A stretch of 42,842 nt of DNA from a virus (lineage: Duplodnaviria; Caudoviricetes). Each line of letters opens with the position of its first letter. The stretch's first letter is position 1. The position numbers and the translations under genes are program-made. The stretch lies in IMG/VR virus record IMGVR_UViG_3300012942_000073, positions 1 to 42,842 of that record; one strand, given 5' to 3'. The notes under the pieces were generated by a model. It did no database searches. It saw nothing but the letters and a program-made list of their open reading frames with translations, and had not been told where the DNA came from. Below, piece by piece: positions 1 to 42,842 of this stretch.

Positions 1-9
1 ATGGCGCCC
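1..9. repeat. att core, left copy (ATGGCGCCC)
   Basis: Identical to 42834-42842. Joining the ends gives an imperfect inverted repeat GTGCAGAGTAGACAAACATGG-CGCC-CCATGCTTGCCTCACTGCGCAC, typical of a serine-integrase attP. Confidence 0.75.
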
Positions 10-104
10 CATGCTTGCCTCACTGCGCACAATTTCAGTCCGGGTTTCGGTCCCGCATTCGCTGGCGCTGGTGAGGGGGTGCCCGCGTCGTGTGAGGGGC
101 GTGG

Positions 105-899
105 CTACTTGCGCCGGCGGTGCAGGCTCTCGATGAGTTGGATGATCGCGGCCTGGTCTTCGGGGCTGAGCTGCGGCAACTGCTCTGCGATGTCCCTGGG
201 GCGCTCGATGACGTAATGGCTGGAGTTCTCGGCGATGGTTCTGGCGAGCAGATTCGGCAGATCGTCGGGTGAGCGGACCGGGCGCAGCGCATCGCTCTGG
301 GCGGCGTCGGAGAGTTTCGAGAAGAACTCGGTGTTGCCCATGTAGCCGGAGACCAGTCGACTCCAGTCCGTGCGCGGCATATGCAGGACGGAGATGTGTC
401 CGTGGGTCACGGCGATCTCGCGGAAGGCGCCCATGGTCGCGCGCCACGGTTCGCCGCCGGCGATGACGCAGGTGGCGTTGTACTGGTACTTCTGCTGGCG
501 CTGGCCCTCGCGCGAGGTGCTGACGTGCACGGACACCAGGGGCTGGTAGGCCACCAGGCATAGATCGGCGGCGCACAGGCACAGCACGAAAAACGCTTCG
601 TGCTCGGAGCGCTGCATGCCCAGCAGCTGCTGCGCCGCCGCCTCGTCATCCAGCCGCAATACCAGGAACGGCGGCCCCAGCCCCGTATGCAGCCAACTGG
701 CGGAAAGGCGCTCGATAAGGATGGCGGGCGTCAGGCGTTCCAGATCCGGGGTATTCCCTTGCCACAGTCGGTGGGCCGATCCGTTGCTGAGCAATACGCT
801 CCGCGCCCACTCGCGCAAGCTGCGCCCGCGTAGCACGTGGTCGTGCAACCGCTGTGCTAGCGGGTTGTCAGGGGTCAGCTCGGAAGGTTGTCTGGACAC
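105..899 (-). CDS. CI-like phage repressor (N-terminal HTH); start uncertain (GTG 899, ORF track extends to 968)
   Basis: The only convincing minus-strand gene, divergent from the early operon. HTH-like segment RSLREWARSVLLSNGSAHRLWQGNTP...LSASWLHTGLGPPF. Confidence 0.65.
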   Translation of the reverse strand: MSRQPSELTPDNPLAQRLHDHVLRGRSLREWARSVLLSNGSAHRLWQGNTPDLERLTPAILIERLSASWLHTGLGPPFLVLRLDDEAAAQQLLGMQRSEHEAFFVLCLCAADLCLVAYQPLVSVHVSTSREGQRQQKYQYNATCVIAGGEPWRATMGAFREIAVTHGHISVLHMPRTDWSRLVSGYMGNTEFFSKLSDAAQSDALRPVRSPDDLPNLLARTIAENSSHYVIERPRDIAEQLPQLSPEDQAAIIQLIESLHRRRK

Positions 900-907
900 T
901 TGCAATC

Positions 908-1029
908 GTCCCGAATGTGGGGCAGTATGCTTGCACGCGCCCCGGATATGGGGCACACATAACGGCACATAACCATGGCGAAGCAGAGAAGCATACAGGC
1001 GCCCAAGAAAACTGCCCCAGAACGGGGGC
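908..1029. promoter_or_regulatory. Three 16-bp palindromic operators GCCCC-N6-GGGGC
   Basis: GTCCCGAATGTGGGGC 908-923, GCCCCGGATATGGGGC 939-954 and GCCCCAGAACGGGGGC 1014-1029 lie in and next to the divergent intergenic region. Confidence 0.6.
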
Positions 1030-1157
1030 GCATTTCCCTCCTGGTACCCGGTGACGTGCGCCGCCGCCTGATCGAGCTGGCGCAGCGCGAGCGCCGCACG
1101 CTGAACGGCCAGGTGGAAGTGATGCTGGTGCGGGCGCTGGAGGCGGAAGCCGCCTGA
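975..1157 (+). CDS. Arc/Mnt-like ribbon-helix-helix DNA-binding protein (Cro-equivalent position)
   Basis: ISLLVPGDVRRRLIELAQRERRTLNGQVEVMLVRAL fits the Arc-family pattern. Confidence 0.8.
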   Translation: MAKQRSIQAPKKTAPERGRISLLVPGDVRRRLIELAQRERRTLNGQVEVMLVRALEAEAA

Positions 1158-1197
1158 TGGTTTGAGGGTGTCGCGATCGTTGCAGCGATCGCGCCTC

Positions 1198-1240
1198 TAG
1201 AAAGAAAGAGGCCCCGGACGGTTGCAGCCGTGCCGGGGCC
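1198..1240 (-). terminator. Probable minus-strand intrinsic terminator
   Basis: GC-rich hairpin 1210-1240 (GGCCCCGG...CCGGGGCC) followed on the minus strand by CTCTTTCTTTCT. Confidence 0.4.
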
Positions 1241-1366
1241 GGGTGAGGAGCTCGGCAATTGGCATGCGGGAGTCCTCGCTGGGCAGTGTAGCCGCTGGCT
1301 GACTGCAGGCGAAGGGTAGCCGGGTTCCTCGATGGGTGTTTGTGACATCGCATCGAGGGTTCACAG

Positions 1367-1849
1367 ATGGATGACGAGCTGTTCGGCTCGGTCGAGCAGG
1401 CCATTCACGACACGGTGGCCGGCTACGTCGACCCGGTGACGCGCCGCCGCGGCGCCACGGCGCTGGCGCCGAAGGTGGGCATGCTGCCCGCCACGTTGAG
1501 CAACAAGGCCAACCCCCTGCAGGACCATCAGTTGGCCCTGCTGGAATCCATTCCCGTGCAGCTGGTGGCGGACGACTACCGCATCCTGCACGCCTACAAC
1601 GCCACGCTCGGGCACGTCGGCTACCGCCTGCCCGACAACGTGTCGCAGCTCAGCGACGTCGGGCTGCTTGACCAGTACGCCAACCTGCACGCCGAGCTGG
1701 GCCGCATGGCCGCCACTATCCGTTCCGCCCTGAGTGACGGATCGATCACTTCCGAGGAGGTTCGCCAGGTGCGCGCCGCGTTCGACGCGTCCGCGCGCGC
1801 CGGCCTGGGCCTTCTTGCCCGTTTGGAGGCGCTGGTCGATGACCGTTGA
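1367..1849 (+). CDS. Phage regulatory CII family protein (P2/186-like)
   Basis: GATALAPKVGM...TLSNKANP...HQL HTH plus C-terminal ALSDGSITSEEV motif. Confidence 0.8.
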   Translation: MDDELFGSVEQAIHDTVAGYVDPVTRRRGATALAPKVGMLPATLSNKANPLQDHQLALLESIPVQLVADDYRILHAYNATLGHVGYRLPDNVSQLSDVGLLDQYANLHAELGRMAATIRSALSDGSITSEEVRQVRAAFDASARAGLGLLARLEALVDDR

Positions 1850-2045
1850 GCGCCAGTGCAGCCGCCGGCAGGCACTCCCCCCGCCTGCCGGGCTGGAACG
1901 CATCCGCGAAGCCCCCCTGTCTCGCGGTATGCCGCTGGCGCCGGCCGGCGTCGGCCAGTGCCTCCACTCACTGTTTCGCGACGAGCTGCTGGCTTGGCGC
2001 CAGCGGCGCGCCGACTCCCCTGCCAAGGAGGTGTCCCATGCATGA
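1839..2045 (+). CDS. Hypothetical early protein
   Basis: ATG overlaps the CII end and the ORF chains to the next gene. Confidence 0.4.
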   Translation: MTVERQCSRRQALPPPAGLERIREAPLSRGMPLAPAGVGQCLHSLFRDELLAWRQRRADSPAKEVSHA

Positions 2046-2394
2046 GCCCGCTGCCCGGGTCATGTTCCAGTTGGTGAACTGCCGTTACCCGGTCCCGCCG
2101 CCCTCGCGTCGCCGCCGCGTACTGGTGCGCGTGGGCGAGCGCCTGCGCTTTGCCACCGGCCTGCAGATGGACGTCCAGGCCGATCCGGCCGTGGGCGGCC
2201 ACGAGCTGCGCATGGTGTGGTCGCACCGCGATGCCACGTTGGTGGCACTGACCGCCTACGAGCCGGTGACGCTGGGCCGGCAGCGCATCGTACTGCGCGC
2301 CATCGCCACGGTGGCCGGCCGGCCGGTGGCCGTAGTCGCCGAGGTCGAGCAACTCGGCCTTTGCCGCCCCGCGGTGATCGAGGTGGCGTCGTGA
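2038..2394 (+). CDS. Hypothetical early protein
   Basis: AAGGAGG RBS before ATG 2038; GC3-rich codons. Confidence 0.6.
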   Translation: MHEPAARVMFQLVNCRYPVPPPSRRRRVLVRVGERLRFATGLQMDVQADPAVGGHELRMVWSHRDATLVALTAYEPVTLGRQRIVLRAIATVAGRPVAVVAEVEQLGLCRPAVIEVAS

Positions 2395-2780
2395 CCGGCC
2401 ACGTCTTCCTGCGGCACCTCGACAGCGATGACGGCGAGTTGGAGGTGACGGCGCTCCCGCGCGGCCCGATCGCCATCCATTCCGGCGGCTTCCAACTGAT
2501 CCTGCAGGCCAATGAAGGGCGCGCCCTGGTCCTGGCTGGCATGCAGTGCATGCATGCCGATGATGACGCGGAGCCGTTTCATGTTGCCTTGCTGGCCGGG
2601 AACGCGCTCGAGGTCGATGCGACCCGGAAGTCCGTGGACCCGCGGCTCTGGATCAGCAGCGAAGCCGCCCATTTGTCGGTGCGCTACGGCACCGCGCGGG
2701 CACTGTTCGCCGCGATTTCCGAAGCCTGCAAATGGCTGCGCAAGCATGACCTGCATGCAGGGGAGGGCGGTCGATGCTGA
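2391..2780 (+). CDS. Hypothetical early protein
   Basis: GTGA overlap with the previous gene and GAGG RBS. Confidence 0.6.
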   Translation: MTGHVFLRHLDSDDGELEVTALPRGPIAIHSGGFQLILQANEGRALVLAGMQCMHADDDAEPFHVALLAGNALEVDATRKSVDPRLWISSEAAHLSVRYGTARALFAAISEACKWLRKHDLHAGEGGRC

Positions 2781-3391
2781 ATGCCATCACCCAGCGCCAG
2801 GTCTTCGATCGCTACCTGACCGAGGCCGAGGAGAAGCAATTGCTGGCGCACGTGCGCCGCTCCGCCGACATCCTGGCACGCCGTGATGCCGCCTGGATCG
2901 AGCTGCTGCGCCAGACCGGGCTGCGGATCACCAGCATGGCCAACGTCACCGTGGGCGACGCCCAGGCCGCGCTGCGTGGCAAGCACCTGGTGGTGCGGCC
3001 CGAGCATGCAAAGGGTGGCCGGGGCTATGAGGTGTTCCTCAACAGCCGCGCGCGCGAGAACCTGCGCACGCTGCTCAAGGTACGCGCCGCCATGGGCTAC
3101 GGCCCGCACCCCGATGCCCCGCTGGTCATGAGCCGGAACCATCGCGGCATGAGCGTACGCAGCTACCAGTCGCGCATGGCCATGTGGTGCAACGAGGCCG
3201 GCCTGCAGGTAGCCGCCAGTCCGCACTGGCTGAGGCATACCTTGGCGAAGCGCGTAATGGCGCGCAGCGAGGCGCGCGATCCGCAGGGCATCGTGCAGGT
3301 GGCGCTGGGCCACCGCCACCGCGACAGCACCGTGATCTATACGCTGCCGGACCGCGAGGACATCGAGTCCGCCATGGAGCTGGCCCGGTGA
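2774..3391 (+). CDS. Small tyrosine recombinase (205 aa, catalytic domain only)
   Basis: TGLRI (R), HAKGG (K), HWLRH (HxxR), LGH and IYT (Y) motifs; no N-terminal core-binding domain. Confidence 0.85.
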   Translation: MLNAITQRQVFDRYLTEAEEKQLLAHVRRSADILARRDAAWIELLRQTGLRITSMANVTVGDAQAALRGKHLVVRPEHAKGGRGYEVFLNSRARENLRTLLKVRAAMGYGPHPDAPLVMSRNHRGMSVRSYQSRMAMWCNEAGLQVAASPHWLRHTLAKRVMARSEARDPQGIVQVALGHRHRDSTVIYTLPDREDIESAMELAR

Positions 3392-3552
3392 ACGCGGTAG
3401 CCCAGCCCGCCTCGCACAGCCCATGGCGCACCTGCCGCAAATGCGGCCGGATGAAGCGCGAGCATGACATGACCTCGCGCCGCACGCCGGTGGGCGGCCG
3501 CATCTTCCTGTGCCTGCGCTGCGCCACGCCGCGCAAGCCGGAGCGTCGCTGA
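3388..3552 (+). CDS. Small zinc-finger protein
   Basis: CRKC...CLRC; GTGA overlap. Confidence 0.55.
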   Translation: MNAVAQPASHSPWRTCRKCGRMKREHDMTSRRTPVGGRIFLCLRCATPRKPERR

Positions 3553-3827
3553 TGGCCCGCCCCGACCAGCCGGTGCCCTACCGCAGCTACCTGAAACCCG
3601 GCCAGGTGCTGCCGCCGCCAGTGATCCCGCCCGCCGTGGTGGCGCTGGCCGATCTGACTCCTGCCCGCAAGCGCGCGCTGTGGGACTGGATGCAGGCCCA
3701 CGATCCGGAGACAGCCACCTACCTGCAGGGGCTGAAAGCCGATCCCGCGCTGGCCGAGCTGGAAGCCGCCTTTGGCGCCGTGCGGCCGGTGGTCAACCTG
3801 GACTACATCCGGAGGGCCATCGGATGA
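3552..3827 (+). CDS. Hypothetical protein
   Basis: TGATG overlap; codon usage. Confidence 0.6.
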   Translation: MARPDQPVPYRSYLKPGQVLPPPVIPPAVVALADLTPARKRALWDWMQAHDPETATYLQGLKADPALAELEAAFGAVRPVVNLDYIRRAIG

Positions 3828-4042
3828 CCCGCCGCACCGAAGAGCAGAAAGCCGCCCGCATCCGCGCCGAGATGATCGTGCTGCGCCGGCTGAGCACCAG
3901 CCGCATCGCCCGCATCACCACGACCTGCCCGCTCTGCCATGCCCCGCTGGAAGCCTTTGTCCTGAGCCGCGGCACCCGCGGCGAGGTCGAGCGCAGCCGC
4001 GGCCGCTGCAGCACTCCCGCCTGCCTGGAATGGACGTCATGA
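3824..4042 (+). CDS. Small Cys-rich (zinc-ribbon-like) protein
   Basis: CPLC...CSTPAC; GGAGG RBS and ATGA overlap. Confidence 0.6.
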   Translation: MTRRTEEQKAARIRAEMIVLRRLSTSRIARITTTCPLCHAPLEAFVLSRGTRGEVERSRGRCSTPACLEWTS

Positions 4043-4503
4043 CCCGCTATGCCGCCGACACCAGCGTGAGCAGCGACCGCTCGCGCGCCGAGATCGAGAA
4101 CACCCTGCGCCGCTACGGCGCCGACCGCTTCGCCTATATGAGTGCCCGCGACCATGCGGTGATTGGCTTCGAAGCGAACGGCCGACGCATCCGCTTCGAA
4201 CTCCCCATGCCGGATCCCGCATCCCGCGAGTTCACGCATACGCCAGAGAAGCGCATGCGTCGCAGCACTGGCCAGGCTGAGGCTGCCTGGGAGCAGGCTT
4301 GCCGCCAGCGTTGGCGCGCCCTGGCGCTATGCGTGAAGGCAAAGCTGGAGGCAGTCGCTGCCGGCATCACCACGTTCGAGGACGAGTTCCTGGCGCACAT
4401 CGTGCTGCCCGACGGCACCACGGTCGCTGAGCGGGCCCTGCCGGCCGTCGCCGAGGCCTACGCCAGCGGACGCATGCCGCCCATGCTCGGTTTCGGAGGC
4501 TGA
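4039..4503 (+). CDS. Conserved phage hypothetical protein
   Basis: MTRYAADTSVSSDRSRAEIE...WRALAL.VKAKLEAV..GI.TFEDEFLAHIVLPDG, a recurrent phage family of unknown function. Confidence 0.75.
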   Translation: MTRYAADTSVSSDRSRAEIENTLRRYGADRFAYMSARDHAVIGFEANGRRIRFELPMPDPASREFTHTPEKRMRRSTGQAEAAWEQACRQRWRALALCVKAKLEAVAAGITTFEDEFLAHIVLPDGTTVAERALPAVAEAYASGRMPPMLGFGG

Positions 4504-4507
4504 TGCA

Positions 4508-5140
4508 ATGAAAATCATCTGTTGCCTGTTGCTGCTGTTGGGCTCCATCTACCTGGTGGAGGCATTCTCCGCCTCGGGGCATGACGCCATCGCCACCAGC
4601 TATTGCTTCGTTGCCCTTGCATGCCTGCTGATGTTCGTGCTGGCCGTGGACCATGCAGTGTCCCGCTTGCCCGACGCGATCATCCGCCGTGCCATGCGCA
4701 CGCCCTACACGCACCTGCAGGGCTATATGGAGCGCTTCTGGTTCATCCGCATCGGCCAGCGCGGCGGTGGCCAGAGCGGCTACTACCCGCTGATCGGCGC
4801 GCGCGTGCACCACATCCTTCGCAGCGACGATGACCGGCATTTCCACGACCACCCGTGGCCCTACCTGACGATCATCCTGCGCGGCGGCTACTGGGAAGTG
4901 CGGCCGATCTTCACGAACGGGCAGCCCACCGGCGAGCAGCGCGAATGGCATGGCCCGGGCCGCATCCTGCTGCGTCGCGCGGGCAGTTGGTACCGCCTCG
5001 AACTGCCCGCGGGAAAGACCGCGTGGACGCTGTTCTGCACCGGCCCGAAGGTGCAGCCGTGGGGCTTCCTGGTCGGCGACCGCAAGGTGTATTGGCGCGA
5101 TTACCTGGGCGTGCCGGCCGGCGTGGGCGTGGAGGATTGA
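4508..5140 (+). CDS. Cupin-like protein with N-terminal hydrophobic segments
   Basis: HHILRSDDDRHFHDHPW.YLTIILRGGYWE cupin motif; two hydrophobic stretches at the N-terminus. Confidence 0.7.
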   Translation: MKIICCLLLLLGSIYLVEAFSASGHDAIATSYCFVALACLLMFVLAVDHAVSRLPDAIIRRAMRTPYTHLQGYMERFWFIRIGQRGGGQSGYYPLIGARVHHILRSDDDRHFHDHPWPYLTIILRGGYWEVRPIFTNGQPTGEQREWHGPGRILLRRAGSWYRLELPAGKTAWTLFCTGPKVQPWGFLVGDRKVYWRDYLGVPAGVGVED

Positions 5141-5143
5141 GCC

Positions 5144-5348
5144 ATGCCCGAGATCCATGCCGGTGATCGCTTCGTGCGTACCTATCGTCGTCGCTTCAGT
5201 CGCTTCGAATGCCGCGCCATCCAGACGGATGCCTTCGATCCGCAGGGGGGGGGTAGCGCTATTCCGTTGGGAGGCCTCCGGCTTCGAGCGCCTGGTGCCG
5301 CTGTGCAAGCTGGACTGCTTCCTGAAAACCGCGCGGCTGGAGACCTGA
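5144..5348 (+). pseudogene. Small gene apparently frameshifted at a G9 tract (5245-5253)
   Basis: After the tract, GC3-rich codons continue in another frame (VALFRWEASGFERLVPLCKLDCFLKTARLET*). G8 would restore a 67-aa ORF. Confidence 0.5.
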
Positions 5349-5352
5349 TGCC

Positions 5353-5676
5353 ATGACTGCGCGCGTACAGCAGTTCAGCCTGTTCGGCGGCCAGCCGGGG
5401 CGCCCGCGCGAGGCGCGCTCGCCGCGCCCGTCCAAGGCCATGGGCTATGCCGCGCCGCCGGGCAGCGGACCCGCCGGCGAAACCTGCGGCACCTGCGCGC
5501 ACTGCCGCCTGCGCACCATCCGCGGCGAACGCCGCGTCTACAAATGCCGGCTGCTGCAAGGCCGCTGGACTTTCGACCGAACTACCGACGTGCGCCTGCG
5601 CTCGCCGGCCTGCGCGAAATGGCAGGCCGGCGCGCCGCGCACCACCACGATCAAGGGGAATGCCGATGTCGATTGA
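5353..5676 (+). CDS. Cys-rich phage hypothetical protein
   Basis: GYAAPPGSGPAGETCGTCAHC...YKC...PAC. Confidence 0.7.
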   Translation: MTARVQQFSLFGGQPGRPREARSPRPSKAMGYAAPPGSGPAGETCGTCAHCRLRTIRGERRVYKCRLLQGRWTFDRTTDVRLRSPACAKWQAGAPRTTTIKGNADVD

Positions 5677-6178
5677 CTTTGAGGGGCTGTACCAGGATGG
5701 CGGCCGCATCGGGAAGCTGTTCTATCTCCCGGGCGCGCTGGTCGATTGCGAGGGCGTGCCCGATGCGTTGGAGGAGTTCTTCACGGACTGGGCGACGGAA
5801 GAGGGCGTCATCATTGCCTTCACGCCGTCGTGGCCGGACTATCGGCTCTTCGTCGAAGGCATCGTCAAGGATTGGCGCGAAGAACGCGAGGATGACCGCT
5901 GCGGTGCCGACCGGGCCTATCTCTACGAGATGGCGTACCTGTTTGCGCGACGGTCCCCGAAGCCATTCCTGGCCCAGGTCGATTTCCAGATCAAGAGCTA
6001 CCACCGCGCGGACCCGAAAGGTGTCGGCCTGGGCAGCTTCAGCTCCGGCTGGGGCTACTACGGCATGCGCTGGATCCTCGGCGATTCCATCGATGACGTG
6101 ATGCGGCACGCCTGCGCGATCGCCCGCGAGGAAACCGAGAAGGCCTGGCGCAATGCGTTGCCGAAGGAAAAGGCATGA
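5666..6178 (+). CDS. Hypothetical protein
   Basis: AAGGGG RBS; coherent codon usage. Confidence 0.65.
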   Translation: MSIDFEGLYQDGGRIGKLFYLPGALVDCEGVPDALEEFFTDWATEEGVIIAFTPSWPDYRLFVEGIVKDWREEREDDRCGADRAYLYEMAYLFARRSPKPFLAQVDFQIKSYHRADPKGVGLGSFSSGWGYYGMRWILGDSIDDVMRHACAIAREETEKAWRNALPKEKA

Positions 6179-6450
6179 GCGCGCCGAAAATGGATGTGCA
6201 TGCACTCGATCGCGCTGAATTGCGGGCGTTTCGCGCACAGTTGCGCGACATCCATTCGCTTGGCGTTTCGATTGACCGTCTGCTCGCGCGTGATGCCGCC
6301 ATTGTCGAGCTGATCGAAACCCTGGACTGCTGCGAGCGCTGGTTCGCTCGGCACGCTCCAACCGCCTCACTGATCACGGGCGACCATGCCGAGCATCCGA
6401 TGTTGACCTGCATCCGCGCGGCTCTCGCCCATGTGGGCGGTGCCTCATGA
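6175..6450 (+). CDS. Hypothetical protein
   Basis: ATGA overlaps at both ends. Confidence 0.55.
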   Translation: MSAPKMDVHALDRAELRAFRAQLRDIHSLGVSIDRLLARDAAIVELIETLDCCERWFARHAPTASLITGDHAEHPMLTCIRAALAHVGGAS

Positions 6451-6551
6451 CCTTGCTTGCTTTCGCCTTCGGCCTCTTCATTGGCGGCGTCCTGGGCGCG
6501 TCCGTGCTGGCGATCCTCGCGCTCCGCGACATGGAGCGCTCCCGGTCATGA
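6447..6551 (+). CDS. 34-aa single-TM membrane peptide
   Basis: MTLLAFAFGLFIGGVLGASVLAILALRDMERSRS with ATGA overlaps at both ends; too short for the ORF track. Confidence 0.6.
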   Translation: MTLLAFAFGLFIGGVLGASVLAILALRDMERSRS

Positions 6552-6784
6552 CGACATCCAAGGCCTGCACCGCCTGCCGCTATCACCTGGCCGAGCCCTG
6601 CTGCGGCAGCGTGCTGCACCTCTGCACGGTCCGCCATGCGCTGGACTACGAGCCGGATCCCGACGAGACACCCTCCGAGACGGAAGAGCATGAAGCCAAT
6701 TTCCTCGGCTGGGATTGCGACCGCGCGCGCCGGATGGGCGAGCTATGCGGCCCGGCCGGCAGCCTGTGGAAGGCGAAACCATGA
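6548..6784 (+). CDS. Cys-rich hypothetical protein
   Basis: CTAC...C...CDRAR...CGPAGSLWKAK. Confidence 0.6.
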   Translation: MTTSKACTACRYHLAEPCCGSVLHLCTVRHALDYEPDPDETPSETEEHEANFLGWDCDRARRMGELCGPAGSLWKAKP

Positions 6785-7116
6785 CGGTCTACGTCGACCC
6801 ACTGCATGCCTGGGGCTGGCGACTGCGCGGCCGCGAGACGCCGAGCTGCCACATGTTTACCGACACCCCCGAACTGGACGAGCTGCATGTGCTGGCGGCG
6901 CGCATCGGCATGAAACGTACCTGGTTCCAGCCGCATCGATTGGCGCCGCACTACGACCTGACCCCAAGCCGCCGGGCCGCGGCTGTCGCTGCCGGTGCCG
7001 TCGAGGTTGATCGGCGCCGTGCCGTGGAGATCTGGCGCGGACGTCTCACGCGCATCGGCGCCGAGCAATACCGAGTGTGGCCCGATGGCCATGTGCGCAA
7101 AGGAGTCCCGGAATGA
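6781..7116 (+). CDS. DUF4031 family protein
   Basis: MTVYVD...CHMFTD..DELH.LAARIGMKR.WFQ...HYDL...RAAAVAAGAVEV. Confidence 0.85.
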   Translation: MTVYVDPLHAWGWRLRGRETPSCHMFTDTPELDELHVLAARIGMKRTWFQPHRLAPHYDLTPSRRAAAVAAGAVEVDRRRAVEIWRGRLTRIGAEQYRVWPDGHVRKGVPE

Positions 7117-7538
7117 CCAAGATCACCCATCGATTCCCCAACCTGGTCTGGGCGATCAAGGTCGCCATCCTGAACGATTGGCCCGTTCGGGACTTCACGC
7201 AATGGACGCAGGATTACCTGCAGCACGGCGATCGATGCTCCGTTCAGATCGGTGCATTCACGGACGCCATTGCCTGTCGCCTGGGTGTATCGAAAGCGTG
7301 CGCGCGCCGCTGGCTGCATGCCGCCGAAAAAGCCGGCCTGGTGCTGTCGAACCCGTGCCGCGGCGGCTGTACGCGCTGGTGGCTCGTCGGATTCGCCGAC
7401 TACCTGCTGCAACACATGAAGCGCCCCCAGCGTTGCCGCGTCTGCGGCTGCACCAATGAACAAGCCTGCCCGGGCGGATGCTACTGGATCGAATGCGACC
7501 TGTGCAGCGCTTGCGCTGGCTCGGAGCTGCCGTTTTGA
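7113..7538 (+). CDS. Hypothetical protein, possible winged HTH plus C-terminal Cys-rich domain
   Basis: IACRLGVSKACARRWLHAAEKAGLV and CRVCGCT...ACPGGCYW...DLCSAC. Confidence 0.6.
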   Translation: MTKITHRFPNLVWAIKVAILNDWPVRDFTQWTQDYLQHGDRCSVQIGAFTDAIACRLGVSKACARRWLHAAEKAGLVLSNPCRGGCTRWWLVGFADYLLQHMKRPQRCRVCGCTNEQACPGGCYWIECDLCSACAGSELPF

Positions 7539-7683
7539 ACGCCCGCCACGGCAAGCGTATTCGCCGCGGCTCGCTGCCCGAGCGACTGGAATAGATCCCC
7601 CGGCGAGGGCGGCGCACGCAGGACGGCCCGCGCGTGGTCGACCGCCCATCCGCGCATCTTCACCCTGCAAAACGTGGCGGAAC

Positions 7684-10437
7684 ATGGCATCCATTCGAGA
7701 ACTGAAGCAGCGGATCGACCTGCACGACCTGGCTGCCAAGCTGGGCCTGGATCGGCCCGGTGGCGAGCGCGGCAACTACAAGAGCCCGCACCACAAGGAC
7801 AAGAACCCCAGCCTGTCGATCTTCGACGACGGCAAGGCCTGGAAGGATTTCAGCCATGACGCCGGCGGCGACTGCATCAGCCTGGTGCAGTACGTGGAGA
7901 ACATTGCCGACGTGCCCACCGCCATGCGGCGCCTGCACGAGCTGTTCGGCATTCCCTTCGACAAGCCGGACGACCCGCAGCCGCGCCGCGAGCGCACCCG
8001 CGAGGAGTTCCTGGCCGACGCCTGCCGCCCGGAGGCGGCCAAGGCCATCGACTACCTACGCAGCCGCGGCGTGAGCCAGCAGACGGCGGAGTGGGCCATT
8101 GCCCGCGGCGCCGTAGGCTTCAACACCTGGACCAGCGACAAGGTGCCGGCCGGCACGATGGGCCACGGCGGCCCGGCGGTGGCCTTCATCTGCCGCGACT
8201 ACCTGCACCACCAGGTGCGCGCGGTGGACTTCCGCTACCTGGATCCGTCCCTCAACGGCGACATGAAGACCAAGAGCCTGGGCCAGAAAGACGGCCAGCC
8301 CTGGTTCGTGGACCGCGGGCACATCCACCGGGCGCGGCGCATCTATCTGTTCGAGAGCGCCATCAACGCGTTGTGCGCCGAGGCCTGCGGGCTGCACGGC
8401 GCCGCCGCCATCGCCATCCGCGGCACCGGCAATGCGGCGAACATCGACTGGCGTTTCCTCGCCGGCAAGCAGGTGGTGATCTGCATGGACGCGGACCTGC
8501 CGAACGACAAGGGCGAGCGCCCGGGCGACAAGGCCGCGTGGCAGCTCTACGACCAGCTCACCGCGCTGAACATCGGCGCGCTGATGGTGGACCACAAGGA
8601 ATGGTACGAGCTGGGCCTGAACGATGCGGCGGACATCGCCGAGAAGCGCGGCCTGGACCACTTGCGCAGCATGCTGGAGACGCTGGAGCCCTGGGCCATC
8701 CCCGGCATGCCCGGCGCGGACATGCCGAACGGCCGCAACCGCCTGTACCTGCCGGCCCACGACTTCGGCGTGTACTGGCGCTTCCGCGTGAAGCCCGACT
8801 TCACCAGCTTCGTCAGCAAGCTGGAGAAGAACGAGGACGGCGGCGCCGACGTGCCCACGTTCGAGGACCTGTGCGGCTTCCGCGTGGCGGCGCTGAGCCG
8901 CGTCACCATCCAGAGCTACACCGCCACCATGACCGGCGAAGAGGACGCCGAGCCCAACGTGGTGTTCGCGGTGAGCGTGCAGACCGCGCGGCACGGTGCG
9001 CGCCTGGTGCGCCGGGTGTTCGGCGACGAGAAGCTGCACAACATCGAGCACTGGAAGAAGCTGGGCCCGGTGTTCAACCAGAGCCGCTTCCTGCGCATGA
9101 TCACTGTGCTGGAACGCGGCGCCGAGCTGGGCGCGCGCGACGCGATGAACTTCGTGGGCCTGGCCTGGCGCAACGGCCGCCCCACGGTGAACGAGGGGCC
9201 GGACTGCTACTTCACCGAGCCGGAGAAGCAATGCCCCTATGCCCGGCTCAGCTTCCCGCGCGGGCCGGTGGACGACGCGCGCCGCGTGATCGAGGCCTAC
9301 CAGGGCACCTTCCGCGACAACGCCGCCGCGCAGTTGCTCACCTGGGCGCTGGGCGGCCACCTGAAGGCCTTCCTTGGCTACTGGCCGCACATGATCGTGC
9401 AGGCCAAGAAGGGCAGCGGCAAGAGCACCCTGATCAAGCGCCTGGAGCGCACCGTGGGCATGACCATGTTCGGTGGCCAGAGCCTGCAGACCGAGTTCCG
9501 CCTGCTCACCAGCGTGTGCCACACCAGCCACCCGATCGGCTGGGAAGAGATCTCCGCCCGGCGGCAGGACGTGATCAACATCGCCGTGGCGATGCTGCAG
9601 GAGAGCTACCAGTACACCATGACGCGCCGCGGCGCGGACCTCACCGAGTTCCTGATGTCGGCGCCGGTGCTGCTGGCCGGAGAGGATGTGCCGGTGCGCA
9701 GCCTGACCGGCAAGGTGGTACGCGCCGACCTGTCCGGCCGCAAGGGCCCGAAGATGCCGGAAAGCCTGCCGCGCTTCCCCGTGCACGGCTGGCTGCAGTT
9801 CCTGTCCGGCCTGACCCGCGACCAGGTGCAGTTGCGCCTGACCGAGTGGGAGCAATGGTGCTGGGACGGCTGCCGCGCGCGGCAGGGTGACGAAGGTGCC
9901 AGCCGCATGGTGGCGAACTACGCCGCCCTGGCGCTGAGCTGGAGCCTGCTGTGCGAGTTCGCCGGCCTGGCGCGCGAGGCCGGCGGCTTCCTGCGCGACC
10001 TGCGCGCCGAGATGAACGCCCACATCGCTCAGACCAGCGGCGACCGGGAGCCGTGGGTGTGGATCCTGGAGACGGCCTTCAGCGAGATCGAGGCGCACCA
10101 GTTCCTGCACCCCTACGACTTCGACCTGATCGGCGAGGAAGAGGTGCTGATCCTTCGCCCGCAGCACGTGATGGACCACATCAGCACCACCAACCGGCTG
10201 CGCGAACAGTGGAACGGCCTGCCGGTGAAGAGCGGCCGCGTGTTCAAGCGGCAGTTGGACGACGCCGGCGTGATCGTGAAGGACGAACTGGACCGACGCA
10301 TCGGCCAGCGCCGCCACGCCCACCTCACCGCGCTCAGCCTGCGCAAGCTGGCCGAGTACGGCCTGTACGTATCCAAACCCGACGCCGCCAGCTCCTCCCT
10401 GCCGTGGGAACGGGGCGGCGCCAGCCACGACGACTGA
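7684..10437 (+). CDS. Primase-helicase replication protein (degenerate CHC2-like ZBD, Toprim, P-loop NTPase)
   Basis: SPHHKDKNPS...WKDF...GGD; Toprim LFESAIN and CMDAD; Walker A AKKGSGKST; Walker B-like IGWEE. Confidence 0.85.
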   Translation: MASIRELKQRIDLHDLAAKLGLDRPGGERGNYKSPHHKDKNPSLSIFDDGKAWKDFSHDAGGDCISLVQYVENIADVPTAMRRLHELFGIPFDKPDDPQPRRERTREEFLADACRPEAAKAIDYLRSRGVSQQTAEWAIARGAVGFNTWTSDKVPAGTMGHGGPAVAFICRDYLHHQVRAVDFRYLDPSLNGDMKTKSLGQKDGQPWFVDRGHIHRARRIYLFESAINALCAEACGLHGAAAIAIRGTGNAANIDWRFLAGKQVVICMDADLPNDKGERPGDKAAWQLYDQLTALNIGALMVDHKEWYELGLNDAADIAEKRGLDHLRSMLETLEPWAIPGMPGADMPNGRNRLYLPAHDFGVYWRFRVKPDFTSFVSKLEKNEDGGADVPTFEDLCGFRVAALSRVTIQSYTATMTGEEDAEPNVVFAVSVQTARHGARLVRRVFGDEKLHNIEHWKKLGPVFNQSRFLRMITVLERGAELGARDAMNFVGLAWRNGRPTVNEGPDCYFTEPEKQCPYARLSFPRGPVDDARRVIEAYQGTFRDNAAAQLLTWALGGHLKAFLGYWPHMIVQAKKGSGKSTLIKRLERTVGMTMFGGQSLQTEFRLLTSVCHTSHPIGWEEISARRQDVINIAVAMLQESYQYTMTRRGADLTEFLMSAPVLLAGEDVPVRSLTGKVVRADLSGRKGPKMPESLPRFPVHGWLQFLSGLTRDQVQLRLTEWEQWCWDGCRARQGDEGASRMVANYAALALSWSLLCEFAGLAREAGGFLRDLRAEMNAHIAQTSGDREPWVWILETAFSEIEAHQFLHPYDFDLIGEEEVLILRPQHVMDHISTTNRLREQWNGLPVKSGRVFKRQLDDAGVIVKDELDRRIGQRRHAHLTALSLRKLAEYGLYVSKPDAASSSLPWERGGASHDD

Positions 10438-10450
10438 AAAGGAGACGATC

Positions 10451-10885
10451 ATGCTCACACTGCAAACCCACCCCGATGGGCGCCTGGACATCCACTTCGA
10501 TCCGAAGGGAGCCGGCGCGGACACCGCCACCCACGTCACCATCAGCGCCGCGCCGCCGCGACTGGAATGGAGCCCGACGCTCTGCGACGGCAAACAGGTC
10601 GACCAGGAAGAGGCCCGAAAGGCATGCGCCGCGCTCGGACCCGGCTGGGATCTGCCGGAGCGGATGGAGTTGGAATCTATCCTCGACCTGAAGCGCCATG
10701 ACCCTGCCGTCGACACGTCGCGCTTCCCCGACACCAAGAGCACCTACTACTGGACCAAGACGGACTGCGCGTGGTCTTCGGACGGCGCGTGGGTCGTCGG
10801 CTTCGACCTCGGCCACGCCAGCCACGCCCACCGCGACTACGAGGCTTGCGTCCGGGCGGTTCGGCGCGTGCCCGCCGGTCAGTAA
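10451..10885 (+). CDS. DGR target 1, DUF1566/Lcl CLec-fold protein (144 aa)
   Basis: GWDLPERMEL, YYWTKT, AWVVGF..G, VRAVR; VR1 at the 3' end. Confidence 0.9.
   Translation: MLTLQTHPDGRLDIHFDPKGAGADTATHVTISAAPPRLEWSPTLCDGKQVDQEEARKACAALGPGWDLPERMELESILDLKRHDPAVDTSRFPDTKSTYYWTKTDCAWSSDGAWVVGFDLGHASHAHRDYEACVRAVRRVPAGQ
10769..10879 (+). repeat. DGR variable repeat VR1
   Basis: 111 nt; 13 mismatches to TR, 12 of them at TR adenines. Confidence 0.95.
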
Positions 10886-10920
10886 CTTTGCCTTTTTGCC
10901 CTTTCTTTCAGGAGATCACC

Positions 10921-11307
10921 ATGAATCGATTCATCGACAACGGCGACGGCACCGAGACCGACAGCGTCACGGGCCTCATCTGGACCAAGGCGACCGTCGC
11001 CAAGGATGTCACGCACAAACAGGCCGCTGCCGCCGTCAAGAAGCTGAGTGTGGCCGGCCATAAGGACTGGGACCTACCGACCGTGGAGGAGCTGTTCCCG
11101 CTTGCCGATCGCTCGCGCAAGCTGCCGGCGATCGACACCGACGCCTTTCTCGACACCGAGAGCGACCTGTACTGGACCAAGACCGACAGTGCGTGGTCTT
11201 CGGGCCACGCGTGGGTCGTCGGCTTCTACTACGGCCTCGCCAGCCACTACCACCGCGACGACAAGGCTTGCGTCCGGGCGGTTCGGCGCGTGCCCGCCGG
11301 TCAGTAA
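10921..11307 (+). CDS. DGR target 2, DUF1566/Lcl CLec-fold protein (128 aa)
   Basis: RFIDNGDGT.TD.VTGLIW, GHKDWDLPTVEEL, YWTKT, VRAVR; GGAG RBS; VR2 at the 3' end. Confidence 0.92.
   Translation: MNRFIDNGDGTETDSVTGLIWTKATVAKDVTHKQAAAAVKKLSVAGHKDWDLPTVEELFPLADRSRKLPAIDTDAFLDTESDLYWTKTDSAWSSGHAWVVGFYYGLASHYHRDDKACVRAVRRVPAGQ
11191..11301 (+). repeat. DGR variable repeat VR2
   Basis: 111 nt; 10 mismatches to TR, all at TR adenines. Confidence 0.95.
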
Positions 11308-11328
11308 CTCGGCCTTTCTGATCTGATC

Positions 11329-11766
11329 ATGTCGAATCCTCTGCCGCCCATCGCCACGGTCGCCATGCGCCTGCTCCTTGACATCGAGCGGGCGGTGCGC
11401 GGCTTCTCGCGATACGACAAGTCCACCCTGGGCGTGGATCTGCGCAAGCAGGCCATGACCGTGGTGCGCGTGTGCCATCGCGCGTGGCGGGACCGGGCAA
11501 GCCAGGCGTATTGGATCGAGCAGCTCGTCTGGGAGATCGACGAGGTCAAGCTCAGCCTGCAGTTGGGCAGCCAGTTGCGCGCCTTCGCCAGCTTCCGGCA
11601 GTTCGAGGCGCTCATCCGGGTGGCAGAGGAGCTGGGCCGCCAGGCCGGCGGCTGGAAGCGTAAGCAAGTCCCCCAGGGCCAGAATCCGGCACTCGATGCG
11701 GCGCCGGAGCGTGCCCAGATACTGAGTACCCGTGACGCCTCTGCCTGCGTAGGGGCCAAATCATGA
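11329..11766 (+). CDS. avd: DGR accessory variability determinant (four-helix bundle)
   Basis: FSRYDKSTLGVDLR...ELGRQAGGWKR pattern; located between the targets and TR/RT. Confidence 0.85.
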   Translation: MSNPLPPIATVAMRLLLDIERAVRGFSRYDKSTLGVDLRKQAMTVVRVCHRAWRDRASQAYWIEQLVWEIDEVKLSLQLGSQLRAFASFRQFEALIRVAEELGRQAGGWKRKQVPQGQNPALDAAPERAQILSTRDASACVGAKS

Positions 11767-13139
11767 CGAGGGCGCGCTACTCCACATCGAGCTGTTCGCC
11801 GGGATCGCAAGTTCACGGGGATGCGTGGTCTTCGGACAACGCGTGGGTCGTCAGCTTCAACAACGGCAACGCCAACAACTACCACCGCGACAACAAGGCT
11901 TGCGTCCGGGCGGTTCGGCGCGTGCCCGCCGGTGAGTATCAGGGGACAGGCGCCGAGGACGTGTCCTTGCGCGCCTTGCATGACGCCTGGCGCGCTGCGC
12001 GCCGGGGAAAGAAGCCGAGCACCGACCAGCTGGCGCTCGACGCACGCTGGGCGGACCACCTGCTGCATCTGCAGCGCGAATTGCAACGTGGCACTTGGAA
12101 GCCTCGCCCCAGCACCTGCTTCGTAGCCAACGGAGCCAAGGCGCGGGAGATCCATGCGCCGGCCGCCATCGACCGTATCGTGCATCACTGGGCAGTGCCG
12201 AAGCTCGAGGTGATCTGGGAGCCGCGCTTCATCTCGGACAGCTACGCCAACCGCAAGGGCAAAGGCAGCCATGCCGCCGTGCGCCAGGTGCAGCGGTTCG
12301 CGCGTCAGGTGCAGAGCGGCCAGGGCGGCGGCTACTTCCTGCAGCTCGACATCCGCAACTTCTTCAACTCGATCCACCGGCCCACGCTATGGGCCATCCT
12401 GAAGTCCGTCATGCAGCGGCACGACGTACCAGCGGTCGTACAGCACGCCATCCATGCGCTGCTGCGCCGGCCGCCACTGAGCGCGGGTGTGCGCTACTTC
12501 GGCCGCCCCGAGGACTTTGCGCTGGTGCCACCGCACAAGCGGCTGGCGAACGCGGCGCCAGGCTGCGGTCTGCCGATTGGCAACCTCAGCTCGCAGTTGT
12601 TCGCCAACATCTATCTGGACCGCCTGGACCAGTTCGTGAAGCACGTGCTGAAAGCACGGCGCTACGTCCGCTACGTCGACGACTTCGTCCTGGTCCATCA
12701 CGACAAGGCCGTATTGGGGGACTGGAAGCGGCAGATCGAGGTGTTCCTTGCGCGTGAGCTGCGCCTGCAACTCAAGGACGAAGGAGTACTCAGGCCGCTC
12801 ACGGACGGCATCGACTTCCTGGGCTACGTAATCCGGCCCACCCACACGCTGGTGCGCCGTCGCGTCGTCGCACACGCCCGCGCCGCACTGGCGGCCTGGG
12901 AGCGCCGGCACGTCGCGGCAGGCGCCTTTCACGTGACACCGGAGGATCTGCATCAGGTGCAATCCATCGCCGCCAGCTATGCCGGCCATTTCCGGCATGC
13001 CAACAGCTTCCGACTGCGGCAATCCCTCCACCGCCGCTTCCCGTGGCTGCATGCCGCCACGAGGCGCCGCCGATTCCATTACACATCAATGCATCGACAC
13101 ATCTCAATTGGATTAGCCATAAAGAAAGGGAATACGTGA
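11763..13139 (+). CDS. DGR reverse transcriptase (ORF includes TR in frame)
   Basis: KAREIHA..AIDRIVH, DIRNFFNSI, GLPIGNLSSQLFANIYL, YVRYVDDF, GIDFLGY. Confidence 0.95.
   Translation: MTRARYSTSSCSPGSQVHGDAWSSDNAWVVSFNNGNANNYHRDNKACVRAVRRVPAGEYQGTGAEDVSLRALHDAWRAARRGKKPSTDQLALDARWADHLLHLQRELQRGTWKPRPSTCFVANGAKAREIHAPAAIDRIVHHWAVPKLEVIWEPRFISDSYANRKGKGSHAAVRQVQRFARQVQSGQGGGYFLQLDIRNFFNSIHRPTLWAILKSVMQRHDVPAVVQHAIHALLRRPPLSAGVRYFGRPEDFALVPPHKRLANAAPGCGLPIGNLSSQLFANIYLDRLDQFVKHVLKARRYVRYVDDFVLVHHDKAVLGDWKRQIEVFLARELRLQLKDEGVLRPLTDGIDFLGYVIRPTHTLVRRRVVAHARAALAAWERRHVAAGAFHVTPEDLHQVQSIAASYAGHFRHANSFRLRQSLHRRFPWLHAATRRRRFHYTSMHRHISIGLAIKKGNT
11823..11933 (+). repeat. DGR template repeat TR
   Basis: Seven AAC codons and 21 adenines in total, followed by a 36-nt adenine-free GC-rich 3' segment identical in both VRs. 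Confidence 0.95.
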
Positions 13140-13426
13140 CCCGCCATAAAGCGCGCCCGAAGAGGCAATACCCCAAGCCGCCGCCGGCGCCGAAGCCGCG
13201 CCCGGCGCGCGGCGGCCTGGAGGACCTGGTCACCGACCATGCGCTGGTGCGCTACCTGCAGCGCGTGGTCGGCATGAATATCGACGACCTGCGCCGGCAA
13301 CTGGTCAGCGACGGCCGCGCCACGGTGATCCGGCAGATCGAGTGCGGCCGGTTGCGCCTGAGCGACGGCCTGGTGCTGGTGGTGAAGGGCGGCAAGGTGG
13401 TGACGGTTCTAGCTGGCGATGACTGA
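13136..13426 (+). CDS. Small hypothetical protein coupled to the RT stop
   Basis: GTGA overlap; VTDHALVRYLQRV...VVKGGKVVTVL, reminiscent of DUF4258/RelE-like small folds. Confidence 0.65.
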   Translation: MTRHKARPKRQYPKPPPAPKPRPARGGLEDLVTDHALVRYLQRVVGMNIDDLRRQLVSDGRATVIRQIECGRLRLSDGLVLVVKGGKVVTVLAGDD

Positions 13427-13442
13427 GTGTCGTGGTCATGCC

Positions 13443-13477
13443 TTCCCCTTGACCGCGAGCCCCGTGCCACACACGGT
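13443..13477 (+). promoter_or_regulatory. Putative late promoter 1 (terminase operon)
   Basis: TTCCCCTTGA-N17-CACACGGT. Confidence 0.7.
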
Positions 13478-13485
13478 CCCGCAGC

Positions 13486-14427
13486 ATGGGAAAGCTGCGG
13501 CCGCGCCTCGATGAAGTCCGTTTCCACTGCCTCGACTGCGACTACCGCTTCGTGGCTGCGCCGGCGCGCGTGGATGATGCGCCGGAAGACGAGTGGCACC
13601 CCTGGCGCTATTTCGCCGAATGCCCGGCCTGCGGCCGCGAGGCGCAGCAGGCGCGGAACGAGCGCGCCCTGCTGAAGGCCTGGGCCCGGGCCACCGGCCC
13701 GCGCACGCCGGAGGGCCTGGCCGCCGCGGCGAAGAACCTGGAAGGCCACCCCACGCCGGAAGAGGCGCGCCGCACGCGCTTCAACGCGCTGAAGCATGGA
13801 CTGACCGCGCGCACGGCCACCTACTGGCCGGCGCGGCCCGGGCGCTACCCGGACTGCGACGGCTGCGAATACTTTGCCGACTGCTTCGGCGCCACCGCCT
13901 GCCAGAAGCGGGTGGACCTGTATTTCCAGCACCACCTGGCCTTCGAGCTGGGCGACCCGAAGCTGCTGAACGAGCAGAACGCCGACCTGCAGGCGAACCT
14001 GCGGGCGATCATCAACCTGATGATCCTGGACGTGATCAAGGACGGCGCCACCGCCCGGGCGCCGGCCTGGTACTACGACAAGGACGGCGGCTTCCACCTG
14101 GCGCAGTACATGGACGAGTCCGGCAACCCGCAGACCATCACCGAGCTGCGCGAGCACCCGATGCTGAAGCGCATCGGCGAGTGGGTGGCGCGCATCGGCC
14201 TGTCCCTGTCCGACATGGGCATGACGCCGAAGGCGCGCGAGGACAGCGAGGAGGTGGCCGGCTACCTGGCCGGGCAGAAGCAGCGGCAGGAGAACCTGCT
14301 GGAGCACCAGTCGCGCCAGACCGCCGCACTGGAGGGACTGGCCGCGCTGATCGAGCGCAGCCGCCGCAACGCCGAGCGCGACCCGGTGCTGATCGAGCAC
14401 CAGCAGCAGGGCGGCACCGATGCTTGA
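13486..14427 (+). CDS. Putative terminase small subunit with zinc fingers
   Basis: CLDC, CPAC and CDGC motifs; TGPRTPEG...RFNALKHGL; first gene of the packaging operon. Confidence 0.55.
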   Translation: MGKLRPRLDEVRFHCLDCDYRFVAAPARVDDAPEDEWHPWRYFAECPACGREAQQARNERALLKAWARATGPRTPEGLAAAAKNLEGHPTPEEARRTRFNALKHGLTARTATYWPARPGRYPDCDGCEYFADCFGATACQKRVDLYFQHHLAFELGDPKLLNEQNADLQANLRAIINLMILDVIKDGATARAPAWYYDKDGGFHLAQYMDESGNPQTITELREHPMLKRIGEWVARIGLSLSDMGMTPKAREDSEEVAGYLAGQKQRQENLLEHQSRQTAALEGLAALIERSRRNAERDPVLIEHQQQGGTDA

Positions 14428-14872
14428 ACTGCGACCTTGCACCCTCAAGGATGCCGCCGCTTTCGTGGCGCAGCACCACCGGCACCATGCGCCGCCCCAT
14501 GGCGCCCGGTTTGCCATCGCCTGCATGGCCGCCGGCGAGATGGTGGGCGTCGTCATCGTGGGCCGACCGGTGGCGCGTGCGCTGGACGACGGCACTACCG
14601 CGGAGGCCGTGCGGGTCTGCACCTCGGCCGCGGCACCGCTGGGAACCTGCAGCAAACTGCTGCGCGCGGCATGGCGCGCCTGGTCGGCCATGGGCGGCCG
14701 TCGGCTGGTGACCTATACGCTGGCCACGGAGAGCGGTGCCAGCTTGCGCGGCGCCGGCTTCATCCTGGATCGTGTAGTGCCGGCGAAGACGTGGGACTGC
14801 CCCTCGCGTCGGCGGCAGCGCCGTGCGATCGACGTCGAGCCGAAGGCGCGGTGGATGGTGTGCCGTGCCTGA
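14420..14872 (+). CDS. XF1762-family (Mom-like, GNAT-fold) putative DNA-modification protein
   Basis: FVAQHHRHH, VGVVIVGRPVARALDDG, CSKL..AAWRA, LVTYTL..ESGASLRGAGF. Confidence 0.7.
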   Translation: MLELRPCTLKDAAAFVAQHHRHHAPPHGARFAIACMAAGEMVGVVIVGRPVARALDDGTTAEAVRVCTSAAAPLGTCSKLLRAAWRAWSAMGGRRLVTYTLATESGASLRGAGFILDRVVPAKTWDCPSRRRQRRAIDVEPKARWMVCRA

Positions 14873-16436
14873 GCGCATCTCCCGCGCCGAGCGCTACCGC
14901 CTGCAGAGCGTGGCCGAGCGGGAGGTGATGCGCTACGCCGGCGACCATGCGCTGTGGCACAAGCACGTGCACAACGTGGAGCTGGACCCGATGCAGGTGC
15001 TGAAGTGCATCGAGATGGACCGGCACCCGAACACCGTCGACTTCAGTTGCCGGCGCACGGGCAAGACGGCGGTGAAGGAGATGTACAACCTGGAGAAGCT
15101 GGCGACGAAGCCGGACCAGGAACTGGGCATCGTGGCGCCGCGCGAGGCGCAGAGCCTGGTGAACCTGAATTATCACCTCGAGGCGATCCGCCGCAGCCCG
15201 ATCCTCACCGCCTGGCTGAACATGCGCAGCGGCCGGCAGCAGATGGCCGACACCTACTTCCAGTTCGCCAACCGTTCGCTGGCCCGGGCCTACGGCATCA
15301 TGGCCAACGTGGACGGCGGCGACCTGACCATGGCCAGCCTGGAAGAGGTGGACGACATGCCGCGGGACCGGCTGTACGGCCGCTTCCTGCTGATGATGGG
15401 CTCCACTCGGCGCATGGGTGCCAGCAGCGACAGCGAGAACACGCCGGAGATCCGCATCACCGGCGTGTTCAAGGGCGCGGACACGCTGGCGGAGATGATC
15501 GCCGGCGGCCAGTACACGGTGCTGCCCACGGTGGACGTGCACCTGGGCATCGAGCTGGGCATCCTCAATGCCGCGTTCATGGAGCAGATGCGGGCGGAAC
15601 TGGACCCGGACGAGTACATCCGCCAGTTGCTGTGCCGGAACATCGCCAGTCGCAACCTGATCTGGCAGAGCAAGGTGCGCGAGGCGATCCAGCTCGGCCT
15701 GCGCGCCGGCCTGGAGCAGGCCGAGCCGATGCCGGGCGCGCGCTACCCGCGCCGAGGGCTGATCAGCTTCGGCTACGACGCGGCCGGCCACGGCGAGAAC
15801 CCGGCCGCCTCGAAGCACGCCTTCGTGGTGGCGGAGCAGATCGGCAACTTCATCTTCATCCCGTTCGTGAAGTTCTGGCCGGCCGGCACCGGCGAGCCGG
15901 AGGTGCAGCGCGACCTGGTGGCGTTCTGGCGCTACTTCCGGCCGGACTATGCCATCGGCGACGCCTTCGGTGTGGGCATGCTCACGGCGCTGAACGACGA
16001 GCTGTTCCGCGAGGGCCTGACCGACATCGACCGCCGCGCGATCGGCGACGGCGAGAGCACGGCCAGCACTTGGACGGAATGGGCCTTCAGCCCGATGCGC
16101 TTTGAGGGCATGACCAAGCACCAGATGGCCACCGCGCTGCGCAGCGTGTTCCACGGCGGCCATGCCGTGCTGCCGTACTTCGACGACCAGGACATGCGCG
16201 ACCCGGCCACCCTGGACCTGCGCGCGCTGGCGCGGCAGTTGCCGAACATCGTGGCCAAGCCCACCAAGACCAGCTACGCCAGCTACAAGATGGCGAACGG
16301 CAAGCTGGGCGACGACGGCTTCGACGCGGCCATGGCCGCGGTATGGGGCCTGGCCACGCGCGGCACGTCGCACGCGCCCACCGTCATCCTCACCACCACC
16401 CGCACGCGCGAGCAGTTGCTCGAACGCGCCGCCTAG
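14865..16436 (+). CDS. terL: Terminase large subunit
   Basis: Walker A variant SCRRTGKT, LEEVDD, and nuclease-domain motifs GYDAA and DDGFDA. Confidence 0.85.
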   Translation: MPERISRAERYRLQSVAEREVMRYAGDHALWHKHVHNVELDPMQVLKCIEMDRHPNTVDFSCRRTGKTAVKEMYNLEKLATKPDQELGIVAPREAQSLVNLNYHLEAIRRSPILTAWLNMRSGRQQMADTYFQFANRSLARAYGIMANVDGGDLTMASLEEVDDMPRDRLYGRFLLMMGSTRRMGASSDSENTPEIRITGVFKGADTLAEMIAGGQYTVLPTVDVHLGIELGILNAAFMEQMRAELDPDEYIRQLLCRNIASRNLIWQSKVREAIQLGLRAGLEQAEPMPGARYPRRGLISFGYDAAGHGENPAASKHAFVVAEQIGNFIFIPFVKFWPAGTGEPEVQRDLVAFWRYFRPDYAIGDAFGVGMLTALNDELFREGLTDIDRRAIGDGESTASTWTEWAFSPMRFEGMTKHQMATALRSVFHGGHAVLPYFDDQDMRDPATLDLRALARQLPNIVAKPTKTSYASYKMANGKLGDDGFDAAMAAVWGLATRGTSHAPTVILTTTRTREQLLERAA

Positions 16437-16445
16437 GAGTACGCC

Positions 16446-17852
16446 ATGGGCATCCTCGACACGCTCTTCCGCCGCCGGCCCGTGCCGGCCGCCGCCGCGC
16501 CCGAGCGCACGCTGCCCGGCGAACGGCCGGCCGGCGCCGGCGCCCGCGGCAGCACCGTGGTGCCGGACGACGCGCTGAAGCGCATGTACCGCCAGTTCTG
16601 GGTGGACGTGGACCTGCGCAGCACCATCCTCGACATCCGCCGCATGGACGCGCTGGACGGCCGGGTGAAGTCCATCCACCGCCGCACCAGCCGCGCCGCG
16701 GCGAAGGGTGGCATCAAGCTGTCAGCGCCTGGCGCGCCGCGCTGGTTGCAGGCCGAGTTTGGTGCCTTCATCCGCTCGCTGCACCTGGACCGCCGCGACA
16801 AGCTGGAGAGCGACCTGCGTGGGCTGATGATGGAGGGCAACCTGTGCATGCAGTGGGTGCCGAACGCCGATGAGTCCGGCGTGGCGGCCGGCGTGCGCAT
16901 GCCGGCGGAGACCATCGTGCCGCAGGTGAACGAGACGGGCATGTTCGCCGATCCGCGCCAGGCCTACGTGCAGCGCGACATCTACGGCGCCCGGGACATG
17001 GCCACCTTCGCGCTGTGGCAGATGACCGTGGCGCGGCTGGACCCGCGTAACTACGACGACTTCGGCAGCCTGGGCCGCCCCTACCTGGACGCCACCCGCG
17101 CGGTATGGCTGAAGCTGACCGGCACCGAGGAGGACCTGGTGATCCGCCGGCGCATGCGCGCGCCGCTGCGCATGTCGCACGTGCTGGAAGGGGCCAGCCC
17201 GGAGGATCTGGACGATTACCGCGCCGGCGTGGAGCGCGACCAGGCCGCCGGCAACTTCCGCGACTACTACCTCAACAAGAAGGGCGCGGTGAGCGCGGTG
17301 CAGGGCGACGCCAACCTGGACCAGATTGCCGACGTGGACCTGCTGCTGGACACGTTCTTCGCCGGCGCGCCGGCGCCGAAGGGCCTGTTCGGCTACGTGA
17401 AGGACCTGAGCCGCGACGTGCTGGAGGACCTGAAGGCGGACTATTTCGACGAGATCGACGCCATGCAGGACAACACCGCGTGGACGTACCAGGAGGGATT
17501 CAAGCTGCACCTGCTGCTGCGCGGCCGCAACCCGGATGCGTGGGACTGGAAAGTGGCCTTCGCCGAGCGCCGTACCGACACGCCGAACCAGCGCGCCGAC
17601 CTGGCGCTGAAATACCAGGCGCTGGGCCTGCCGCGCACCGTGGTCTGGGATGCCACCGGCGTCGACGTCGCCGCCGCCGAGCTGGCGGCGACGAAGGAGA
17701 AAGCCGAGACGGATCCGTACCCCGTCGGCGACGACGGCGGCGCGCCCGCGGGCGACGATCCGGCCCGGCCGGCCGCGCGCCCGCGCGTCAGCGTCACCCC
17801 CGGCAATGCGCCGAAGGGCGAGAGCGCCACCACCATCAGCACCCGGTCCTGA
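16446..17852 (+). CDS. Portal protein
   Basis: 468 aa directly after TerL with AGGAG RBS; GRPYLD motif. Confidence 0.75.
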   Translation: MGILDTLFRRRPVPAAAAPERTLPGERPAGAGARGSTVVPDDALKRMYRQFWVDVDLRSTILDIRRMDALDGRVKSIHRRTSRAAAKGGIKLSAPGAPRWLQAEFGAFIRSLHLDRRDKLESDLRGLMMEGNLCMQWVPNADESGVAAGVRMPAETIVPQVNETGMFADPRQAYVQRDIYGARDMATFALWQMTVARLDPRNYDDFGSLGRPYLDATRAVWLKLTGTEEDLVIRRRMRAPLRMSHVLEGASPEDLDDYRAGVERDQAAGNFRDYYLNKKGAVSAVQGDANLDQIADVDLLLDTFFAGAPAPKGLFGYVKDLSRDVLEDLKADYFDEIDAMQDNTAWTYQEGFKLHLLLRGRNPDAWDWKVAFAERRTDTPNQRADLALKYQALGLPRTVVWDATGVDVAAAELAATKEKAETDPYPVGDDGGAPAGDDPARPAARPRVSVTPGNAPKGESATTISTRS

Positions 17853-18913
17853 TGCCCAGCGGCACCGCCCAGCGCGAAGCGATCGCCCGCGCCACCCAGG
17901 CCGCGCGCCAGCAGCAACTGGCGTGGCGCGAGGCGCAGGCCCGCGCCGTGCAGGACCTGCTGGGGAAAATCGCCGGCGCCATCCAGCAGGAGCTGATGCG
18001 CCTGCAGGACGGTGGCGGCGATGTGCGGCCGGAGCAGATCCCGGCGCTGCGTGATTTCGTGACCGGGCAGTCCAACGACCTGTTCGACGCGTACCGTCAG
18101 ATCGTGATGCGTGCGCTGCCGGAGAGCGCCCGCATCGGAGCGCAGATGCTGGCCCATACCGGGTCCGGGATCAGCACGGACGCCATGGTCACCCAGGTGA
18201 TGGCGTGGCTGACCAGCTTTCGCGCCGCCGATGGCCTGCAGTTGTCCGACCGCCTGTGGCGCATTCCGCGCAACGCCGCCACCGAACTGGACCTGCGCCT
18301 GCAGAACCTGATCGTGCGCGGGCAGAGCAGCTACCAGGCGGCACTGGAATACATCAACCAGGGCAAGCCTGTGCCCACCGCCCTGGCCGACGCCATGGCG
18401 CAGCGCCGCTCGATGGCCCTGGCCGTACAGGCCAAGCGCCTGCTGGCCGACCCGCACGGCGACGTGCTGTACGCGGCGCAGCGCGTGCTGCGCACGGAAA
18501 GCAATCGCGCCTACACCGAGAGCTACGTGTCCAGCGTCGCCCAGCATCCGGACGTGATCGGCATGAAGTTCATGCTGAGCCCCAACCACCCGCGCACCGA
18601 CATCTGCGACCTGTATGCCCGCGCCAACCTGCATGGCCTGGGCCCGGGCGTGTACCCGCCCGGCAACACGCCGTACCCGGCGCACCCCAACACGCTGAGC
18701 CTGCTGCAGCCCGTGTTCAAGGACGAGGTGACCGATGCGCATCGCGCCGGCCAGCAGACCGCGTTCGACTGGCTGCGCCGGCAGCCGGCGGCGGACCAGG
18801 ACAGCATCCTGGGCAAGAGCAAGGCCATCGCCTTCCGCGCCGGCATGCTGCAGGACGACGAGTTGCGCGCGCCGTGGCACCAGGTGGCCGCTCGGCTGGG
18901 CGTGCAGCCCTGA
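17852..18913 (+). CDS. Head morphogenesis protein (Mu gpF / SPP1 gp7-like)
   Basis: LSDRLW, RVLRTE.NRAY, DICD, PAHPN; follows the portal. Confidence 0.8.
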   Translation: MPSGTAQREAIARATQAARQQQLAWREAQARAVQDLLGKIAGAIQQELMRLQDGGGDVRPEQIPALRDFVTGQSNDLFDAYRQIVMRALPESARIGAQMLAHTGSGISTDAMVTQVMAWLTSFRAADGLQLSDRLWRIPRNAATELDLRLQNLIVRGQSSYQAALEYINQGKPVPTALADAMAQRRSMALAVQAKRLLADPHGDVLYAAQRVLRTESNRAYTESYVSSVAQHPDVIGMKFMLSPNHPRTDICDLYARANLHGLGPGVYPPGNTPYPAHPNTLSLLQPVFKDEVTDAHRAGQQTAFDWLRRQPAADQDSILGKSKAIAFRAGMLQDDELRAPWHQVAARLGVQP

Positions 18914-19054
18914 CGCGCACGCCTTCCCATGGATCGGTGCCGCCGATCGGCACAGCATGCGATCGCTGCATCACTCCTCGGTGGATATGCCAGGTAAGGC
19001 CGGCCGGCGGGGCCGCGGTGACTGGCATGCAGCGCTGAATCCCCCGCGCCTCGT

Positions 19055-19089
19055 TTCCCCTTGACTCCCCGCGCCGACCCGCACACGGT
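19055..19089 (+). promoter_or_regulatory. Putative late promoter 2 (capsid operon)
   Basis: TTCCCCTTGA-N17-CACACGGT. Confidence 0.7.
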
Positions 19090-19157
19090 CGGCGCCGGCA
19101 GCGGGAGTGCCCGGCGTCGCCCTTGCAGGGGCGACGCCGGGCCATTTGGAGACGGCA

Positions 19158-21773
19158 ATGCGCAAGCATGTACTGGCGGCGATGGTGAGCCTGGTGGCGA
19201 TGGGAGCGGCTTCTGCGCCGCGGCACTTCCTACTGGACAGCGCCGCCCCGCCCGAGGGCGCCCGCCGCTTCATGTGCTCGCTGGACGGTGTGAAGCTCGC
19301 CGACGGCGACGCGCCGCGCACCGAGGTGACGCTGCTGCGCACCGGCACCTTCCACGACCCGCGCTACGGCACCTTCGACATCACGCGCGACATGCTGCTG
19401 AGCATGGTGCGCAACTTCGACGCCGGCACCTATGGCCAGGACATCCTGCTGGATGTGTCCCACGAGCCGCACAAGGGGGCGGCGGCGAAGATCCTTGGCC
19501 TGAAGCTGGATGGCAACCGCCTGCGGGCCTCGGTGGAGTTCACCCCCTACGGCGTGGACGCGGTGAAGAACCGCGGCATGCGCTACCTCAGCGCCGAGTT
19601 CGTGGACGACTTCGTCGACAACGAACAGCACACCTCCCACGGCCCGACGCTTCTCGGCGGGGCCGTCTGCACGCGCCCGGTGATCAAGCGGATGGACCCC
19701 ATCACGCTGGCTGAAGGCGATGTGAAAACCCCGGTGTTCTTGCACCCGGAACTGATCCGACAACTGTCCGAACCCCTGGAGCAGACCACCATGAAATGGC
19801 TCACCGAACTGAAGCGCCGCCTGGCACAGCGCAAGCTGTCCGAGGCCCACACCACCTCCATCGTCACCGCCTACGAGGCCGCGGCGAAGAACCTGGGCGA
19901 GGACGACAAGGCCCACGAAGCGCTGGTCGAGCAGTTCGACGGCATCGGCAAGCAGCTGGCCGACGCCGGCGCCACCGGCGAGATCAAACTGGCCGTGAAC
20001 GTGCCCGGCGCGGGCAAGATGCTGAGCGAGGACGACGTGGCGCGCCTGCTGGACGAGCGCATGCAGAAGCGCGCCGACGACGCCCGCAAGGCGGAAGAGA
20101 CCAGGGCCGCCAGGGTGAAGCTGTTCGGCGACACCCTTGCCGCGGCCAAGGGCCTCTCCGAGGACACCCGCAAGCAGCTCGGCGAGAACGTCGAGGGCCT
20201 GATCACCGGCGACATGACCGATGCCCAGGTGAAGGCGCTGGCGGAGAACCAGATCGCGCTGGGCAACAAGCTGGAGAACGCCCGCAAGCTGGCGGACATG
20301 GGCTATCCGGGCCGCAAGGGCAGCACCTTCATCACGGTGGACGAAGGCAACGCCATCAAGAAGCTGGCGGCCGACATCACCACCGGCCTGAAGCAGACGT
20401 CGGCCGCGCACCAGGGCAAGCTGCGTTTCGTCGAGGACGACAAGCAGAGCCCGTTCGTGCGCGCCCTGCTGGCCGAGTTCGACGGGCAGCATGCCGAGCG
20501 ACTGCACCGCGAGGCGAAGATGCTGGCCGGTGGACCGGTGGACACCGGCGACACCCAATTGCCGGCCAGCGTGCAGCGCGCGGTGATCGAGCAGGTCTAC
20601 ACCCGACTGGAGATCCTGTCGCTGGTGAACGCCACGGTGGACCCCACCACCGGCATCACGCACTCCATCCCCTACGAGACCCGCGATACCTCGGCGGTGC
20701 GCAACGGCGGCATCGTCTACGAGGGCCAGCCGATCCACCGCGCCGGCGTGGCCCAGGCGATGGACTATGCCTACATCGAGCCGCGCAAGCTGGCGATGGA
20801 ACTGACCAACGAGGTCGCGTTCTTCAGCCGCAACAACGCCAGCATCAACTGGGATGCCTGGGGCCGCAACATTGCCAGCAATGCCCAGGTGATGCGCGAG
20901 CTGGTGCAGGCCGCCATCGCCAACCGCATGCTGCGCGACTCGGACAGCTACGGTGCGGTGGATGTGGCCAACGAGGCCGCCACGGCCTACGCCGGCGCGG
21001 ACAACGCCTACAAGACCGCCAGTTTCCCGGTGGTGCGCCCCTATCAGGCGCGCGACCTGAAGGGCAACGCGGTGGGCGCGGCGCAGCAGCCGGTGACGGT
21101 GAAGGACGGCGCCACGGTGCTGGCGGAGTTCGACGGCAGTGGCGAGCAGGCGGCCGGCAAGTATTACCGCTGGCTCAGCTACAACCTGGGCCTGTACCAG
21201 GTTGTGGACCAGACGGGCGCGCCGACGGCGCCGGCCGGCGCCGTCACCATCAGCTACAGCTCCAGCACCAATGTGCTGAAGGTGGACACCGACGTGCCCA
21301 ACGGCAGCACCTACGAGAAGCAGATGAACAAGCTGCTGCAGGCCGTGGGTGCGCGCAAGGCGGTGATGAGCCAGGAGCGCTACGTGAAGCCGGATTTCTT
21401 CCTGGCCAGCGATGTGCTCACCAACATGATCACCGACGCGGAGCAGTTCACCAGCGCGAACAGCCGCGCGGATGCCAGCATCGACGGCCAGGGCAACCTG
21501 CAGCCGGTGAAGGGCATCCCGGGTTGGGCGACCGACGCCCCCGGCATCGACCTGGGCGACGAGCGCATGCTGATCGGCCAGCGCGCCAACTTCTGGTACA
21601 CGATCGCCAAGGCGTTCCAGACCGGCGTGCCGTTCGAGCTGTTCGACGGCGAGGGTCGCGCGCTCGGCAAGCGCGGCGCCTACGGCGAGGAGTACAGCTC
21701 GCTGCTGATCCCGCCGCCGCTGCGCAGCCGCTTCACCAGCGTGCTGGCGTACAGCTTCACCAACGCCCGCTGA
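19158..21773 (+). CDS. Fused Mu-like prohead protease, scaffold and major capsid protein
   Basis: Protease motifs DVSHEP..GAAA, VEFT, YLSAEF and TRPVIK; coiled-coil middle region; ~400-aa capsid-like C-terminus; no separate capsid gene. Confidence 0.8.
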   Translation: MRKHVLAAMVSLVAMGAASAPRHFLLDSAAPPEGARRFMCSLDGVKLADGDAPRTEVTLLRTGTFHDPRYGTFDITRDMLLSMVRNFDAGTYGQDILLDVSHEPHKGAAAKILGLKLDGNRLRASVEFTPYGVDAVKNRGMRYLSAEFVDDFVDNEQHTSHGPTLLGGAVCTRPVIKRMDPITLAEGDVKTPVFLHPELIRQLSEPLEQTTMKWLTELKRRLAQRKLSEAHTTSIVTAYEAAAKNLGEDDKAHEALVEQFDGIGKQLADAGATGEIKLAVNVPGAGKMLSEDDVARLLDERMQKRADDARKAEETRAARVKLFGDTLAAAKGLSEDTRKQLGENVEGLITGDMTDAQVKALAENQIALGNKLENARKLADMGYPGRKGSTFITVDEGNAIKKLAADITTGLKQTSAAHQGKLRFVEDDKQSPFVRALLAEFDGQHAERLHREAKMLAGGPVDTGDTQLPASVQRAVIEQVYTRLEILSLVNATVDPTTGITHSIPYETRDTSAVRNGGIVYEGQPIHRAGVAQAMDYAYIEPRKLAMELTNEVAFFSRNNASINWDAWGRNIASNAQVMRELVQAAIANRMLRDSDSYGAVDVANEAATAYAGADNAYKTASFPVVRPYQARDLKGNAVGAAQQPVTVKDGATVLAEFDGSGEQAAGKYYRWLSYNLGLYQVVDQTGAPTAPAGAVTISYSSSTNVLKVDTDVPNGSTYEKQMNKLLQAVGARKAVMSQERYVKPDFFLASDVLTNMITDAEQFTSANSRADASIDGQGNLQPVKGIPGWATDAPGIDLGDERMLIGQRANFWYTIAKAFQTGVPFELFDGEGRALGKRGAYGEEYSSLLIPPPLRSRFTSVLAYSFTNAR

Positions 21774-21835
21774 CCCTGACCGGCGCGGGGCGGCCCCGGC
21801 CGCCCCGCTGTCGCGCCCCATCCTCGAGGTGATCC

Positions 21836-22234
21836 ATGAGCAAGGTTCCCGTCCATAACCCCGGCCGCCACCACATGCACGTGGGTGGCACCGTCATTCC
21901 GCCCGGCGACACGCGCATGGTCGCCGCGCACCTGGTGCCGGCGTCGAGGACGCCCGCGGCGCCGGTCGCCGACAAGCCGCCGCCGTCGCCGCTGGACGAG
22001 CTGCTGGCCGGCAAAGCGGCGGATGCCATCGCTGCGCTGCTCGACCTGTCCGATGAGGACCTGGCCGCGCTGTATGCCGCAGAGGCCGCCAAGCCCAAGC
22101 CGCGCAGCACCGTGCTGGAAGCCGTCGCTGCCGAGCAGCTCAACCGCCAGAAGGAGGGCGGCGAGGGCGAGGGCAATACCGGCGACGGCGAGGGCAATAC
22201 CAGTGCCGGCGCCGGCACGGAGACGAAGGCCTGA
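21836..22234 (+). CDS. Head-associated hypothetical protein
   Basis: GAGG RBS; AEAAKPKPRSTVL motif; follows the capsid gene. Confidence 0.65.
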   Translation: MSKVPVHNPGRHHMHVGGTVIPPGDTRMVAAHLVPASRTPAAPVADKPPPSPLDELLAGKAADAIAALLDLSDEDLAALYAAEAAKPKPRSTVLEAVAAEQLNRQKEGGEGEGNTGDGEGNTSAGAGTETKA

Positions 22235-22236
22235 CC

Positions 22237-22857
22237 ATGGCGCTGTCGCTTGCCGACGTGCTGCCCGACTACAAGGCCGCGTTGCACGACGCGGCCTCGG
22301 TGTTCAAGGGCACGCAGGCCGACCCGGATGCCGACTTCAAGCGGCACCTGCAGACGGCCGCGCGCGCCCTGGGCCGCGACGGCAAGCGCAGCGCCACCCA
22401 GCTCGGCACCCTGACCCTGCTGGCCGGCCAGGCGACCTACACCGACGTGCCAGCTGACCTGGTGGCGCCCAAGGTGAGCGACTGGGGCGTCGGCGAGCAA
22501 CCGGCATGGATGATCCCGCCGGGCGCGCTTCCGGTGATGCGGCTGGCCACGCAGGACGGCGCGCCCGTGCTGGTGTTGCGTCCAGCGCCGTCGGCGGCGC
22601 AGATCGCCGCTTTCGGCGCCGCCTACCGCTACTACTACCTGGCCGCGCCGGTGCTGGATGCTGACGCGAGCACCGTGGCCGACGCCGACCGCGACCTGCT
22701 GGTGCTGCGCGCCATGGTGGAGGCCGCGCGCGAGCTGGTGAACCGCAACCTGCACAAGCCCGTGGCGATGCAGCCGGGCAGTGGCAGCTACCCCAGCAAC
22801 CAGACGCCGGCCGGCTGGTACCAGATGCTGCTGGACGAATACCGGAAGGCGGCGTGA
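22237..22857 (+). CDS. Putative head-tail adaptor
   Basis: Position and size. Confidence 0.55.
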   Translation: MALSLADVLPDYKAALHDAASVFKGTQADPDADFKRHLQTAARALGRDGKRSATQLGTLTLLAGQATYTDVPADLVAPKVSDWGVGEQPAWMIPPGALPVMRLATQDGAPVLVLRPAPSAAQIAAFGAAYRYYYLAAPVLDADASTVADADRDLLVLRAMVEAARELVNRNLHKPVAMQPGSGSYPSNQTPAGWYQMLLDEYRKAA

Positions 22858-23372
22858 TGGCGACCCGGCGCGTCTTCGACCTCACTACCAACCTGCCGAA
22901 GCTGACGGCGGCCATGCAGCGCGCGCCGCAGCGCATGCTGACCAACGTGGACAACGCCCTGGGCCGAGGCGCGATCGAGCTGAGCCGCGCCGAGCGCGAG
23001 GCGGCGCCGAAGTTCCGCAGCGAGCTGGCCAACAGCATCCTCTACCAGCGCGTGGGCCTGCTGGAGCACCTGGTCGCCGCCCGCGGAAAGAGCTATGGCC
23101 CCTACGTGGAAGACGGTACCGGCCCGGGCGGCCGGCCGCCGCTGGCCGAGATGGAAGCCTGGATCCGGCTGAAGGGTATCCAGCCCCGCACGCCCGGCAT
23201 GAGCCAGCGCAGCCTGGCCGCGCTGATGCGGCGGAGCATCGCCCGGCGCGGCATCAAGTCCAACCCGTTCTTCTCGCGCACGCTGGAGGCCATGCTGCCG
23301 CGCTTCGACGAGCTGCTGCAGAAGGCGGCCGATGACGGCCTGCAGGCCATCGCAAAGGACGCCGGCGCATGA
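22854..23372 (+). CDS. HK97 gp10-like tail completion protein
   Basis: L..SI...YGPYVEDGT...GIKSNPFF. Confidence 0.75.
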   Translation: MMATRRVFDLTTNLPKLTAAMQRAPQRMLTNVDNALGRGAIELSRAEREAAPKFRSELANSILYQRVGLLEHLVAARGKSYGPYVEDGTGPGGRPPLAEMEAWIRLKGIQPRTPGMSQRSLAALMRRSIARRGIKSNPFFSRTLEAMLPRFDELLQKAADDGLQAIAKDAGA

Positions 23373-23824
23373 GCGCGAAGGCCGAACGCATCGCCTACCT
23401 CGCCGCGCAACTGGCCGCGCAGTTCCCGGCACGCGGCGTCACGCGCAGTTTCCTGCCACACGCCCAGCGCAGCGACGACGAGCTGGCGCCCGGACTGTTC
23501 ACTGTGCTGTCCAACGGCGTGGCCAGTTACCCCTACGAGCACAGCGACTACGGCCCGGGCCTGGATGCGCCGGCGCAGACCGAGCTGGGCGAGTTGGAGC
23601 TGGTGATCACCGCCCAGATCAAGCTGCCAGAGGGCAGTACCGGCGAGGCCGTGGAGACGGCCGAACTGGACATGCTGGCCGACCTGGAAGCCTTTGCCAA
23701 CGCCGCGATCGGCGACGAGCTGCTGGTGACACTGCGCCTGCTGCGCGCCCGCCAGAGCCTGCAACTGGATGTGCCCTACGGCTGGGTGCACACCGAATGG
23801 CACCTGCCGCTACTGGAGCCCTAG
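23369..23824 (+). CDS. Putative tail terminator
   Basis: Acidic 151-aa protein before the tail tube gene. Confidence 0.5.
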   Translation: MSAKAERIAYLAAQLAAQFPARGVTRSFLPHAQRSDDELAPGLFTVLSNGVASYPYEHSDYGPGLDAPAQTELGELELVITAQIKLPEGSTGEAVETAELDMLADLEAFANAAIGDELLVTLRLLRARQSLQLDVPYGWVHTEWHLPLLEP

Positions 23825-23827
23825 ACC

Positions 23828-24076
23828 ATGGCCAAGACCACGCCATCGCCCCTCGACGCACCGGCTGCGCCGGCGCCGGCCACCATCGACCAGCAACTGG
23901 CCGCGCTGGACGACCTGGACAGCGCCGCCACGGCCTCGGCCCCGGCGCTCGAACCCGCCGCAGCGCCTCCAGCGCCGGCTCCAGCGCCCACCGTCCACAC
24001 CCGCGACCGCGATCCCGCGCAGCGCGCGGCGTGGAAGCGCGAGCGCGCCATCGCCCTCGGCATCCTCAAGCCCTGA
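23828..24076 (+). CDS. Hypothetical Pro/Ala-rich protein
   Basis: GGAG RBS; fills the gap in the operon. Confidence 0.55.
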   Translation: MAKTTPSPLDAPAAPAPATIDQQLAALDDLDSAATASAPALEPAAAPPAPAPAPTVHTRDRDPAQRAAWKRERAIALGILKP

Positions 24077-24094
24077 TCGCCCCGGAGAACCCCC

Positions 24095-25045
24095 ATGAAG
24101 ATCTTCACACGCAAGAAAACCATCCTGGCCGCGATCGAGGCTACCTACGGCGTTGATGCGGTACCCACCGGCGCACTGAACGCCATCCAGACCAGCCAGT
24201 TCAGCATGCAGCCCCTGCAGGGCGACGCGCTGAAGCCGAACCTGGACAAGGCCACTTTCGGCGCGGATCTCAGCGACCTGGTGGGCAAGAACGTGGTGCT
24301 CACCTTCAACGTGCCGCTGGCCGGCAGCGGCGTGGCTGGTACCGCGCCGGCCTGGGGCCCGTTGCTGAAAGCCTGCGGCCACAGCGAGACGCTGCAGGCC
24401 GCCGACCCCGGCAACAACGTCGAGGCTGCGGCCATCTACACGCCGATCGACGAGAACGTGGACAGCGCCACCTTCTATTTCCGCCAGGACCGTACCTTGC
24501 ACAAGGTGACCGGCGTGCGCGGTGCCGTGCAACTGCAGACGCAGAAGCGCGATTACGCCTGGCTGCAGTTCACCTTCACCGGACTGTTCAATCCGCCGGT
24601 GGACAGCGCCGCCGACCTGGGCGCGGTATACACCGCATGGAAGAAGCCGGTGCCGTTCCGCGCGGCCACGGTGGACTGCACCCTGTTCGGCCAGTTGGTC
24701 GGCCTGCACACGCTGAAGCTGAACTTCGGCCAGCAGGTGCAGTTCTACGAGCATAGCGAGGAAGAGTCGGTGCAGATCACCGACCGGCAGGCCGACTTCG
24801 ACGCCACGTTCGAAGAGACCGACCTGGCCACGCACGACTACTTCGCCGACATCAACAACGGCACCAGTGGCGAGCTGGTCTACACGCATGGCATCACCGC
24901 CGGCAACATCGTGGAGATCAAGGGCACCAACAGCCAGGGCCTGACGGTGGCGCGCAGCGACCAGAATGGCGTGAGCGCGCTGCAGGTGACCGGCCCGCTG
25001 GCCGCCGTGGCGCCCGACCCCGACTACACCATCACCGCGAAGTGA
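24095..25045 (+). CDS. Tail tube (major tail) protein
   Basis: TRKK.ILA.IE.TYGVD, LAGSG.AGTAPAWG.LLKACG, VQITDR. Confidence 0.85.
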   Translation: MKIFTRKKTILAAIEATYGVDAVPTGALNAIQTSQFSMQPLQGDALKPNLDKATFGADLSDLVGKNVVLTFNVPLAGSGVAGTAPAWGPLLKACGHSETLQAADPGNNVEAAAIYTPIDENVDSATFYFRQDRTLHKVTGVRGAVQLQTQKRDYAWLQFTFTGLFNPPVDSAADLGAVYTAWKKPVPFRAATVDCTLFGQLVGLHTLKLNFGQQVQFYEHSEEESVQITDRQADFDATFEETDLATHDYFADINNGTSGELVYTHGITAGNIVEIKGTNSQGLTVARSDQNGVSALQVTGPLAAVAPDPDYTITAK

Positions 25046-25103
25046 CCGCCGGCGCCGGCCGCGCGCCGGCGCCTTTCACCTATCCTGCAGGAAACCCGCC
25101 AAC

Positions 25104-25460
25104 ATGATCGAGATCGACCTCAACAGCGACACCTTCACCCGCACCGTGAAGGTGCGCTTCGCGCAGCCCTCCGGTAGCTTCCGCGAGGGGGATTTCAAGG
25201 CCACCTTCAAGCGTATCGATAAGGCTCGGCTGAACGCCTTCTTGGACCCGGAAGCTGGCTACAGCCCCGACGAAGTGCTGGATGAAGTGCTGCTGGGCGT
25301 CAGCGGCATCGGCAAGTCCAAAACGGAAGAGCTGCCGCCCGACGAGGCCCTGGCCTGGGTGCGCAACTCCGTCGAGTGCTGCAACGCGGCGTTCCGCGAT
25401 TTTTTCGCGGCTATGCAACAGGAGCCTGGCGCCGAGAAAACCTCCGCGAAGCGGCGCTGA
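25104..25460 (+). CDS. Tail assembly chaperone (gpG-like)
   Basis: Lies between tube and tape measure genes and overlaps a -1 frame ORF. Confidence 0.75.
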   Translation: MIEIDLNSDTFTRTVKVRFAQPSGSFREGDFKATFKRIDKARLNAFLDPEAGYSPDEVLDEVLLGVSGIGKSKTEELPPDEALAWVRNSVECCNAAFRDFFAAMQQEPGAEKTSAKRR

Positions 25461-25840
25461 CCTGGCTGGAGATGTATCGCGCCGATGGCGCGAGCAGCCA
25501 CGACGAGGAAGTGGACGACATGGCCGCCGATCTGGCGGCCATGGGCGTAGCCGGCCTGGACGCCTGGCGAGACGCCAGCCTGACCGGCAATGACGACACC
25601 GACACCTGCCATGTGTGGCCGGAGAACGCCGACGCCGTGAACGTGTTCATCCGCTGCACCTGGCAGCGCACTGCCGTCAGCGATGGACAGCGCCTGCACC
25701 TGGTACCCACCGGCATCGCCGCGGGGGAAATTCGCCACGTGGCCGAGCTGCTGCGCGTGCCGCGCGCGGGCTGGCCGCAACTGCTGGACGATGTGCGGCT
25801 GATGGCGAAGGAGGTGCTGCCGGCGCTGCAGGCGATGTAG
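25400..25840 (+). CDS. Frameshifted chaperone extension (gpT-like, DUF1799-like)
   Basis: VWPENADAV.VF...WQ; reachable by a -1 slip at T TTT TTC (25400-25406). Confidence 0.7.
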   Translation, partial: FFRGYATGAWRRENLREAALTWLEMYRADGASSHDEEVDDMAADLAAMGVAGLDAWRDASLTGNDDTDTCHVWPENADAVNVFIRCTWQRTAVSDGQRLHLVPTGIAAGEIRHVAELLRVPRAGWPQLLDDVRLMAKEVLPALQAM

Positions 25841-25876
25841 GATCGGACCCGTTCACATACGGAACAGGGGACAATC

Positions 25877-26638
25877 ATGCGTAATCCGTGGCCTTCAGCT
25901 GTCGCCAGCCTACTCGTGGCTGGCATTCTTTCGGGCTGCGTCGTGCGGCCCAACATTGTGCCGCCGACGGCAATGCCAGCGCCGGCACCGACTCATGAAG
26001 TGGACAAGAGCTATAAGCTTGGCGTGCCTCAGTCCGCAGTAGTCGGAAACCCCATGATTAGGGTGAAGGATTATTGGGTGACGCGGCGAGATACTGGCGT
26101 TTATACGTTGCCTATTGCGGTGAAATTTGGACACCATCCATTCGGCAAGGACGAGTTTTTCCCTTCCGGTACTCCGGTGCGCCTGGCTGGATATGTTAAC
26201 GAAAATGGAGTTAATTACCGGGTAGTGGTGTTCCCGGGGCAGGATGCCAGGTTCTTCCCTTTGCTAGTTGATTCGAGCGGAAAGTACGCTGGAATAGCCT
26301 TGAACATGATGGCAGGCGGAGCGCCATTCCATCCAGGTGGCGGAAAAATACTCACCGTGGAATATAGTGGGGAATTGAATTTTCCAGATTCCACGATTGA
26401 GTCTGTTTCAAGTGATGGTGGATATATTAATTATGAATTAATATACGCAGGATCAAGTGGAGACAGCATTAATTTGATATATAGAGAATATACGGCGGAT
26501 AATCTTGCGAGGGCCGCGTTTAATCAAAATCTTACTTATGATAAGAGTTCTTCATCTATCCGTTTCAAGAATCTACATATAAGCATTCTTGAGGCGAATA
26601 ATGAGGAAATTAAATTTGTTGTTGATAGTGATCAATAA
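25877..26638 (+). CDS. Low-GC lipoprotein moron
   Basis: Signal peptide with lipobox ILSGC; visibly AT-rich relative to its flanks. Confidence 0.8.
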   Translation: MRNPWPSAVASLLVAGILSGCVVRPNIVPPTAMPAPAPTHEVDKSYKLGVPQSAVVGNPMIRVKDYWVTRRDTGVYTLPIAVKFGHHPFGKDEFFPSGTPVRLAGYVNENGVNYRVVVFPGQDARFFPLLVDSSGKYAGIALNMMAGGAPFHPGGGKILTVEYSGELNFPDSTIESVSSDGGYINYELIYAGSSGDSINLIYREYTADNLARAAFNQNLTYDKSSSSIRFKNLHISILEANNEEIKFVVDSDQ

Positions 26639-26684
26639 CGATGCGCCTTTCCACCCTCTTGCGTGGCGCAGCATAAAAGCGCAG

Positions 26685-26714
26685 TTGACGACGACGGACC
26701 AGCGGCAGTAGGCT
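26685..26714 (+). promoter_or_regulatory. Sigma70-like promoter for the C4 unit
   Basis: TTGACG-N18-TAGGCT. Confidence 0.55.
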
Positions 26715-26769
26715 CGCCACCAAGGTGCTCAACACACCGACTCTGAGCGTCATCCGCGGGCGACATGTC

Positions 26770-26882
26770 GCGGTTTTTTTGTGACCATGGTTTTCCATGG
26801 TCGGGTAGCGCGCAGTCATACAAGACCCCGCAAGGGGGAAAACTGCGGGCCGTCTCAGAGCGGTGTTGAAGTACCCGGCCGC
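26770..26882 (+). ncRNA. C4-type antisense RNA (P1/P7 immI-like); boundaries approximate
   Basis: CTCAGAGCGGTGTTGAA (26854-26870) is complementary to upstream CAACACACCGACTCTGAG (26730-26747) and to TTCAAC..CTCTGAG (26901-26916) over the next RBS; CCCCGCAAGGGG hairpin. Confidence 0.7.
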
Positions 26883-26925
26883 CCCCTCAACAGGGGCTAT
26901 TTCAACGTACTCTGAGGACATACCC

Positions 26926-27180
26926 ATGGCCCAAGCCACCAGCACGCCCGTCGCCGTCATCCCTGACGAACCCCTCGAAAGCCTCGGCGCCAGCCTGCGC
27001 TGCATGGACGCCGAATCCATGCAGTTGGAGACCATCATGGAGTTCCTGCAGGACCAATGCGGGGACAACGTGACCGCCATCACTTTCATGCTGCAGCCCC
27101 ACCTGACCCAGTTGCGGGGCGAGGTGGAGGCCATGCTGGTGCACCTGGACGAGATGAAGAAGCGCAGCGCTTCCCATTGA
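26926..27180 (+). CDS. C4-controlled small protein (84 aa)
   Basis: GAGGA RBS overlaps the antisense target. Confidence 0.7.
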   Translation: MAQATSTPVAVIPDEPLESLGASLRCMDAESMQLETIMEFLQDQCGDNVTAITFMLQPHLTQLRGEVEAMLVHLDEMKKRSASH

Positions 27181-27205
27181 AAACCGTGCAGCCGCGGCAC
27201 ACGGT
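27171..27205 (+). promoter_or_regulatory. Putative late promoter 3 (tape measure operon)
   Basis: TTCCCATTGA-N17-CACACGGT. Confidence 0.7.
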
Positions 27206-27237
27206 CGGGCCGTCCGCCCTGACCGTGTGCCGCCGCG

Positions 27238-30200
27238 ATGCCCAACAAGAACCGTCTGGAGCTTTCCGTGGTCCTGACCGGCGACGGTTCGGGGCTGACC
27301 GGTACCGTGCATGTGGCCGAGGCCGACCTGCAGAGCCTGGGGCGGCAGTTCGACCAGGTAGGTGCCAAGGCGCGAGGCGCAGGGGAGCAGGCTTCCGCGG
27401 GATTGGCCAAGGCGCGTGATGGCGCAGACTCGGCCGCCGGCATGTTGCAGCGCATGCGGCAGGAACTAGCCGGCATTGTGAGCGCTGCTGCCCTGGTAGA
27501 GGTTGGCCGTGGGCTGGCCCGCATGGCCGACGAATACGCCAACATCGGGGCTCGCTTGCGGCTGGCGTCCGATGGCACCGCCAGCTTTGCCGACGCCCAG
27601 CGCCAAGCGCTGGCGGTAGCGCAGCGGACAGGGGCCGCGCTGTCATCCACCGCCGACCTCATCGGCAAGCTGTCTACCAGCTTCCGCTCGCTGGGCGGTG
27701 ACGCCAATACCAGCTTCAAGGCAGCGGTGCAGCTTAGCCAGACCATCAACCAGGCCGTGGCGCTCTCCGGCGCCAGTGCCGCATCAGCGGATGCAGCCAT
27801 CGTGCAGTTGGGCCAAGGCTTGGCCAGTGGCACGTTGCGCGGCGACGAGCTGAATAGCGTGATGGAGCAGACGCCGCGCCTGGCGCGTGCCATTGCAGAG
27901 GGCATGGGCGTCACGGTGGGCCAGTTGCGCAATCTGGGGCAACAGGGGCAGATCACCGCCAAGCAAATCGTGGACGCGCTGAGCACGCAGGCCAGCAAGC
28001 TGGCTGGTGAGTACCAGCAGTTGCCCTTGACCATCGGCCGATCGTGGACGCAATTGCAGAATGCGGTGCTCAGTTACGTGGGCACGGCCGATCAGGCGAG
28101 TGGCGTCTCGCGCACCCTGGCGCAGGGCATCAGCACTGTGGCGCAGCATATCGATGATATCGGGCGTGCCGTGGTGACGCTGGGCGAAGTGGTAGCCACC
28201 GTCTATGCGGCAAAAATGATCCGGTCTGGGTCGGAATGGATTGTAAGCCTGGCGGCGCAGTCAGCGTCCGTCGCGGCCAATGGCGTGGCGGTGGAGGGAT
28301 GGGGAGCAAAGACGGCAGCCAGCTTCAGCAATGCGATGAAGAATATCGGAGCGCTGGGTATCGCCTTCAATGTAGTCGGCTCCGCCATTGCTGGCTGGCA
28401 GGTCGGGAGCTACCTCCGCGACCAGTTTCTCCAAGCGCGCCTGGCAGGGGTGGCACTGGTCGATGGGTTGTTGTCGGGCTGGGAGAACATCAAGTACGGC
28501 GCGCAGGTAGCGTGGACCGCGATCAGCTTCGGCTTCTCCAAAGCCATCGAATCCATGCGCGCCACAGTGGCCTCGTTCTTCAGCGACATGGCGAGCCGGG
28601 CGGCCAAGGTTCCTGACTGGCTGGGGGGTGGAAAGCTCGCCTCGGCTTACCAGGGACTTGCCGATGCCGTGCGCCCCGTGACCGATGCCACGGCGGACTA
28701 TACGGCCAAGCTCCAGGCGCTTGACGTCCAGCACGCGGCGGATCTGAAGCAGATTCACAGCGCCACGGATAGCATGGCGGATTACGAGATCAGCCAGCAG
28801 GCCGCGGCAAATGCGGCCAAGCAGCACTCCAGTGCGGTGAAGGATCAGGGCGATGTCCTACAGAAGCTGATGCAGCAGCTTCATGGCGGCACGGCATCCC
28901 TAAAGGCTCAGGCTGCTGCGGCCAAAGCCGCCGCGGCGGCAACCCGGGACTTGGCAAAACTGGCGGACATGGCCGATGAGGCGGCCGGCCGCTTCAGCGG
29001 TCCCCTGGACAAAGCATGGGCGGACAGCGCAAAGCGCATCCGCGACATTGCCACATTGGTCGCCGATCTGACGAAGCAACTGGAGCGCTCCGGTGTACCC
29101 GCCGTGCAGGCCGAGGCCCGGGCGCACCAGGTACTGGAAACCAATCTGGCTGCCGAAACGCAGGCGCGAAACCGAGCGCTGGCCGCCGCCCGCGACCAGA
29201 TAGACGTGGCCGGCAAGATGGTGCGGCAGATCCAGCAGGAGGCCGAGCTTTCGACCCTCAGCGCTCGTGACCAGGCGATCGCCCGCGCCGGCATGCAGGC
29301 GGAGCAGCAACTGCGCCAGGGCAACTTGAACCTGACGCAGGACCAGATTGCCGCCCAGCGTGAGCAAGTGGAGTCGGCGGCCGCGGCCGCCTACGACATG
29401 GAGCAGTACGCCCAGCGCCAAAACCAGATCGCCCAGGAGTTCGCCGGCTTCTGGGAGAACGCCGCCAGTTCCATCAGCAAGGAATTCGGCGACCTGTTCA
29501 CGGGCCAGATCCACGACCTGAGGGACTTCACCAGCGAAGGCAAGTCGATCCTGCAGCAGTGGGTGAGCGACATCATTGCCCAGTTCCTGCGCCTGCGGGT
29601 GCTGGGGCCGATCCTGGGCGGCGCGATGAATACCGTAGCCGGTTGGTTGGGCATCACCGGCGACCTGAGTGGCAGCAGCCTCAGCCTCAACAGCGGCTAC
29701 TACGGCAGCGGCAGCACCGTGGGCACCACCGCCGGCTCGCTCGGCGGCGCGGGCGGCTACGCTAGCTACGTGCAAAACGGCCTGCAGGCGTATCGCCTGT
29801 ACAACTGGGCCAGCGGCCTCCTCGGCGGCTCTGCGGCGGCGAGCCCAGCCTATGCCGGCAGCGCCAGCGTGATCGACGCGGCGGGCAACATCGGTGGCAA
29901 CTTCGGTGCGGCCGCCGGCGGTATGTATGCGCCCGGCTACGCGCCGGTGGGTGGCGCGATCTACAACGTGGGCACGCCGGCCTACACGCCTTGGGGCGGC
30001 AGCTTCTCGATCGGCGGGTACAGCGCGCCATACGCCAGCGCCGCCGGCGGCGCGCTGGGCGCGTACTACGGCCTGCATCAGGGCGGCGGCGGGTTCAGCA
30101 CCGGCGTCAGCACCGTGGGTTACGGCGCGCTGGGCGCCGGCATCGCCGGCACGGCGGCGGGCGTCGCCGGCGGCGCCTCGCTGGGCACCGCGGCGACGGG

Positions 30201-32061
30201 CGCGTTCGGCGCGGCCGCGGCGAGCACGAGCTGGATTCCCATCGTGGGCTGGATCATGGCCGGCCTGGCCGCGCTCGATCACTTCTCCGGCGGCAAGGTG
30301 TTCGGCACCGACTGGCGTCCCGCGCAGAGCAACGTGACGCTGGGCGTGGGCCCCGATGGCAGCTCTGCCAGCGCCAACGAGCTGCTGTGGAAGTACAAGG
30401 GCCAGACGGGCCTCAGCCTGGGCGGCTTCCTGACGGGCGGCCTGTCGCAGCTCTCCTGGTGGGGCGACAAGAAGACGAAGACCGAGCAGCTCGACGTGAC
30501 GCCGGAAATGCTGCAGGCCGCGCAGCAGCTCTACGACTCGATGGAGAAGGTGCTGGTGTCCGGCGCGCAGAAGCTGGGCACCACCGTGCCGGACATGATC
30601 ACGGCCTCGCTGACGGCGCAGACGACGTACAACAAGAAGGGCAAGGCGCAGGGCACCGAGTACCTGGTGCAGTACTTGGGCCAGACCTGGAAGGAAGCCA
30701 CGGCCGAGGCCGCCTCGGAGCGCCTCGGCGCCGACGTGCTGCTCTCCGTCGTCGCCGCTTCCGCCGGCGACGTGGCGAACCAGATCGCGAAGCAGTGGCA
30801 GGACAGCGCCGACACGCTCGCCGACGGCGTGCAGACGCTGCTCGAGGCGCAGCAGGACATCGTGCGCGGCAACAGCCTGGTGGCGCTCGGCTCCAGCGCG
30901 ACGCTGAAGGAGGTGATCGCGTTCACCCAGAGCCTGCAGCAGGACGGCGAGAAGCTGGCCGACACGTACACGCGCCTGCAGCAGGCGAGCGCGGCCTACG
31001 AGCAGTTCGTAGGCCAGTTCCAGCCCACCAGCACCGACTTCGGCGCCAGCTTGGAAGCGATCGCGAAGCAGATGCAGGCGAACATCGACCAGGCGAACCA
31101 GCTCGCCCAGGCGGCGGGCATGCAGGCCGCGGCCGAGAGCGACCTGGCCAACATCCACGAGCAGGCCGCCGAGCAGGCGGCCACGGCGATCGCCCAGCTC
31201 AACAGCGCCGCGCAGGATCTCGCCGCGAAGCTGTACAACGTGAGCAACACCACGCTCTCCGCGGTCTCCGCCCAGCTCGACAAGCTGCAGGGCAAGACCC
31301 AGAGCGCGCTGCAACTCGCCATCGGCGACAGCAGCCCGTATAGCGACAAGCAAAAGCTCGACCTGGCCCTACAGGGGCTGCGCAGTGGCCTCACCAGCGC
31401 CGACGACGTGCTTGCGCTGGGCCGCAAGCTCTACGCCAGCAGCGCCGACTACACGGGCCTGTACAACAAGGTGCAGGACATCCTCGGCCTGCCGGGCGCG
31501 AGCGGCCAGCAGAGCCTGCAAGATGCGCTAAGCCAGTACACCAGCCTCTACGGCCAGCAGCAGCAACTGCAGGCACAGGCCGACGCCAGCCAGCGCTTCA
31601 CGGACGCGAAGACCCTGGCGCAGTACGTCGCGGACATCAGCACCACCCACGGCATCGGCTACAACGAGGCCGCGCAGGGCCTGGGCTTCAACCTCAACGA
31701 CCTGGCCAAGGATCTCGGCGTCCAGAACATCACCGGCTACCTGGACAGCCTGAAGCTGCAGGACATCCCCGGCACGACGATGGAAGCCAGCGCCAGCATC
31801 GTGGACGCCATCCAGAAGCTGGGCCGCGACCTGATCCAGACGCTGACCAGCGCGCCGATCACCAGTGCCACCGGCGTCACCGGCAGCACCGCGACGGCCA
31901 CGGCCGAGCAGACCGCACTGCTGAAGTCGATCGACCAGCGCCTGGCCGCGATCGAGGGCAGCACCAGCGACACCGCGGCAACGAACAAGACGATGGCCAA
32001 GGACAGCGCGAGCCAGAAGCTCAACCAACTGGCCCTGACCGGCCGCGGGATCATCGCGTGA
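27238..32061 (+). CDS. Tail tape measure protein
   Basis: 1607 aa, Ala/Gln-rich; QLGQGLASGTLRGDELNSVMEQTPRLA tape-measure domain. Confidence 0.95.
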   Translation: MPNKNRLELSVVLTGDGSGLTGTVHVAEADLQSLGRQFDQVGAKARGAGEQASAGLAKARDGADSAAGMLQRMRQELAGIVSAAALVEVGRGLARMADEYANIGARLRLASDGTASFADAQRQALAVAQRTGAALSSTADLIGKLSTSFRSLGGDANTSFKAAVQLSQTINQAVALSGASAASADAAIVQLGQGLASGTLRGDELNSVMEQTPRLARAIAEGMGVTVGQLRNLGQQGQITAKQIVDALSTQASKLAGEYQQLPLTIGRSWTQLQNAVLSYVGTADQASGVSRTLAQGISTVAQHIDDIGRAVVTLGEVVATVYAAKMIRSGSEWIVSLAAQSASVAANGVAVEGWGAKTAASFSNAMKNIGALGIAFNVVGSAIAGWQVGSYLRDQFLQARLAGVALVDGLLSGWENIKYGAQVAWTAISFGFSKAIESMRATVASFFSDMASRAAKVPDWLGGGKLASAYQGLADAVRPVTDATADYTAKLQALDVQHAADLKQIHSATDSMADYEISQQAAANAAKQHSSAVKDQGDVLQKLMQQLHGGTASLKAQAAAAKAAAAATRDLAKLADMADEAAGRFSGPLDKAWADSAKRIRDIATLVADLTKQLERSGVPAVQAEARAHQVLETNLAAETQARNRALAAARDQIDVAGKMVRQIQQEAELSTLSARDQAIARAGMQAEQQLRQGNLNLTQDQIAAQREQVESAAAAAYDMEQYAQRQNQIAQEFAGFWENAASSISKEFGDLFTGQIHDLRDFTSEGKSILQQWVSDIIAQFLRLRVLGPILGGAMNTVAGWLGITGDLSGSSLSLNSGYYGSGSTVGTTAGSLGGAGGYASYVQNGLQAYRLYNWASGLLGGSAAASPAYAGSASVIDAAGNIGGNFGAAAGGMYAPGYAPVGGAIYNVGTPAYTPWGGSFSIGGYSAPYASAAGGALGAYYGLHQGGGGFSTGVSTVGYGALGAGIAGTAAGVAGGASLGTAATGAFGAAAASTSWIPIVGWIMAGLAALDHFSGGKVFGTDWRPAQSNVTLGVGPDGSSASANELLWKYKGQTGLSLGGFLTGGLSQLSWWGDKKTKTEQLDVTPEMLQAAQQLYDSMEKVLVSGAQKLGTTVPDMITASLTAQTTYNKKGKAQGTEYLVQYLGQTWKEATAEAASERLGADVLLSVVAASAGDVANQIAKQWQDSADTLADGVQTLLEAQQDIVRGNSLVALGSSATLKEVIAFTQSLQQDGEKLADTYTRLQQASAAYEQFVGQFQPTSTDFGASLEAIAKQMQANIDQANQLAQAAGMQAAAESDLANIHEQAAEQAATAIAQLNSAAQDLAAKLYNVSNTTLSAVSAQLDKLQGKTQSALQLAIGDSSPYSDKQKLDLALQGLRSGLTSADDVLALGRKLYASSADYTGLYNKVQDILGLPGASGQQSLQDALSQYTSLYGQQQQLQAQADASQRFTDAKTLAQYVADISTTHGIGYNEAAQGLGFNLNDLAKDLGVQNITGYLDSLKLQDIPGTTMEASASIVDAIQKLGRDLIQTLTSAPITSATGVTGSTATATAEQTALLKSIDQRLAAIEGSTSDTAATNKTMAKDSASQKLNQLALTGRGIIA

Positions 32062-33110
32062 GCCGCCGCATCGTGCTTGTCGATATCGGCAGCGGCCTGA
32101 CGCTGAGCGGCGTGCTGCCCAGCGTGGCGCTGCACGGCAGCTACAACGCGAAGCTAATCGCGCGTGGGGGCCTGGCGCCATACACGTTCACTACTGCCAG
32201 CGTACTGCCGGAGGGTCTGTCGCTGGATCGCGCCACAGGCATCTTCTCTGCCACGGACGTCGCGACGCCGGGCACGTTTGCCATTGTGGTGACCGTTACC
32301 GATATCAGCGGAGCCACGGTAACGCGGGCGTTCGTGCTGCAAGTGATTCCGCAGCCGCTCACTATCGCGGGCGATGCTCCAAATGGTGCTACGGGGACAG
32401 CGTATGCGTATACCTACGCTGTGACCGGCGGGACGCCGCCGTATGCCTGGTCAATTGTCGCCGGGGCGTTGCCCAACGGCGTCGCCATAGACAGTGGCGT
32501 GGGCGAAATTTCGGGGATGCCGCAAGCGGGTAACTACGCGTGGACCGTGCGCTGCACGGATTCGGCCGGCATCACGGCAGAGTTGTCGGACGCCTGCGAG
32601 ATCATCGCCGTGAACCCGCTTGTGTGGGCGCAGACTGGGACGAAAACGAAATCGTCGACAGTCTCGTACACGTCCATTTATGGCTCGACGCGCAAGTCAT
32701 CGGGGAAATGGCAATACGAGATTATAGTGTCCACACCGAGCCCGAACGATTTCGTCGGAGGCATCGATGAGACTTCTGGTGCTAGCGCCAACCCCCTAGG
32801 CGCGGGCCCAACGAGCGCATTTTCACTTCGCAACAGTGGTCAACGACTAGCCTCATTCCCTAGCGGGAAGACGAACAATATCGGCTCCGTTCATTGGGTC
32901 TCGAATGACGTCATCACGGTCACGCTCGATCTCGACTCGACGCCGCCGACCGCGGCCATCTATGTGAACGGCGTGAAAGCGTTCGATGTGACCGGTATGC
33001 CGACAGGCCGGTCATGGACTGCCGCGTGGTCCTCCTATTCAGGCGGATCAGCCGTTACCCTCGCCAGCGCCATTCAGTACCCGGTGGCGGGCTATTCGGA
33101 TTGGGTGTAG
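32058..33110 (+). CDS. Tail protein with two Ig-like repeats and a SPRY-like domain
   Basis: GGLAPY...LPEGLSLD and GGTPPY...GALPNG repeats; SGKWQYE...DVITVTLDLD. Confidence 0.75.
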   Translation: MSRRIVLVDIGSGLTLSGVLPSVALHGSYNAKLIARGGLAPYTFTTASVLPEGLSLDRATGIFSATDVATPGTFAIVVTVTDISGATVTRAFVLQVIPQPLTIAGDAPNGATGTAYAYTYAVTGGTPPYAWSIVAGALPNGVAIDSGVGEISGMPQAGNYAWTVRCTDSAGITAELSDACEIIAVNPLVWAQTGTKTKSSTVSYTSIYGSTRKSSGKWQYEIIVSTPSPNDFVGGIDETSGASANPLGAGPTSAFSLRNSGQRLASFPSGKTNNIGSVHWVSNDVITVTLDLDSTPPTAAIYVNGVKAFDVTGMPTGRSWTAAWSSYSGGSAVTLASAIQYPVAGYSDWV

Positions 33111-33112
33111 GT

Positions 33113-36100
33113 ATGAATTACGCCACCTTTGATCCGACCGAACTCGGCGCCATGCTGGAATTGGAACAATCCGGCACCGTCCTCGCCGTCATCGACACCG
33201 CCGACATCAATCGCACGGCACTGGCCATCCAGCCGCAGGCCACCGGCCGCTGGTATGCCGAATTACTGGTTTACGGCACCGGTGACCTGCTCGCCAGCCT
33301 TGGTATCGCGCAGGACGCCGCCTCGCTGGCCACCTACGTCGGCGGCGATGCCAACGGCTACGGCTACCGCATGGCCGATGGCGAGATCCACAACGCCGGC
33401 GCCAGCGTAGCTGGCGTCACCGCTGGCGCGAAGGGCGACATCATCGGCCTCCTGCTCGACCTGACTACGTCGGTACCCACCGTGGGCTGGTATCGCAATG
33501 GCCAGTCGCTGAAGACGCTACCGCTCGACAGCACCGGCCCGTGGATGCTCGCCGCCAGCCTGGGCGGCAGCGAAGCCTACGGCTTGCGCTGCTTCCTCAA
33601 TGCCGGCCAGCGCGCGTTCGAGTTCGCGCCGGACGGCGTGCAGGGCTGGTTCGAGCCGCCGCCGTCGCTGCGCGGCCTGAAGCTGGCCAGCGAGGACTGG
33701 CTCAGCGACCCTGCCGACGAAGTGCCGAACGCGCGCTACGACGGCTTGCTGAACGGCCAGGACAACGAGCTGCGCGCCGTGCGCAGCCTGGACTTCTGGC
33801 CGTGGCAGCGCGGCGTGAAGTCGGGCGCGATGGTGCTCTCCGCGCTCGATGCGGAGGGCACGTTCGCCGAGCTGCTCAGCAGCGATGCCCGCGACATGCC
33901 GGTGCGCATCGGCCAGATCACGCGCGGGCAGACCTACGCGGACCGCGTGAACCTGTTCTCTGCCGTGATCGACAACGTGACGGCGGTGGACGACCTGCAG
34001 GTGAAGCTGACATGCCGCGACCTGCTGGCGCTGCTTGCGGTACCGCTGCAGCGCCGGCTGATCCGGCCGGATGCCGACCCGAGCAGCGCGAACCAGCCGT
34101 GGCCGATCCTGTTGGGCGCGTGTCGCAACGTGCCGTGCGTATTGCTGGACGCCACGACCTACACCTACGCCGTGGCCGATGCGCCGCTGCTGGGCGTCGG
34201 CTTCGGACGCGACAGCGGCTACCCCTACGACCCCGCGGCCGCGCCGCCGGACTTCACGCTGTCGTCGAGCAAGACCAACATCGTGCTGCACGCCCAGCCG
34301 CAGGGCGTGGTGACGATCGATGCGAGCAGCGTGGGCGGCCAGCAACTGCCCACGCCGGGCGATGACATCCTCGGCGGCGCCGGCGCGCCGTTCACCGGCG
34401 ACGACGGCGCCGCGCCCACGGGCTGGGATGACGTCGGCGGCGACGTGCCGCAGGCCACGCCCGTGATGAACAGCGGCGTGCTGGAGTTTCCCCTGGTGCA
34501 GGTGGCGCCGACGATCTACGCCAAGGTGCCGGTCTACACCAGCGGCGCGGTGGGCAGCATCGCGCTGGAGCTGGACTGGATCGACGACGCCGGCAACGTC
34601 GTCGGCTCGATGACCTCGGTGAGCGTGACGGGCACCCATGCCTGGGACGACATCGACCTGATCGACACGGCGCCGGCGACCGCGGTTACCGGGCGGCTGC
34701 GCACGCCGACGAACAACCACACCGCCGGCGTGATCCGTGTGGGCGCTATCCAGGCATACTATGTGCGCTACGGCGACCACGACGCGATCGACCTGCAGAA
34801 CCCGTCGTTCGAGGACAATATGAACGGCTGGTCATCGACGTCGCCGAACTGGCAGATCGTCGAGGACAAGGCGTGGAGCGGCAGCAAGTCGATCAAGTAC
34901 AACGGCGGCGCCGGTAGCCGCTGCACGAACGCCGGTGTGGCGCCGGTGACGGCGGGCCAGCGCATCAGCGCGAGCTGCCGCATCAGCCTGGATAAGCCGG
35001 GCGGCACCAACCCCTACGGTGCACTGCGCATCACGTGGCTCGACGCCGGCAACCACGAAATCGGCTCCAGCCGCAGCGGTTCGATCACACATGGTGACCA
35101 GGGCAACTTCGATCTGTGCTCCGTGAGCGGTTCCGCGCCGGCCGATGGCTACGCCGTGATCGAGCTCGAGGCCGGCAACGGCAACGGCGGCGCGGCCGGC
35201 GCACTGTTCGATGCCGTGCAGTGGGATTTCGTCTTGGAGCCGGCCGGCGGCGTGCGCACGCAGATCGACCTGGGCGACCTGACGCAGGCCGACCGCTGGC
35301 AGCTTGGCCAGAACTGGACGCTGCAGCCGGCCGGCGCGAACGGCCCGGACGGCGCGGCCTATGCGGAGCACGCTCCCGGGCCGCCCGGCGCCAGCACCGC
35401 GCTGGTGGCCGTGCGCGCGGCAAACGTCCGGCAGGCCGTGAGCTACCTCGGCTGGGCCGGCATCTCCACGGCGAAGATCGGCGCGGGCAAGAGCTACAAG
35501 GTGCAGATCACCATCCCTTCGCTGCCGGCGGACGGGATGACGTACATCGCGCTGGCCACCGGCACCACGATCGACAGCGCGCTGGCGAGCTGGAACAAGG
35601 CCGGCACCTACGAGGTGACGATCACGAACACGGATGGCGTGGACCACAGCCTGTACCTGCTGTCGATCCCGTTGAGCGCCGGGGGCAGCATCGTGCCGGT
35701 ACCGCCGCAGGTCAGCGACATCCAGGTGATGACCTACGACGACACCTACACGCCCGACCCGCGCGACACGACGCCGGCGACACTGCAGGCGATCAAGCTG
35801 TCCGACTACCTGCACGAGGTGCTCGACGTGCGCGGCGCCCAGGCCGGCGTGCAGTGGTCGCTGGAAGACGCCCAGGCGATCGACACCGCGACCGGCTACG
35901 CCGGCCTCGGCGTCTACCTGGACGGCGGCGAGACCATCGCCCAGGCGCTGGACATGGCGCTGGCCAGCTACACGGCCTGCAAATGGGCGGACGGCACGGG
36001 CAAGCTGCGGTTCACGCAGTTGATCGACCCGGCGAGCGTCGCCGCCGGCGATCGCGCCGGCACGATCGACCTCAACGCGATGGGCGGCGACCTGGTGCCG

Positions 36101-36550
36101 GCGCTAGATACCGCGCCGGGCCTGACGACGCAGATGGGCGTGCGGCGCAACTGGGCCAGCTTCAGCGATGGCGACCTGGTCGAAGCCAGCGAGAACTTCC
36201 CGCTGGCCGTGCGGCAATCGATGCTGCGCGACTACCAGCAGGTGGCAAGCACGGCCACGCCGCTGGCCGGCGCGTATCGCCATGCGCTCTACGCGGCGCC
36301 GGTGGCCAGTTGCTTCGACCAGCAGGCCGACGGACAGGCCGAGATCGACCGTGTGGCCGCGCTCTACAGTGTGCCGCGCTGGTTCTACGCCGTGCCGGTG
36401 GAGCTCGAGGCGCTGCCTGGCATCGACCTCGGCCAGGTCTGGACGCTGGTCTACCCGAAGTACGGCCTGGCCGCCGGCAAGCCGGTGCTGGTGATCGACT
36501 TCGAGCCGGACCTGCTGGCCAACACCGCGAACATCATCCTGTGGGGCTGA
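33113..36550 (+). CDS. Large tail-tip protein with N-terminal SPRY-like and internal carbohydrate-binding-like domains
   Basis: GRWYAEL...GDIIGLLLD; PILLGACRNVP; LQNPSFED..NGW. Confidence 0.75.
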   Translation: MNYATFDPTELGAMLELEQSGTVLAVIDTADINRTALAIQPQATGRWYAELLVYGTGDLLASLGIAQDAASLATYVGGDANGYGYRMADGEIHNAGASVAGVTAGAKGDIIGLLLDLTTSVPTVGWYRNGQSLKTLPLDSTGPWMLAASLGGSEAYGLRCFLNAGQRAFEFAPDGVQGWFEPPPSLRGLKLASEDWLSDPADEVPNARYDGLLNGQDNELRAVRSLDFWPWQRGVKSGAMVLSALDAEGTFAELLSSDARDMPVRIGQITRGQTYADRVNLFSAVIDNVTAVDDLQVKLTCRDLLALLAVPLQRRLIRPDADPSSANQPWPILLGACRNVPCVLLDATTYTYAVADAPLLGVGFGRDSGYPYDPAAAPPDFTLSSSKTNIVLHAQPQGVVTIDASSVGGQQLPTPGDDILGGAGAPFTGDDGAAPTGWDDVGGDVPQATPVMNSGVLEFPLVQVAPTIYAKVPVYTSGAVGSIALELDWIDDAGNVVGSMTSVSVTGTHAWDDIDLIDTAPATAVTGRLRTPTNNHTAGVIRVGAIQAYYVRYGDHDAIDLQNPSFEDNMNGWSSTSPNWQIVEDKAWSGSKSIKYNGGAGSRCTNAGVAPVTAGQRISASCRISLDKPGGTNPYGALRITWLDAGNHEIGSSRSGSITHGDQGNFDLCSVSGSAPADGYAVIELEAGNGNGGAAGALFDAVQWDFVLEPAGGVRTQIDLGDLTQADRWQLGQNWTLQPAGANGPDGAAYAEHAPGPPGASTALVAVRAANVRQAVSYLGWAGISTAKIGAGKSYKVQITIPSLPADGMTYIALATGTTIDSALASWNKAGTYEVTITNTDGVDHSLYLLSIPLSAGGSIVPVPPQVSDIQVMTYDDTYTPDPRDTTPATLQAIKLSDYLHEVLDVRGAQAGVQWSLEDAQAIDTATGYAGLGVYLDGGETIAQALDMALASYTACKWADGTGKLRFTQLIDPASVAAGDRAGTIDLNAMGGDLVPALDTAPGLTTQMGVRRNWASFSDGDLVEASENFPLAVRQSMLRDYQQVASTATPLAGAYRHALYAAPVASCFDQQADGQAEIDRVAALYSVPRWFYAVPVELEALPGIDLGQVWTLVYPKYGLAAGKPVLVIDFEPDLLANTANIILWG

Positions 36551-36554
36551 CGCC

Positions 36555-37403
36555 ATGCTGATCTCGTACAACCGACCCGCGGACATCGCCTGGAGCCTGA
36601 TCGGCGACGGCTCTGCGTGGCTCAGCGACGACGCCGGCGCCGCGCTGACCAACGGCCGCCCGGCAGCGGCTTCGCGCCTGCAATGGCTCAGTGGCGACCA
36701 GACAACGGGCAGCGTGTTGATCCTGCGCGGCACCTGGGGCACCGCGTTCGCGCCGCGCCTGGTCGGCCTGGTCGGCCTGACCCTGCCGGTCGGCACGCTG
36801 ATCAGCCTTGCGTTCCGGCGCCCCGACGACGACGGCTACACGTACCTGGCCGATGAGCCCCAGCAGCGCGTGGTGCAGCTACCGGACGGCTCCCGGTGCG
36901 CCTGGTTCGTGCTGGACGACGGTCTGGATGCGGTGATCGGGCTGGAGTTCCACATCGCCAACGACGTGAACGGCGCGGCTTCGATCGCCGCCGGTGCGGC
37001 CGTGGATATCGGCGAGGCGTGGGTGGGGCCGACGGTGCTGGTGCCGCACGAGAAGGGCTGGCGCGACAGCAGCACGGATCCCAGTGTCACGCGGCGCAGC
37101 CTGGGGAGCCAGATTTTTACCAGCGCACGGCCGGCGTATCGAGCGCTGAAGGCCACGCTGGCATTCGCCAGCCTGGCGCAGGTGCGCGGCGGGGCGTTGG
37201 CGAACGGCATGGATTGGCAGTTGTTGCGAGGCGCATTGGCCGGCAATGCGCAGGTGGCAGGAGTGATGCGCTACGACTCGCCAGCGGAGATCCAGCGCAC
37301 GGCGATTTTCGGCGCTGGGACCATGGACGACATCAGCCAGTTGACCGGTCCCTATTACAGCAGTGCCATCACGCTGGCCGAGGCGCCCGCTGTGCCGGCG
37401 TAG
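36555..37403 (+). CDS. Tail protein
   Basis: Last gene of the tail operon; VDIGEAWVG motif. Confidence 0.65.
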   Translation: MLISYNRPADIAWSLIGDGSAWLSDDAGAALTNGRPAAASRLQWLSGDQTTGSVLILRGTWGTAFAPRLVGLVGLTLPVGTLISLAFRRPDDDGYTYLADEPQQRVVQLPDGSRCAWFVLDDGLDAVIGLEFHIANDVNGAASIAAGAAVDIGEAWVGPTVLVPHEKGWRDSSTDPSVTRRSLGSQIFTSARPAYRALKATLAFASLAQVRGGALANGMDWQLLRGALAGNAQVAGVMRYDSPAEIQRTAIFGAGTMDDISQLTGPYYSSAITLAEAPAVPA

Positions 37404-37411
37404 CGCGCGTC

Positions 37412-37446
37412 TTCCCCTTGATCCCCTCGCGGCGCCTGCACACGGT
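37412..37446 (+). promoter_or_regulatory. Putative late promoter 4 (lysis operon)
   Basis: TTCCCCTTGA-N17-CACACGGT. Confidence 0.7.
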
Positions 37447-37478
37447 GCAGGCATGGCCATTGCGAAGAAGTGGACGTC

Positions 37479-37754
37479 ATGACCGAGCCGCAGCAACACC
37501 GCCTGCGTGATTCCCTGCGCGTCGTCGCTGAGCTTCTAGCCGTAGGCGCCATCGGCTGGCTTGCCGCCACAGTGACGAGCCAGACCACGGCCATCGCGGT
37601 GTTGACGAACAACGTTCAGCAGCTCCATGACTCCCTGCAGGGCATTCCGGGCATGAGCGAGCAGATCACGACGCTGCGCGTGCAGGGCGCTGAACACGAC
37701 CGGCGCATCACCGCGCTGGAAAATGAAGTACGGACCCGAGGGTGGACGCGATGA
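37479..37754 (+). CDS. TM plus coiled-coil lysis-cassette protein
   Basis: One TM segment followed by a heptad pattern ending HDRRITALE. Confidence 0.65.
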   Translation: MTEPQQHRLRDSLRVVAELLAVGAIGWLAATVTSQTTAIAVLTNNVQQLHDSLQGIPGMSEQITTLRVQGAEHDRRITALENEVRTRGWTR

Positions 37755-38023
37755 AGTGGATCGATAATGCGCGGCTCTGGCATCGGCTCTGGTCCATGCG
37801 GCTGATGATCGCCACGACGACCTACAGCGCCGCCGCGGGCGCCTGGGCGGTCCTGCCGCCCGACTGGAAGCCGGACCTCAGTGAAACGGCGAAAGCGATC
37901 CTCGCCGGCATCGGCGTGCTGCTGCCGGCCGCCGGCGCAGTAGCGGTGCTGGTGAAGCAGGAATCGCTGGCCGCTGCCAAGCGGCCCGATGCCGCGCCTA
38001 CGGACGTGCCGCCCCATGACTGA
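37751..38023 (+). CDS. Putative holin
   Basis: MKWIDNARLWHRLWSMRL, two TM segments; precedes the endolysin. Confidence 0.7.
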   Translation: MKWIDNARLWHRLWSMRLMIATTTYSAAAGAWAVLPPDWKPDLSETAKAILAGIGVLLPAAGAVAVLVKQESLAAAKRPDAAPTDVPPHD

Positions 38024-38471
38024 CCTGTCGCCGCTAATGGCCCGGCTTAGGAGCGAGGAGAGCTTGCGCCTGCAGGCGTACGACGATGCCACAGGCAAAA
38101 TGATCCGGCCCGGCTCGCGCGTCATGGGCAACGTGACCATCGGTATAGGCATCAATCTCGGCCCAGGTGCCGGGATTACCGAGGCCGAGGCCGAATACCT
38201 GCTGCAGAACCGACTGCGTACTGCGGCAGCGGATGCCGCCACGCTCCCGGGTTTCAATGGCCTGGACGATGTGCGTCGCCTGGTGCTGATCGATATGGTG
38301 TTCAACATGGGCGCGCCGACCGTGCGGAAGTTCGCCGGCATGCTGGGCGCAATCCAGAACCACAACTACGCGGCCGCGGCCGCGGCGATGCTGGACAGCC
38401 TATGGGCTCGCCAAACGGGGGCGCGGGCACAGGCACTGGCCGAGATCATGCGCACGGGGGACTGGCAATGA
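38016..38471 (+). CDS. Endolysin, T4-like lysozyme (GH24)
   Basis: EESLRLQAYDD...TIGIG, DMVFNMG, MLDSLWARQT..RA. Confidence 0.9.
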   Translation: MTDLSPLMARLRSEESLRLQAYDDATGKMIRPGSRVMGNVTIGIGINLGPGAGITEAEAEYLLQNRLRTAAADAATLPGFNGLDDVRRLVLIDMVFNMGAPTVRKFAGMLGAIQNHNYAAAAAAMLDSLWARQTGARAQALAEIMRTGDWQ

Positions 38472-38782
38472 CCTGGCTGCTTACCCTCTGGTCGAAGACC
38501 AAGCTCTGGGCGCTCGCCCTTGCCGGCGTGCTGGCCGCCATCGGCTCCGCATGGCTCTACGGCCGTCACCGCGGCAAACAGGCCCAGCAGCAGGCCGACG
38601 CCGCTCGAGACGCGCAGGTGAACGCTCAGATAGCCCAGCAGGTCGCTCAGGCCCAGGAGGCCCGCAATGAAGTCGACGCTCAGGTTCAGGCACTTCCCGC
38701 CGCTCCGTCGCAACAAGTGGCGACGGCTGATCCCGGCACTGCTGCTGGCAAGCTGCGCGACGATGGGTGGATGCGCGACTAA
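38468..38782 (+). CDS. Rz-like inner spanin
   Basis: N-terminal TM, Gln/Ala coiled coil, C-terminal W.RD. Confidence 0.75.
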   Translation: MTWLLTLWSKTKLWALALAGVLAAIGSAWLYGRHRGKQAQQQADAARDAQVNAQIAQQVAQAQEARNEVDAQVQALPAAPSQQVATADPGTAAGKLRDDGWMRD

Positions 38783-38966
38783 GCCGATCGTTCGCACGGA
38801 CTTTTGCACCGGCTGGCGCCCTATCTGCGCCAGTACACAGGACGTCCTGACTGATGGGACGGCAAAGCAGATATTGGCCCACGATGAGCACGGCGTAACG
38901 ATGAAGTGCTGGGCCCGGACCGCGTGCAAACCGTCGACGCCAGGTAGTACCCGGCCGCTCCATTAG
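38667..38966 (+). CDS. Rz1-like outer spanin lipoprotein
   Basis: AGGAGG RBS, lipobox LASC/MGGC, overlapping Rz in another frame; DVLTDGTAKQILAH. Confidence 0.75.
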   Translation: MKSTLRFRHFPPLRRNKWRRLIPALLLASCATMGGCATKPIVRTDFCTGWRPICASTQDVLTDGTAKQILAHDEHGVTMKCWARTACKPSTPGSTRPLH

Positions 38967-39194
38967 CGGCCTCTCCCGATCACATTGCGCTTTTGGATTG
39001 CGCCACCAAGGCGCCGGCGGCCACGACTGTGCTCACCGCCGGCGCCTTGCTGCCATGCGCCGCATCTACATGCCTGAGACCGCCGCGGCAATATCGCTCG
39101 CTGTTTCCCCCGCACCCCCAATCCAGAAAACCCGGCCGCGTGTCAGCAAATAGAGGGGCGGGGGCGGCGCGGTGAGTCGTGTGATAGCCTCGGT

Positions 39195-39475
39195 CTATTG
39201 ATGCAACTGATTGATTCACTATCAATTTTCCTTACCGTGTCGCTGCCTGAAATTCCACGTTTTCAGGCCAAACTTCCACGTCATCGTTTATACATTACAC
39301 GCCGCCTATATCTTTCTTTCTTTCATAAGTAATTGAAGAAGAAGGAAGAAACAGGCATGCAAGGGAATATGCGGTTCCACGGAATGGAACAACCGTTCGA
39401 TCATGGGTTCCACGGTTTTTCCGGAACCTGAATGGGTTTCGTGGAATCCCATGGAACTGTAAGTCATTGACTAAA
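39195..39475. other. Origin-like AT-rich region with iterons and IHF-like sites
   Basis: TTCCACG at 39253, 39274, 39375 and 39408, inverted at 39440; YAANNNNTTGA boxes at 39204, 39326 and 39460. Confidence 0.55.
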
Positions 39476-39495
39476 TAGATATTGGGGCACACGGT
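39467..39495 (+). promoter_or_regulatory. Putative promoter 5 (Xer-like recombinase operon)
   Basis: TTGA-N17-CACACGGT, lacking the upstream TTCCCC. Confidence 0.6.
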
Positions 39496-39519
39496 CGGGC
39501 CAGTCCCACAAAAACCGGT

Positions 39520-40632
39520 GTGCGCTGCGTGTCCCCTACCCTCAATACCCCCGATTTCAATGGTCTGGTGAACGATTGGCTGATCTGGCTGCGCCAGAAT
39601 CGCGGGCGATCGGTGGCCACGGTCGACGCCTATCAGAGTGCGCTGGCCAGGTTGTCGCAATGGTGTCGGGAGCCTCCGACTGAGGCACATCTACAGGCGT
39701 CTACGCGGGATCCGCTGAGCCTGGGTCTGGAAGACCTGGAACGCTTCACCGGCATGATCTGCCACCATCAAGGTCTGAGTGCCCGATCGCGGCGCGTGGT
39801 GGTCTCGGCAGTCCGCGGCTTCTACGCCTGGGCCGCGGCGAAGCAAAAGGTGACGCACAACCCAGCCGCGCAATTGCCCTATCCGCGGGCCGGCCGGCGG
39901 CTGCCTCGTATCCTGGCGCTGGACAACGCCGACAAGCTGCTGAGGCAGCCCGACCTGGGCACGTTTCGCGGCCTCCGCGACGCCGCAGTGATGGCGATGC
40001 TGATGGGCACAGGCCTGCGCATCTCCGGTTTGGTGCAGCTCAATGAGTCGGCGCTCATTTGGACGGAGTTCGAGGGCCGGGACGAACTGGTGCTACGAGT
40101 GACGGAGAAGGGGGAGAAGGAACGCATGCTCCCCGTGCCACGCGAGGCGGCACTATTACTGCGCGCATATCTCGGGCATCCCGATTTGGCCGAGATCGAT
40201 CGCGCGCTCACCTCGGGCGATAGCGTGCTGTTCGTCTCGACACGCAACCACCTGGTGCCGCCCTGGGACTATCGCGGCGAGGCCCGGCGCCTGAGCGAGT
40301 ACGGCGTGCGGGATCTGTTGCACCGTCACGGGCGTCGCGCCGGCATCCCTGACGATCAGCTCAACCCCCACGCTGTCCGTCATCTCTACGGCACGGAGTT
40401 GGCCGAGAGCGACGTGGACCTGCTGCAACGCCAGTCGCTGCTGGGGCACGCCTCGCCCGATAGCACGGCGATCTACACGCACCTGGCGATGCGAAAGATG
40501 CGCGAGACCGTGCGCAAGTCGAACCCCTTGGGCAAGTTGCGCACGCCGCTCCTCGATGACCTGCGGCGACTGGATGCCGCCGCGCAGCCTCGACGCGTTT
40601 CCAGCGTCTCCACTGGGCCTGATAAATCATGA
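39520..40632 (+). CDS. XerC/D-like tyrosine recombinase (370 aa)
   Basis: SAM-like N-terminus, TGLRISG, EKGEKER, HAVRH, LGHA, IYTH. Confidence 0.9.
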   Translation: MRCVSPTLNTPDFNGLVNDWLIWLRQNRGRSVATVDAYQSALARLSQWCREPPTEAHLQASTRDPLSLGLEDLERFTGMICHHQGLSARSRRVVVSAVRGFYAWAAAKQKVTHNPAAQLPYPRAGRRLPRILALDNADKLLRQPDLGTFRGLRDAAVMAMLMGTGLRISGLVQLNESALIWTEFEGRDELVLRVTEKGEKERMLPVPREAALLLRAYLGHPDLAEIDRALTSGDSVLFVSTRNHLVPPWDYRGEARRLSEYGVRDLLHRHGRRAGIPDDQLNPHAVRHLYGTELAESDVDLLQRQSLLGHASPDSTAIYTHLAMRKMRETVRKSNPLGKLRTPLLDDLRRLDAAAQPRRVSSVSTGPDKS

Positions 40633-41291
40633 AGCCCGTAGCCCCCACCACCCCGAAACCGATACAGGGCGGTGCCTGCGCGACCTGCCATAAATCGCCT
40701 AAAAAGCGGGCAAAGTCAGTTGCTCCAGATAACTGCGCATACTCAGATAAAGCGCAGTTGGGAGCCGCCGCCACCACGATCCAACAAGGGCTTACCGGTG
40801 CTACGAACGGAGAGAAGCGCAGTTTGGGAAGCGGAATCGATCACAGTGGCGAATGCGAGCAGGTCTCGATCACAGGGGGTGGGGGGTCGGCAAGGCCGCC
40901 CCGCCGCTTGGCGGCGGGGGGTGGGTACCTGGATATCTGCAATGGGGCATCGACGCCGTTGGGCGCGCCGCTGGCGCCGGCGCCGGACCCGCGTTTGGCC
41001 GAGCTTCGCCGCGCCGGCCTGCCGCAGCCTTGGCCACGTGTGGCCGCGTCGCTGGGCTACGACACGTTTATGGAGGTCTGGCAGGCGTTGGCCACCGTCG
41101 ATGGCGCCGACAGCCGCCGTCGCGTAGTGCTGCCCAAGATCCAGCCCTATCTGCGGCACCAGCGGAATCTGCTGATCCGCTCCATGGGGAGCCAAGGCCT
41201 CAGCGCCGAAGAAATTCGGCGCCAGTTGCTCGAACGCGGCTGTGAAGCGCCGACCGTATCTCACATCAACAAACTGCTGGCCGAGGCCTAA
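40629..41291 (+). CDS. Putative Mor/C-like late transcription activator (true start may be downstream)
   Basis: C-terminal VAASLGYDTFMEVW...VVLP...RNLLIRSM..GLSAEEI...HINKLL resembles the Mu Mor/C layout. Confidence 0.55.
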   Translation: MKPVAPTTPKPIQGGACATCHKSPKKRAKSVAPDNCAYSDKAQLGAAATTIQQGLTGATNGEKRSLGSGIDHSGECEQVSITGGGGSARPPRRLAAGGGYLDICNGASTPLGAPLAPAPDPRLAELRRAGLPQPWPRVAASLGYDTFMEVWQALATVDGADSRRRVVLPKIQPYLRHQRNLLIRSMGSQGLSAEEIRRQLLERGCEAPTVSHINKLLAEA

Positions 41292-41298
41292 ATACCAG

Positions 41299-42842
41299 AT
41301 GGCCGACATCACCGCGATCATCTATGCACGCGTCAGCGACAGGAAGCAGTCCGAGCAGGACGTCTCCGTGCCGACGCAGATCGAAATCGGGCAGCGCAAA
41401 GCTTCCGAGCTGGGTGCCCGCGTGTTGCGCGTCTTCGTCGACGATGGCAAGAGCGCATGGAAGGAGCAGAACAGGCGCCAGTTCGAGGCTGCCGTGGACA
41501 TGGCCACTAGCATGGAGGCCACCTACTTCATCTGCTGGGACTCGGCACGATTTGCCCGCAACAAGTACGAGTCGATGATCAATAAGCGGCTGCTGGACGA
41601 TGCCGGCGTGGAGCTGGTCTATATCTCCACACCCATCGACCGGAACACGGACATGGGCTGGGCCATGGACGGTGTCCTGGAAATCTTCAACGAGTTGACC
41701 AGTCGACGGATCAGCGCCGACACCCGGCGATCGATGATGCGCAATGCACGGCTGGGCTACTGGGTTGGGGGGCGCGCGCCGTTCGGCTACACCTCGGAGC
41801 CTGCGCCGGACAATCCTAAGAGGCGGAAGCTGGCCCAGAACCCGGAAGAGGCGCCGCTGGTGTTGGAAATCTTCAGGCTACGCGGCGAGCGTCTACTGGG
41901 TGCCTTCCAGATTGCGGCGGCGCTGAACGCCAGGAAGTCGCTGCGTCGCGGCATGCCCTGGACGAAGCAGACGGTGCTCAACCTGCTGCGCAATCAGGCC
42001 GCGATCGGCAACATGGTCTTCGGCCATCGCAGCCGTTACCTGAAGGGCGACAAGGACAACATGATCGTGGTCCCCAGCCACGAGGGCATCGTGCCTCTGG
42101 CGTTGTGGGAGGCCGTGCAGGAAACGATGGATGAGGCGGCGGACATCACCAAGGCCTCCGGCTCGCCCAAGTCCACCCACGCATTCACCGGCATCCTGCG
42201 CTGCAAATGCGGCTCCAGCATGCAGATCGAGACCAGCCGCAGCGGCAGCGGAAAGATCTATTTCTACTACCGCTGCAAGCGGAGCATGCAAAACCGCGAA
42301 TGCGAACCGCGGCGCGTGCGGGCCGACCTACTGGACGATTGGCTGTCGGACTACATCCTGCAGAAGATCCTGAGCCGCTCAGCCATTGAGGAACTGGTGC
42401 GCCTGATGGAAGAGGAGGCGGGTAGTTGGGCCGTGGATCATCGCGTGCGCCGGAACCAGGTGCTGACCAGGATCAGCAAGCTGCAGGAATCGAACGAGCG
42501 GCTGTACTCCCTGTTGGAATTGCACGGGAAAGATGCACCGAACCTGGGCGACTTGACCCAGCGCCTACGCGGCAACAATGCAAAAGTGCGCCTGGCCGAG
42601 GCCGAGCTGGAGGCCATCGATGCGGAGCAGGCGCCTGTCTCGCTGGACCAGGGCGACGTAGATGACCTTGTCGAGTTCCTGCACGCCCAAATGAAAAGCG
42701 CGGACCACGCCAAGCGGGCCCGCGCCTTCTATAAGAACTTCATCTCCAGCGTCGTGCTGGATGGGGCTGAGTTGGTCATCAACTACAGCCCGTCAACCCT
42801 GTTGAGCCCGAAGGATGTGCAGAGTAGACAAACATGGCGCCC
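41299..42842 (+). CDS. Large serine integrase, no stop codon within the window
   Basis: IYARVSD catalytic Ser, DSARFAR, GGRAPFGY, zinc ribbon LRCKCG...YYRC, coiled coil; absent from the ORF track because it lacks a stop. Confidence 0.93.
   Translation, partial: MADITAIIYARVSDRKQSEQDVSVPTQIEIGQRKASELGARVLRVFVDDGKSAWKEQNRRQFEAAVDMATSMEATYFICWDSARFARNKYESMINKRLLDDAGVELVYISTPIDRNTDMGWAMDGVLEIFNELTSRRISADTRRSMMRNARLGYWVGGRAPFGYTSEPAPDNPKRRKLAQNPEEAPLVLEIFRLRGERLLGAFQIAAALNARKSLRRGMPWTKQTVLNLLRNQAAIGNMVFGHRSRYLKGDKDNMIVVPSHEGIVPLALWEAVQETMDEAADITKASGSPKSTHAFTGILRCKCGSSMQIETSRSGSGKIYFYYRCKRSMQNRECEPRRVRADLLDDWLSDYILQKILSRSAIEELVRLMEEEAGSWAVDHRVRRNQVLTRISKLQESNERLYSLLELHGKDAPNLGDLTQRLRGNNAKVRLAEAELEAIDAEQAPVSLDQGDVDDLVEFLHAQMKSADHAKRARAFYKNFISSVVLDGAELVINYSPSTLLSPKDVQSRQTWR
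42834..42842. repeat. att core, right copy (ATGGCGCCC)
   Basis: Identical to 1-9 and lies inside the 3' end of the serine integrase ORF. Confidence 0.75.

Follow-up and report, generated by a model that had tools for sequence, protein, structure and literature searches.

A diversity-generating retroelement at the end of a phage replication operon, with two small lectin-fold targets of predicted intracellular action

Overview

The soil phage (Caudoviricetes) represented by IMG/VR record IMGVR_UViG_3300012942_000073 carries an intact diversity-generating retroelement (DGR) beside its replication genes. The window analysed here is the whole record of 42,842 nt. The genes of the element follow the order of two Lcl_C/DUF1566 targets (144 and 128 aa), avd, the template repeat (TR) and the reverse transcriptase (RT). 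Judged from sequence context, the two targets very probably act outside the virion. Binding of host defence proteins is the best single mechanism, put forward tentatively on the basis of that context and of one gene fusion in a relative. The layout itself is already catalogued, as B1/CLec2/d1 by Wu 2018 and as 'non-structural/unknown' by Roux 2021. The novelty implied by a preliminary description of this DNA was too high, as Wu 2018 Table S1, Roux 2021 and Benler 2021 all precede it. New here are the map of late-promoter motifs, a sister phage free of the cassette, the early placement of related cassettes, the pair of target paralogues and a fusion to the Acb4 family.

Template, variable repeats and retroelement proteins

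In established DGR biology, as worked out for phage BPP-1, RT and Avd copy TR RNA, making mistakes at adenines, and each variable repeat (VR) is then replaced by the resulting cDNA. The TR of the present element (11823..11933, + strand; 111 nt) contains 21 adenines and lies in frame within the 5' end of the RT ORF. VR1 (10769..10879, +) differs from it at 13 positions, namely 12 TR adenines and a T>G change at 10826 that the preliminary description had missed. The 10 mismatches of VR2 (11191..11301, +) are all at adenines. The adenine counts given earlier for both repeats are therefore correct, and 22 of the 23 mismatches in total fall at TR adenines, a bias expected by chance with probabilities of 9e-10 (VR1) and 7e-9 (VR2). 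The previous estimate of 4^21 DNA variants also holds (4.4e12), and corresponds to approximately 2.3e12 protein variants per target over 13 variable residues. A third VR is absent from both strands of the window, where the next best match covers 54% of non-A positions; this bears out the statement that no tail gene ends in a VR copy. Matches in a profile search of the window were limited to Target 1 (T1), Target 2 (T2) and the TR-bearing RT frame.

VR1 ends in an IMH-like sequence (10877..10898, +; GGT-CAGTAA ... GCCTTTTTG), the TR counterpart of which is GGT-GAGTAT. From the sequence, we infer an IMH role for this end, and ends resembling it are found after most of the related targets compared. 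No GC hairpin follows either VR (folding z -0.27 and -0.14), and the TR RNA folds no more strongly than its shuffles (z -0.56). The accessory gene avd (11329..11766, +; 145 aa) matches PHROG 3206 Avd at E 6e-17 and scores below the curated cut-offs of Pfam and NCBIfam. Its stop is overlapped by the start of the RT ORF (11763..13139, +; 458 aa including the TR-coded part; RVT_1 E 6e-14, PHROG 1423 E 7e-101), in which the motifs GLPIGNLSSQ and YVDD, the latter at 12672, are intact. No VR variants occur in contigs of the likely source run, and contigs drop rare variants. The amino-acid bias of the VRs was rejected as a sign of selection, because RT context effects could yield the same pattern.

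The two target proteins

T1 (type A; 10451..10885, +; 144 aa) consists of an N-terminal beta-hairpin, a linker and an Lcl_C C-type-lectin (CLec) fold. T2 (type B; 10921..11307, +; 128 aa) is the bare Lcl_C fold. As described previously, both are stand-alone DUF1566 proteins: PF07603 Lcl_C is the sole Pfam domain of each (E 7e-18 for T1, 1e-26 for T2). The AlphaFold models have pLDDT values of 87.7 (T1; approximately 67 in the hairpin region) and 93.2 (T2). The T1 model aligns with the Lcl CTD structure 8Q4E (VIA Z 12.0, rmsd 4.3, 104 aligned), which is also the Foldseek match of T2 (E 1.5e-6). The VR forms the C-terminal part of the CLec fold in both predicted structures; Tyr, Gly, Ser and Asp are abundant among its residues, and Arg is scarce. 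In simple scans, neither protein has a lipobox and the maximum 19-residue hydropathy is 0.38 for T1 and 0.44 for T2, in agreement with the earlier view that signal peptide, lipobox, transmembrane segment and fibre domain are all lacking. A tblastn search of the phage collection gave no match to T2.

Position within the phage genome

The element starts 13 bp after the stop of the primase-helicase gene (7684..10437, +; PHROG 5629, Toprim, CHC2 zinc finger), exactly the gap first reported. Contigs from runs X2 and X7, with joints at 10447->13137, define a clean replacement: where the present phage has the cassette block (10448..13136, +), a sister phage, approximately 99% identical upstream on the primase side, carries 2,339 bases of different sequence. 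The right flank of this slot is a 96-aa gene (13136..13426, +; PHROG 8252) that follows the slot in relatives too. Among 13 related contigs that extend from primase to TerS, just one has DGR genes in the slot. This distribution, together with the cassette-free sister, indicates that the targets are accessory.

A predicted late-promoter motif occurs in four exact copies, all of them 3' of the DGR. Copy 1 (13443..13477, +; TTCCCNTTGA-N17-CACACGGT) precedes the small terminase gene, and is found at the same site before TerS in loci L093-L097. The motif search placed the other copies before the head protease/capsid gene (19055..19089, +), the tape-measure gene (27171..27205, +) and the lysis genes (37412..37446, +). 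None is present 5' of the DGR, even with 3 mismatches allowed. The claim that the element lies upstream of the first late promoter thus fits the predicted motif map, and the distance of about 19 kb to the tail-tip genes is also accurate: the first of these starts at 32058, 18.9 kb past the RT. The genes from cro to RT lie on a single strand with gaps of at most 35 bp, save two of 209 and 145 bp. A scan of positions 7300-15000 gave no sigma-70 promoter, and terminator-like sites were about as frequent as expected by chance. Deep TR-like pieces in RNA run X2 were rejected as evidence of expression; they belong to another DGR and are deep in DNA runs as well.

Related loci

A repressor, recombination, methylase, integrase or transposition gene lies within 4 kb of the cassette in 41 of 43 mapped related loci. 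The survey of relatives called for earlier thus returned the same early-gene placement, and it does so across Mu-like and lambdoid backbones as well as that of the present phage. All five isolated phages examined have such a cassette among the same kinds of genes. The present cassette is 77% identical in nucleotide sequence to that of a Mu-like phage (L006) over 2,523 nt. Related targets (n = 98) are all 106-245 aa long, and no lipobox was found in the 91 checked. In the near-identical loci L037 and L038, a PHROG 'minor tail protein' label lies 2 kb from a target, which counts against the explanation favoured below. The analysis covered the related loci other than low-GC L015, L044-L046 and L048, and L075-L085. 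A profile search of representatives gave 57,223 matches, swamped by multi-repeat cellular proteins, and such proteins likewise dominated a search for longer homologues. The RT of KS5 was rejected as a relative, since according to its authors it is not a DGR.

The closest pair of cassettes, L006 and L007, differs at 40 positions in 2,650 nt. The VRs hold 32 of these, every one at a TR adenine, which indicates that the lineage is active. Two or three intact targets are present in 43 of 46 related loci with sufficient flank. The targets comprise two divergent paralogue types, A and B, kept paired in 26 of 30 loci. Intact, paired targets with conserved cores point to selection on the proteins. Type A was rejected as a single clade: the tree (72 columns, among them those used for classification; 56 rows from loci with both types) needs three changes, at least two of them forced by well-supported branches.

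One piece of direct comparative support for an anti-defence role may come from a fusion. The related target L055:1159-1896 combines a PF13876 domain (E 1e-30) with its diversified domain, and a further fusion of PF13876 to the same lectin domain occurs in P0070. PF13876 is the Acb4 anti-CBASS family (bioRxiv 2024.12.30.630793), and new anti-defence proteins have been discovered through fusion to Acb4 (bioRxiv 2025.07.12.664507). The fusion is rare (one of 30 long targets scanned, one of 59 DGR loci), and none of 80 stand-alone Acb4 loci has such a lectin gene nearby. The PF13876 part of L055 matches Acb4 structure 9E4W weakly (E 0.008), and by our own mapping only three of nine alignable ligand residues are identical. 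The same lectin domain is also joined to unnamed mosaic domains, so fusion may reflect shared early-gene neighbourhoods. Acb4 is absent from the window, and the window's own targets are not fused.

Comparison with known systems

The closest described arrangement is that of Wu 2018 (PMC5758913; B1, TG-TG-AVD-TR-RT, CLec2, d1), which has the same gene order and a stand-alone DUF1566 pair in Proteobacteria. In the accessible part of that source, 18 of 20 rows of this gene order in Table S1 are proteobacterial CLec2/d1, a Rhodanobacter entry likewise has no stem-loop, and early-operon placement, paralogue types and function are not given. Judged from its text, clade 3 / PC_00009 of Roux 2021 (PMC8144416) is similar in comprising proteobacterial prophage DGRs with non-structural or unknown targets; PC_00009 is a mixed cluster that includes a membrane-bound Legionella target. 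Burkholderia phage Magia and vB_E192a, QDWS, LPPA56 and Haboob resemble the present phage in combining a pair of short targets with avd, TR and RT, amid recombination and integrase genes; their RTs are only 37-41% identical to the present one. The Magia paper (PMC7883833) names genes 47 and 57 as targets, to which the present analysis adds gene 46.

The BPP-1 element (mtd-avd-TR-brt) has the core parts, the adenine-specific changes and the CLec fold in common with the present DGR (Mtd comparison: Z 8.2, rmsd 2.8, 107 aligned). Its single target, however, is a virion protein of 376 aa, whereas two of 128-144 aa are found here; the RTs are 30% identical, and the GC-rich hairpin 3' of the VR in BPP-1 has no equivalent. 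Nor is there a large, late tail-fibre target of the BPP-1 type, the element being 19 kb from the tail tip and 5' of all late motifs. Legionella LdtA/Lcl-type surface targets are marked by a signal peptide, lipobox or membrane anchor, unlike the present targets, which in simple scans have no lipobox and hydropathy of at most 0.44. The second DGR target of Quimbyvirus (Benler 2021, PMC8008677) is also non-structural, with phage-host conflict proposed, but this is a Bacteroides phage with an additional tail target, which the present DGR lacks. Acb4 is neither a lectin fold nor diversified, in contrast to the present targets. No functional study of this DGR class was found in the openly accessible literature.

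Proposed mechanism and alternatives

The preliminary description took the targets to be early, non-virion, cytoplasmic proteins. Promoter motif, operon continuity, replacement in the sister phage and placement in relatives argue for this, and it is retained as a prediction from position. Early, accessory and small, the targets would resemble anti-defence proteins, early expression being read from gene position. Early operons also house superinfection and host-takeover genes, which counts against a counter-defence reading. The element at the end of the replication operon has rewritten adenine positions of two lectin-fold genes, and it is possible, at somewhat short of an even chance, that the products bind host defence proteins. 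The proposed course is as follows. (i) Induction or infection would set off transcription of the DGR as part of the cro-CII-primase operon, and diversification would hence coincide with genome replication. (ii) The targets would be made early and remain in the cytoplasm, each with a variable face of 13 residues. (iii) T1 and T2 may have distinct, non-redundant jobs or assemble jointly. (iv) Selection would favour variants with a chance affinity for a defence protein in the next host. (v) Once those proteins are bound, the phage could get past them.

The same early placement would suit binders directed at other phages or mobile elements, acting in superinfection sensing or exclusion or in prophage interference. 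Relatives L018 and L036 have a remote target close to the CI repressor, at a distance of one or two genes, and the accessible text of PMC10907252 proposes cellular DGR targets as invader sensors. Such a role is nonetheless unlikely: the cassette has no effector gene, neither target matches PADLOC, and an operon in which the cassette sits 3' of the primase would be expected to be repressed in a lysogen. Neighbouring replication and recombination genes, and movement of the cassette among unrelated backbones, could instead reflect an adaptation of intracellular development to new host species, in which the targets bind host proteins with housekeeping or regulatory functions, such as proteases, RNA polymerase or replication factors. 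We consider this quite unlikely, as such partners change slowly and continued rewriting of 13 residues would mostly ruin a working interface. The Acb4 fusion would also accord with targets that serve as variable sponges, taking up small nucleotide immune signals in a pocket between subunits; the domains commonest in Acb4 fusions proved to be sponges (bioRxiv 2025.07.12.664507). The known signals form a small set, however, greatly outnumbered by approximately 1e12 variants, and the composition of the VR residues seems unlike a phosphate-binding pocket, which makes sponges highly improbable.

The adhesin-type fold (Lcl CTD, Bdellovibrio Bd2740 CTD, invasin, Mtd) would be explained if the targets were small virion modules for adhesion or tropism, synthesized early and then, like Mtd in BPP-1, mounted on the tail tip or the head. 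The low-confidence N-terminal hairpin modelled for T1 could dock on a partner, PC_00009 may hold unknown structural proteins according to Roux 2021 (PMC8144416), and a host-range role is suggested in the Magia paper (PMC7883833). Yet the DGR has no late motif on its 5' side, the sister phage lacks the cassette, the Acb4 fusion indicates the cytoplasm, and myophage Magia, a Mu-like phage and the present backbone offer no obvious common docking site; virion attachment has an equally low probability to that of housekeeping binders. Patchy occurrence, clean replacement and the shortened RT of L104/L118, fused to methylase-like sequence, would also be compatible with a compact mutagenic cassette that is for the most part neutral or selfish cargo, carried along in early slots that tolerate it, and whose targets are of little use at present. 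The intact, paired and conserved targets make this very unlikely.

Significance

Receptor switching is the sole experimentally shown function of a phage DGR according to Benler 2021 (PMC8008677). The present class is widespread among proteobacterial temperate phages, and its targets are very small natural scaffolds (approximately 120 aa) that tolerate 13 variable residues. The locus should aid testing, given its natural cassette-free sister, its clear map of predicted late promoters and the isolated phages with a like cassette. If the targets act intracellularly against defence, inhibitors would evolve by programmed hypermutation, which would bear on how phages keep pace with variable bacterial immunity. 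A more far-reaching and doubtful idea is that proteobacterial temperate phages share a mobile two-gene 'antibody library', in which a DGR diversifies type A and type B proteins that form one binder with two faces, each varying independently, to neutralize previously unmet defence proteins early in infection. Were this true, it would amount to adaptive counter-defence through targeted hypermutation.

Organization of the cassette

The element is a genuine diversity-generating retroelement (DGR). Its virus record is 98% complete (CheckV) and represents a temperate tailed phage, with a CII-like regulator, primase, terminase and portal, genes for the tape measure and lysis, and integrases. Target 1 (T1, 10451-10885) begins 13 bases downstream of the primase stop, as the preliminary description had placed it. 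Target 2 (T2, 10921-11307), the accessory gene avd (11329-11766) and the reverse transcriptase (RT) frame (11763-13139) follow; the last contains the template repeat (TR, 11823-11933) in frame. The variable repeat of T2 (VR2) differs from TR at 10 positions, 10/10 at adenines (chance 7e-9), the number already claimed. VR1 differs at 13 positions; the 12 adenine substitutions reported earlier are present (chance of adenine bias 9e-10), together with one non-adenine difference that had been missed. No further VR was found across the window, in keeping with the earlier remark that tail genes do not end in one.

The targets were correctly described as stand-alone proteins: each is a single Lcl_C/DUF1566 domain with 13 variable residues. 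The best structural match for both AlphaFold models (pLDDT 87.7 for T1, 93.2 for T2) is the Legionella Lcl C-terminal domain, and the T1 model carries an extra N-terminal beta-hairpin of low confidence. In the model DGR of Bordetella phage BPP-1 a hairpin follows the VR, whereas 3' of VR1 and VR2 such a hairpin is absent and a short conserved end is found instead.

In 51/52 related loci the TR region and the RT share one continuous open frame, and in 43 an ATGA start sits at the end of avd. In the window (11763-11955) and in related loci L006-L060 the TR lies in this frame at the RT 5' end; usually the frame has a start that overlaps the avd stop and a conserved MTxPRY..GC leader. In the database protein P0007, a type A target (defined below) continues in frame into an RT, as if the VR-to-TR DNA had been deleted; this could be an assembly artefact.

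A class of DGR with short targets

The window DGR joins a class already known in print. The layout is catalogued in Wu 2018 (PMC5758913), including rows of its Table S1. Targets of clade-3 prophages are given as non-structural or unknown in Roux 2021 (PMC8144416), Benler 2021 (PMC8008677) suggests a part in phage-host conflict for a target that is not structural, and short targets are remarked on in the announcement of Burkholderia phage Magia (PMC7883833). No functional test of this class was found in the literature searched. Magia gene 46 (MT701587; L002:5903-6367) bears a hypothetical annotation; it too is a DGR target, with 11 changes at adenines.

Eighty related IMG/VR loci were collected and 69 analysed; RT identity is at least 50% in 54. 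In 46 loci enough DNA upstream was available to count targets: 36 carry two, seven three and three one, and all 98 related targets measure 106-245 aa. Two of these loci, L006 and L007, differ at 40 positions in 2,650 nt; 32 lie in VRs, 32/32 opposite TR adenines. A survey of these loci, of the kind proposed earlier for homologous prophages, bears out the shared placement: an early-type gene lies within 4 kb in 41 of 43 mapped loci (243/581 gene clusters scanned). In two near-identical loci a gene labelled 'minor tail protein' stands 2 kb off, within a CI-to-integrase operon. Five isolated phages, from 103 records with an RT match, were examined, and 5/5 carry the same two-target cassette, with recombination, integrase or methylase genes around it.

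The targets fall into two types, assigned from two second-helix positions, with 15/91 unclassified. In type A an Arg follows LPT, and a strand-rich N-terminal extension is often present; in type B the Arg or His comes ten residues further on, and Asp usually precedes the WYW motif. T1 clusters with A-types from other phages (support 100/98), apart from T2. Type A does not form a single clade in the tree. Once five near-duplicates among the loci and a frameshifted reading are set aside, 30 loci have two targets that could both be classified, and 26 of these hold one A and one B (shuffle mean 16; as high in 2/20,000). Shared descent of the cassettes inflates this count, so the pairing shows that two divergent paralogues have been kept together for a long time, and does not show that they bind each other.

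Position relative to late genes

The motif TTCCCNTTGA-N17-CACACGGT has exactly four copies in the window: at 13443, 5' of the small terminase (TerS); at 19055, 5' of head protease/capsid; at 27171, 5' of the tape-measure gene; and at 37412, 5' of the lysis genes. It spans 35 bp with a fixed 17-bp spacer and is conserved among related phages. Because it was defined from these same copies, its weight comes from conservation in L093-L097, five related loci with the motif 5' of TerS, four of them also 5' of the protease. It is probably a late promoter. As the preliminary description held, the DGR lies upstream of the first predicted copy, which is beyond the RT end; no copy with up to three mismatches was found upstream of the DGR, and at four mismatches scattered weak matches appear, one within the primase. 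A weak fifth copy (four mismatches) stands at 39461, 5' of the tyrosine integrase.

The DGR does not fall under this late motif. Genes from cro through the one after the RT share one strand, and the gaps are at most 35 bp with two exceptions, 209 bp downstream of cro and 145 bp upstream of the primase; one small gene entered this tally with an incorrect start. An internal promoter may serve the DGR.

An exchangeable cassette

Contigs from sequencing runs X2 and X7, which may derive from one campaign, resemble the window closely on the left side and join its positions 10447 and 13137 with 2,339 other bases between; the X2 contig differs from the window at 31 positions in 3,448 nt left of the slot. 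A sister phage therefore holds different cargo exactly at the DGR position. The stretch from primase to TerS is covered by 13 distinct related contigs. DGR genes fill the slot in one of them (L104), and in another (L097) an RT lies 5' of the primase; slot contents elsewhere are paired HNH-like genes, a methylase and small genes of no assigned function. In L008-L010 the RT lies immediately 5' of TerS. Over 2,523 nt the window cassette shares 77% identity with the one in the Mu-like phage L006, where it sits after gam; the cassette has therefore moved between backbones.

Further features were seen. A second variable slot lies at 13420-13464, where 1,072 other bases separate the 96-aa gene from the late motif in the sister phage. 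In L104 (6152-7627) and L118 (909-2384) the RT is truncated at about residue 190 and joined in frame to sequence that by eye is Dam-type-methylase-like; it occupies the same primase-terminase slot, with targets and avd intact. A Mom-like DNA modification gene (XF1762 family, 14420-14872) is inserted between small and large terminase and is missing there in close relatives. Three recombinases were noted: at 39520-42842 a tyrosine integrase, a 220-aa protein of no assigned function and a large serine recombinase stand in tandem, and the early operon adds a catalytic-domain-only short tyrosine recombinase (2774-3391). In several relatives this tandem block lies between primase and terminase.

Possible function of the targets

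One remote target (L055:1159-1896) offers a possible link between this class and counter-defence. It fuses Lcl_C to PF13876, the family of the anti-CBASS sponge Acb4 (bioRxiv 2024.12.30.630793), and its VR, in two segments, has 16 adenine changes and none elsewhere. P0070, known from protein with no DNA context found, has the same domain pair at 45% identity. A new sponge family was itself found through fusion to Acb4 (bioRxiv 2025.07.12.664507); 'lectin' and 'DUF1566' are absent from the main text of that report, whose supplements may list such fusions. Against a counter-defence role by this link, however, the fusion occurs in 1/59 DGR loci, a lectin-type gene lies near 0/80 stand-alone Acb4 loci, L055 retains 3/9 alignable Acb4 ligand residues, and the same domain is also joined to other unnamed domains.

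The targets are predicted, with high confidence, to be non-virion proteins that act early and in the cytoplasm. Binding of host defence proteins would be the best single mechanism, a tentative prediction that falls a little short of an even chance.
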